From Macrostomum lignano (lineage: Eukaryota): 64,000 bases of DNA. Where the stretch lies: positions 1 through 64,000 of the forward strand of contig NIVC01002813.1 in NCBI GenBank assembly GCA_002269645.1, given 5' to 3'. The first letter of the stretch is position 1. Each line of letters starts with the position of its first letter. This document shows, in pieces, positions 1 to 64,000 of the stretch. The position numbers and the translations under genes were made by a program. The notes below the pieces were generated by a model that worked only from the letters and a program-made list of their open reading frames with translations, did not search any database and had not been told where the DNA came from.

Positions 1-1027
1 AATACTTTTTTAACGGGTGGTTGATATTGGGAAATGTTCAATATAAGATCAAAACGAAACGATGAGATTCAAAACAAAATACTTCTAATGTTCAAAGACT
101 TCATTAGTAGATAACTGCCTGTAGAAGACTGCCGAACATAGCCATAGAAAACAGGTTCCGGTGCCAGAACTCTAGCTACCATTACCCACACTACATGTAA
201 GGCAAGCTTTGTATGCATGTAATGTAACTGGTTTAAAACTGCCACTAGAAGTAACTTCAAACTTTATGATAATATAATATATATGATAATATAGCAAACG
301 ACAAGGATAAATTTAGGCTCCATTTCATTAATCGATGAGAAGCAAAGCCTAAAGGTAAAGATAACTGCAAAAGCCCGGCCGTTAATATTTAAAATGCAAG
401 AAAAATTCCAAATTAAACTTACAAACGGTAACAAAAGTCATGTCAACAATTTAAACAAATTCGAAACTGAAAAACTTTTACATAAAGATAAAAACATTGC
501 AGTTGTAATCGTACTTTCTGTAAGTTTTTTAATTTACTAGAAAAATTAAAAAATAGTCGGGCAAATACGATTGGGATCGCCTAGTATAAGGTGGCCAGTG
601 CCAATAAAGTAAAGTTCGATTTAGAAATCCACTAACCACTCCATGGACTTTTTTCCATTTTGTGTATATGTAGCATTGGTAAAAACATTCACGCAAGTCG
701 TAGAGATTCAGTTGACATCAAATAGATACATGTATATCAACTTAATTCATCCTTTGTACTTGAATTTGGTCTAAAGTTACAGCTAAAGAAAGAAATCTCT
801 GTGACTGATTTCTTCAAAGTCAAAAAGTGACTACATGCAGTAATTATTGGATCTAATTAACGGATGTAGCGAGACAAGTACTTTTGACTGCATTATTCGA
901 CTTGATAACAAATAATAGTGAACATATTTATTATTCGAACATGCATCTACGTAATTCAAACAGAATTTATCAATTTATCTATCAAATAATATTACAGTAC
1001 ACATAGGAATGCACCTAACAGTTTAAA

Positions 1028-1771
1028 TCAAACAGGCAAAATACAGAAGACAAACATAACAAGCCTTACAATAACTGATGCCGTGAAAATTGCCGGCAAC
1101 GAAGTGCGCAAGTAACCGCAAGCAAAGCCATCTAGCGCATTAACAATATAATCGCATCGCGAGTAATACAAATAGATGAAAACACAACCCTTGCCGCAGA
1201 CCCACGCAAGCAGCGTCAGATAAAACAAAAGGAACATCTGGGCCAGGCGTCGCTGATCAGCGCTGCTCAGACTACTGCTTAGCAACACACTTCCGGCCCC
1301 AGCAACAGAGCCGCGTTCAACAATGGACTGCACAATTGGGTCCAGCAGAAATTCTTGCCTTCTCGACAGATTGTGAGTCAGCCAGGCTGGGAAGCTGGGC
1401 AGCCTGCACAGCAGACTGGGCCTGTCCAGCCAGCCGGAGAACTCCAAGGCGCCCAGCAGGCCGAACAGACCGGCTGTCTGCACCAGGTGCCACTGCATGG
1501 AGCCCAGGTAGAAGCTGCACTGACCGCTAATGGCTGTAGCCAGCAGCAGCTCAGCTAGTGACACCAGCCAGCTGACGTGCACCAATATTAAATGAGAAGT
1601 TCGTCTCAGGGTGCGCAGAATGATGCAAACAATTGACAACAGGCCGGTTTCTACGATCGAGCTGAAATTTCCTGCCATGCTTGAGGCTTGAGTATCGTCT
1701 TCCGATGGAAGCCGCGTGTTGGAATAGGATCTTACGTAGGCGTAGGCGATTCCCGTTATAGTTTCTGCCAT
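1028..1771 (-). CDS. Putative multi-pass membrane protein (247 aa ORF), possibly a divergent GPCR-like fragment
   Basis: ATG-initiated non-repetitive ORF with several hydrophobic stretches (GLLSIVCIIL; LILVHVSWLVSLAELLLA; MFLLFYLTLLAWVCG; AIFTASVIV). A possible donor ATT|GTAAGG at 1070/1069 could splice it onward, but I found no matching downstream exon. Confidence 0.4.
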   Translation of the reverse strand: MAETITGIAYAYVRSYSNTRLPSEDDTQASSMAGNFSSIVETGLLSIVCIILRTLRRTSHLILVHVSWLVSLAELLLATAISGQCSFYLGSMQWHLVQTAGLFGLLGALEFSGWLDRPSLLCRLPSFPAWLTHNLSRRQEFLLDPIVQSIVERGSVAGAGSVLLSSSLSSADQRRLAQMFLLFYLTLLAWVCGKGCVFIYLYYSRCDYIVNALDGFACGYLRTSLPAIFTASVIVRLVMFVFCILPV

Positions 1772-1899
1772 AGATATTCAAAAATACCCGTATACACTCA
1801 GCATCATTGAAGTGTGATCCACCCCTGCGGAAGGGTCCATGGCCCAACTGGACTAGATGTGCAACTGACAGCTCAGCCGCAGCTATTGCGCGGCGCATC

Positions 1900-2123
1900 T
1901 GAAGGCTGCGTACGGCTGTTCAGTCCAAGGACTGGGGGTTGTCATGCCCACCCTCAATTAGCCCAGCTAATGCTGGCACCCATTTTTACAGCCGGGTGAA
2001 CTGAAGCAATGCAGAGTTAAGAATCTTGCTCAATGATACAAATTGTTCCGATTGTGGGTCGAGAATCGAACTCCCGAACTTTCTGTCCAGAGTCCGACGC
2101 TCTGACTAAAAGGCTACAACCCC
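1900..2123 (-). mobile_element. tRNA-headed CORE-type SINE (degenerate)
   Basis: Minus strand reads GGGGTTGTAGCCTTTTAGTCAGAGCGTCGGACTCTGGACAG...GGAGTTCGATTCTCGACCCAC (tRNA-like head with B box, 2123-2054). This is followed by TGTATCATTGAGCAAGATTCTTAACTCTGCATTGCTTCAGTTCACCCGGCTGTAAAAATGGGTGCC (2040-1976), which closely resembles the CORE-SINE domain. The 3' end is approximate and no TSD was found. Confidence 0.7.
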
Positions 2124-2570
2124 TTGACATAAGTGTATAAGCATGTTAGATTTTCCACTTCGAAACCAGTGGTCATCAAGTGGCAGCTTTAAGCCAACTC
2201 TGGCCACAACTCTCCAAGCGGCCGCTCGGACGCACTTCAGCGGCCTCAGTATCAGTATTTATTCTCACCTGTCTTGATTTGCACACAGTTTTAGACCACT
2301 CTGATTCAGATGTAATGGTGACCTGTTGGCTGGTTGTCCCCGAATCCGGACCTTTTCTTACACTTACAAGTACCCGTTATAGCAATTCTTTTATACAGAA
2401 TTGCATGTTTCTGTTTAAATAAAGACATCTTATTGGCTGGTGACGTAACAATTAAAAAAATACGCTTAAGAACTTTGAATTGGCTGTTACAATCTAAGAG
2501 ACGAGCATCGGTACTGTTAATTTCCTTCATATTTTTCGGTCTGTTAAAGCAAGTTGCTGGACAAAAACAG

Positions 2571-2697
2571 CAACAACAACAACAACAACAACAACTGAAA
2601 CAACTACGAGCGTAAAACAACGTCGAGACAGCAACAACAGTAATAAAAAAACAAGTAAAACAACAACAACAAAAACACCACCACCAACAACAAAAAC
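2571..2697. repeat. (CAA)n microsatellite, degenerate to the right
   Basis: caacaacaac... run followed by interrupted caa/cac units. Confidence 0.8.
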
Positions 2698-3342
2698 AGA
2701 ATCAGTGTATGAAATAAGATCGATTCTACGAGTATACTCCAACTGTTACAGTCAAATGCATTGAAGTTTTTGCAAAACTTTCTGCCATAATTTAGTCATG
2801 AAAAGCAGGCCAAATGCACGAATGGCTTTCCCAGTATTAAACGTAAATTTTGCAGTTTATCGACTAATTTCGACGCAAAGCGTAGAAGTTGGGATACATT
2901 TAGCGTCTTGACATTAGTTTCGTGCCTCGGCGGGCGAGTCTAATCTGCAGTAAAACCTCTCGGTCTTTCTTTGGCTTGGGCGAGTGACTCACATCACACA
3001 CCAGCTAGGGGAAAAGAGTCAGAGAGAAAGAAAAGGAGAGAGAGAGGGGGGTGGCCCGGCCCCGCGCAACCTCCTCAAGGATATCGATCGCACAGCCAAT
3101 TTATTCCCCCAACTTACTGCATTGAAGGCCCGCCTCTGCCACCAGCGCGACCACCCCAGCCCTCTGCGCATTGCTGCAGTATAGCCGCTGTTCGAGTCTC
3201 TAGAAATCCACAGAAACACCGGCTGCCTTCCGCTCCTGTAGTCTGAGTGTAGCTGTGCTCTTAGTCCCTAGCAGTTCTCGGAGCAAAACTTTCTAGCGAA
3301 GAAACGTAACTTGTGACATTTCCGCCAACTCAAGGAGAACCC

Positions 3343-3594
3343 ATGGCTTCATCAGCCCCGTCTCCATCGTCCTCGGTGGCCTTCTTTGCCATCTACGATC
3401 CTCGCCGATATCCGGCATTCGACAATGCCGCCTTTACAGACGACCGCTTCGACAGCGGGCACCGACGCGCCGCCACAGTGAAGCTGCAGTCGGCGAACTC
3501 GAAGCCGCACCGACGGCTTCATCTGCCAGTCTCAACCGATGCCCGAGCGGCCCGCAGTTCGGCAGCACTGGCGGCAACATCAAAGCAAAATGCA
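3343..3594 (+). CDS. PolyQ/PDZ-motif protein, coding exon 1 (84 codons)
   Basis: ATG in CCATGG context at 3343, MASSAPSPSSSVAFFAIYDPRRYP..., phase-0 donor GCA|GTAAGG at 3595. It joins in frame to the exon at 4050. Confidence 0.55.
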
Positions 3595-4049
3595 GTAAGG
3601 AGGCTGATGCACGAACAGCTCAATTTGAAGGACTCTACACTCGTAAATCGTGTAAATTTATCTGGAGGCTGGTGTTGGAAGTTTTCAACATTTTCGCCTT
3701 CTCGCCATTCGAAAGTTTACTAATTGCCAGCTTCCTAACTTGACAATGCAGTTTTTTGCAGCGAAACCCGTCTCTAGTGATTTCTGCACGGGTTGCGAGT
3801 GTAGCATGGACCAAACCAATGAACTACAGGACAAAGTTCAAGGAATCAAAAGCCTTAGTAAAGTTCACCAAAGCAGAAAGTCCTATCAAAAGATCCAACT
3901 AAGCATCCAACACCATTAGGGCCAAACCAATTCATCCAGACATCCTCATGGACTAAATCCAGACAGAAACTTAGAGCATAGAAGAGACAAAGCCAGTACA
4001 AGATACCACAGCTATAAGTAAGCAATGCAGCATCCTTACCCAACCAAAG

Positions 4050-4583
4050 GTGCCGACGGCAGCAGCACCAGCAGCAGCGGTCGCAGACGGTTTGGATGAT
4101 AACTCGGTGCTGGACGAAGTTCCGAACCAGCCCGCAGCCAGCAGCAGCAGCAGCTCGGGCCATGGCAATCGGACAACAGCGGCATCAGCTGCCAGCGCCG
4201 TCAGCCAGCGCCGGCCAACGCTGCTGAAGCTGGCCGAAGCTGTCACCGACGCTGCCGACCTGTCCGAGCTGCTGTCCCGAGGGATTCAACGCCAGCGGGA
4301 GGAGCCGCCGGTGCCCCCAGCGGACAGTCGGCAGCAGTTCACTCGAGCTGTCAGCGTGGGCGGCTCAGGGCGGCACACGGCGGGCTGGTGGCGAGGCACC
4401 ATCAATGAGCACCTGAGCAGCCGGGCAGGGCATCACTACTTTAATGGCGAGCGCGACCCGGCAGCCGTTGCCAGGGCAACCATTCGCGGCAGTTTGACAT
4501 CGTACCGGCGCGGAACCCGGCCCGAGGTGATCGGCCACTTTGAGCAGCAGCAACAGCATCAGCAGCAGCAGCAGCAACAGCAT

Positions 4584-4664
<81 letters not shown>

Positions 4665-4706
4665 TTCAAACGGCTAGATCGAGTCCGTCAAAGTACAAGG
4701 CTGTAG
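4050..4706 (+). CDS. PolyQ/PDZ-motif protein, coding exon 2 (spliced product ~302 aa, ends QSTRL*)
   Basis: Acceptor AAAG|GTG at 4049/4050, phase 0. GC-rich open frame with a pure (CAG)26 run at 4584-4661. The C-terminus T-R-L fits a class I PDZ-binding motif. Confidence 0.65.
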
Positions 4707-5842
4707 CTCTGTTAACTCCTGAAAATCCTTTCTTACGGATTAACAAATAACAATTAACAAATTCGCTTTTTTTCGGTGCTAAGCTGCCTCGGACGTTGAA
4801 CTTTTGTAATCGGAACATTTAATGAACAGGTGATTTGCGAAATAGTTGCCTGCTTTCAACAGTACCATCATGTAAAATAGTTTTCTCAAATATACATTAT
4901 TTTTTTCTGCCATTTTACAAGACGCTGGTTCCTCAGATTTTTTTTGTCTTTTGCAGTTTTCGATTAAATAATTCCATTAAAATGCTTGTGTTTCTACTTA
5001 TAGTACAAAAAACGCTTCAAATGCTAATGAAAAGTAAAGATGAATTGTTTTTCTCCGCAATTGCAGCATTGTGCTGCTGTGCTCTATAAATGGCCATGAC
5101 GCTATCGCGAAGAGCAATGCAAACAATGCAATAAGTTTTATACTCACATGCACTTATTCTCGAAAATGGAGTAGTTTGCATTTTTATTTTTATCACATGC
5201 AACTAGCTTACCATGTCCATTAGTGAATTCAATAAAGTACTCGATATTAACAAAATAGTGAATTGACGAACTTACATGATTACAGTATAGTTAATCTTCA
5301 ACCCAGTAAGTGCTAATATTATCACATCGATTGTACTGTCCGACAACCGATTTATTGCCCGCAGAACTTGAAGTGAGGTAAAAATGAAATAAACAGAAAA
5401 CATCAGTGCAGGAGATCATAGCGGACAGTTGCACAGCACAATGAACAGGGAAAGGAGTTTAATAAATATTTTGTGGACTTTTAAAGCAGTCTTCACAAAC
5501 ATAAGCGCATAAGAGACATTATTTAACACGCAAAAAAGATTAGTTGATGAACCAGAGAAAGACGTAATGGAGATAATATGCTTGCAACAAGGCAACTAAT
5601 TAAAAGTACATTGTTCGCATGTCTCACATTCCCGAGCGCAAGCAACCGGGACAAGAATTCCAAATCAAAGTCAATATTAGTCTTCTGGAACCTGTGATAC
5701 ATGAAGCAGTTCAGAAGTTCATTCAGTTCTTTTGCAAAAGCAGAAAATTGCACAAATTGGCCACCAGATATTCAGCCATTTAGTGGCTTCTAAAATCTCA
5801 TGAAAGATTGATTGGAAAATGTCTGTGGAGAAGTGCTTTCTG

Positions 5843-6268
5843 TCAGCAACTGGGAGTGTCTATTGTCAGCAGCTGCGAGTGCCTATTGTCAGCAGCTGGG
5901 AGTGCCTATTGTCAGCAGCTGGGAGTGTCTCTTGTCAGCAGCTGGGAGTGGCTATTGTCAGCAGGTGGGAGTGCCTATTGTCAGCAGCTGGGAGTGCCTA
6001 TTGTCAGCAGCTGGGAGTGCCTATTGTCAGCAGCTGGGAGTGCCTATTGTCAGAAGCTGGGAGTGCCTATTGTCAGCAGCTGGGAGTGTCTCTTGTCAGC
6101 AGGTGGGAGTGGCTATTATCAGCAGCTGCGAGTGGCTATTGTCAGCAGCTGGGAGTGCCTATTGTCAGCAGCTGGGAGTGTCTATTGTCAGCAGCTGGGA
6201 GTGGCTATTGTCAGCAGCTGGGAGTGGCTATTGTCAGCAGCTGGGAGTGGCTATTGTCAGCAGCTGAG
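5843..6268. repeat. 23-bp minisatellite, ~18 copies
   Basis: Unit GCCTATTGTCAGCAGCTGGGAGT with point variants. It explains the three overlapping repetitive ORFs at 5808-6311. Confidence 0.95.
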
Positions 6269-6330
6269 AGTGTCTATTTTTGACAGAATTTTTAGTCCAG
6301 TTGTCCTCTGATCAGTTTCCATGGCAACCG

Positions 6331-7469
6331 TTATGGCTGCTGCTGCTGCTGCTGATTTTGCTGCTTGTTGGGCTTCAAAGTCGCGTCCTCGGCTTCCAGC
6401 TCTTCATTGATGGTCTCAACGAAGCCCAGGCCACTGGCAGCGGCGGATGCCCGCCCGGAGGCCGACGACGCCAGACCGTCGGTCGAGTCGACGTCGCCTC
6501 CCGGACTGTCGCCACCGAGCGGCTCCTCCAGGTCGCCCAGAGCTGCAGCCTCCGCTGTCATGGACTCCGTGGCCGCCGAAATTTGGGCAGCCGATGGCAG
6601 CAGTTCGGTAACCTCGGCGTCGTACGGATCCTCCGTGGAGTCGGGCGTCGCTACCGAGGACGAGGCTCCGCCAGTGACGGAGCCGGACTGGCGACCGCCG
6701 ATGGGCGAGTGGCGCGGGCTGCTGCTGGGGTGGCGCACGCGGGACATGCTGACGCTGCGGTGCAGGTCGTGGTAGGAAGCGGCCAGCCGGCTGAGCGCCT
6801 GCTGGGACGCCCGCACCTGCTTGCTGAGCTGCTGAAGCTCGCGGCCCTGCTCGGTCAGCAGGTGGACCATCTCCCTCACGCTCTGCGGGTCGGCGCCCTC
6901 AGCGGCAGCGGCATCCCCGTAGCCGTAGCCGCCGACGCTGATGCCGACGGTTGCCTCGCCGTAGCCGCCTCGACTTCCGCTGAGCAGCTCGGAGCTGCCG
7001 CCAGCGCCGCCGCCGCCGTGGCCGCCGCCGCTTCTTCCATTGACCCGGTGCCGACTTGCCGGCTGTCCGACGCTGTGAAACGAGTGCCGGCTGTCCTGGG
7101 ATCGGGAGAAAAATCCCCCAGCCGGGGGAGGAGCGGTCGTGCCCGGCCGGGCGTAGTAATCGGAGGACGCGGAGTCGCCGTTGGAGGCTGCGGCAGCTGC
7201 GGCGGCGGCTGCGGACGCTGCCACATCCGGCTCGTTGTAAATCGGCGAGCTGACGAACGAGTGGGCGCTTCCGGGTCGGGAGCCGCTGCGGGACCGCGAG
7301 ACCGGCAGCAGCGGCGGCGGCCTGCTGTAGCGGCTCTGCAGGAGTAGCAGGTCGGCCGTGTCGCCGTCCACGGAGCCATGGGCGGAGGCGCGACCCTGCG
7401 GCGGCGGTCGATACCGACTGCGGCTCCTGCCACCACCTTCGCAGTGGCGTTTTGGGTCTCGGGATGTAG
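6331..7469 (-). CDS. Ig-mucin type-I membrane protein, exon 3 (cytoplasmic tail to stop)
   Basis: Acceptor TCTCTTTACATATCCCGTCAG| at 7470, phase 1. It reads TSRDPKRHCEGG... into ORF 6331-7371, with a coiled-coil-like segment VREMVHLLTEQGRELQQLSKQVRASQQALSRL and a stop at 6331. Confidence 0.8.
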
Positions 7470-7496
7470 CTGACGGGATATGTAAAGAGACTAGCT

Positions 7497-8076
<580 letters not shown>

Positions 8077-8077
8077 C

Positions 8078-8194
8078 CCCCGTTAGAGCTGAAGCAGCGC
8101 CTCCAGCAGATGAGGGACACAGCCAGGGTGATGATCAGGAGGATGAGCAGCACCAAGCCGGCTATGAGCACGTGTCCGTTCTTTAGCGAAGCGA
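8078..8194 (-). CDS. Ig-mucin type-I membrane protein, exon 2 (transmembrane helix)
   Basis: Acceptor TTGAATTTCCAG| and donor G|GTGAGT; 117 nt, phase 1-1. Encodes ASLKNGHVLIAGLVLLILLIITLAVSLICWRRCFSSNG (TM plus basic/Cys stop-transfer). Confidence 0.85.
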
Positions 8195-8979
8195 CTGGAA
8201 ATTCAAGAAATTGACAACAAAAACAATTAAAATGCGTGGCATTGCTATTGAAGAAATCTATTTCTTAAACTACAGTTAGACGGGCCGAGCCTGAAGAGGA
8301 GAATCTCACTGATCTCAGTGTCGAACCAGTCAGTAACTGTGGCCGAAGTCGCTTGTCCGGTTGGTGTGTCCGAGATGACGGTATGGATCGGCGTGTTGCG
8401 ACCTGCTCAGGTTCGGGCAATAAACTATAGCTTTGAAAATGCACTCCACTTATCAAAAACAACTTATTATAATTTGGGCACAGCAGATCCAAACAGATTT
8501 TCGCCGAGATCTGAGATAAAATGCCGGCAAGCCGAAGCCGCCAAGCCATATCAGAGCAGCTTGTGCGCATGGCGACTTGGGGTTAAGGCAAGGCATGCTT
8601 AATTGTTAGGCGAGAATTGGAGAAGTGCCAAACTGACTGCGATTCGAGAGTGAGGGGACCGAAGACTGGACGAAGCTGCTCCCAGATCCTTAATGCGACG
8701 GTTCGTGACACCCAAAGCTGCAGTGCGGATTAAAGAGCTGAGCACTTGACACCTCTGAGTGGAAAGGAATGCTCAAGAGCCAAGTAAAAGGGCTAAGTCC
8801 GATTGCTGAAGTGGCAAAACCTTCTTCCACTGGGCTCTCTCTTCTCTGTTTCAGCAGCCTCTTGAAGTGATCCGTTCCTGTGTCACACTTTGCCTGATCC
8901 TCTCTGCTATGCTGCCTGCTTCTAGCCTGTCTCGGGCTGCTCTCCCCTCTCCCTTTATTTTCTCATTCTCCATCCGCTC

Positions 8980-9420
8980 TCTCTCCCCTCTCTCCCCTCT
9001 CTCCTCCTCCCCTCTCTCCTCCTCCCCTCTCTCCTCCTCCCCTCTCTCCTCCTCCCCTCTCTCCTTCTCCCCTCTCTCCTTCTCCCCTCTCTCCTTCTCA
9101 CCTCTCTCCTTCTCCCCTCTCTCCTTCTCCCCTCTCTCCTTCTCCCCTCTCTCCTTCTCCCCTCTCTCATTCTCCCCTCTCTCCTCCTCCCCTCTCTCCT
9201 TCTCCCCTCTCTCCTCCTCCCCTCTCTCCTTCTCCCCTCTCTCCTCCTCCCCTCTCTCTTTCTCCCCTCTCTCCTTCTCCCCTCTCTCCTTCTCCCCTCT
9301 CTCCTCCTCCCCTCTCTCCTTCTCCCCTCTCTCCTCCTCCCCTCTCTCTTTCTCCCCTCTCTCCTTCTCCCCTCTCTCCTCCTCCCCTCTCTCCTTCTCC
9401 CCTCTCTCCTTCTCCCCTCC
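8980..9420. repeat. 15-bp polypyrimidine minisatellite (CTCCTTCTCCCCTCT)n in intron 1 of the Ig-mucin gene
   Basis: Direct inspection; it translates as SPLSF/SPLSS repeats. Confidence 0.95.
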
Positions 9421-9511
9421 TTCCCTAGCTCCCCTTCTCCATTCCCTTTTCTACCCTCTTCAATTAAAATGCTTCAAAAAATTTCAAATTAAAAAAACAA
9501 TTTCCGCTCAC

Positions 9512-10337
9512 GAATATAGACGCCAACTGCAGGCACAGCGGTTGTCGTAGGCGCTGCTTTTGAACCAGTAGTACGGGCAGTAGTAGAAGCAGACTGTTTA
9601 GTTGATGACGCGGCCTCAGCACCTGGCTTGGCCTTGGTCGCAGGGCTTGTCTCAGGCTGCGCTGTCTTCACTGCTGCCGCTGTTGTCGTCGCGGCTGCCG
9701 ATGTCGACGACGGAACTACTGTAGTCGTAGTCGGCGTTTTTGTCGTTGTGGTTGTCGTAGTCGTTGTCGTGGACGTTGTCGTCGTTGATGTAGACGTCGA
9801 AGTGGTGGGCTCGGACACGCTGATGGCGTACTGCGAGCGCATCTGCTTGTACTGGCAGGCGAAGCTGCCGTCCAGCCGCCTGCTGGCATTCCGGAACCGG
9901 TACGTCAGCACAACTTCGGACAGGTGGGCAGCGCCGGACGCCGCCGGCCTCCGGTCGATGCTGCAGACGGCATCGGCCAGTTCGGGCACCCGCTGTCGGC
10001 AGGCCTCCAGGCTGCCGGCGCTGGCGCACAGTGGCTTGCTGCAGTCCTCGAAGCAGGCGATTGAGCTTCCGCCACCGCTGCCGCCGTCGGGCAGGCGAGT
10101 CAGCGGGCAGAAGAGGCGCACCGCCAGGCCGTTGATGACGCCGAAGGCTCGGCATTCGAACAGCAGGTCGTCGCCAACGAAAAACCGGCCGGTGCTGCCG
10201 CTGCCCGCTGGAAATCCGGCCTCGACACCCTCTCCGATGGCGGCAAATGCGGCAGCTCTGCGCGGCTCGGTGGCGATGAAGATTTGCAAACTGACGAGGA
10301 TGAAGTTGAGGAGTCTGGACAGCCTCATCTGCACCAT
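9512..10337 (-). CDS. Ig-mucin type-I membrane protein, coding exon 1 (signal peptide, Ig-like domain, Thr-rich stalk); full protein ~693 aa
   Basis: MVQMRLSRLLNFILVSLQIFIATEPRRAAA is signal-like. LLFEC...LDGSFACQY matches the Ig B- and F-strand Cys motifs, with 8 Cys in the domain, followed by a T/S/A-rich stalk. Donor ATTC|GTGAGC at 9511, phase 1. Exon lengths 826+117+1139 = 2082 nt keep the frame. Confidence 0.8.
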
Positions 10338-11120
10338 GGCCGCATGTTGGCTGCAACTGCCCGAGCTCGATTCCAAGACAAAACGAAATGCAAAGCGAGA
10401 GAAATGCGAAGTAGAATTTCAAGAGTGCTGGGGTGGGGGTCCGGTCTGCAGGCAATTTATTTAAAACACACAACTGCCTCACCCATTCACACACTGACCC
10501 CCTGGGCAGCTGTCTCAGTGCTCAGGCCTTGCCCTGCTCAGGACCAATAGGGGGCCAGTCTGGCAGGGCAGACGGGTCCAAAACCGAGCCCAGTGAGCAG
10601 CTGAATCTCGAACAAGTCCGAATTTGGACAGGAGAAGCTCGCACGGCTCTGCGGCAAATAATTCTGAGATAATGTACAGCTGAGTTGCAGCTGAGCCCGA
10701 ACTTGGGCCTACTCTGCTTTTTTATCTTCTGAACGGCAAAGGCGAGAGCGGGAGAGTCTCAGCTGAACTGTCGCCCTTCCTAAGAATATTTATTTCATTC
10801 TGTGCAAGGCACTGCTCTGCAGTCAGTCAGAGACCTGCAGCCGCCCCCACCGCCCCCAACTCCCCGCTTCATCTCAGCAGCAGCTCACAGAACTCACCAT
10901 GCAGTTTCTGCGGACCTCAACTGAGCTTCACCTGCACTGTGGCTAGGGGGGGGGGCTAAAGACCGGAAAAGCAATAATTGCACCTCTTCATTAGCTGCAA
11001 GGTTCGTCCAGTGAAAACTTATTCACACCTGTATTGCTTGGCAGCTCAAAGTCTTCTTTTACATCTTTTATTGTGACAATTTTGAGAGTTGTACCACTAA
11101 AGCAATAAATAGATAAGATA

Positions 11121-11797
11121 CAGGTGATTTTGAGTGACAACCTCATCATTAACCGGTTGACTCAGGTGATTTTATGGGTGACAACCTCATCACTAACCCG
11201 TTGACTCAGGTGATTTTATGGGTGACAACCTCATCACTAACCCGTTGACTCAGGTGATTTTATGAGTGACAACCTCATCATTAACCCGTTTGACTCAGGT
11301 GATTTTATGAGTGACAACCTCATCACTAACCCGTTGACTCAGGTGATTTTATGGGTGACAACCTCATCACTAACCCGTTGACTCAGGTGATTTTATGAGT
11401 GACAACCTCATCATTAACCCGTTGACTCAGGTGATTTTATGGGTGACAACCTCATCACTAACCCGTTGACTCAGGTGATTTTATGAGTGACAACCTCATC
11501 ATTAACCCGTTTGACTCAGGTGATTTTATGGGTGACAACCTCATCACTAACCCGTTGACTCAGGTGATTTTATGAGTGACAACCTCATCATTAACCCGTT
11601 GACTCAGGTGATTTTATGGGTGACAACCTCATCATTAACCCGTTTGACTCAGGTGATTTTATGGGTGACAACCTCATCACTAACCCGTTGACTCAGGTGA
11701 TTTTATGGGTGACAACCTCATCATTAACCCGTTGACTCAGGTGATTTTATGGGTGACAACCTCATCATTAACCGGTTGACTCAGGTGATTTTATGAA
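11121..11797. repeat. 44-bp minisatellite, 15 units plus a partial unit
   Basis: Unit CAGGTGATTTTATGGGTGACAACCTCATCACTAACCCGTTGACT (44/45 bp), upstream of the Ig-mucin gene. Confidence 0.95.
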
Positions 11798-12876
11798 TGG
11801 CAAACTCCTTAAAAAACCCGTGAGCTCAGACAGGCAACAAACTCACAACGCTTCGCAAGAGTTTCAGGCAATCACCAGACGAACTCCAAGCATAGCGTGC
11901 AAACACCCGACCAGTTGAGTCCGTTAAATAATTGAATGCAGACTTGAGTTCTCTCTTGTGTGTCTACTCAGATTCACGCAGTTTAGCTGAGCACACCTGC
12001 CATAAAAAGCTATTGAATAATGAATGCATTGGCACGAACGCATCTGCGGTTGCCAAACCCAAGTTTCACCCCTACCCTATGGCTGACCATTGATTTTCTT
12101 TAGAAATAGTTTCAACAAGGAACTTCTCTGCCTGCAGACGAAATCCGCTTTCTTCAATAGACTGAATGCCCCATAGCAGTTGCAATAGAAGCCAACCCCA
12201 GTGGACGGCCGCAGAGTGCTGAGGGCTCCAGTTATGAAAGTGAAAGTTTTGAGCAAACAGTCTTGGGGCCTGGGGGTGTGGGCCGGCGGCACGAGGCGGG
12301 ACCTGTGGCACCGGCCCTTTCCCAAAATTTTCTTCTTCTGCCCTTACCCATCTCAGCTTCTGCTTGTTCAAAATAGTCATGGACAGCTGTTACTAGACAA
12401 CTGGACTGCAAACTCAACCTGATTCCAAATGAAGTTTTTCATTTTACGAACAGGAGACAGTCAGATAAAAAGTATCGCGTGAAGTTATGCGCTTTAAAAT
12501 TCGCGAATGAGCCGAGACGTTCAAAGAAAAAAACGACGAAATCAAGCGAGCTCTTACCGCTCCAGACTCCGCCTCACTCAGTAGGACTCCCTGGATGGAA
12601 GAGAAACTTAAAAATAGAAATCTTCAGGCACAGCAACACGCAGAGATGCGCGCTCGCGCCTGCGTGGGCGTCACCGGTGCGTGAAGGCGTAGCGCCCTCC
12701 CCCTCTTTCTGCAGGTAAGAGCGGCAAATATTCTACGGCACAACATAGTAAAGTGAGGGGATCAGTGCTGCTTTTGTGGGGCGCTCTGGGCAATGCTTGG
12801 GGCTGGCCAGATGGAGCAGACCTCTGCTCAACTGCTTCGGTTTTCTGATTTATTACAGCTGAAATCTGCGTTGAAA

Positions 12877-12890
12877 ACAGACAGACACTA

Positions 12891-12925
<35 letters not shown>

Positions 12926-12928
12926 AAC

Positions 12929-12973
<45 letters not shown>

Positions 12974-12980
12974 AAGAAAC

Positions 12981-13047
<67 letters not shown>

Positions 13048-13070
13048 CTAAGACACTAAGACAGACACTA

Positions 13071-13157
<87 letters not shown>

Positions 13158-13196
13158 AACACAGACAGACAGACAGACAGACAGACAGAAAGAAAC

Positions 13197-13227
<31 letters not shown>

Positions 13228-13272
13228 CTAAGACAGACACTAAGACAGACAGACAGACAGACAGAAAGAAAC

Positions 13273-13319
<47 letters not shown>

Positions 13320-13338
13320 CTAAGACACTAAGACACTA

Positions 13339-13391
<53 letters not shown>

Positions 13392-13458
13392 CTAAGACAG
13401 ACAGACAGACACTAAAACAGACCGACAGACACTAAAACAGACCGACAGACAGACAGAC

Positions 13459-13497
<39 letters not shown>

Positions 13498-13498
13498 G
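12877..13498. repeat. (AGAC)n microsatellite with ACTA/AAAC interruptions
   Basis: Direct inspection. Confidence 0.95.
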
Positions 13499-14731
13499 GG
13501 CTAGAAGATCGAGCATTCTCCTGGAAAAGCAGAGGTGAAACTTGAACGATTTTCATTGCAACCGAGCGCTTGTTCATGCAATACATTCATGTTGAGCATT
13601 TTGTGCACGGTGAGCAGCGGTGGGCGGGCAGCTCAGCAAACAGTCTTGAGCGATTACGCAACAGTTGGCCAGTCAATCGCAATTTATGGCTCGTTAGCAA
13701 CGCAACTCGAAGACATGCAGCGACACCGAATGCTTGCCACCGAGAGGCCCCAGGGCCTGGGAGCCGAGAATGGGGCGGTGATGCAACACGTGGAAATTGT
13801 CTCAAAAGCACGCACGCCCTACGTCCAGCCCGCCAGGAAAACAGAACAAAACAGACAGACTCAGACAGAGCAGCAAATTAGCATAGGTTTGATGCAATGG
13901 CATCATTAAGGTTAGGGCGGATAAAAGTATTTTTAAAATCGCCATCGTACTACTCATTAGAAAACTGCTAGTAGAAAAAACGCATTTTTTGCCACAAAAT
14001 AAAAGAAAGTGAGAAAATTACTGTAGAAATTTGAGGAATCCGAAAATTGAAGATACGAGTATGTTTAATATATTTAATATAGTAACATACGTATTAGATT
14101 TACAAAACAAGAAATTGCAGTTCAGTGTTCAACAGTCTTGGCAGAGTAAAGTGCACAGATATGTATATTTTAATATATAAAAAATTTGGTGCAGTAGAAC
14201 TACAGGTTGCAATCATCATCTACTATAAATATCAATTCGTCTTCATAACCAATGAATAAAAACTAAAATTTTATATCGCAAAGAATGTCCAACAATATCC
14301 AGCATACTACTCACCAAAGTAGCAACATTAGCGCATGTCTATATGTCAAAATATTCAATTAGACCCTGAAAATTGCTTTGAAAAACATCGCGTAAAGATA
14401 AAAAAGCCACTTAAAATCCAAATGTAATAATATCACATTCCTGGAACAATATATAAGAATTCGATTGCAGACACAAGTTGGCTGCACTTTACATGTGTTT
14501 ATACAGGTACAAGTATGTACAGTAGGTGAAATAAGTAATGTACAAAGGTTTTATAAAAGTACACTAAGACATGTAAATTCATTTCCAACAAGGCGCCACG
14601 CGTAAAAGCGGGAGGCATTTGAAAACTCTAAAAATGATGCGAGTTACATGTCCGCACAAACTACTTGTCAGGGTAGTAGCTAGTAATTGTTAAACAAGCA
14701 ATCACTGGCAAGATTTGGTTGCTAGGGCGGC

Positions 14732-16609
14732 TCAGATGAGCACAGAGCTGCCGTGAACGCCTCCGATAAAAACTCCTGCATCTCCTCCGCCGCCGCCGCC
14801 TCCGACTCCTGGAGACGTGGCGCTTCGATATGACGGATGGCGAGGCAGGCTGGCCCGAGGCGAGGTCACGTGACCAAAGGCTGGCCCGCCAACTGCGGCA
14901 GTGGAAGATGCCGAAGCGGCAGCAGCCGCAACAGCCGCAGCCGCGGCCGCCTCGCTTCTCGTGCTGACAAAGATTGGCTTCTGCTCGGCAGAGGAGCGGC
15001 TGAGGTGCGGCGGCGGCTGCTGCTGGCCGCGGGTGCTCAGCCTGGCGTCGCCGCCGTCAAGCTGGTCGAGGCCTGAAAACGCTGCATCGGGTGAGATGGG
15101 AGCTCGACTGCGGGAACTCGAAACAGCGGCGGCGGCGGGCTGCTGATTGCGCAATGGCCTGTGAATGCTGTGCTGCTGCTGCTGCTGCTGAGGGCTGAAC
15201 AGCCGCTGCTGAGCCGAAGTCCCAGTTGGCTGCTGCTGTTGCTGCTGCTGAGTCGGCGGCGGGGGCGGCTGAGACACCGGCGGCTGGAACAGCGCCGGAG
15301 ACGGAGGCGGCGGAAATTCTTCGTCATCGCCCAGCTGGGCAAACGGCGGCTGCTGCTGCTGCCGGAAGATCGGAGCGGCGCCAGACGCGTAGGGCGTGGC
15401 TGGGCCGCCAGGCACGGACTCGGAGGACAGGCGGAAGGTCCGGTTCACGACTCCGCCGCCGCCGGCTGTCGGATTGAACTGTGGCAGCTTCGGCAGCTGC
15501 TGAACAGGCGGCGGAGGAGGCGGCGGTGGATCATCTAGTTCATCGTCCCTAGCGTAGGCCAGGTTGTCATGGAAACCAATAGCCGACGATGGCCGAGGAA
15601 TCGACGCAGCGGTGAGACTAACGGCGGCGCCAGCGCCAGTTGGCGCCGCTTGAGGAGCCGCCGCTGCCCGCCTGCGACTTTTGCGCTTGCGGCCGCTGCT
15701 GCCGGCGCTGCGGTGCCGCCTTCTCGCCTGCTGCTGCGGCGGCCGGTGCCGCGGGTAATTGGACCCGGCCGTGTAGGGCGGCGGCCGGGCGTCGTCGATG
15801 AACTCGCTGGCCTCTCCCTCGTCGCTGTTGACTCGCAGTGGCGGCGGCTGCTGCTGTTGCGGCGGCGCGCCGGTCACTTGAAGCTCAACCCAGGGCAGGG
15901 GGTCGCGCATGACGCTGCTCCGACGACTGCCGGCCGAGCGGCGGCCCAGCGAATTGTCGGCGTAGCTGGCGGCAGCCGCGGCCGCGGCGGCGTCGGACAG
16001 GCTGGCCTCGGGGTGGTCGCCGGGCCGGCGCATCATCCGGCGGCCTGGCCGGATCTTCACAAAGCTGGAGTTGGCCGACACGGGCAGGTAGGCGGAGGCG
16101 GGGCCGCCGGGCCGTTCGAATTTGCGCAGCTCCTCGCGCAGCTGGCAGGCGAGGCAGCAGAGCAGCAGGATGCTGAGCAGGGCGGCGCCGCCCCCCGCTG
16201 CGCAGTGCAGCAGCTCGGCTGTTCGATAATCCACCAGGCACCACAAAGCGGAACTATCTGTGCCGTTATTCTGGTTGCCTAGCAACGCAACCGGAAGCCG
16301 CAGCTGCAGCCGATAATCTGAGCAGCCAATCAGCAGCTTTCGCCAGTAGCTGGTCTTGCCAGTGCCCCAGTGCAGCACGCTGGCCGCCCGCTCCTGCAGG
16401 CCGTCGACGTCCAGGTAGAAGCAGATCAGGAAGGCGTTCCAGCCGAGCCAGGCCAGCAGCCAGGCGCCAACAGCGTAGCAGAAGCCCGGCCGCAGCTGGC
16501 AGACGGCTGCCACGGCGAACAGGCAGCTGAGGAGAGTGGCGAAGTCGAAGATGCAGCCCGTCCACTGGTAGCCAAGCAGATCCAGCACCAGCCGCTCAAC
16601 ACAGATAGC
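14732..16609 (-). CDS. NKAIN: Na+/K+-ATPase beta-subunit-interacting protein homologue, copy A, exon 2
   Basis: Acceptor TTTTCTTCCACCAG| at 16610. AICVERLVLDLLGYQW...QLRP...WLGWNAFLICFYL matches the NKAIN hallmarks ERQ(I/V)FDFLGYQW and WN.F.ICFYL. A ~450-aa Pro/Gln/Ser-rich tail follows. Confidence 0.9.
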   Translation of the reverse strand, partial: AICVERLVLDLLGYQWTGCIFDFATLLSCLFAVAAVCQLRPGFCYAVGAWLLAWLGWNAFLICFYLDVDGLQERAASVLHWGTGKTSYWRKLLIGCSDYRLQLRLPVALLGNQNNGTDSSALWCLVDYRTAELLHCAAGGGAALLSILLLCCLACQLREELRKFERPGGPASAYLPVSANSSFVKIRPGRRMMRRPGDHPEASLSDAAAAAAAASYADNSLGRRSAGSRRSSVMRDPLPWVELQVTGAPPQQQQPPPLRVNSDEGEASEFIDDARPPPYTAGSNYPRHRPPQQQARRRHRSAGSSGRKRKSRRRAAAAPQAAPTGAGAAVSLTAASIPRPSSAIGFHDNLAYARDDELDDPPPPPPPPVQQLPKLPQFNPTAGGGGVVNRTFRLSSESVPGGPATPYASGAAPIFRQQQQPPFAQLGDDEEFPPPPSPALFQPPVSQPPPPPTQQQQQQQPTGTSAQQRLFSPQQQQQQHSIHRPLRNQQPAAAAVSSSRSRAPISPDAAFSGLDQLDGGDARLSTRGQQQPPPHLSRSSAEQKPIFVSTRSEAAAAAAVAAAAASASSTAAVGGPAFGHVTSPRASLPRHPSYRSATSPGVGGGGGGGDAGVFIGGVHGSSVLI

Positions 16610-17857
16610 CTGGTGGAAGAAAAGTAGATTTTGTCAATGACAGAGTAAATTGTCCAAAACTTTTCTTACTGTTTAATTGTCCTGAAAAATATTATTATAT
16701 TTAAATAGTTAAGCAAAGAATAACTTTATTTTAGTCATGTCATAAAGAATTTTTAATCAGCTTTTCAGATCTTTCTAAATTAGTAAAATATATTTACTGT
16801 CTTTTTGTCAGATGATTTTTTGTCAGGTGATTTTTTGTCAGAAAATATTGATCAAATATTGCTAAAACAAATACTTTCTAGAGAACTATATTTGTATTGT
16901 TTACAATTACTCAAGTAAGAGACTACAGACAATATCCTTAAAGAAATTAGATTTTTTTTGCTTTTTCTATTCTGTTTAGGTCTGGATTTCACCCAACTTT
17001 CATTTTAGTCCTCTAGTTTTGGAGGTAATCTTATATAAAGAGAGCTCTGGTTTTTGAACTATTTTGTCAATTGGGTTATCAAGAATCAAGACCAATATCT
17101 AGACTAAAACCAGAAAATTATAAAAATGCCTTATTATTTTTATATCTATTGAATTATCCAGATTTTTCTCTAATATCTAGTCTACCAAAAATATAGCAAA
17201 TTCAATATGAAAACTAAACAACTATTCTCTTTTTGTCTAGGTTTTAATCTATTCTTTTCTAGTACCATTGCAATACAAACTAGATAAACACTGGGGAAGC
17301 AGTTTTAAAATCAAATATTTAACTTAGCCAAAGCTAGTCTTAACCTAGTTTAGTTACAAAATGAGGAGGGAAAAAAGAGATAATGGCTCTTTTACAAATG
17401 TCAATATATCCATAGTGTATAAAGTAGTTATAACCATTAAAATATATATTATAATATTAGCACAATGAAATAGTATATTTATTCAAATATGCTATTGTTA
17501 CTAGTTTAATAAATAAATAATGTAACACTAATGGCTTGGCTTGCCTTTTCTACAAAAAATTAGAAGGTTGGTTGGGCTTTTTATTACTTCAATTTATTCT
17601 TAGTATCTATTTATAACTTTTAATTAAAATACATTGGCAATATGAATATAGATATAGCCATAGATATTAATATACAATATGCAACACCTAAGTATTATCT
17701 ATCAACTGACTTAAATGTATACATTAAAATTTTAAATTAAACGCAAGTTCCATTTTTTTCCTTAGCATATTTTTAATTAGATTTAACTAAGAAATCTTGT
17801 CTTTGACCCTTAACTAGATAACAAAAATTTTTTTTGATAAGATTATAAAACACTTAC

Positions 17858-17938
17858 CATCAAAATCATTGTCACTGTAACTGAAACCGTCTTTAAACAG
17901 CATGATGCACATGTGGGTGAGTCGCAATAATAAGCCAT
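17858..17938 (-). CDS. NKAIN: NKAIN homologue, copy A, exon 1 (27 codons)
   Basis: MAYYCDSPTCASCCLKTVSVTVTMILM with phase-0 donor ATG|GTAAGT. The Cys-rich N-terminus and intron position parallel vertebrate NKAIN (MGCCSGRCTL...|VCVLER). Confidence 0.85.
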
Positions 17939-19884
17939 GTTTTGAAATAAAATATATAAAGATAATTTTATGTAACTTGTAAGGTAAAATTTTGCTGAAA
18001 CTTTAACTATTGGGACAATATCCTATGAACATGGTACATAGGTAATAGTACCTAGCTGGGGTATATAACTATAAAACTAAGATCTAATCTGATTCCAATT
18101 TCTCGATATACTGTTGGATGTAAAGTGCATCGCGTTCGTGTTCACTGACGTTGCTTGTCAATATACGTCTACGATGAGTTAAGCGATGGTAACCCTTTCT
18201 GCGAAACTAATCGCTTCCTACACTTTTAATTCTGTGCGATCTAATGCAAATAAAATGCCGAGAAAAAACAAATGATGCAAAAATACAACAATCTTTCGAC
18301 GTAATAAAACTTTTACAGCTTTTAATAAAGAAACAATATGTACTTCCTGTAGGTTCTTTATTCAATGCACCAAACAAACATGCTAAAAATTCTGTACAGT
18401 TTAGGAGGCACGAAAATAAAAAAATGTGCTCGCGGAACCCGCGAGCCCGCGCGATTCGATTCTTACAAGTTTATCTAGTTTTTAATGAATACTTGATTGA
18501 TTATGCTTTATGGATGTGTTTGGTATATTGTCGTATGAAATTCAAAAGCGTATAGCGTCAGCGTCTTGCTGATTATTTATATTGTTTTATGTGAAAACTG
18601 ATTATTAACTCGTATATATCATGACAATTATCGCTGTAACAAGTTAATCCTACACTCTACTGTGGCACAGCGAGTTCTATAAATCTCCCATTTCCCCGAC
18701 AGTACCCGAAAACATAAGTGTTCAGTATTCGGTATACATAGATTCTTGTTGGGTTCTGTATTTTTTTATCATTACAATGTCATGCCTTCCCCTTGAAAAA
18801 TTGTGGCTGTCCCTTAACCTTAAGTATAAACGATATTTTGATTTATCGCATTTCTAGTATGAATTATTAGTTATTCTACCAATTCATGGCATAGTTTTAA
18901 ACTATTAGTTAATATATGCTGCATTATTTATGTGTATTTTGTAATCACCAGAGGTTATCAATTTTTAATAATAATAGTTCTAATTTTTATTCAATACTTT
19001 TAAAATACTTTTGCAATAATCTATGGTATATGTGTGGTGAGAATATAAAATAAGAGGGCAATAGGATTAATTTTTCTAAGAAAAGATTATTGTGCCTATC
19101 TTTACTATAGTGTAATAAATATCTGAAAATTTAATTCTTGCTTTTAATAGGGACCTACATTCCATCAATCCTAATCGACCTAACACTTTTTGAAATGCAC
19201 TTATACCCTTGTTATATGCTATTTTAAATGACAGAATAAACAACAAAGAATGGAATAAAGTTATGAATGTATCAGTTGTCATTGATTTTCTTTTTATTAT
19301 TTAGTTCTACTTCTAGTGCCTAGCTAAATAATACTAATTCTAAAGCATTCAATAATAAAAGATTATGATTATGATTGTAAATTAAAAATATCTATGCTCT
19401 ATGGTGGATATATTGCCATTGGTCATTAAACAAAAAGTCAATATAAAATTTTAATTTAGTTTGATTTTCAGTAGATAGTTTTAACATACGCAAAATTTCT
19501 GGTGTATATATTGGTATAAGAAAATTATTTGATCTAAATTCAAAATATTTGAAACTGGTTTATTTGAATTTCAGTGTTTTTAGTTGAAATTGACTTCTCT
19601 ACTAAAATAAATAGTGCTGAAGGCTAGAATTTTTTGCTTGTTTGTCTTTAATTAATCATACAAGTATTAAGTAATTCTTGGTTACATATTTCTTTAAATT
19701 AATTTTTGTATTGTTTTAGTTTTTCTTTATTTATTCTTACAGCAAAGAAACAAAAGTGAAGTTTAGTCATATTTTGCTATAATCATGATGAGTAAGAAGC
19801 CTTCTATTTAATTTTCAGTAAGTTCTGATAGAAAATAAGCAACAAAGCCAAGTCAAGCAGCTTTGAAGACAATAAAAGACTAAA

Positions 19885-20088
19885 ATGTCAAGCTCAAGCA
19901 AATTGCCAGCTCCTCAGCATTTGAGCGATGAGGACAGGACTCTGCGTCACCGCGCTTCCCTGGCTGACCTCGCCTTCGATGCCCAAGGCAGCGACAGGCA
20001 GCAGCAGCTGGTGAGGCGGTCGGCCTCTTCTTACAGGCCCTGTCGTTGTGGTTGTCGTAGTCGTTGTCGTGGACGTTGTCGTCGTTGA
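19885..20088 (+). pseudogene. Truncated duplicate of the 469-aa Ser/Arg/Pro-rich gene (52 native aa plus 15 aa read from the antisense Ig exon)
   Basis: Identical to 29529-29684 up to the junction at 20040/20041, then CRCGCRSRCRGRCRR*. Confidence 0.75.
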
Positions 20089-20637
20089 TGTAGACGTCGA
20101 AGTGGTGGGCTCGGACACGCTGATGGCGTACTGCGAGCGCATCTGCTTGTACTGGCAGGCGAAGCTGCCGTCCAGCCGCCTGCTGGCATTCCGGAACCGG
20201 TACGTCAGCACAACTTCGGACAGGTGGGCAGCGCCGGACGCCGCCGGCCTCCGGTCGATGCTGCAGACGGCATCGGCCAGTTCGGGCACCCGCTGTCGGC
20301 AGGCCTCCAGGCTGCCGGCGCTGGCGCACAGCGGCTTGCTGCAGTCCTCGAAGCAGGCGATTGAGCCGCCGCCACCGCTGCCGCCGTCGGGCAGGCGAGT
20401 CAGCGGGCAGAAGAGGCGCACCGCCAGGCCGTTGATGACGCCGAAGGCTCGGCATTCGAACAGCAGGTCGTCGCCGACGAAAAACCGGCCGGTGCTGCCG
20501 CTGCCCGCCGGAAATCCGGCCTCGACACCCTCTCCGATGGCGGCAAATGCGGCAGCTCTGCGCGGCTCGGTGGCGATGAAGATTTGCAAACTGACGAGGA
20601 TGAAGTTGAGGAGTCTGGACAGCCTCATCTGCACCAT
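19894..20637 (-). CDS. Chimeric TM-less Ig-domain protein (247 aa) created by the duplication junction
   Basis: 199 aa of signal peptide, Ig domain and partial Thr stalk are fused in frame to 48 aa (GPVRRGRPPH...SWQFA*) from the antisense strand of the neighbouring gene. The upstream region is duplicated intact. Expression is unknown. Confidence 0.55.
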   Translation of the reverse strand: MVQMRLSRLLNFILVSLQIFIATEPRRAAAFAAIGEGVEAGFPAGSGSTGRFFVGDDLLFECRAFGVINGLAVRLFCPLTRLPDGGSGGGGSIACFEDCSKPLCASAGSLEACRQRVPELADAVCSIDRRPAASGAAHLSEVVLTYRFRNASRRLDGSFACQYKQMRSQYAISVSEPTTSTSTSTTTTSTTTTTTTTTTGPVRRGRPPHQLLLPVAALGIEGEVSQGSAVTQSPVLIAQMLRSWQFA

Positions 20638-21424
20638 GGCCGCATGTTGGCTGCAACTGCCCGAGCTCGATTCCAAGACAAAACGAAATGCAAAGCGAGA
20701 GAAATGCGAAGTAGAATTTCAAGAGTGCTGGGGTGGGGGTCCGGTCTGCAGACAATTTATTTAAAACACACAACTGCCTCACCCATTCACACACTGACCC
20801 CCTGGGCAGCTGTCTCAGTGCTCAGGCCTTGCCCTGCTCAGGACCAATAGGGGGCCAGTCTGGCAGGGCAGACGGGTCCAAACCCGAGCCCAGTGAGCAG
20901 CTGAATCTCGAACAAGTCCGAATTTGGACAGGCGAAGCTCGCACGGCTCTGCGGCAAATAATTCTGAGATAATGTACAGCTGAGTTGCAGCTGAGCCCGA
21001 ACTTGGGCCTACTCTGCTTTTTTATCTTCTGAACGGCAAAGGCTGAGAGCGGGAGAGTCTCAGCTGAACTGTCGCCCTTCCTAAGAATATTTATTTCATT
21101 CTGTGCAAGGCACTGCTCTGCAGTCAGTCAGAGACCTGCAGCCGCCCCCGCCGCCCTCAACTACCCGCTTCATCTCAGCAGCAGCTCACAGAACTCACCA
21201 TGCAGTTTCTGCGGACCTCAACTGAGCTTCACCTGCACTGTGGCTAGGGAGGGGGGGGGCTGAAGACCGGAAAAGCAATAATTGCACCTCTTCATTAGCT
21301 GTAAGGTTCGTCTAGTGAAAACTTATTCACACCTGTATTGCTTGGCAGCTCAAAGTCTTCTTTTACATCTTTTATTGTGACAATTTTGAGAGTTGTACCA
21401 CTAAAGCAATAAATAGATAAGATA

Positions 21425-21838
21425 CAGGTGATTTTATGGGTGACAACCTCATCATTAACCCGTTGATTCAGGTGATTTTATGGGTGACAACCTCATCATT
21501 AACCCATTGATTCAGGTGATTTTATGGGTGACAACCTCATCATTAACCCGTTTGACTCAGGTGATTTTATGGGTGACAACCTCATCACTAACCCGTTGAC
21601 TCAGGTGATTTTATGGGTGACAACCTCATCATTAACCCGTTGACTCAGGTGATTTTATGGGTGACAACCTCATCATTAACCCGTTTGACTCAGGTGATTT
21701 TATGGGTGACAACCTCATCACTAACCCGTTGACTCAGGTGATTTTATGGGTGACAACCTCATCATTAACCCGTTGACTCAGGTGATTTTATGGGTGACAA
21801 CCTCATCATTAACCGGTTGACTCAGGTGATTTTATGGA
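21425..21838. repeat. 44-bp minisatellite, copy B, 9 units plus a partial unit
   Basis: Same unit as 11121-11797. Confidence 0.95.
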
Positions 21839-22916
21839 TGGCAAACTCCTTAAAAAACCCGTGAGCTCAGACAGGCAACACACTCACAAGGCTTCGCAAG
21901 AGTTTCAGGCAATCACCAGACGAACTCCAAGCATAGCGTGCAAACACCCGACCAGTTGAGTCCGTTAAATAATTGAATGCAGACTTGAGTTCTCTCTTGT
22001 GTGTCTACTCAGATTCACGCAGTTTAGCTGAGCACACCTGCCATAAAAAGCTATTGAATAATGAATGCATTGGCACGAACGCATCTGCGGTTGCCAAACC
22101 CAAGTTTCACCCCTACCCTATGGCTGACCATTGATTTTCTTTAGAAATAGTTTCAACAAGGAACTTCTCTGCCTGCAGACGAAATCCGCTTTCTTCAATA
22201 GACTGAATGCCCCATAGCAGTTGCAATAGAAGCCAACCCCAGTGGACGGCCGCAGAGTGCTGAGGGCTCCAGTTATGAAAGTGAAAGTTTTGAGCAAACA
22301 GTCTTGGGGCCTGGGGGTGTGGGCCGGCGGCACGAGGCGGGACCTGTGGCACCGGCCCTTTCCCAAAATTTTCTTCTTCTGCCCTTACCCATCTTAGCTT
22401 CTGCTTGTTCAAAATAGTCATGGACAGCTGTTACTAGACAACTGGACTGAAACTCAACCTGATTCCAAATGAAGTTTTTCATTTTACGAACAGGAGACAG
22501 TCAGATAAAAAGTATCGCGTGAAGTTATGCGCTTTAAAATTCGCGAATGAGCCGAGACGTTCAAAGAAAAAAACGACGAAATCAAGCGAGCTCTTCCCGC
22601 TCCAGACTCCGCCTCACTCAGTAGGACTCCCTGGATGGAAGAGAAACTTAAAAATAGAAATCTTCAGGCACAGCAACACGCAGAGATGCGCGCTCGCGCC
22701 TGCGTGGGCGTCACCGGTGCGTGAAGGCGTAGCGCCCTCCCCCTCTTTCTGCAGGTAAGAGCGGCAAATATTCTACGGCACAACAGAGTAAAGTGAGGGG
22801 ATCAGTGCTGCTTTTTTGGGGCGCTCTGGGCAATGCTTGGGGCTGGCCAGATGGAGCAGACCTCTGCTCAACTGCTTCGGTTTTCTGATTTATTATAGCT
22901 GAAATCTGCGTTGAAA

Positions 22917-23152
<236 letters not shown>

Positions 23153-24385
23153 GGCTAGAAGATCGAGCATTCTCCTGGAAAAGCAGAGGTGAAACTTGAA
23201 CGATTTTCATTGCAACCGAGCGCTTGTTCATGCAATACATTCATGTTGAGCATTTTGTGCACGGTGAGCAGCGGTGGGCGGGCAGCTCAGCAAACAGTCC
23301 TGAGCGATTACGCAACAGTTGGCCAGTCAACCGCAATTTATGGCTCGTTAGCAAGGCAACTCGAAGACATGCAGCGACACCGAATGCTTGCCACCGAGAG
23401 GCCCCAGGGCCTGGGAGCCGAGAATGGGGCGGTGATGCAACACGTGGAAATTGTCTCAAAAGCACGCACGCCCTACGTCCAGCCCGCCAGGAAAACAGAA
23501 CAAAACAGACAGACTCAGACAGAGCAGCAAATTAGCATAGGTTTGATGCAATGGCATCATTAAGGTTAGCGCGGATAAAAGTATTTTTAAAATCGCCATC
23601 GTACTACTCATTAGAAAACTGCTAGTAGAAAAAACGCATTTTTGCCACAAAATAAAAGAAAGTGAGAAAATTACTGCAGAAATTTGAGGAATCCGAAAAT
23701 TGAAGATACGAGCATGTTTAATATATTTAATATAGTAACATACGTATTAGATTTACAAAACAAGAAATTGCAGTTCAGTGTTCAACAGTCTTGGCAGAGT
23801 AAAGTGCACAGATATGTATAGTTTAATATATAAAACATTTGATGCAGTAGAACTACAGGTTGCAATCATCATCTACTATAAATATCAATTCGTCTTCATA
23901 ACCAATGAATCAGAACTAAAATTTAATATCGCAAAGAATATCCAACAATATCCAGCATACTACTCACCAAAGTAGCAACATTAGCGCATGTCTATATGTC
24001 AAAATATTCAATTAGACCCTGAAAATTGCTTTGAAAAACATCGCTTAAAGATAAAAAAGCCACTTAAAATCCAAATGTAATAATATCACATTCCTGGAAC
24101 AATATATAAGAATTCGATTGCAGACACAAGTTGGCTGCACTTTACATGTGTTTATACAGGTACAAGTATGTACAGTAGGTGAAATAAGTCATGTACAAAG
24201 GTTTTATAAAAGTACACTAAGACATGTAAATTCATTTCCAACAAGGCGCCACGCGTAAAAGCGGGAGGCATTTGAAAACTCTAAAAAATGATGCGAGTTA
24301 CATGTCCGCACAAACTACTTGTCAGGGTAGAAGCTAGTAATTGTTAAACAAGCAATCACTGGCAAGATTTGGTTGCTAGGGCGGC

Positions 24386-26254
24386 TCAGATGAGCACAGA
24401 GCTGCCGTGAACGCCTCCGATAAAAACTCCAGCATCCCCTTCGCCGCCACCGCCTCCAACTCCTGGAGACGTGGCGCTTCGATATGACGGATGGCGAGGC
24501 AGGCTGGCCCGAGGCGAGGTCACGTGACCAAAGGCTGGCCCGCCAACTGCCGCAGTGGAAGATGCCGAAGCGGCAGCAGCCGCAACAGCTGCAGCCGCGG
24601 CCGCCTCGCTTCTCGTGCTGACAAAGATTGGCTTCTGCTCGGCAGAGGAGCGGCTGAGGTGCGGCGGCGGCTGCTGCTGGCCGCGGGTGCTCAGCCTGGC
24701 GTCGCCGCCGTCAAGCTGGTCGAGGCCTGAAAACGCTGCATCGGGTGAGATGGGAGCTCGACTGCGGGAACTCGAGACAGCGGCGGCGGTGGGCTGCTGA
24801 TTGCGCAATGGCCTGTGAATGCTGTGCTGCTGCTGAGGGCTGAACAGCCGCTGCTGAGCCGAAGTCCCAGTTCGCTGCTGCTGTTGCTGTTGAGTCGGCG
24901 GCGGGGGCGGCTGAGACACCGGCGGCTGGAACAGCGCCGGAGACGGAGGCGGCGGAAACTCCTCGTCATCGCCCAGCTGGGCAAACGGCGGCTGCTGCTG
25001 CTGCTGCCGGAAGATCGGAGCGGCGCCAGACGCGTAGGGCGTGGCCGGGCCGCCAGGCACGGACTCGGAGGACAGGCGGAAGGTCCGGTTCACGACTCCG
25101 CCGCCGCCGGCTGTCGGATTGAACTGTGGCAGCTTCGGCAGCTGCTGAACAGGCGGCGGAGGAGGCGGCGGTGGATCATCTAGTTCGTCGTCCCTAGCGT
25201 AGGCCAGGTTGTCATGGAAACCAATAGCCGACGATGGCCGAGGAATCGACGCGGCGGTGAGACTGGCGGCGGCGTTAGCGCCAGTTGGAGCCGCTTGAGG
25301 AGCCGCCGCTGCCCGCCTGCGACTTTTGCGCTTGCGGCCGCTGCTGCCGGCGCTGCGGTGCCGCCTTCTCGGCTGCTGCTGCGGCGGCCGGTGCCGCGGG
25401 TCCATGGACCCGGCCGTGTAGGGCGGCGGCCGGGCGTCGTCGATGAACTCGCTGGCCTCTCCCTCGTCGCTGTTGACTCGCAGCGGCGGCGGCTGCTGCT
25501 GTTGCGGCGGCGCGCCGGTCACCTGAAGCTCAACCCAGGGCAGGGGGTCGCGCATCACGCTGCTCCGACGACTGCCGGCCGAGCGGCGGCCCAGCGAATT
25601 GTCGGCGTAGCTGGCGGCAGCCGCGGCTGCGGCGGCGTCCGACAAGCTGGCCTCGGGGTGTTCGCCGGGCCGGCGCATCATCCGGCGGCCTGGCCGGATC
25701 TTCACAAAGCTGGAGTTGGCCGACACGGGCAGGTAGGCGGAGGCGGGGCCACCGGGCCGGTCGAATTTGCGCAGCTCCTCGCGCAGCTGGCAGGCGAGGC
25801 AGCAGAGCAGCAGGAGGCTGAGCAGGGCGGCGCCGCCCCCCGCTGCGCAGTGCAGCAGCTCGGCTGTTCGATAATCCACCAGGCACCACCAAGCGGAACT
25901 ATCTGTGCCGTTATTCTGGTTGCCTAGCAACGCAACCGGAAGCCGCAGCTGCAGCCGATAATCTGAGCAGCCAATCAGCAGCTTTCGCCAGTAGCTGGTC
26001 TTCCCAGTGCCCCAGTGCAGCACGCTGGCCGCCCGCTCTTGCAGGCCGTCGACGTCCAGGTAAAAGCAGATCAGGAAGGCGTTCCAGCCGAGCCAGGCCA
26101 GCAGCCAGGCGCCAACAGCGTAGCAGAAGCCCGGCCGCAGCTGGCAGACGGCTGCCACGGCGAACAGGCAGCTGAGGAGAGTGGCGAAGTCGAAGATGCA
26201 GCCCGTCCACTGGTAGCCAAGCAGATCCAGCACCAGCCGCTCAACACAGATAGC
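24386..26254 (-). CDS. NKAIN: NKAIN homologue, copy B, exon 2
   Basis: Intact ORF, 3 codons shorter than copy A because of polyQ length changes, with the same acceptor. Confidence 0.9.
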   Translation of the reverse strand, partial: AICVERLVLDLLGYQWTGCIFDFATLLSCLFAVAAVCQLRPGFCYAVGAWLLAWLGWNAFLICFYLDVDGLQERAASVLHWGTGKTSYWRKLLIGCSDYRLQLRLPVALLGNQNNGTDSSAWWCLVDYRTAELLHCAAGGGAALLSLLLLCCLACQLREELRKFDRPGGPASAYLPVSANSSFVKIRPGRRMMRRPGEHPEASLSDAAAAAAAASYADNSLGRRSAGSRRSSVMRDPLPWVELQVTGAPPQQQQPPPLRVNSDEGEASEFIDDARPPPYTAGSMDPRHRPPQQQPRRRHRSAGSSGRKRKSRRRAAAAPQAAPTGANAAASLTAASIPRPSSAIGFHDNLAYARDDELDDPPPPPPPPVQQLPKLPQFNPTAGGGGVVNRTFRLSSESVPGGPATPYASGAAPIFRQQQQQPPFAQLGDDEEFPPPPSPALFQPPVSQPPPPPTQQQQQQRTGTSAQQRLFSPQQQHSIHRPLRNQQPTAAAVSSSRSRAPISPDAAFSGLDQLDGGDARLSTRGQQQPPPHLSRSSAEQKPIFVSTRSEAAAAAAVAAAAASASSTAAVGGPAFGHVTSPRASLPRHPSYRSATSPGVGGGGGEGDAGVFIGGVHGSSVLI

Positions 26255-27501
26255 CTGGTGGAAGAAAAGTAGATTTTGTCAATGACAGAGTAAATTGTCC
26301 AAAACTTTTCTTACTGTTTAATTGTCCTGAAAAATATTATTATATTTAAATAGTTAAGCAAAGAATAACTTTATTTTAGTCATGTCATAAAGAATTTTTA
26401 ATCAGCTTTTCAGATCTTTCTAAATTAGTAAAATAAATTTACTGTCTTTTTGTCAGATGATTTTTTGTCAGGTAATTTTTTGTCAGAAAATATTGATCAA
26501 ATATTGCTAAAACAAATACTTTCTAGAGAACTATATTTGTATTGTTTACAATTACTCAAGTAAGAGACTACAGACAATATCCTTAAAGAAATTAGATTTT
26601 TTTTGCTTTTTCTATTCTGTTTAGGTCTGGATTTCACCCAACTTTCATTTTAGTCCTCTAGTTTTGGAGGTAATCTTATATAAAGAGAGCTCTGGTTTTT
26701 GAACTATTTTGTCAATTGGGTTATCAAGAATCAAGACCAATATCTAGACTAAAACCAGAAAATTATAAAAATGCCTTATTATTTTTATATCTATTGAATT
26801 ATCCAGATTTTTCTCTAATATCTAGTCTACCAAAAATATAGCAAATTCAATATGAAAACTAAACAACTATTCTCTTTTTGTCTAGGTTTTAATCTATTCT
26901 TTTCTAGTACCATTGCAATACAAACTAGATAAACACTGGGGAAGCAGTTTTAAAATCAAATATTTAACTTAGCCAAAGCTAGTCTTAACCTAGTTTAGTT
27001 ACAAAATGAGGAGGGAAAAAAGAGATAATGGCTCTTTTACAAATGTCAATATATCCATAGTGTATAAAGTAGTTATAACCATTAAAATATATATTATAAT
27101 ATTAGCACAATGAAATAGTATATTTATTCAAATATGCTATTGTTACTAGTTTAATAAATAAATAATGTAACACTAATGGCTTGGCTTGCCTTTTCTACAA
27201 AAAATTAGAAGGTTGGTTGGGCTTTTTATTACTTCAATTTATTCTTAGTATCTATTTATAACTTTTAATTAAAATACATTGGCAATATGAATATAGATAT
27301 AGCCATAGATATTAATATACAATATGCAACACCTAAGTATTATCTATCAACTGACTTAAATGTATACATTAAAATTTTAAATTAAACGCAAGTTCCATTT
27401 TTTTCCTTAGCATATTTTTAATTAGATTTAACTAAGAAATCTTGTCTTTGACCCTTAACTAGATAACAAAAATTTTTTTGATAAGATTATAAAACACTTA
27501 C

Positions 27502-27582
27502 CATCAAAATCATTGTCACTGTAACTGAAACCGTCTTTAAACAGCATGATGCACATGTGGGTGAGTCGCAATAATAAGCCAT
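27502..27582 (-). CDS. NKAIN: NKAIN homologue, copy B, exon 1
   Basis: Identical to 17858-17938. Confidence 0.85.
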
Positions 27583-29528
27583 GTTTTGAAATAAAATATA
27601 TAAAGATAATTTTATGTAACTTGTAAGGTAAAATTTTGCTGAAACTTTAACTATTGGGACAATATCCTATGAACATGGTACATAGGTAATAGTACCTAGC
27701 TGGGGTATATAACTATAAAACTAAGATCTAATCTGATTCCAATTTCTCGATATACTGATGGATGTAAGGTGCATCGCGTTCGTGTTCACTGACGTTGCTT
27801 GTCAATATACGTCTACGATGAGTTAAGCGATGGTAACCCTTTCTGCGAAACTAATAGCTTTCTACACTTTTAATTCTGTGCGATCTAATGCAAATAAAAT
27901 GCCGAGAAAAAACAAATGATGCAAAAATACAACAATCTTTCGACGTAATAAAACTTTTACAGCTTTTAATAAAGAAACAATATGTACTTCATGTAGGTTC
28001 TTTATTCAATGCACCAAACAAACATTCTAAAAATTCTGTACAGTTTAGGAGGCACGAAAATAAAAAAATGTGCTCGCGGAACCCGCGAGCCCGCGCGATT
28101 CGATTCTTACAAGTTTATCTAGTTTTTAATGAATACTTGATTGATTATGCTTTATGGATGTGTTTGGTATATTGTCGTATGAAATTCAAAAGCGTATAGC
28201 GTCAGCGTCTTGCTGATTATTTATATTGTTTTATGTGAAAACTGATTATTAACTCGTATATATCATGACAATTATCGCTGTAACAAGTTAATCCTACACT
28301 CTACTGTGGCACAGCGAGTTCTATAAATCTCCCATTTCCCCGACAGTACCCGAAAACATAAGTGTTCAGTATTCGGTATACATAGATTCTTGTTGGGTTC
28401 TGTATTTTTTTATCATTACAATGTCATGCCTTCCCCTTGAAAAATTGTGGCTGTCCCTTAACCTTAACTTAAGTATAAACGATATATTTGATTTATCGCA
28501 TTTCTAGTATGAATTATTAGTTATTCTACCAATTCATGGCATAGTTTTAAACTATTAGTTAATATATGCTGCATTATTTATGTGTATTTTGTAATCACCA
28601 GAGGTTATCAATTTTTAATAGTTCTGATTTTTATTCAATACTTTTAAAATACTTTTGCAATAATCTATGGTATATGTGTGGTGAGAATATAAAATAAGAG
28701 GGCAATAGGATTAATTTTTCTAAGAAAAGATTATTGTGCCTATCTTTACTATAGTGTAATAAATATCTGAAAATTTAATTCTTGCTTTTAATAGGGACCT
28801 ACATTCCATCAATCCTAATCGACCTAACACTTTTTGAAATGCACTTATACCCTTGTTATATGCTATTTTAAATGACAGAATAAACAACAAAGAATGGAAT
28901 AAAGTTATGAATGTATCAGTTGTCATTGATTTTCTTTTTATTATTTAGTTCTACTTCTAGTGCCTAGCTAAATAATACTAATTCCAAAGCATTCAATAAT
29001 AAAAGATTATGATTATGATTGTAAATTAAAAATATCTATGCTCTATGGTGGATATATTGCCATTGGTCATTAAACAAAAAGTCAATATAAAATTTTAATT
29101 TAGTTTGATTTTCAGTAGATAGTTTTAACATACGCAAAATTGCTGGTGTATATATTGGTATAAGAAAATTATTTGATCTAAATTCAAAATATTTGAAACT
29201 GGTTTATTTGAATTTCAGTGTTTTTAGTTGAAATTGACTTCTCTACTAAAATAAATAGTGCTGAAGGCTAGAATTTTTTGCTTGTTTGTCTTTAATTAAT
29301 CATACAAGTATTAAGTAATTCTTTTTTGCATATTTCTTTAAATTAATTTTTGTATTGTTTTAGTTTTTCTTTATTTATTCTTACAGTAAAGAAACAAAAG
29401 TGAAGTTTAGTTTTTTTTTGCTATAATCATGATGAGTAAGAAGCCTTCTATTTAATTTTCAGTAAGTTCTGATAGAAAATAAGCAACAAAGCCAAGTCAA
29501 GCAGCTTTGAAGACAATAAAAGACTAAA

Positions 29529-30938
29529 ATGTCAAGCTCAAGCAAATTGCCAGCTCCTCAGCATTTGAGCGATGAGGACAGGACTCTGCGTCACCGCGCT
29601 TCCCTGGCTGACCTCGCCTTCGATGCCCAAGGCAGCGACAGGCAGCAGCAGCTGGTGAGGCGGTCGGCCTCTTCTTACAGGCCCTTGGCCCCATCGCACG
29701 GCGGCGATCTGGACGTGTTCCTGCGGGACATGCGCCGCTGGATGGGCAAACATTCACTGCCGCCATATAATGATGAGGCCAAGATGGCAGCCTCGGCAGC
29801 GCAGGCAGGCGGTGGCAGCGCCAACTCGATGGTCGCGCTCAAGCGGGATTCCCAGCTCAGCCAGTATCGGGACCTGCCAGATGCGCCAGACTCGCTTGGC
29901 TCGAGTCCTACCAGCTCGATTGTGTACCTGGACAAGCTCCGCCAGGAGAGTCCGCTCAGTCCGCCTGAGCAGTTTGAATTCGACCCGCACAGCGGCAGAA
30001 GCGGCCGGGCGCCGCACCGGTCCGCCAATTCGCTGCGTCGCTATTCGACTCACTCGCCGCCGAATGAGCAGCGCCGCGCCAGCTCTAGGCGGCCAGTCAG
30101 CACGGCCGGCGCTGGTCACCTGGTTTCGCCTGGCCATTCGTATAATTTGTTTAAATCGGCCAACGCGCACCACCTGGATCGGGTGTTCAAGCGCCGTAGC
30201 GACTATCGGACCGGCCGAGCCGAGTCTAGCGGCGCCAGCGCCATCACTTTGATGCCTCCGGTGCCAGCAGCCGAGGCCAGAAATTCGCGTTGGGACAGCA
30301 GCGGCTCTGGCCAACGCCGCCGCAGCCATCGCCACCGCCGAGCTGTTGGTGACAGCGGACCCGGCTATCCTTCGAGCTCTGGCCGCGACTACGAGCGCCA
30401 GCACGACCGCCGGCTGCCGTCGGGCTCCGTCAGCTTGTGCGACTCGTCGCGCCGCCCGCGCAATCGCCACGAATTTGAGACTCGCTACGAGGCCTACAGC
30501 GACGAAGATAATGATGGCATCGGCGAGGACCCGGCCAGCGAGGACGACATCACCGACGAGGACGCCCGCCGGCTGGAGGAGTTCCTCATGCTGCGCCGGC
30601 TGAGAAAGCAGCAGAAACGGCGCCTATCGCCGCCACCACCGCCGCCGCTTCGGCCGCCGTCGCCGGCGCGGTCAGACTATCTGTGGCAGCTGGGCTCGCC
30701 AACCGCTGATTACCTTCGCCAGCCGGTCAGCTCGCGCTCGCCATCGCCTCAGCCGCTGATGCAGCCTCCACACGGCCGCGGCGGCGGCAGCAGTAGCAGC
30801 GGCGGCATCCAGGACGTGTTCCGCAAGCCGATGAACCCGCCGCCCCGTGCCGCTGTCGTCGCCGCTGCCAGCAAGCGAAGCCGCAGTCCGGAGCCGCCCA
30901 ACTCCGCCGCTGCCGCCAAGCAGGGTCGCTACTATTGA
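29529..30938 (+). CDS. Orphan Ser/Arg/Pro-rich, largely disordered protein (469 aa, single coding exon)
   Basis: Long GC-rich ATG ORF standing out from AT-rich flanks. It contains short helical islands (DLDVFLRDMRRWMGK; EDARRLEEFLMLRRLRKQQKRR) and has AATAAA at 31511. It is head-to-head with NKAIN. Confidence 0.75.
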   Translation: MSSSSKLPAPQHLSDEDRTLRHRASLADLAFDAQGSDRQQQLVRRSASSYRPLAPSHGGDLDVFLRDMRRWMGKHSLPPYNDEAKMAASAAQAGGGSANSMVALKRDSQLSQYRDLPDAPDSLGSSPTSSIVYLDKLRQESPLSPPEQFEFDPHSGRSGRAPHRSANSLRRYSTHSPPNEQRRASSRRPVSTAGAGHLVSPGHSYNLFKSANAHHLDRVFKRRSDYRTGRAESSGASAITLMPPVPAAEARNSRWDSSGSGQRRRSHRHRRAVGDSGPGYPSSSGRDYERQHDRRLPSGSVSLCDSSRRPRNRHEFETRYEAYSDEDNDGIGEDPASEDDITDEDARRLEEFLMLRRLRKQQKRRLSPPPPPPLRPPSPARSDYLWQLGSPTADYLRQPVSSRSPSPQPLMQPPHGRGGGSSSSGGIQDVFRKPMNPPPRAAVVAAASKRSRSPEPPNSAAAAKQGRYY

Positions 30939-32311
30939 TCCGTTGGGCTGATTGTTGTTGTCTTATCTTGCAAACTGAAGCTGAGTGAGCCGCACGTTGA
31001 CACAGCATCTGTTTGAATTGCCGCAAACTGTATGCTTCGTTTTGTTCGGAATCTATTTATCAATTCCGCATTTGTTATCTTCAACTGGGTTTTTTCAACC
31101 CCCAGTTCTCTTCCTGCTACAGGTCCAAGCGCTGTTTTGCGCATTTTGTTTAACTGTTTAATATAGCAGTGCCAATATTAATAGTCTTGCATTAGTTTAA
31201 ACCAGATCTTTTTTTTCTTGTTGAAGTTTTTCCACAATTTTCTACTTTCAAAAGATGGTTGTTGCAATTACAGAGAAGGCTTTTTCTGGCACATTTTTGT
31301 GTCTCGACAGGCTGCGCTTATTAATGCATTGTGCCCTTTTTCTGGAACCTATAAAGTGTTATATGGTGTCAGACTTATTAGCCTTATTATTCTACTTTGT
31401 TGGCGGAGCCAGTCTAAGACGTCAACTGCAAGACTGCAACTTAAGACGTCAAGTGCAAGTGCCATACACTTGTTTACACTGACCTACTTGCAGTAGTCAG
31501 AATCGCACGGAATAAACAATGGAGACTTAAACTAGAGGGTGCATCACCGTTATCACCGTAGCTTTGGACACGAGCCCCACATCACGGCGACAGTCCGCCT
31601 GCAGCCTGCGTGGTCTGTCATGGTCATTTCGCTGTACACGGATGCGTACGCACTCACTCAGGGTGTACTGCGGCTTCGGTTGTTTACAATACCACTATAA
31701 CCAAGCCAATTCCAGCGAAGGGCTACTATTATACTTAATTGACGAAACACAAATTTTAGACGAGAAAACTTTCTCGGTAAAAACGATAAAATGATGAAGC
31801 CATATCCGTGACTTGATTAATGCGCTGATAAAACGGTATTTACCAATGGCTGTCCGATCCAATGCTCTTTGTCCTTTTCACATTTGCAAATCCTTGCCCT
31901 AGGCGGGCGACCGAAATGTCGCACACTTGCAACCTGCTGTAGGACCTCATTCAAGGAGATGAGATGGCGCAGCCTGTTGGATCTTCGGTGCCGTCAGTGC
32001 GATGTTAATGACCGAGGATAATGCATGCCTGCACCAGGCCGCCACTTCCATTTTCCCCTATCTTCCACTCTCACCCGGACTCTCCCCCCGGCAGGTGATT
32101 GCAGTGCGACTTGGAACAGACTGGGATGTTAGGAGATCTATCTATATTCGTTTATGTGGAGACCCCGCGGCGCTTGTGATCATGAAAGAAAATGCACGGG
32201 GGATGCGTCATGGGGGATCATCTGGAACTGCACTGACTGTCCCGGCGTTGTTGGGCAAAAAATCTTATCTGTCCCCTGATTTGCATGCACCTTTTGTATC
32301 GCCAGTTCACA

Positions 32312-32674
32312 GGGGGGCCGTAGCCCAGCGGTAGCGCAGCTGCTCTGGTGTGCCAGCGACCCAGGCTCGATTCCAAGTGCAGTCACATTAATTTGGGGCT
32401 GAATTGGAATCTCGGCTTGGCTCTGCTCGTGTAATTAACGGCCTTGAGGGCCAACCCCCCAAGGCGCAGTGAAGTATACATGCCTAACGATAATATAAAG
32501 TTAGGGCCGCTGTACACTCCTGTGTGAGTGTGTGTCTGCGTACGTATCCGCGCGCTTGTATGCCTGCTCAGGGGAGTCGGCGGAATGGGCAGTAATGCCT
32601 CTCGCCGGTTGTGTGCCTATGTCGCTTAAAGTGCGCCAGGGTGCACACAACCCCCCTGCCTCTCTAATAAAATA
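32312..32674 (+). mobile_element. tRNA-derived SINE, copy 1, with 11-bp TSD
   Basis: A box TAGCCCAGCGG and B box GGCTCGATTCC; ends in AATAAAATA. Flanked by GCCAGTTCACA at 32301-32311 and 32675-32685. Homologous to 44747-45052. Confidence 0.9.
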
Positions 32675-33013
32675 GCCAGTTCACAAGCGGCGTTACCTGC
32701 ATTTCATATGGACAGCTTAAGTATAGGAGGGCGCAAGCTGTTACAGGCCGGGTGGTTTTCGCTGCAAAATAAATTGCGAACCTCCGAATTTTAAATAGCC
32801 AGAGTAAGTATCTGATATGCGCTTTTTCCAGCGGCTGGAGAACTATCGCGTCCCCACCCCCTACTATTAGGTGCCCCCTTTTGAAGCAGCTGTAGTGCCC
32901 TTGATGCTGGCGCCCTCACGATGGCGCCCCCATGATGCGCCCACAGAATGGTCAATAGAAATTATGTCTAAACCGCAGATTTGTCCTAAATTGATCTAAA
33001 AGTTTTCCTAGAT

Positions 33014-33044
33014 CAGGGGTCGGCAAACTCCGGCCCGCGAAGCC
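33014..33044 (+). mobile_element. Solo hAT (Charlie-like) terminal inverted repeat
   Basis: CAGGGGTCGGCAAACTCCGGCCCGCGAAGCC preceded by TCCTAGAT (central CTAG, a Charlie-like target). No partner end was seen. Confidence 0.5.
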
Positions 33045-33533
33045 TCTCAATCCGAACCTCGGGTCCTTTGAAACTTTAAAATAGTCTACTACGCTCGTAA
33101 GAGAGCTTTCGGAGCGGGGGGGAATTCAGAGGCCCGTGGGAAGAAACTGAGGCAACCAACGCCAAGCAGAAAGCTGCCTTTCGTACAAGCAGGGCAGTCG
33201 CAGATGATGCGCAACAGATAAGGGGCCGGCCAACCAGTCATTAATCACTCTTTGCACGGCGGCAGGTGGAAATTCGATTCTCATACAGTCTATGCCGGAT
33301 GGCATCTGGGGGGGGAGGTTTGATTTGGGATAAATCGCTTGATAATTATCAAATTATCTGCAATTCATTTGTTTACTTTATCAGCTGAGGAACTTTCTGT
33401 TCGAAATGCGCGTCTTGTGTACGAGTACCGCTAGAAGCTATCATAGTAACATACGAGTTCAGGTACATTTGAAGGTCGAAAAAGGAAGTGATGTGCAGTG
33501 GAATTATAGATCAAGGAGAAGCTCCATCGGGGG

Positions 33534-34821
33534 AGTCTCAGGACTGTCTCAGAACTGCGTCGGAGAGTCTCAGGACTACATCGGAGAGTCTCAAGACTAC
33601 ATCGGAGAGTCTCAAGACTACATCGGAGAGTCTCAGGACTGCATCGGAGTCTCAGGACTGCATCGGAGAGTCTCAGGACTGCATCGGAGAGTCTCAGGAC
33701 TGCATCGGAGAGTCTCAGGACTACATCGGAGAGTCTCAGGACTACATCGGAGAATCTCAGGACTACATCGGATTCTCAGGACTGCATCGGAGTCTCAGGA
33801 CTGTCTCAGGACTGCATCGGAGAGTCTCAGGACTACATCGGAGAGTCTCAGGACTGCATCGGAGTCTCAGGACTGTCTCAGGACTGCATCGGAGTCTCAG
33901 GACTGTCTCAGAACTGCGTCGGAGAGTCTCAGGACTACATCGGAGAGTCTCAAGACTACATCGGAGAGTCTCAGGACTGCATCGGAGTCTCAGGACTGCA
34001 TCGGAGAGTCTCAGGACTGCATCGGAGTCTCAGGACTGCATCGGAGAGTCTCAGGACTGCATCGGAGAGTCTCAGGACTACATCGGAGAGTCTCAGGACT
34101 ACATCGGAGAATCTCAGGACTACATCGGATTCTCAGGACTGCATCGGAGTCTCAGGACTGTCTCAGGACTGCATCGGAGAGTCTCAGGACTACATCGGAG
34201 AGTCTCAGGACTGCATCGGAGTCTCAGGACTGTCTCAGGACTGCATCGGAGTCTCAGGACTGTCTCAGGACTGCATCGGAGAGTCTCAGGACTACATCGG
34301 AGAGTCTCAGGACTGCATCGGAGAGTCTCAGGACTGCATCGGAGAGTCCCAGGACTGCATCGGAGTCTCAGAACTGCATCGGAGTCTCAGGACTGCATCG
34401 GAGAGTCTCAGGACTGTCTCAGGACTGCATAGGAGAGTCTCAGGACTGTCTCAGGACTGCATCGGAGAGTCTCAGGACTGTCTCAGGACTGCATCGGAGA
34501 GTCTCAGGACTGTCTCAGGACTGCATCGGAGAGTCTCAGGACTGCATCGGAGAGTCTCAGGACTGCATCGGAGAGTCTCAGGACTGCATCGGAGTCTCAG
34601 GACTGCATCGGAGTCTCAGGACTGCATCGGAGTCTCAGGACTGCATCGGAGAGTCTCAGGACTACATCAGAGAGTCTCAGGACTACATCAGACAGTCTCA
34701 GGACTGCATCGGAGTCTCAGGACTGCATCGGAGTCTCAGGACTGCATCGGAGAGTCTCAGGACTACATCAGAGAATCTCAGGACTGCATCGGATTCTCAG
34801 GACTGTCTCAGGACTGCATCG
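33534..34821. repeat. Modular TCTCAGGAC minisatellite, locus 1 (11/19/21-bp modules)
   Basis: Constant TCTCAGGAC separated by TG, TGCATCGGAG or T(G/A)CATCGGAGAG. Confidence 0.95.
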
Positions 34822-35884
34822 GAGCAATTGCAGGACATGCAGATGCCGAATTTACCCCAATTTTCCTAATGGTCCAACGTGTGTCCATAGAGTCACGGCG
34901 GCAGCCTGGGTTGAACCCGGGCAGCAGTTCGCTGGGGCCCTCCGTGACCGAATTTATTGGATCGCAGGAAAGTTGTCCCACGCACCGGTTGTGCTGTGTT
35001 ACCTTTTAGCTGTACGGGAGTTTGGCAAGCTGCCAAAAGATGTGCTGCATTTGTTGTTTACTACAGCTAAGTATTTAGTATTCATTATATAGCACCATAG
35101 TAATAGTTGGTGCGCGATGGCCGCACTTGACATTTTGGGTTCGAAGCTGTCCGACTTCCAACCGGACAGGGCTCCGTTGCTCAGGCCTTTTTTAGCTTCA
35201 TAGATTTTGCACCTGCAGCAATTCATTCCGCTGAATTTATCTACGTTAAAATTTAGTAATTGAAAAGACCAAATCTGAGCAAAACAAAATGTACTTTTAA
35301 TCTTAAACTGTGCGATCCAACCTTACCGACGAAGTAATCGGCTGAATGCTGCAAAAATTCAAGTCCAGTCCATCGCTCCCGCAATGCCCTGACGGCTCAT
35401 GATGATGGCCTTTCACTGCCGCCCTCTGCAGTAGAAATTTTCCAATCCCCCTCCCCATCTGGGGCGAATTCTTCCCTCCCAGCTGCACTCCGTTCTGCAT
35501 CTTTGGCTTTGGGAAAATTGCATTCTTCAGGCTGGCCAGGCTGATTTCGGATCCTTCAAAAAACTCAGGATAACCCGCATCCCCCAATCCGTAAAAATAT
35601 ATGCTTTCTCGGGGAAACCGATGCCTCGATCTTTGAAATGGGGGCTGGAGGCGGAGCCGCGGGAGGTCAGGCTTGAAGGCCGAAGATGGCCGGGAATCGG
35701 TGATGAGGCAGAGCCGGCCGGCTGATTCGGGGAGGCTGGGGCAGCTTGCCAAATCCTGGTGGCTGTTAACTATCACGTTTTCCACCGCAATCCCGGTTCC
35801 CGTGTTCCTGCAATCATGCTGAGCCTGACAACACTGCATCATTCTGCCTTTTGCACTCTCGTCTGCCAGCTGCTTTGGAGTAGT

Positions 35885-36420
35885 TGGGGTGGGTTTGGGT
35901 GTGGGTTGGAGTGGGTAGTTATTTGGTGGGGTTTGGGTTTGGGTGTGGGTTGGAGTGGCTGGATATTGGGATTGGGTTTGGGTTTGGGTGTGGGTTGGAG
36001 TGGGTGGATATTGGGGTGGGGTTTGGGTTTGGGTGTGGGTTGGAGTGGCTGGATATTGGGATTGGGTTTGGGTGTGGGTGTGGGTTGGAGTGAGTGGATA
36101 TTGGGGTGGGATTTGGGTTTGGGTGTGGGTTTGAGTGGGTGGATATTGGGGTGGGGTTTGGGTGTGGGTTTGAGTGGATGGATATTGGGGTGGGGTTTGG
36201 GTGTGGGTTTGGGTGAGTGGATATTGGGGTGGGGTTTGGGTGTGGGTTTGAGTGGATGGATATTGGGGTGGGGTTTGGGTGTGGGTTTGGGTGAGTGGAT
36301 ATTGGGGTCGGGTTTGAGTGTGGGTTGGAGTGGGTGGATATTGGGGTGGGGTTTGGGTGTGGGTTGGAGTGGGTAGTTATTTTGTGGGTTGGAGTGGCTG
36401 GATATTGGGAAGGGTTCAGG
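35885..36420. repeat. G-rich degenerate minisatellite (~32-44 bp units, GGG runs)
   Basis: Variants of GGGTTTGGGTGTGGGTTGGAGTGGGTGGATATTGGGGT. Confidence 0.9.
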
Positions 36421-36797
36421 CTGGGTGTGAGTGGGAGTCGGGTGGAGTTGAATGGCTATTTAGTTAGCGTGTACCAATATGCAAGTGCATTTTTCAAGCT
36501 AGAGCTTCAGTCATGGTTAATGACCTCAATTGCATGGCAGCGGAATTCCCATTAAGTGAAACACTCCGACCCCCCCCCCCCCAGTTTAGACACGCGGCGC
36601 TGTGTTTCCGTCTTCCTTGCTTCGAACTGCCAAGCCCCGTGCCGTTCCTATTTTCAAACGTGAAAATAATGGATTGCACCCGGCAGGAGGGGACAGAAAG
36701 TGAAAATTATGGGTGCAACTGCTTGCTGAAATGGATTTCGCTGTGACTTCACTCCTCCTTAACTTTTTTGCTTTCAAATTCAAAACGCCTTTGCCGC

Positions 36798-37700
36798 TCC
36801 TTGATTCACTCCCAATTTCTGTCACTCTCCTTGATTCACTCCCAATTTCTGTCACTCTCCCCGATTCACTCCAAATTTCTGTCACTCTCCTTGATTTGCT
36901 CCCAATCTCTGTCACTCTCCTTGATTCACTCCCAATCTCTGTCACTCTCCTTGATTCACTCCCAATTTCTGTCACTCTCCCCGATTCACTCTCAATCTCT
37001 GTCACTCTCCCTGATTCACTCTCAATCTCTGTCACTCTCCCTGATTCACTCCCAATCTCTGTCACTCTCTCTGATTCACTCCCAATCTCTGTCACTCTCC
37101 CTGATTCACTCCCAATCTCTGTCACTCTCTCTGATTCACTCCCAATCTCTGTCACTCTCCCCGATTCACTCCAATCTCTGTCACTCTCCGCGATTCACTC
37201 CCAATCTCTGTCACTCTCCCTGATTCACTCCCAATCTGTGTCACTCTCCCCGATTCACTCCCAATCTCTGTCACTCTCTCTGATTCGCTCCCAATCTCTG
37301 TCACTCTCTCTGATTCACTCCCAATCTCTGTCACTCTCCCTGATTCACTCCCAATCTCTGTCACTCTCTCTGATTCACTCCCAATCTCTGTCACTCTCTC
37401 TGATTCGCTCCCAATCTCTGTCACTCTCCTTGATTCACTCCCAATTTCTGTCACTCTCCCCGATTCACTCTCAATCTCTGTCACTCTCCCTGATTCACTC
37501 CCAATCTCTGTCACTCTCTCTGATTCACTCCCAATCTCTGTCACTCTCCCCGATTCACTCCCAATCTCTGTCACTCTCCTTGATTCACTCCCAATCTCTG
37601 TCACTCTCCCCGATTCACTCCCAATCTCTGTCACTCTCCCTGATTCACTCCCAATCTCTGTCACTCTCCCCGATTCACTCCCAATCTGTCACTTTCCCTG
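36798..37700. repeat. 30-bp minisatellite, ~30 copies
   Basis: Unit CCTGATTCACTCCCAATCTCTGTCACTCTC. Confidence 0.95.
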
Positions 37701-38110
37701 ATTCACCCTTACTAAAAGACAGTCAGCCAATCGACCTCTAGGCGCGGCGACCTCATAAATCACTCAGCCATTTGTTTCAGTTGCTGCCCACCCCTGTCAA
37801 CGCCGGTCTTTAGGCTGTTGACGGTGAAAAAAGTGCAACCGTCAGTTTTGAAGTTCGCGGAACTGTGCCAAGTATTAATATCAGCACCGCAGACTGGCCC
37901 CTGCCCACCAGTCTGTTGCCAGACGGTCAAATCCGAAGCAGGGTTTTGAGGTGAGGTGTTTAGCTAAAACTGCCTTCAAGTTTAGGCTACCAAAATGCGC
38001 GTCAACCTTAGAAAAAGGTAGAGAGAGCGAGGGAGAGATGGGCCGTCTGTTTGTGTAAGTTAGGATAATTGCAGCTGGGGCTCCGGGCTCGCTGACTGAA
38101 GCTCCTCATG

Positions 38111-38113
<3 letters not shown>

Positions 38114-38146
<33 letters not shown>

Positions 38147-38287
38147 GCATGACTGAAAGACGGACTTTCCGCTTTGGTGGCGCTTCTGGGTGCATCGGGG
38201 TGGGGCGCGCATTTCTGGGGAAATCAGGAGAGAGAGAGGGAGAGCGGGAGTGATTGGAAACAAGGGCAAACGGACTTGCTGCTTCAT

Positions 38288-38356
<69 letters not shown>
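38114..38356. repeat. (GGC)10 at 38114-38143 and (CA)34 at 38289-38356, in a GA/GC-rich promoter-like patch
   Basis: Direct inspection. Confidence 0.9.
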
Positions 38357-38359
<3 letters not shown>

Positions 38360-38854
38360 CGAATCTCCTCTCACCTCGCTAGCCGCCCCATTCAGGCCTG
38401 TCAGTTCCGATGCGTCAGTGGTCAGCGCGAGGGGAGTTTTAAAGGCAGGGAAAAGGAGAGAGAGATAGGGGGGGGGGTTAAAATGCTTAACCTCGAAAGG
38501 CTAAGAGCTGCCGCGGCCAAGCAGTCGGTCTGTCTCTCTCTCAGTCTCCCTGATCAACCGAATGCGGCAGCAGCGATGTTCGAATTCGCGCGTGCGCACA
38601 TCAGCTGAGTGAGCCGGCAGGTTGCTAAGCGCCACAGGTTGCGCAAAATTTTATTCTATTGATAATTGGAGTTGATGGAGCGCCTGGAGTCTGGGGTAAG
38701 TAGATTGGTCGCTGCGCCTTTTTTGATCTAGACGGAAATAACGCAATCTGTACTGCTGGGTCAAGTTAAAAAAAATTAAAATTGATAATTGTTTGTATGA
38801 ATGACAGCTGTCAGATTCAGCCTGAGGGGTGCTGTGTGAATATTGTACTTGAAT

Positions 38855-39325
38855 GGTGCCATTTGTACACTGACGGGTGCCATTTGTACACTGACGGGTG
38901 CCATTTGTACACTGACGGGTGCCATTTGTACACTGACAGATGCCATTTGTACACTGACGGGTGCCATTTGTACACTGACGGGTGCCATTTGTACACTGAC
39001 GGGTGCCATTTGTACACTGACGGGTGCCATTTGTACATTGACGGATGCCATTTGTACACTGACGGCTGCCATTTGTACACTGACGGGTGCCATTTGTACA
39101 CTGACGGGTGCCATTTGTACACTGACGGGTGCCATTTTATACACTGACGGATGCCATTTGTACACTGACGCATGCCATTTGTACACTGACAAGTGCCATT
39201 TGTACACTAGCGGGTGCCATTTGTACACTAGCGGGTACCATTTGAGCACTGACGGGTGCCATTTGTACACTAGCGGGTGCCATTTGAGCACTGACGGGTG
39301 CCATTTGTACACTGACGGGTGTCAT
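38855..39325. repeat. 21-bp minisatellite, ~22 copies
   Basis: Unit GGGTGCCATTTGTACACTGAC. Confidence 0.95.
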
Positions 39326-39364
39326 TTGATAATCAAATGAATGATGCCATTTTTAGTCTGAAGG

Positions 39365-40249
39365 ATGCCATTTGTAATGATCAATCTGAATATGGTGTTA
39401 TTTGTAATCAATCTGAATATGGTGCCATTTGTAATCAATCTGAATATGGTGCCATTTGTAATCAATCTGAATATGGTGCCATTTGTAATCAATCTGAATA
39501 TGGTGCCATTTGTAATTAATCTGAATATGGTGCCATCTGTAATTAATCTGAATATAGTGCCATTTGTAATAATTCTGAATATGGTGCCATTTGTAATCAA
39601 TCTGAATATAGTGCCATCTGTAATCAATCTGAATATAGTGCCATTTGTAATCAATCTGAATATAGTGCCATTTGTAATAATTCTGAATATGGTGCCATTT
39701 GTAATCAATCTGAATATAGTGCCATCTGTAATCAATCTGAATATGGTGCCATTTGTAATCAATCTGAATATAGTGCCATTTGTAATCAATCTGAATATAG
39801 TGCCATTTGTAATCAATCTGAATATAGTGCCATTTGTAATAATTCTGAATATGGTGCCATTTGTAATCAATCTGAATATAGTGCCATCTGTAATCAATCT
39901 GAATATGGTGCCATTTGTAATCAATCTGAATATAGTGCCATTTGTAATCAATCTGAATATAGTGCCATCTGTAATCAATCTGAATATAGTGCCATTTGTA
40001 ATCAATCTGAATATAGTGCCATCTGTAATCAATCTGAATATAGTGCCATCTGTAATCAATCTGAATATAGTGCCATCTGTAATCAATCTGAATATAGTGC
40101 CATCTGTAATCAATCTGAATATAGTGCCATTTGTAATCAATCTGAATATGGTGCCATCTGTAATCAATCTGAATATAGTGCCATTTGTAATCAATCTGAA
40201 TATAGTGCCATCTGTAATCAATCTGAATATGGTGCCATTTGTAATCAAT
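39365..40249. repeat. 27-bp minisatellite, ~33 copies
   Basis: Unit (G/A)GTGCCAT(T/C)TGTAATCAATCTGAATAT. Confidence 0.95.
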
Positions 40250-41135
40250 GGGTAGGCTGTAATCCGATGTTGGAACGTTTTAATTAAATCTTCAGCGTGC
40301 CATCTGTAGCAGTTCTGGCGGATAAGATTAGATTTTGAGGCTATCCAGTGAAGCAATAAAGCAGTATCTGCTCAGGAAAGCTCTCAGAATTATTTGTGAG
40401 CAAAAGCCGGGCTCTCATTATTTGCAGCTTCTGAGCCTCAGCTGCGAGTCACTCCAGAGGGATATTGAATTTGGAATTTGAATTCAAAGTCGCAAATTGA
40501 TTGACTTGAATCGCTCAAATTAAAAAAGCGCGGAAAGTATTGAAAACAGAAAGTATCAGTCTGTTTATATAAATTAATTCCCTTCTTCTATCTCTCCAGC
40601 GTATTTCCTTTACACTGATAAATTTTTCAGTCAATTTTTTTGGAATTAATTTTATTCCAGTCATTCAGTCATTCCTTTAGGGTGGGACTTGGCCCGAATA
40701 CTGCACAAGCCCCCAGGTGCTGGGAGCACACGGATTCGAACCCGGGACTTTGGCGGTCCCATTCGATTGATGTCAAATATTTTACAGTAGAAAATGCGAG
40801 TTGCTTTGATTCAATTATCGTATACAGGAAACTGAAGTGAGCTGAAGAGAACAGCACAGCCCTTCAGCTGAGCCAATTCTTTGGAAAATTAAATTAAAAA
40901 CGTCTGGGACAACACGGCACGACAAGGGCGTAGATTTCATGCTTGCTTTTCTAGTCTCCAAATTAAATATGGCTGGGGTGAGTCTGTTCAGGATAAAAGT
41001 CCACTTGAAGGCAGAAAAGAGCCCAATAAAACTAGGAGTTGTGGCCTCGAAAGTTCTGAAACGACAGGGCTATTAAAAATGGTAAGCACTCAACTGTGCA
41101 GTGTTTTAAATAGTGACTCTTGTTAGTACGAAACT

Positions 41136-42365
41136 GCGGAGACTGCATCGGAGTCTCAGGACTGCATCGGAGAGTCTCAGGACTGCATCGGAGAGTCCCA
41201 GGACTACATCGGGGAGTCTCAGGACTGACTGCATTGGAGTCTCAGGACTGCATCGGAGAGTCTCAGGACTGTCTCAGGACTGCATCTGAGTCTCAGGACT
41301 GCATCGGAGTCTCAGGACTGCATCGGAGTCTCAGGACTGCATCGGAGTCTCAGGACTGCATCGGAGAGTCTCAGGACTGTATGGGAATCTCAGGATCTCA
41401 AGGACTGTCTCAGGACTGTATGGGAATCTCAGGAACTCAAGGACTGTCTCAGGACTGCATCAGAGTCTCAGGACTGCATCGGAGAGTCTCAGGACTGTCT
41501 CAGGACTGCATCTGAGTCTCAGGACTGCATCGGAGTCTCAGGACTGCATCGGAGTCTCAGGACTGCATCGGAGTCTCAGGACTGCATCGGAGAGTCTCAG
41601 GACTGTATGGGAATCTCAGGATCTCAAGGACTGTCTCAGGACTGTATGGGAATCTCAGGAACTCAAGGACTGTCTCAGGACTGCATCAGAGTCTCAGGAC
41701 TGCATCGGAGAGTCTCAGGACTGCATCGGAGAGTCTCAAGACTTTATGGGAATCTCAGAATCTCAAGGACTGTCTCAGGACTGCATCGAGTCTCAGGACT
41801 GCATCGGAGAGTCTCAGGACTTCATCGGAGTCTCAGGACTGTCTCAGGACTGCATCGGAGTCTCAGGACTGCATCGGAGAGTCTCAGGACTGCATCGGAG
41901 TCTCAGGACTGCATCGGAGTCTCAGGATGCATCGGAGAGTCTCAGGACTTTATGGGAATCTCAGGATCTCAAGGACTGTCTCAGGACTGCATCGGAGTCT
42001 CATGACTGTCTCAGGACTGCATCGGAGTCTCATGACTGTCTCAGGACTGCATCGGAGTCTCATGACTGTCTCAGGACTGCATCGGAGTCTCATGACTGTC
42101 TCAGGACTGCATCGGAGTCTCATGACTGTCTCAGGACTGCATCGGAGTCTCAGAAATGCATCGGAGTCTCAGAAATGCATCTGAGTCTCAGAAATGCATC
42201 GGAGTCTCAGAAATGCATCGGAGTCTCAGGACTGTCTTAGAAATGCATCGGAGTCTCAGGAATGTCTTAGAAATGCATCGGAGTCTCAGGACTGTCTTAG
42301 AAATGCATCGGAGTCTCAGGACTGCATCGGAATCTCAGGACTGCATCGGAGAGTCTCAGGACAGT
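41136..42365. repeat. Modular TCTCAGGAC minisatellite, locus 2
   Basis: Same modules as 33534-34821, plus locus-specific variants (TATGGGAATCTCAGGA, TCTCATGAC, TCTCAGAAATGC). Confidence 0.95.
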
Positions 42366-43456
42366 CTTGGCCATAGACAAATGGAGCGGCAAAAGAAAAT
42401 GTAACTTGAAATTACATGTAGTAAATTTTTTAACCAACCGCTACTCAAGTGCCCAGTGCCTTGAATCTTTACAAGACACTCCAACCGCCGTCCACAGCTG
42501 TGCTAGTACTAGACAAAGTGCCTCTGCACTGAATTATATTTAAGTGTACAAGTAATTCAGTTTGCTGCGATTACTGGACGCGCTTGAACTTTACTGCGCA
42601 GCCATAGCAGTATCTTCCAGCTTCTGGCGCGGCCGCAATCCGTGGGTCAACTGCTGCCGCGGGTGAGGAAGTCCTCGCAGAAAATTTTGTTACACCGCTA
42701 TCCTATTTGTTTGTCTTGTCGTGACTTGCAGCAGCTTCAGAAGGCTGAGCCAAAGCTCCTCATTGGCTGCTCAGTGTGATACTCGTATTTCTTCAACGTT
42801 TCGATCACCGTTATAACCAGCCAGCCCGTATCGCAAAGCGACATCGCCGATCAAGGAGAGGCTGGACCGCTTCCTCATCAGTTTTTCTATTCTAAACTAT
42901 GCGCTGCAGCCTCTTCAGATCCTAATCTGCTGTCCGCTAGACCGGGTCACCGATCTCCTTCTCACGAAGAATTTCCTCCGCGATAGTCTCTTCCTGACTT
43001 CGTACTTTCTTAAGACCGTCTCTCTATGCATCGGAACCGTTCGGGAAATTCTCCTTTTCCCCATTCGCCATCATCTGCAGAGATTTCCTAGGGAGGCTGA
43101 AAATATGCGGCCGGGCATGAGCGAGAAAAAGAATTTGCAGTTTCAAACGGCCGTCATGCTTTCGGGGGCCAAGTGCCTTCTGCTGGGTTCTGGACCTGCT
43201 GTGTTGACATGGCAACCTAGAAAGATGAAAGCGGCCAGGAAAATGAAGAATAATAATAATAGGCTGGGGTCAGGCTGAGCTGAGGTCTAATTGCTTTCAT
43301 GTTGCAGATTCTGCGGTCAGGTGAAACTCGAATACCGCATCCTTGCGCAGTTTCTTTGGGCTCGCAAGGCCGATACAATTTTTTGTATTTCTTCGACATT
43401 TTAAAGCTTTGAACAGAATTGCTGCATTCAGCAGACAAAATGGAAAGATCAACAAA

Positions 43457-43709
43457 GCTGCAGTGATATTCAGTCCCGTGTGCATCCATTGGGAGTCCAG
43501 GCTGCAGTGACATTCAGTCCCGTGTGCATCCATTGGGAGTCCAGGCTGCAGTGACATTCAGTCCCGTAGGCATCCATTGGGAGTCCAGGCTGCAGTGACA
43601 TTCAGTCCCGTGTGCATCCATTGGGAGTCCAGGCTGCAGTGACATTCAGTCCCGTGTGCATCCATTGGGAGTCCAGGCTGCAGTGACATTCAGTCCCGTA
43701 GGCATCCAA
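43457..43709. repeat. 44-bp minisatellite, ~6 copies
   Basis: Unit GTCCAGGCTGCAGTGACATTCAGTCCCGTGTGCATCCATTGGGA; unrelated to the 11-kb 44-mer. Confidence 0.95.
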
Positions 43710-44746
43710 TGTAAGTTCAAGCTAGAAATGTTTCCGAGATTCCCTGGAGTCTGCTTATAATGAATGCCAAGAACTGAGTGATTTTCACAGACATAGAATT
43801 TCTACTTTTTTTAGGTTTCAAGTCACTGAAATTGCCTACTTTTTTAAAAATAAATTTTGTGTTGCTCAAAGCTCTTTCATCAGTGGCTTCTTCTCAAAGT
43901 CTTCTGGCAAGCAAAATTGTTTATCAAAATTAAACTGCGCATCCTTTAATTAAGAATCCCGGTTTATGTATCTCTTCATTCATAGTTGTTCAGCTCCCAC
44001 AGGCCTGACAACAAGGCGGCCTGACAGCATATGAATCAAATGCTCACAGTCATGGTCAGCAATTATCATATGCACACGCATGCTGGGGGGGGGTAGACAG
44101 TCGTGTTCAGGCAGTTGACCGGCATCCAGCAGTGAGATGGTCCAACCAGGACTGAGGCCGCATCCGGGCCAGAGAAAAATAGGTAACTCAGCCATAGCTC
44201 TGGCGATGCCACACAGACATGCTGCTCAGAGCAGGGCCGGGGACCCGACTCGTCCCCTCATCCCGCCTTTTTCGAGATCCTCACCGACACCTCCCTTTCT
44301 CCCTCCCTCTCTCCCTCCCTTCCTCGCAGCGGATTAGCAGGCAAAGCCGGCATATCCTCATAAACTGAATCGCTCCCGATCGCCGCTCTTGTCTCGCCAC
44401 AGAGCCGCTGTCCACCCCCACCGCTTCGCCACGCTCCCTGACTCGAGCTGGCAAATCACATCGTTTCTCTTTGCAAGGCCTCCTCTTCTCCTCTCCTCTC
44501 CGAATGTTGTGTTTTCCCCAGCCCAGCTGGGATAAAAGTCTGGCGATCGCAGCTTTACCCCCTCCGGCTAATGCTCCGCCTGCATTGACTGCAAGCGACT
44601 GGTCTCTCAAAGAGTCGCAAATTGGCCGCGAAATCCGTCAAGACGGCCGAATCGGCCCAGCTGACGACGGCATGCGAAACAGCGGAACCGGCTGATCGGC
44701 TGAACCAAATTGTAAGACAAGTTCCCGATGCTGGGGTCTACAGGAG

Positions 44747-45052
44747 GGGGGTCCGTAGCCCAGTGGTCCAGCACGGTGCTCTGGTGTGCTAGCGGCCCAG
44801 GCTCGATTCCAAGTGCAGTCACATTAATTTGGAGCTAAACTGGAATCTCGGCTTGGCTCTGCTCGTGCAATTAACGGCACAGAGAAGTGTACATACCCAG
44901 CTACCTACCAGTGCGTATGACTGCGTACGCATCCGCGCGCTGCTCTGGGGAGTCGGCGGAATGGGCGGCAGTAATGCCTCTCGCCGGTTGTGTGACAATG
45001 TCGCTTAAAGTGCAGTGCGCCAGGGTGCACGCGGCCCCCGCCTCTGATAAAT
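44747..45052 (+). mobile_element. tRNA-derived SINE, copy 2, with 13-bp TSD
   Basis: A box TAGCCCAGTGG and B box GGCTCGATTCC. Flanked by GGGTCTACAGGAG at 44734-44746 and 45053-45065. Confidence 0.9.
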
Positions 45053-45382
45053 GGGTCTACAGGAGCTACCTGGCTGCGAAACTGAGGTACTCACCTGCTC
45101 TAGAGACGAAGCGCAGTCGAGATCGCAAAGCCTTCCGGATTAGCGGTTGATATCTAGGAGCCCGAAGACTTGTAGGACAGAAAAGCTGCCAGGCGTTGCA
45201 TGCTCCTTGGGCTTAGACAGACATCATGGCTGCGCTCCTGCCACCATCTCGAGCTGCAGCTGAATAAACAGACGCTGAGTTTTAATAAGTGCAGCAGAGA
45301 AGCTGAGGATGAAGTTGCTATAAATAGAACTGTCCCTGATCAGTAAGACTTGCTGAGATTGTTTGAATAACTCGGTTTGAGC

Positions 45383-47690
45383 CAGGTGTAGCTTGTTGTG
45401 AGTTGGGTGTAGCTTGTTGTGAGTTGGGTGTAGCTTGTTGTGAGTTGGGTGTAGCTTGTTGTGAGTTGGGTGTAGCTTGTTGTGAGTTGGGTGTAGCTTG
45501 TTGTGAGTTGGGTGTAGCTTGTTGTGAGTTGAGTGTAGCTTGTTGTGAGTTGGGTGTAGCTTGTTGTGAGTTGGGTGTAGCTTGTTGTGAGTTGGGTGTA
45601 GCTTGTGAGTTGGGTGTAGCTTGTTGTGAGTTGGGTGTAGCTTGTTGTGAGTTGGGTGTAGCTTGTTGTGAGTTGGTTGTAGCTTGTGATTTGGGTGTAG
45701 CTTGTGAGTTGGGCGTTGCTTGTTGTGAGTTGGGTGTAGCTTGTGAGTTGGGTGTAGCTTGTGAGTTGGGTGTAGCTTGTTGTGAGTTGGGTGTAGCTTG
45801 TTGTGAGTTGGGTGTAGCTTGTTGTGAGTTGGGTGTAGCTTGTTGTGAGTTGGATGTAGCTTGTTGTGAGTTGGGTGTAGCTTGTTGTGAGTTGGGTGTA
45901 GCTTGTTGTGAGTTGGGTGTAGCTTGTTGTGAGTTGGGTGTAGCTTGTTGTGAGTTGGGTGTAGCTTGTTGTGAGTTGGGTGTAGCTTGTTGTGAGTTAG
46001 GTGTAGCTTGTTGTGAGTTGGGTGTAGCTTGTTGTGAGTTGGGTGTAGCTTGTTGTGAGTTGGGTGTAGCTTGTTGTGAGTTGGGTGTAGCTTGTTGTGA
46101 GTTGGGTGTAGCTTGTTGTGAGTTGGGTGTAGCTTGTTGTGAGTTGGGTGTAGCTTGTTGTGAGTTGGGTGTAGCTTGTTGTGAGTTGGGTGTAGCTTGT
46201 TGTGAGTTGGGTGTAGCTTGTTGTGAGTTGGGTGTAGCTTGTTGTGAGTTGAGTGTAGCTTGTTGTGAGTTGGGTGTAGCTTGTTGTGAGTTGAGTGTAG
46301 CTTGTTGTGAGTTGGGTGTAGCTTGTTGTGAGTTGGGTGTAGCTTGTTGTGAGTTGGGTGTAGCTTGTTGTGAGTTGGGTGTAGCTTGTTGTGAGTTGGG
46401 TGTAGCTTGTTGTGAGTTGGGTGTAGCTTGTTGTGAGTTGGGTGTAGCTTGTTGTGAGTTGGGTGTAGCTTGTTGTGAGTTGGGTGTAGCTTGTTGTGAG
46501 TTGGGTGTAGCTTGTGAGTTGGGTGTAGCTTGTTGTGAGTTGGGTGTAGCTTGTTGTGAGTTGGGTGTAGCTTGTTGTGAGTTGGTTGTAGCTTGTGATT
46601 TGGGTGTAGCTTGTGAGTTGGGCGTTGCTTGTTGTGAGTTGGGTGTAGCTTGTGAGTTGGGTGTAGCTTGTGAGTTGGGTGTAGCTTGTTGTGAGTTGGG
46701 TGTAGCTTGTTGTGAGTTGGGTGTAGCTTGTTGTGAGTTGAGTGTAGCTTGTTGTGAGTTGGGTGTAGCTTGTTGTGAGTTGGGTGTAGCTTGTTGTGAG
46801 TTGAGTGTAGCTTGTTGTGAGTTGGGTGTAGCTTGTTGTGAGTTGAGTGTAGCTTGTTGTGAGTTGGGTGTAGCTTGTTGTGAGTTGGGTGTAGCTTGTT
46901 GTGAGTTGGGTGTAGCTTGTTGTGAGTTGAGTGTAGCTTGTTGTGAGTTGGGTGTAGCTTGTTGTGAGTTGGGTGTAGCTTGTTGTGAGTTGGGTGTAGC
47001 TTGTGAGTTGGGTGTAGCTTGTTGTGAGTTGGGTGTAGCTTGTTGTGAGTTGGGTGTAGCTTGTTGTGAGTTGGTTGTAGCTTGTGATTTGGGTGTAGCT
47101 TGTGAGTTGGGCGTTGCTTGTTGTGAGTTGGGTGTAGCTTGTGAGTTGGGTGTAGCTTGTGAGTTGGGTGTAGCTTGTTGTGAGTTGGGTGTAGCTTGTT
47201 GTGAGTTGGGTGTAGCTTGTTGTGAGTTGAGTGTAGCTTGTTGTGAGTTGGGTGTAGCTTGTTGTGAGTTGGGTGTAGCTTGTTGTTAGTTGGGTGTTGC
47301 TTGTTGTGAGTTGAGTGTAGCTTGTTGTGAGTTGAGTGTAGCTTGTTGTGAGTTGGGTGTAGCTTGTGAGTTGGGTGTAGCTTGTGAGTTGGGTGTAGCT
47401 TGTTGTGAGTTGGGTGTAGCTTGTTGTGAGTTGGGTGTAGCTTGTTGTGAGTTGGGTGTTGCTTGTTGTGAGTTGGGTGTAGCTTGTTGTGAGTTAGGTG
47501 TAGCTTGTTGTGAGTTGGTTGTAGCTTGTTGTGAGTTGGGTGTAGCTTGTGAGTTGGTTGTTGGTTGTTGTGAGTTGAGTGTAGCTTGTTGTGAGTTGAG
47601 TGTAGCTTGTTGTGAGTTGGTTGTAGCTTGTTGTGAGTTGGTTGTAGCTTGGTGTGAGTTGGGGTAGCTTGATGTGAGTTGGGGTAGCTT
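45383..47690. repeat. 21-bp (and 18-bp variant) G/T-rich minisatellite, >100 units
   Basis: Unit GAGTTGGGTGTAGCTTGTTGT; the 18-mer lacks one TGT. Confidence 0.97.
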
Positions 47691-48937
47691 GTTGTGAGCT
47701 GGATGGTTCGTGTCAGCTTGGGGTTGCTCGATGCGAGTTTTATATTCAAGATTAATTTTCTCTCTCCTTGGGATCCGAAGTCGTGTTTGATCTCACAGTG
47801 CATTCCCTGATGAAACATCCAGCGCGGCCGCAGCTGACTTGCAACCTGTTAATTAAGTCCTGTCAGCTGTAGTCAGAATTCTGACAAGAATATAATTAAA
47901 AGTACAAATGCTGCTACTGCTTAGTAATAACTAATCCGGGATAAGCTTCCTGATAGACAGGTACAAATTTAGTAATTGCACTCGATAATGGGTGATTGAT
48001 TATATAATAAAACCCCAGCCATTGCACTAGTTTGAAGAATATCTATTTATCAGTATTCCCATCCGCCTGCTGATTGTGCCGCAAATCTACCTGACTGACA
48101 GCCTCCAGCCTCCCACCTGCATTGTTGCTTGACCCCGCCAGACAATGCAGTGTATAAACACCACGCAATCTTCCCCCCTCCCGAACCCCCCAGGGAATCG
48201 GCCGAAGGAGGGCAGAAATGCTTTGAGAGAATAAAACAGGAGAAAACGACAGGATGTGGGTCTGATGCTGGCGGATTATTAATTAGTCTATCGGCGATGA
48301 GGGACGGGGGAGGTGTCGGCAGCCTGCGACGGAGTGGCGGTCCAGAGCCCAAATTTATGGGAGGCTTTTTAGCTTCAAATTGGACAATATGCGCGTTTAA
48401 TATCCCCCGCGGTCTCTGAAAGCTTGTCTGGAAGTCGGAAAGTCCAGAGTGAATGCTGATGGCTGACTGGGCGCACCATTTTACATTTTTGTTATTCTCG
48501 CTCTAAATTAATATTTCGCCTGCTCTACTGACAGTAGTGAAGTTGGCTCGCTGGGCCCGCGCCTGAATCAGTGCACAGGCTGCTCCTACTATCGAATGCG
48601 ATCGGTTCGAAACAACCTTGCTGCTGAAGAAGTTTGAGGAGCTTTGATCCGTCTCAGAGACTTGACCGGGGCCTACTCGAAAAATAAGCTCCTCCCCTTT
48701 CCCATCCATCTTCCCAACCGGATCTCTCTCTTCTGCTCGCTCGGGCTCATCTTCTCCTCACTTCACTGGCTCCAATGCTCTCCAGCCCTGACATTGATGC
48801 ATGCCCGCTGCTGCCCCCCGTGTTCATCCATTCACTCTTTCAGCTGCTGGCCCTGCAGCACAGGCCTGCCCTCCTGTGTCCCATGAGCCGCAGCCACTTC
48901 GCTCTGCATTGGCAGGGTCAATCCTGCTGAGAATCCA

Positions 48938-49782
<845 letters not shown>

Positions 49783-50789
49783 CTGTCCGCATTCCTCTTC
49801 TCATACAAAGCGCTGTTTATTCGGCCAGTGTGCCCGTTCTCATCAGCTCTCTTCAATTCAAATATTTATTTAGGCGCAGCAGCACCAGCGGTAATTTATT
49901 CCGACGCCTCTCTTCAGCATTTTCTGCTTCAAGTCGGAGCCCCACCCCCCCCCCCCAAGACACAATAATTTGCAGACTGGCTGATTCCACACCGATGGAA
50001 TCTGGTTCAGCTCAGCTCCATCTCCATCTCGAGTTCCCACAGTTGTAGTTCACTCCTAGGGGCTGGCAATCCAGCTGCCAATTTCTACATAGCAACTATT
50101 CTTTGGGCCTGAAATCCACCAAAGACTTTCTCTGCACTCACAAAGTGAGTAGAGAGTCTCTTGGAGACTTCTAGCTTGCTTACCTGGGTCGCAGAAGCCA
50201 GCTTTTTTGCTGCCAGCAGCTCATTAAGGCGGCAGACTTGATTAAAACAAAATTCTGACTGCGGATCCGCTAGTAGTCTCAGAGCGCTCTGCTTCCTTTG
50301 ATTCGCTCACGGAGTCAGTGTCACGCTTGCAGCGTAGACTGCCTTCCCATCCCCTCCTCAGCTCCTCCTCTTCGGAAGCCCAACCCTCTCCGGATTCCAA
50401 TCAGAGCGCTTCAAGGATCTTTGAAGGAGTAGCATCATTCAAGAACTTTAGAGCTATTTTTGTTAAAGCAACATTAAAGCAAAGAACAACACAAGCCGCG
50501 GTTGATGACATAAAAAAGTGCAATCTTCGTTTTCACTCGGTCGAGAAGAGAGTGGATGGGGGCCGCAAGACGGCGGGGAAAGACGGGGCTAAACAGAGAA
50601 AACGGGTTTCTTGAAATGCCGAACTCACATCACATTTAATAGTATAACAAAGCTGAAAGCACTTGCAGGCCGCTAACCTCTTTATCAGCTGAGCGCAGCC
50701 TCAATGCACTGTGCACTCTCCCCTCTTCCCCTCCATCAGAGCTGAGCAGCCGCTGCCCCCTGCAAGCTCAGTTCTCCGGTGCCAAGCCA

Positions 50790-51307
50790 ATGGAGGCCAG
50801 GCCGAACCACAATAGGCCGGCCAGTGCGGCCAATGCGCCTGATGCAGCTGCGCTGCGGGCCCGCAGGCAAAACCAGACAGCTGGGATCAAGCCGCAGCAG
50901 CAGCAGCCTCACTCAAATCCTGGTGCAGCAACTGGTACAAAACCGAATCAACAGCCGCAGCAGCAGCACCGGGTCCAGCACCATCCGCATTGTACAGCTG
51001 CTAACAACAGCGGCAATGCAGCCGCGGCCGCCTCCACCTCAGCAGCAGCAGCAGCAGCAGGTGCAACAGCAGGAGGAGCCGCGGCAGCGAGTAAAAGTGC
51101 ATCAGCAACCGGAGCCAACGGCCAGCCGAACGACCTGATGTCTGTGGCGATGACTGCGCTGCTGGCGCAGCAGCAGAGCCAGCGGAAGGCGGGCGCAGCC
51201 AGACAGGTGCGCACGGAGCCGCGGGACAAGCGGCCGAACCGCGTGCTGTTCTGCCTGACCATCGACAATCCGCTGCGCAAGCTCATCATCAAAGTGGTTG
51301 ACCTGAA
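50790..51307 (+). CDS. CACNA1 (Cav1): L-type voltage-gated Ca2+ channel alpha-1 subunit, first recognisable coding exon (N-terminus)
   Basis: Ends RVLFCLTIDNPLRKLIIKVVDLK (Cav1-type pre-IS1), with phase-2 donor AA|GTGAGT. The frame is also open back to a possible acceptor at 50739/50740, so the start is uncertain. Confidence 0.85.
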
Positions 51308-51362
51308 GTGAGTGCATACTCAGTATCCCAGTGGGAGTACCTTAGTCCGGCAGGTAGCACAG

Positions 51363-51627
51363 TGTCAGGAGTATCTCACCCTGGTAGGTGGATGTGTCAG
51401 GAGTAGCTCACCCTGGTAGGTGGATGTGTCAGGAGTAGCTCACCCTGGTAGGTGGATGTGTCAGGAGTAGCTCACCCTGGTAGGTGGATGTGTCAGGAGT
51501 AGCTCACCCTGGTAGGTGGATGTGTCAGGAGTAGCTCACCCTGGTAGGTAGATGTGTCAGGAGTAGCTCACCCTGGTAGGTAGATGTGTCAGGAGTATCT
51601 CACCCTGACAGGTAGTTGTGTCAGGAG
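51363..51627. repeat. 32-bp minisatellite, ~8 copies, at the start of Cav1 intron 1
   Basis: Unit GTCAGGAGTAGCTCACCCTGGTAGGTGGATGT. Confidence 0.95.
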
Positions 51628-52386
51628 TGTTTCCTTCTTGCAGTAAGTCCTCCTTTGATCAGGGAGTGGCGCATTACTCCGACAGTGCATTCTCGCTTTG
51701 CCATTAGTAAATATTGACTAAGTAGATGGAAGCCAAAGCGCTGATCCAGGCTGTATCTCGGTTGAATGGTCGGCAAACACTGGCGGTCGTTTCTGAGAGT
51801 TGGGCCTCTCGTTAGTAGTGGGGACTCAAAGGCACAGACACAGTCAGCTGCTGGCGCTCACTCCTCTCAGAGTGCAAAGAGACCTTCGGGCAAATCACAA
51901 AACCAGGCCGGGCATGGGAAGACTCGAGTGTCTCCTTATTTCGCGCTTTTACTATACTCCTTTAGTCACTGAGGAAGTGCAAGCGGCCTTGGCCAGAGAG
52001 GGAAGAGAGAGAGCGAATAAAAGAGTGGACATTGCTTGAATGACTCGCGAGAAGCTACTGCGAAAGAAAGATGGAGTGCGGGTCCTGCAGTGGTCTACTC
52101 GACCGAGGGCCCGAGCTGCCTGCGTCAGGAAATATTTTCTGGCTCTGGAGGCAAGCAAAAAGGAAGCAAAGCAGACTGGAGAGCAATTCTTGGGCAAATT
52201 TCTTAATCAATTCCTGACGCCAAGGTTATTTTTCTGCTTCTCATTTCCCGGCTCTATCGATCGAAGTCCTTGTTATCGCCGTGGACTCTTTTATTGCTCC
52301 CTTCGTCGCCCTCTCTCGGTCCGTCGCAGCCCCTAGCTCATCATAGGTCACCTAAAATTAATTAGCTGCCTCACTGGCTATTCATG

Positions 52387-52541
52387 TGCTCCAGTCAGAT
52401 GTCATTCAATATCCCACCGATGCCAACAGGCTGCTCCAGTCAGACATGTCATTCAATATCCCACCGATGCCAACAGGCTGCTCCAGTCAGACATGTCATT
52501 CAACATCCCACCGCTGCCAACAGGCTGCTCCAGTCAGATGT
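52387..52541. repeat. 45-47-bp tandem repeat, ~3.3 copies
   Basis: TGCTCCAGTCAGA(CA)TGTCATTCAA(T/C)ATCCCACCG(A/C)TGCCAACAGGC. Confidence 0.9.
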
Positions 52542-55500
52542 ATCCGGATCAGCGTATTCTGACAAAAATATTAACATTACTGGAGCATGGAGCGTCCCAA
52601 TAAAAATAGGCGCGCACCGGTTAACCAAGTCAGTGCTGTAGAAAAAGCCATGGTGTGCGGTAGGGTGCTGCACAGACAGGAGGAAGATAGCGGAAGCAAG
52701 GACCGCTGAAGACAATAACACGCAAAACACAGCCCCTTTGCGCAGCCATGGGGAAGGAGAGGCGGAATGAATGGAGCGAAGAAGGGAAGGCAGCAGGGTC
52801 GGGAAGCGCTTTTGTTGTTCTTAGAGAAGACGCAAGGGAGCTGCTGCTGGAAGCCCCTGGCAGCCGGCCTGCGTCAAAGACCTGCAAGCTGGAGCGTAAA
52901 TCAAGGGAGAAACGACAGAGAAGGAGGGAGCGGGATGGGGATTACCCCGGCTACCGGCTTTCCGCATCTCTCTATCTTGCCCCCTTCTCCGCCTCCTCTT
53001 CCATCCACCTCGATTCAGCCGGCGACTACTCGCTAGGGAAGACTATCCCCGGTGGAGTTTTATCCCCAAGAATTGCTCTCGCTATCCCTCGCCCACAAGA
53101 TCCCCGGCACAATTCCAAGCCATTCGGCTCGCAACCCACAGACAGGCAGGCAGACACTCGTTCATTTGAGCCAGCGAGAGCCCCCGTAAGTTGGAAGTGG
53201 CAGGCAGCAGATTTGATTTTCCCGGCTGCCCTTCTGCCCCGGCGAATCGAGAGGAATCTGATTAGGCAGAGTCGGTCTTCTATCTCCCAGCTGGAAGCTG
53301 CATCTCTGCCTTACCTCTCCCGTCTGTCCCTCTCCGGCACTCCATCACCCGCACTCCACCTTTGCCGAGCTGGCATACATCGGCTGGTGCTGGCTCATGC
53401 GTGCAGAGAATCAGCGACGGCTGCTTCGAGGAAAGGTGACAGAAGCAACTGAGCTGCTGTCCTCTGCCCCCCCCCTAAACCTGCCGCCTGCAGATGCCAA
53501 TTCTCCCCTGGGCGCTGCATCTCCCGCCCTACCCCACGGCTTTTGGTCAAATTAGTGCGTCACTCTTCTAATCCTCGCTCCCCTCTTTTTTCTTTTTCTT
53601 AAGCCCCCCTCTGGCTTTGGGAATGGCGGGGCTTCGGCTTCCCGCCATCCCATTTGCTGTGCCAATGAAAGAAGAAAATTAGAAAAAAATCCTCAATGAA
53701 CTTATCCAGTACGACAAACTGATGCTGAAGCAGTCAGAGTGAAAGTTTCGAATTCAAGACCTCTGCACTGTACGGGGGGGACAGCCAAATCAGTGAAGGC
53801 TCAGGTTTCTGAATTGCCCCCCCCCCGTTCGCCTACTCCCTCGCAAATTCCCAGGCACTGGGCTGGGCCGCGCCGCTTCCCAAATTTGTTCAGCACTCAA
53901 CTTTTTTCTTCCGCTCCCCAGCCGGGGATCATTGCGCGAGAGGGAAAGCAGATCCGAGTGGGTTCAAGCGCCCGGTTTTGGGGCACTTTTATCCCTTCAT
54001 TCTACTCGCCATTTTATTCCTCGGTGTCTCCCTCTCTCTCTCTGCCGCTTTCCCGTGGCTTGGGGGTGGCGGCGTCTCCGTCTGGGCGCCGCGAGCGGCT
54101 TCTCTTGGGCCCAATTTCGGCTGGCAGGAGAATTTCAGGGAAATCCTTTACCGTTCTGCGCGGAAGGCGCTCTCTCCTCTTCTCCGGGAGGAAGCTGCTT
54201 CATCTGCTTCATTTTTTCTTTTCTCTCTTCTCTTTCTCTCTCTCCCCCCGGCACCGGAGTGCGGTCTGATTCGACCCTCGGCATCGCCCGGCTGACCGGT
54301 AGGATTAAGAGAATTCAATGGAATCAGGGCCCGAGCTGCTCAGCTGCTTTGATATGAAGCATGGATGCAGAGGATTAACTTTAAAGAGTTTGAAGAGATT
54401 TGGTCAGCATTAGCGGCAGAGTTCTGTGCTATGTCTCTGTCAAACTAAGAAACGGAGAAACTAGGAGTGAAACAGTCGGATGAATTTCACAGACAGGTCA
54501 ACTTACATTCAATTCATTAGGTTATGTACTTTTAAATTTTTGCACTTTTCAATGCTGTTTTTCCGATTTATTGGTATGCATGTCATTAAATCAGATATCA
54601 AGCTGTAAAACCCGGCGAAGCACACACAAAGCCTGACTCTTGCTACGACATGATTTTTTATCCGATTGCTAATCATACACTTTGTGCAATTCGTTAATGA
54701 ATGATTCGAAATTCTGTACAGAAGATGAAGGAATGGAAAGAAGCAAAGTTTGAGACTGGAGTGGCGCCCCAGAGAGGGCATGAGGCTATGGTCCAGCAGT
54801 TTTCTGCACTTGAATGACTCAGGAGGAGCGAGGGAGATTGAGATGCAGCCGGACCTACTCAAATCCCCAATATCCTCAGCCTTTTACTCTGGGATCCGCT
54901 GACCGACCTCTTCAGGCTCCCGCTGTTTCTGGCCGCCCCATGTCCCCCTCTCCCTTCTCCTCCCACTTCCCCAGTCGGGTTTCCATGGCGGCCGACTCAG
55001 AGCGGCTTCTAATTTGCGATTTCAATTTTATTACCTCCAGCTGAGCGCCGGCCCGCGCCAATCAAGTCGCCATCAGGACTGCGCCGCTTCTCTCTCGCCT
55101 CCCCCCAAGCATCGCCTCCGTCCCTCGGCCCGGGCCAGAGCCTGCTTTCTTCGATCTTTTCTCTTTCTTCTTCCATGCAATCGAGGTCGATCTTCGAAGC
55201 CGTATCTTCCTGATCTGTTTTCTCCTTCACCCACCCACTCTCTGTCCCTTCTCTCTCTTTCTCTCTCGATCCTTCTATCATATCCCTCAATTTTTCATCT
55301 TTATAACTTGACACCATCTTATGATTTTCTATCATCGCATTTTTTACTCCATTTTTACCCAGCAATCGATAGGATAAAATGTCAGTCTAACCGCGTAGCA
55401 ACAAAAGAACTTCCTTTGGTTAGACTATTGTCTCCGTCATTTCTCACCCCGTCTGCTGGCAAGCCAAGTCTGCGAAGCCAGGGGGCAAATATTGACTCGG

Positions 55501-55678
55501 GGAGTCTGGCTGGCGGGCGTGCGGATACTCAGGGGGAGGTGAGGGCGGGAATGGGAAATAATAGCAGCGATGCGGCGAGTATTGACCGTGACGCTCTCTA
55601 TGAAATCCCCGGGAAGCTGAGGGCGAGAGTGAACTTTTATCAGTGCCCGCAACTTTAACAAAAAACCGCCTCTTCCAG

Positions 55679-55784
55679 ACCATTTGAGGTGATCATCTTG
55701 CTGACAATCTTTGCCAACTGTGTGGCTCTGGCAGCCACAACTCCCTACCCGGAGTCCGACTCCAACGATGTCAATCACTTCTTG
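55679..55784 (+). CDS. CACNA1 (Cav1): Cav1 alpha-1 exon 2 (IS1)
   Basis: CTTCCAG|A CCA TTT GAG; [35 protein letters not shown]|GTGAGG. Confidence 0.95.
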
Positions 55785-55792
55785 GTGAGGCT

Positions 55793-56130
55793 TGCTGGGT
55801 GTCTGAGATGGCTGTTGCTGGGTGTCTGCTGTTGCTGGGTGTCTGAGATGGCTGTTGCTGGGTGTCTGAGATTGTTGGGTTCTGCTGTTGCTGGGTGTCT
55901 GCATTTGTGTGGGTTCTGCTGTTGCTGGGTGTCTACTGTTTCTGGGTGTCTGCTGTTGCTGGGTGTCTGCTGTTGCTGAGTGTCTGCTGTTTCTGAGTGT
56001 CTGAGATTGCAGTTGTTGGGTTCTGCTGTTGCTGGGTGTCTGCTGTTGCTGGGTGTCTGCTGTTTCTGGGTGTCTGCTGTTGCTGGGTGTCTGCTGTTGC
56101 TGGGTGTCTGAGGTTGTTGTTGCTGGGTGT
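55793..56130. repeat. Degenerate ~18-bp repeat (TGTTGCTGGGTGTCTGC) in Cav1 intron 2
   Basis: Direct inspection. Confidence 0.9.
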
Positions 56131-56198
56131 CTCTTCACCATTATTGAACGAGTTTAAAGTGAAAGTCCTTTTGTAAGCTAAGCTGCTTGGCTCTACAG

Positions 56199-56456
56199 GA
56201 AAAGCTGGAGTTGGTGTTCACCGGCATCTTCACTGCCGAGTGCTGCCTAAAGATAATCGCGCAGGGTTTCGTCATGGACCCGAACTCCTACTTGAGAAAT
56301 TTCTGGAACGCGCTCGACTTTGTCATTGTGGTGATCGGCCTGATCAGCATCCTGCTACAGCGGGTTGTCTCGCCGAACACACTCGACATCAAAGCGTTGA
56401 GAGCGTTCAGGGTGCTCAGACCGCTGCGACTCGTCTCAGGACTGCCCAGCTTGCAG
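56199..56456 (+). CDS. CACNA1 (Cav1): Cav1 alpha-1 exon 3 (IS2-IS4)
   Basis: CTACAG|[23 protein letters not shown]...[14 protein letters not shown]...[22 protein letters not shown]|GTACGA; S4 voltage sensor. Confidence 0.97.
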
Positions 56457-56493
56457 GTACGAATTCGAGTTTGACTGAGGCAGACTCTATGAT

Positions 56494-58116
56494 CTGAGAG
56501 TGTAGCTCTATGACCTCCGTGACCAGAGAGTGTAGCTTTATGACCTCCGTGACCAGAGAGTGTAGCTCTATGACCTCCGTGACCAGAGAGTGTAGCTCTA
56601 TGACCTCCGTGACCAGAGAGTGTAGCTCTATGACCTCCGTGACCAGAGAGTGTAGCTCTATGACCTCCGTGACCAGAGAGTGTAGCTTTATGACCTCCGT
56701 GACCAGAGAGTGTAGCTTTATGACTCCCGTGACCAGAGAGTGTAGCTCTATGACTCCCGTGACCAGAGAGTGTAGCTTTATGACCTCCGTGACCAGAGAG
56801 TGTAGCTCTATGACCTCCGTAACCAGAGAGTGTAGCTTTATGACCTCCGTGACCAGAGAGTGTAGCTCTATGACCTCCGTGACCAGAGAGTGTAGCTTTA
56901 TGACCTCCGTGACCAGAGAGTGTAGCTCTATGACCTCCGTGACCAGAGAGTGTAGCTCTATGACCTCCGTGACCAGAGAGTGTAGCTTTATGACCTCCGT
57001 GACCAGAGAGTGTAGCTTTATGACCTCCGTGACCAGAGAGTGTAGCTTTATGACCTCCGTGACCAGAGAGTGTAGCTCTATGACCTCCGTGACCAGAGAG
57101 TGTAGCTCTATGACCTCCGTGACCAGAGAGTGTAGCTCTATGACCTCCGTGACCAGAGAGTGTAGCTCTATGACCTCCGTGACCAGAGAGTGTAGCTTTA
57201 TGACCTCCGTGACCAGAGAGTGTAGCTTTATGACCTCCGTGACCAGAGAGTGTAGCTTTATGACTCCCGTGACCAGAGAGTGTAGCTCTATGACTCCCGT
57301 GACCAGAGAGTGTAGCTCTATGACCTCCGTGACCAGAGAGTGTAGCTCTATGACCTCCGTGACCAGAGAGTGTAGCTTTATGACCTCCGTGACCAGAGAG
57401 TGTAGCTCTATGACCTCCGTGACCAGAGAGTGTAGCTCTATGACTCCCGTGACCAGAGAGTGTAGCTTTATGACCTCCGTGACCAGAAAGTGTAGCTTTA
57501 TGACCTCCGTGACCAGAGAGTGTAGCTTTATGACCTCCGTGACCAGAGAGTGTAGCTTTATGACCTCCGTGACCAGAGAGTGTAGCTTTATGACCTCCGT
57601 GACCAGAGAGTGTAGCTCTATGACCTCCGTGACCAGAGAGTGTAGCTTTATGACCTCCGTGACCAGAGAGTGTAGCTCTATGACCTCCGTGACCAGAGAG
57701 TGTAGCTCTATGACCTCCGTGACCAGAGAGTGTAGCTCTATGACCTCCGTGACCAGAGAGTGTAGCTCTATGACTCCGTGACCAGAGAGTGTAGCTTTAT
57801 GACCTCCGTGACCAGAGAGTGTAGCTTTATGACCTCCGTGACCAGAGAGTGTAGCTCTATGACCTCCGTGACCAGAGAGTGTAGCTTTATGACCTCCGTG
57901 ACCAGAGAGTGTAGCTCTATGACCTCCGTGACCACAGAGTGTAGCTTTATGACCTCCGTGACCAGAGAGTGTAGCTTTATGACCTCCGTGACCAGAGAGT
58001 GTAGCTCTATGACCTCCGTGACCAGAGAGTGTAGCTCTATGACTCCCGTGACCAGAGAGTGTAGCTTTATGACCTCCGTGACCAGAGAGTGTAGCTCTAT
58101 GACCTCCGTGACCAGA
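56494..58116. repeat. 30-bp minisatellite, ~54 copies, about 95% of Cav1 intron 3
   Basis: Unit GTGACCAGAGAGTGTAGCT(C/T)TATGACCTCC. Confidence 0.97.
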
Positions 58117-58155
58117 TTCCAAACCCACAATTGTTGATTTCTCTTCAATGCACAG

Positions 58156-58312
58156 GTCGTGTTGAACTCCATAATGCGGGCCATGCTCCCCCTGCTGCAC
58201 ATCGCTCTGCTGGTGATCTTTGTAATTCTCATCTACGCCATCATTGGCCTTGAGATGTTCTCTGGGAAGCTGCACGGAGCTTGCTACAAAAGAGATCACG
58301 TGACTGGACTCT
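58156..58312 (+). CDS. CACNA1 (Cav1): Cav1 alpha-1 exon 4 (IS5)
   Basis: GCACAG|[44 protein letters not shown]... |GTGAGT. LHIALLV is Cav1-diagnostic (Cav2 has LQIGLLL). Confidence 0.97.
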
Positions 58313-59952
58313 GTGAGTTTTGTGATCACGGACTGGTGTAAATTTTAATTTAACCATGCCAAATGCGGACATTTTGAGCATGTGATGCCAAGGAGTACAA
58401 GAAAAGAAAAAAGAGTACACTGCGGAGATAGGAAAAATCATTTTTTCAGCACACGATACTTGAGTTTCACGTCCTGTTATGCAGTAACTACAGTGGTCAG
58501 CTAATAGGGCGCGGAATTGATAAAAATTCCCAATAGACAGGAATGCGAATCATTGCGCGGGTTCTCACTGAGGCTAAATGAAAATGAAATAAGATAGTGA
58601 CAGAACTCTCAGCTGCAGCGCAGATGCTGCATGCGTGCCCCCCCCCCGAAGATGGCATGAAAATTGGGCAGCAAACTGGCTGGAGGAAGGCGAAACAGCC
58701 GGGGTCGCTTATTTCTTCATTCATTCCGCAGTGGCAAGCGGCCTCGCGCCCCTCCGGGGTCTAGGAGGAGGGACGCGGCCCGGGGGCTCGAGTCTCCGCC
58801 GGAAAAAGGACGAAAAGGAGAATGCGGGGGGGGGGGTCACGGCGAAAATCACAGACCTGCAGGCCAGACCTATGGCAAGGGCCGAACCCGTCACGCTCCC
58901 GCGGCTCGGGCGCTGCGCTGTCCCGGCCAAAAATTCCATATTTTGCTGTCTTTCTACTCTCTTTCTGCTCGGTTTCTAACTCTCCATCGCTTGGTCTGCC
59001 TCCTGGGCCGCTGCGGGCTATCTCCCGGACCCCAGAATCCCCTGAGGGGATGAAGGAAAGAGAGGCGGGCCTGGCAACTGTCTCCATCACGGACCTGTCG
59101 GTCACTGTCTTTCCACTTATTCATTCCGGAGCGCCTGCGCCATTGCACCCGTCGCTTAAAGTTTTTGCCTCATCTCTTCTGTTGGACTGGCCTCTCTTTT
59201 CAATCAGTTTCCGACTGCCCGTCACAGGTGAACTCCGAGTCAGGCACACAGACAGACAGAAGACTTGCATCGAGTTCAAACGTTTTAGAAATCGTTGAAA
59301 AAGTGCTGTGCAACGCGTGAACAATGCCATGGAATCGATTGTTTTTAAAAAGTAGAAATATTGTCACCATTTTTTTTACCACGAAATCGCTGGGCAGCAA
59401 AGGAGCTTTTGTTTATAAACAACGTTACGTTGCTTTTTCTGTCTGATCTGCCTAGAGTACGCAGACAGAGAGGGGGTTTGGTCCCAAGGATGATATATAT
59501 AAACAACTGGATTGTCAGACTGGCGCTAAAGCATGCCTAATTTTTGTCCCGCAAACCCCCCCCCCTCCTTCATGCTCATTGGCTGGAGGGTTTCAAATAC
59601 ACTAGGAAGATATATAACAACTTTGCAAACACACCCACCACGGCCCGCGAGCCCTCCCGTCCTAGCTAGTTTTCTAACCACCAGGCAATGTTTATACTGT
59701 ACATAGGTCAGTATGGCGAGTGAGCTAAAAATATCAGCCAATGAGGAGGAAGCAGTGGTTTTGCGGGTTCACATTTTAGGCATATTCAACCCTTTTGGTG
59801 GTGGAGTAGTTTGACAATCCAGTTGTTATTTATCTTCCTTGGTTGGTCCTGAGGGGTTAACAGAATGTACATTCCAGTTTCCACTGTACACTGTACACTA
59901 GCCATGCACAAGAATGACCTTGGGAATCAACCCCGACGTTTCTAATAATAAC

Positions 59953-60013
59953 GAAATACGCTATTGGCTCGCGACAGTCACGTGACAATTGTTTCGTCCA
60001 ATAGCGAAATTTC
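59953..60013. promoter_or_regulatory. Palindromic module: inverted CCAAT arms around a GTCACGTGAC E-box
   Basis: CGCTATTGG (59959-59967) ... GTCACGTGAC (59977-59986) ... CCAATAGCG (59998-60006). Function is inferred only. Confidence 0.4.
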
Positions 60014-60206
60014 AGTACCGGGCCGGTTCTCCTGATTGGTTAAGTTAGGCATTCTCTTACAGGCGACGACCTTAACCAGAGGGGTCATCCACGAGCGTAC
60101 GTAAGCAGGCACACGAACTGGCACTCATTCGTTAGAAAGCATGCATAAGCTGTGCGCTCAAGCGTTTCCTAATCCGTTGAAATTTTTTTGGTCCGCTAAA
60201 CTGCAG

Positions 60207-60588
60207 GGCAAATCAGTGACGATCCCCGACCTTGCGACAGCCGAACCCAGGAGGAGCTGAAGGGCTGGAACTGCCGCGGCGCCGACTACCAGGACGATCC
60301 GCCGGAGAACTGGACCTGCCTGGACGCCAACGTCGCCGACAAGCACTGGCGGCCTCGGCCGGGCATCACCGAGCGCTGGGAGGGCCCGAACTCGGGCATC
60401 ACGAACTTCAATAACATCGGCTTAGCCATGCTGACGGTGTTCCAGTGCATCACCATGGAGGGCTGGACCGATGTGATGTACTACGTCACTGACAGCATGG
60501 GGCCCGAGTTCGCCTGGCTGTACTTTGTCAGCCTCATCATTCTGGGCTCATTCTTCGTGATGAATTTGGTGCTCGGCGTTCTCAGCGG
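60207..60588 (+). CDS. CACNA1 (Cav1): Cav1 alpha-1 exon 5 (turret, pore loop I, IS6)
   Basis: CTGCAG| phase 1; ...[30 protein letters not shown]...[13 protein letters not shown]|GTGAGG; selectivity-filter Glu in TMEGW. Confidence 0.97.
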
Positions 60589-60785
60589 GTGAGGCTGGGT
60601 TCTTGAGAATTCAAACACTCCGATGATGCGCTTACAACCAGCACTTTGCTGTCATTGCTTTTTTGTTAAAGTGTCGATTAACAAATGTGTGGAATTAACA
60701 ATTAACAATTAGAATTCGCCACCGCTTTCCGAATTCTATTTAGATTAGAGTTTCCCCAACCGCCCTAAACCCTTCACAAATTCAG

Positions 60786-60901
60786 AGAGTTCTCAAAGGA
60801 GCGCGAGAAGGCCAAGAAGAAAGGCAAATTTCACAAGCAGCGGGAGCGAATGAAGTTCGAAGAGGACTATAACGGATATATGGAGTGGATCCTCACGGCA
60901 G
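60786..60901 (+). CDS. CACNA1 (Cav1): Cav1 alpha-1 exon 6 (I-II linker, AID)
   Basis: ATTCAG|[39 protein letters not shown]|GTCTGT. Confidence 0.95.
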
Positions 60902-60962
60902 GTCTGTGCACTTCCATTAGAGTAATTGAGCTAAACATTCCATTCCAAACCTTAATTGGTGC

Positions 60963-63172
60963 AGGCTAGATTAACAATCCATTCTATTCCTGCATCCATA
61001 TAGGCTAGATTAGCAATCCATTATATTCCTCTATCCATGATAGACTAGATTAGCAATCCATTATATTCCTCTATCCATGATAGGCTAGATTAGCAATCCA
61101 TTCTATTCCTGCATCCATGTAGGCTAGATTAGCAATCCATTCTATTCCTGCATCCATGTAGGCTAGATTAGCAATCCATTATATTCCTCTATCCATGATA
61201 GGCTAGCTTAGCAATCCATTATATTCCTCTATCCATGATAGGCTAGCTTAGCAATCCATTATATTCCTCTATCCATGATAGGCTAGCTTAGCAATCCATT
61301 ATATTCCTCTATTCATGATAGGCTAGATTAGCAATCCATTCTATTCCTCTATCCATGATAGGCTAGATTAGCAATCCATTATATTCCTCTATCCATGATA
61401 GGCTAGCTTAACAATCCATTATATTCCTCTATCCATGATAGGCTAGATTAGCAATCCATTATATTCCTCTATCCATGATAGGCTAGATTAGCAATCCATT
61501 ATATTCCTCTATCCATGATAGGCTAGATTAGCAATCCATTCTATTCCTGCATCCATGTAGGCTAGATTAGCAATCCATTATATTCCTCTATCCATGATAG
61601 GCTAGATTAGCAATCCATTCTATTCCTGCATCCATGTAGGCTAGATTAGCAATCCATTCTATTCCTCTATCCATGATAGGCTAGATTAGCAATCCATTAT
61701 ATTCCTCTATCCATGATAGGCTAGATTAGCAATCCATTATATTCCTCTATCCATGATAGGCTAGCTTAACAATCCATTATATTCCTCTATCCATGATAGG
61801 CTAGATTAGCAATCCATTATATTCCTCTATCCATGATAGGCTAGATTAGCAATCCATTATATTCCTCTATCCATGATAGGCTAGCTTAGCAATCCATTAT
61901 ATTCCTCTATCCATGATAGGCTAGATTAGCAATCCATTCTATTCCTCTATCCATGATAGGCTAGCTTAGCAATCCATTATATTCCTCTATCCATGATAGG
62001 CTAGATTAGCAATCCATTCTATTCCTCTATCCATGATAGGCTAGATTAGCAATCCATTACATTCCTCTATCCATGATAGGCTAGATTAGCAATCCATTCT
62101 ATTCCTCTATCCATGATAGGCTAGATTAGCAATCCATTATATTCCTCTATCCATGATAGGCTAGCTTAGCAATCCATTATATTCCTCTATCCATGATAGG
62201 CTAGATTAGCAATCCATTCTATTCCTGCATCCATGATAGGCTAGATTAGCAATCCATTACATTCCTCTATCCATGATAGGCTAGATTAGCAATCCATTCT
62301 ATTCCTCTATCCATGATAGGCTAGATTAGCAATCCATTATAATCCTCTATCCATGATAGGCTAGATTAGCAATCCATTATATTCCTCTATCCATGATAGG
62401 CTAGCTTAACAATCCATTATATTCCTCTATCCATGATAGGCTAGATTAGCAATCCATTCTATTCCTGCATCCATGTAGGCTAGATTAGCAATCCATTATA
62501 TTCCTGCATCCATGATAGGCTAGCTTAGCAATCCATTATATTCCTCTATCCATGATAGGCTAGATTAGCAATCCATTCTATTCCTGCATCCATGTAGGCT
62601 AGATTAGCAATCCATTATATTCCTCTATCCATGATAGGCTAGATTAGCAATCCATTCTATTCCTGCATCCATGATAGGCTAGATTAGCAATCCATTATAT
62701 TCCTGCACCCATGATAGGCTAGATTAGCAATCCATTCTATTCCTGCACCCATGATAGGCTAGATTAGCAATCCATTATATTCCTGCACCCATGATAGGCT
62801 AGATTAGCAATCCATTCTATTCCTGCACCCATGATAGGCTAGATTAGCAATCCATTCTATTCCTCTATCCATGATAGGCTAGATTAGCAATCCATTCTAT
62901 TCCTGCACTCATGATAGGCTAGATTAGCAATCCATTCTATTCCTGCACCCATGATAGGCTAGATTAGCAATCCATTCTATTCCTGCACTCATGATAGGCT
63001 AGATTAGCAATCCATTCTATTCCTGTATCCATGATAGGCTAGATTAGCAATCCATTCTATTCCTGCACCCATGATAGGCTAGATTAGCAATCCATTCTAT
63101 TCCTGCACTCATGATAGGCTAGATTAGCAATCCATTCTATTCCTGTATCCATGATAGGCTAGATTAGCTATC
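60963..63172. repeat. 40-bp minisatellite, ~55 copies, in Cav1 intron 6
   Basis: Unit GGCTAGATTAGCAATCCATT(A/C)TATTCCT(CT/GC)ATCCATGATA, with a 39-bp variant. Confidence 0.97.
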
Positions 63173-63749
63173 CAATTTATTGCAAACGCAAGTAATTATA
63201 AAAATACGACAGTTTTTTTTTTCGACTTGAGTACTTTGCATCAGACGGACAGACAGACAGGAGCAGGTTTGGAGTCTATGGAGCAATATCCGGCAGGGCG
63301 CGCCACAGCTGCACAAATTGCTGCTTTCGCAATGCCGGTATTCGAGAATATTAATTAACTATTCCGACACGGGGTAGCAACTGTGTAAGCTGATTAGGCC
63401 CGCATTGGCAATGCAAATGGCTTCCCGAGGAGCCGCGGACAAGGGCTTATGCTAATTTCTGGCTTGATCTCGCGGCCCAGATAGCGGATTTGCTCAGAAC
63501 GAATTCTTGTTCAAGAGGAAAATAATTTGTCAGCAGAGTGAGGCAAATCAGGCCGACCGGCTGCTCCGAATTCGAGTGCGAAATCGGAGAGATTGCCGGC
63601 TGGAATAGATTGCTAGCCTAGTCAACAAGGATTAGGGATTGCTAATCTAGCCAAATTGATGTGTTCAAGTTTACACAGACTTAGCACGTTCTGAAATTCG
63701 TTTTGTAAATTTCTAACTTCTCTGACCTCTTTGCCGTCCCCAATTGCAG

Positions 63750-63797
63750 AGGACCTGTCTGATGATGAGGCGGAGGAAGAGGACGAGGAGACAAGAA
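63750..63797 (+). CDS. CACNA1 (Cav1): Cav1 alpha-1 exon 7 (acidic I-II linker; gene continues beyond the window)
   Basis: AATTGCAG|(E)DLSDDEAEEEDEETR|GTGAGT; 48 nt, phase 1-1. Equivalent to DIDPENEDEGMDEEKPRN in Cav1.2. Confidence 0.85.
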
Positions 63798-63887
63798 GTG
63801 AGTGCCGGCACTCGATGGTTTTGGCCATAGAACCAGAGCATCCCGCGTTAACATGAGATAAGCGATAGAGATCAATATGGTAAAATG

Positions 63888-64000
<113 letters not shown>

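What the first reader, a model, noticed from the sequence alone, without database searches (positions are those of the whole stretch)
19885..20637. Duplication junction creates a predicted secreted Ig-domain 'decoy' with an antisense-derived C-terminus
Seen: the junction ...TTACAGGCCC|TGTCGTTGTGG... at 20040/20041 has only 1 bp (T) of microhomology. On the minus strand, signal peptide + complete Ig domain + part of the Thr stalk (199 aa) read in frame into 48 aa from the antisense strand of the neighbouring Ser/Arg/Pro gene, then stop. The TM and cytoplasmic exons are absent, the upstream region of the parent gene is duplicated with it, and AATAAA hexamers lie ~160 nt past the stop (19726-19735, minus; the region is AT-rich, so this is weak evidence). 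Inference: a newborn chimeric gene encoding a soluble version of a membrane receptor, able to compete for its ligand.
Basis: partly seen in the sequence, partly recalled or inferred. Interest (0 to 1): 0.75.

Follow-up and report, generated by a model that had tools for sequence, protein, structure and literature searches.

The report
Partial tandem duplication, truncated membrane-protein ORF
A roughly 10-kb stretch of a flatworm (Macrostomum lignano) contig is repeated head-to-tail, and the join fuses the front ends of two unrelated genes tail-to-tail, giving an open reading frame for a membrane protein that has lost its anchor; this is an ordinary, well-described by-product of tandem duplication, with no evidence yet that it does anything or that the draft assembly is right here.

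Summary
The window is Macrostomum lignano Mlig_3_7 contig NIVC01002813.1, positions 1-64000. Bases 9741-20040 and 20041-29685 are direct tandem copies joined with 1 bp of microhomology. On the minus strand, 199 codons of a type I membrane protein (BOX15_Mlig018884g2) run in frame into 48 antisense codons of the neighbouring S/R/P-rich gene. The 247-aa ORF keeps the N-terminal hydrophobic segment and all eight conserved ectodomain cysteines but lacks the TM and cytoplasmic exons.

The other two assembled copies of this block are single-copy, so the duplication is specific to this contig. The geometry is the known "dual promoter gene" class of partial tandem duplicates. A reciprocal 67-aa ORF lies on the plus strand, and NKAIN is the only gene duplicated whole.

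"Ig domain" is plausible but unproven. "Newborn" is overstated: the copies differ by about 0.6-1%. "Decoy" has no support: no ligand, no locus-specific expression data, no signal of selection.

The GenBank annotation has a transcript-derived CDS across the junction, but in the wrong frame. Most 4-copy blocks in this assembly are reported to be errors, so an artefact remains a real possibility. Interest is low.

The parts
9741..20040 (.). Copy A of the direct tandem duplication (10,300 bp). Holds the 5' part of the intact parent gene, NKAIN copy A and the truncated 5' fragment of the S/R/P gene.
   Evidence: Self-BLAST; 3- and 4-way alignments.
20041..29685 (.). Copy B of the tandem duplication (9,645 bp). 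Holds the truncated 5' fragment of the membrane-protein gene, NKAIN copy B and the 5' part of the intact S/R/P gene.
   Evidence: The length difference from copy A is mostly in the 44-bp and (ACAG)n arrays.
20040..20041 (.). Duplication junction (end of the unit joined to its start), with 1-bp (T) microhomology and no N run.
19894..20637 (-). Chimeric ORF of 247 aa plus stop: 199 codons of Mlig018884-type exon 1 (20637-20041) followed by 48 codons (20040-19897) read codon-in-register antisense to S/R/P-gene codons 52 to 5. The TGA stop is the antisense of Ser codon 4.
   Evidence: Hydropathy shows only the N-terminal hydrophobic segment and no TM.
19885..20088 (+). Reciprocal chimeric ORF of 67 aa: 52 codons of the S/R/P gene 5' fragment (identical to 29529-29684) plus 15 codons antisense to the Thr-stalk, then stop.
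19880..20800 (-). GenBank-annotated, transcript-derived CDS (306 aa, 5'-partial) spanning the junction. It is in a different frame from the paralog-conserved one and begins just after an AG at 20803-20802.
   Evidence: no homolog other than itself.
6331..10337 (-). Intact parent gene BOX15_Mlig018884g2 (annotated product 706 aa). Exons are about 10337-9512 (signal, ectodomain, S/T stalk), 8402-8310, 8194-8078 (TM) and 7436-6331 (cytoplasmic tail).
29529..30938 (+). Intact S/R/P-rich gene (469 aa, Mlig020557 family). Its first 52 codons are the source of the duplicated fragment.
14732..17938 (-). NKAIN gene copy A (exon 1 ATG at 17938; terminal exon 16588-14732, 618 aa).
24386..27582 (-). NKAIN gene copy B (exon 1 ATG at 27582; terminal exon 26233-24386, 615 aa). 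NKAIN is the only gene duplicated whole.
19726..19735 (-). Two overlapping AATAAA hexamers about 160 nt past the chimeric stop. They are possible poly(A) signals but not distinctive in this AT-rich spacer.

Best explanation
The window's contig carries a roughly 10-kb direct tandem duplication. Its left breakpoint lies in the Thr-stalk codons of exon 1 of a type I membrane-protein gene (BOX15_Mlig018884g2, minus strand). Its right breakpoint lies after codon 52 of a divergently oriented S/R/P-rich gene (Mlig020557 family, plus strand).

Both 5' ends lie inside the duplicated unit, so the junction places two promoter-bearing 5' gene fragments tail-to-tail. This is the "dual promoter" type of partial duplicate. 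Each fragment reads into the other's antisense strand until a chance stop, giving a 247-aa ORF on the minus strand and a 67-aa ORF on the plus strand.

The blunt join with 1 bp of microhomology points to end-joining or replication template switching (inferred).

The 247-aa ORF is a mechanical by-product of a duplication whose only complete gene is NKAIN. It is probably transcribed at some level, because it keeps the parent's entire upstream context. If translated, it would enter the secretory pathway as an anchorless ectodomain with a short O-glycosylated stalk and a 48-aa unselected tail.

Most likely it is a young, effectively neutral gene relic rather than an evolved decoy.

Shown: the structure, the frames, loss of the TM, the single-copy state at the two paralogous loci, and the divergence figures. 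Inferred: the duplication mechanism, transcription, secretion and neutrality.
For: - Tandem copies and junction.
- ORF anatomy.
- Parent gene: the exon structure, with TM and tail outside the unit.
- Correct frame: the parent frame is the one conserved in paralogs at 42-54% identity with eight aligned cysteines.
- Paralogous loci: L003 and L004 are colinear and single-copy, in the order S/R/P gene, NKAIN, membrane protein, B9.
- Copies are each other's closest relatives: 144 sites group A+B against L003+L004, versus 12 conflicting sites.
- Differences look like real mutations: A and B differ by 42 substitutions outside the converted tract, with Ts:Tv of 1.2, similar to the 1.4 of true paralog differences, and none next to indels. 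There are also 22 indel events. They are therefore two distinct sequences, not one sequence used twice. Heterozygosity within subgenomes of the inbred DV1 line is reported as negligible (PMC10733133).
- No scaffold gap: the window contains no N.
- Annotation: the transcript-evidence-based GenBank annotation has a minus-strand CDS across the junction.
- Known class: the geometry matches the published "dual promoter gene" class (PMC4069613, Fig. 9).
Against: - No raw reads could be examined.
- Published coverage analysis of this same assembly finds that most 4-copy blocks have only 3-fold read coverage and are "most likely erroneously represented paralogs". They make up 11.9% of the assembly by self-alignment but 1.7% by coverage (PMC10733133). 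This block is 4-copy in the assembly.
- Copy A is a mosaic. Between 14189 and 16418 it is identical to the paralogous contigs, while copy B carries 45 private substitutions. This could reflect mixed-paralog consensus or RNA-seq-based Pilon polishing, that is, a locally unreliable assembly.
- The annotated transcript could arise from multi-mapped, soft-clipped reads of the two parent genes.
Confidence: 0.6

Rival explanations
1. Assembly artefact. The genome has one copy of this unit on this subgenome, and the second copy and junction were created by the Canu/Pilon assembly of a neopolyploid genome with three roughly 2%-diverged subgenomes. On this reading the chimeric ORF does not exist in the animal.
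For: - Most 4-copy paralogous blocks in Mlig_3_7 have 3-fold coverage (PMC10733133).
- REAPR scored only about 64% of bases as error-free, and the assembly used errorRate 0.04 and Pilon with RNA-seq (PMC5730564).
- Copy A has a mosaic sequence.
- No second contig carries the junction.
Against: - The junction lies inside a gap-free contig, between two non-homologous unique sequences in direct orientation. An overlap assembler cannot create that without reads containing it (inference).
- The copies differ by mutation-like substitutions (Ts:Tv 1.2) and 22 indels in an inbred line.
Confidence: 0.25
2. Functional secreted decoy. The 247-aa product is expressed, secreted and retained by selection because its ectodomain competes with, or modulates, the full-length membrane protein or its paralogs.
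For: - The N-terminal hydrophobic segment and all eight conserved cysteines are retained, and the TM is lost.
- The full upstream context is retained.
- An annotated transcript covers the whole ORF.
- The start codon is in a GCCATGG context.
- Partial duplicates of surface receptors can act this way, for example NOTCH2NL (bioRxiv 10.1101/221226, listed; mechanism from my own knowledge).
Against: - No ligand or function is known for the family.
- Only two adjacent B-lineage substitutions (one silent, one Ser-to-Gly) fall in 741 nt. An intact ORF is therefore what neutrality predicts.
- The tail is unselected antisense sequence identical to the donor.
- There are no locus-specific expression or protein data.
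Confidence: 0.07
3. Sense-antisense regulator. The two facing promoters drive convergent transcription across 19885-20637, giving double-stranded RNA or antisense transcripts about 99% identical to exon 1 of the membrane-protein gene and the first 156 coding nt of the S/R/P gene. These could dampen one or both parent genes.
For: - The two ATGs face each other 753 bp apart, each with its native upstream region.
Against: - No plus-strand gene model is annotated at the junction.
- No small-RNA or stranded expression data are available here.
- The idea is purely structural inference.
Confidence: 0.05

Closest known systems
"Dual promoter genes", a type of partial or chimeric tandem duplicate described in Drosophila yakuba and D. 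simulans (Rogers et al. 2014, PMC4069613, Fig. 9)
   Same: It is a direct tandem duplication with both boundaries inside coding sequences of oppositely oriented genes. The junction unites two 5' fragments with promoters facing each other. Each fragment recruits the other's antisense as a new 3' coding end, and antisense transcripts are possible.
   Different: It is in a neopolyploid flatworm draft assembly rather than a population sample validated with long reads. The junction is not validated by reads here. One partner encodes a signal-bearing ectodomain, so the truncated product would be secreted.
NOTCH2NL and SRGAP2C-type partial duplicates that yield truncated modulators of the parent protein (own knowledge; NOTCH2NL preprint 10.1101/221226, listed)
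   Same: A partial duplication keeps the 5' exons, including the extracellular N-terminal part, loses the membrane-anchoring and intracellular parts, and gains a short novel C-terminus.
   Different: Those genes have demonstrated expression, secretion or interaction, and evolutionary retention. None of that is shown here, and the parent's function and ligand are unknown.
False (heterotype) duplications in long-read assemblies of polyploid or heterozygous genomes, reported for Mlig_3_7 in PMC10733133
   Same: The block has four assembled copies where three subgenomes are expected. One copy has a mosaic consensus.
   Different: The copies are in tandem within one gap-free contig, with a defined non-homologous junction and mutation-like differences. 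They are not separate redundant scaffolds or gap-flanking repeats.

Membership tests
Partial tandem duplicate of the "dual promoter" type | Direct head-to-tail repeat of one genomic segment | tested here: met
   9741-20040 against 20041-29685, 97-98% identity, same orientation.
Partial tandem duplicate of the "dual promoter" type | Both boundaries fall inside coding sequence of two genes on opposite strands, with both 5' ends inside the unit | tested here: met
   The left boundary follows codon 199 of the minus-strand gene. The right boundary follows codon 52 of the plus-strand gene.
Partial tandem duplicate of the "dual promoter" type | Ancestral single-copy arrangement seen at a comparison locus | tested here: met
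   L003 and L004 are colinear and single-copy across both breakpoints.
Partial tandem duplicate of the "dual promoter" type | Junction physically present in genomic DNA (spanning reads, raised depth) | not testable with these tools
   No read data are available. Indirect evidence: no N, and mutation-like A/B differences. Against: a poor prior for 4-copy blocks in this assembly.
Partial tandem duplicate of the "dual promoter" type | Transcription from one or both promoters across the junction | tested here: inconclusive
   A transcript-derived GenBank CDS covers 19880-20800 on the minus strand. It could stem from multi-mapped reads. No plus-strand model is annotated.
Immunoglobulin-superfamily domain | Significant match to an Ig-family profile | tested here: not met
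   No Ig hit for the window protein at E <= 1 or <= 10. Paralog P0003 gives a marginal PF00047 hit of 22.1 bits against a 21.8 cutoff, over 30 residues only. A profile search of PDB sequences found nothing.
Immunoglobulin-superfamily domain | B-strand Cys and F-strand D-x-G-x-[YF]-x-C motif | tested here: met
   LLFEC (Cys62) and LDGSFAC (Cys161), conserved in paralog P0003. The spacing of 99 residues is unusually long and contains six extra conserved cysteines.
Immunoglobulin-superfamily domain | Beta-sandwich fold matching solved Ig domains | tested here: inconclusive
The AF2 models are mostly beta but low confidence (pLDDT 51.9 and 59.6). For the second model the hits are mixed. None reaches E <= 0.001.
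Soluble decoy receptor | Secretory signal kept, membrane anchor lost, extracellular domain complete | tested here: met
   Hydropathy shows only the N-terminal segment in the chimera, whereas the parent has a TM at about residues 307-330. All eight conserved cysteines lie within residues 62-161. SignalP was not run.
Soluble decoy receptor | Product is made, secreted and binds the parent's ligand | not testable with these tools
   The ligand is unknown. The family is restricted to M. lignano entries in the databases searched.
False duplication (assembly artefact) | Copies identical apart from consensus noise, or the junction sits at a scaffold gap | tested here: not met
   There are 42 substitutions outside the converted tract with Ts:Tv 1.2 and none near gaps, plus 22 indel events. 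The window has zero N.
False duplication (assembly artefact) | Read depth corresponds to one copy fewer than assembled | not testable with these tools
   Only the genome-wide statement is available: most 4-copy blocks have 3-fold coverage (PMC10733133).

The most novel reading that the evidence does not exclude
The junction locus is a real, expressed, young gene pair. The minus-strand transcript would yield a secreted, anchorless ectodomain that modulates signalling by the Macrostomum-restricted Mlig018884 membrane-protein family. Convergent transcription from the facing S/R/P-gene promoter would produce antisense or double-stranded RNA that tunes both parent genes. This would be a caught-in-the-act example of gene birth by partial duplication in a neopolyploid flatworm that can be manipulated by transgenesis.
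Probability: 0.07. Interest if true: 0.5.

Novelty: new member of a known kind. Interest (0 to 1): 0.2.

Why it matters
If the duplication is real, it is a clean, datable example of how one tandem duplication produces three things at once: a whole-gene duplicate (NKAIN) and two truncated chimeric ORFs. One of those ORFs is an anchorless ectodomain, and the organism allows transgenesis and RNAi.

It also flags concrete annotation problems in the reference. One CDS is in the wrong frame, and one NKAIN gene model merges the two copies.

If it is an artefact, it is a useful warning about 4-copy blocks in Mlig_3_7. Either way it does not change current understanding of gene duplication.

Tried and rejected
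- Word-indexed protein search with the ectodomain found nothing, not even the protein's own cluster.
- A concatenated junction-peptide query in three frames returned only the annotated 306-aa protein and the two parent families. No independent assembly or transcript was found that encodes the junction.
- A profile search with the full-length family alignment was swamped by low-complexity words.
- Exact look-up of the 247-aa product found no gene call with that sequence.
- Rfam and tRNA scans of the window were empty.
- The bacterial promoter/terminator scan is irrelevant to a eukaryote and was uninformative.
- Literature search for the locus tags found nothing.
- The UniProt names of family members ("ZP domain-containing", "CUB domain-containing", "Protein kinase domain-containing") were considered. 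They were rejected as evidence because Pfam finds no such domains in these proteins.
- The annotated 306-aa frame was rejected as the true CDS. It has no ATG near its 5' end, and no homolog other than itself was found. The other frame is conserved in paralogs.
- Selection analysis was abandoned: there are only 5 differences in 597 nt.

Full report
**Identity of the window.** An exact-product look-up of the 469-aa plus-strand ORF placed it on GenBank contig NIVC01002813.1 of assembly GCA_002269645.1, at the same coordinates as in the window. The fetched loci are base-for-base identical to the window. The NIVC prefix is the Macrostomum lignano Mlig_3_7 assembly, and cluster names confirm the organism. 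Window coordinates are therefore contig coordinates. The sequence is eukaryotic, with GC-rich exons in AT-rich spacers, no tRNA or Rfam hits, and many tandem arrays.

**The observation.**
- Self-BLAST shows a direct tandem duplication, 9741-20040 (copy A) and 20041-29685 (copy B), at 97-98% identity.
- The junction reads CTTCTTACAGGCCC|TGTCGTTGTGG. Only T20041 is shared by both parental sequences, and there is no N in the window.
- On the minus strand an ATG at 20637 (context GCCATGG) opens 199 codons that are 99% identical to the first 199 codons of the gene starting at 10337.
- The breakpoint falls exactly between codons. The frame then continues for 48 codons and stops at 19894-19896.
- These 48 codons are the in-register reverse complement of codons 52 to 5 of the plus-strand S/R/P-rich gene. 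The stop TGA is the antisense of its Ser codon 4.
- This open tail is not special. Two of the three antisense frames remain open for 48 and 52 codons in this 61% GC segment.
- The AATAAA hexamers at 19726-19735 exist, but the hexamer is frequent in the surrounding AT-rich spacer.

**The parent gene.**
- The GenBank annotation gives a 706-aa product starting at 10337, BOX15_Mlig018884g2.
- Mapping a 96-99%-identical paralog protein onto the window gives four exons: 10337-9512, 8402-8310, 8194-8078 and 7436-6331.
- Hydropathy shows an N-terminal hydrophobic segment and one strong TM at about residues 307-330. The chimera has only the former, and its tail peaks at 1.0 on the Kyte-Doolittle scale.
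- The TM and cytoplasmic exons lie left of 9741 and are not duplicated.
- An exhaustive HMMER search of 1.84 billion representatives found only five clusters, all from M. lignano. They form three paralogous groups that share a signal peptide, a roughly 125-residue ectodomain with eight aligned cysteines, a variable S/T stalk, a GWFY juxtamembrane motif, a TM, and a tail with conserved SGQVYxEPD, FFxRDxxxRHSFHN and coiled-coil motifs.
The annotated CDS at the junction (19880-20800, 306 aa, 5'-partial) is in another frame and matches nothing but itself. It is a longest-ORF artefact.

**Is the ectodomain an Ig domain?**
- Pfam gives no Ig hit on the window protein.
- A paralog gives a marginal hit restricted to the E-F strand motif: 22.1 bits against a cutoff of 21.8.
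- A profile search of PDB sequences found nothing.
- Two AlphaFold models from very shallow alignments are mostly beta but of low confidence: pLDDT 51.9 and 59.6.
The second model gave a mixed list in which VEGFR Ig domains had the best TM-scores. Nothing reached E <= 0.001.
- The hallmark LLFEC ... LDGSFAC pair is present, but 99 residues apart with six extra cysteines between.
- Verdict: Ig-like is plausible, not established.

**Comparison loci.**
- The two other assembled copies of the gene block are NIVC01002823.1 (L003) and NIVC01001441.1 (L004). Both are colinear with the window across both breakpoints and carry one copy of the unit, in the order S/R/P gene, NKAIN, membrane protein, B9.
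- This matches the reported three-subgenome structure of the DV1 genome (PMC10733133).
- In a four-way alignment of 9118 gap-free sites, 144 sites group A+B against L003+L004, and only 12 sites conflict with that grouping. The duplication therefore postdates the subgenome split.
- A differs from B at 1.06% of sites overall, against 2.0-2.5% to L003.
- Nearly half of the A/B differences lie in one tract (14189-16418, the NKAIN terminal exon and its 3' flank). There copy A is identical to both paralogous contigs and copy B has 45 private substitutions.
- That tract could be ectopic gene conversion. It could also be a by-product of polishing with RNA-seq reads, which the assembly used.
- Outside the tract, A and B differ by 42 substitutions (about 0.6%). 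Their transition:transversion ratio is 1.2, similar to the 1.4 of genuine paralog differences, and none lies beside an indel. There are also 22 indel events, including different copy numbers of a 44-bp array and an (ACAG)n array.
- These look like mutations, not consensus noise.

**Real or artefact?**

*For a real duplication.*
- The junction lies inside a gap-free contig, between two unrelated unique sequences in direct orientation. An overlap-layout assembler cannot produce that without reads that contain it (inference).
- The copies are distinct sequences in a line whose within-subgenome heterozygosity is reported as negligible.

*Against.*
- The same paper reports that 4-copy blocks make up 11.9% of Mlig_3_7 by self-alignment but only 1.7% by read coverage. 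[quoted passage not shown]
- The assembly was built from paralogs only about 2% apart, with Canu errorRate set to 0.04, and REAPR scored only 64% of bases as error-free.
- Copy A is a mosaic.

I put the probability that the junction exists in the animal at about 0.7.

**Expression.**
- The GenBank annotation derives from genome-guided transcript assembly, cut at trans-splice and poly(A) sites.
- It contains a minus-strand CDS that starts at 20800, immediately after an AG at 20803-20802, and runs past the chimeric stop to 19880. A transcript model therefore covers the whole 247-aa ORF.
- This is suggestive only. Reads from the two parent genes map to either side of the junction at 98-100% identity, and soft-clipped alignments could create continuous coverage.
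- The annotated product of the parent gene omits seven residues present in the genomic exon. The annotated NKAIN gene runs from exon 1 of copy B to the last exon of copy A. Both point to cross-mapping between copies.

**Selection.**
- Within the 597 parental nucleotides, A and B differ at five sites, four of them synonymous. Only two adjacent changes are on the B lineage: one silent and one Ser91Gly.
- The 156-nt donor segment is identical to the intact S/R/P gene.
- With so few changes, an intact ORF is what neutrality predicts. Nothing can be said about constraint.

**What it is.** The structure is a textbook partial tandem duplicate of the "dual promoter" type: both boundaries lie in coding sequence of oppositely oriented genes, two promoters face each other, and antisense transcripts are possible (PMC4069613, Fig. 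9). The only complete gene gained is NKAIN (Pfam PF05640, E = 1.9e-23), with both copies intact. The 247-aa ORF is best read as a by-product. If expressed, it would be a secreted ectodomain with 26 residues of stalk and a 48-residue unselected tail. A decoy role, by analogy with NOTCH2NL-type partial duplicates, and a sense-antisense regulatory role are both possible but untested. I rate them at about 0.07 and 0.05.

**Verdict.** This is a new member of a known kind, conditional on validating the assembly, and interest is low (0.2). The decisive tests are long reads across 20040/20041, junction k-mer counts, summed depth over the four copies, and stranded RNA-seq across the junction.

Noticed in passing
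window 19880-20800 (-): The GenBank-annotated 306-aa, 5'-partial CDS at the junction is in a frame that has no ATG near its start and no homolog other than itself. The paralog-conserved frame gives the 247-aa ORF instead. It is probably a longest-ORF call in a GC-rich exon.
   Followed up: yes
window 14732-27582 (-): The annotated NKAIN gene (652 aa) spans both duplication copies, from exon 1 of copy B (ATG 27582) to the terminal exon of copy A (stop 14732). Each copy has its own intact exon 1 (17938 and 27582) and its own large exon (618 and 615 aa, with 12 aa mismatches). This is either read-through splicing across the duplication or a multi-mapping artefact.
   Followed up: partly
window 14189-16418 (copy A) vs 23840-26060 (copy B, approx.): Across the NKAIN terminal exon and its 3' flank, copy A is identical to the two paralogous contigs, while copy B has 45 private substitutions. 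In the flanking spacer, A and B are nearly identical and both are about 4% from the paralogs. The cause is gene conversion between subgenomes, or homogenisation by RNA-seq-based Pilon polishing.
   Followed up: partly
window about 9700-9730 (-), exon 1 of the parent gene: The annotated 706-aa product (PAA55072.1) lacks seven residues (SSTSAAA) that the genomic exon encodes in frame. The annotation therefore skips 21 nt, presumably because a transcript from another gene copy was mapped here.
   Followed up: partly
window 7497-8074, 8981-9419, 11121-11807 / 21425-21848, 12877-13498, 33546-34805, 45385-47702, 56496-58116, 60963-63181: The window has dense tandem arrays. (CTA)193 fills intron 3 of the parent gene and a 15-mer array lies in intron 1. 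A 44-mer array has 15.3 copies in copy A and 9.6 in copy B, and there is a long (ACAG)n. Arrays of 21-, 30- and 40-mers, each 1.6-2.3 kb long, create long spurious ORFs.
   Followed up: no
L003 / L004 and proteins P0003, P0015: The parent belongs to a family found only in M. lignano in the databases searched. It has three paralog groups with a conserved cytoplasmic tail (SGQVYxEPD, FFxRDxxxRHSFHN, coiled coil). UniProt's automatic names for members (ZP, CUB, protein kinase domain-containing) are not reproduced by Pfam.
   Followed up: partly
window 20645-20625 and 20786-20757 (-): Two short upstream ORFs (6 and 9 codons) precede the main ATG in the 5' leader. Their copy-A counterparts were not examined. 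The annotated 5' end falls right after an AG dinucleotide, which may be a spliced-leader acceptor.
   Followed up: no
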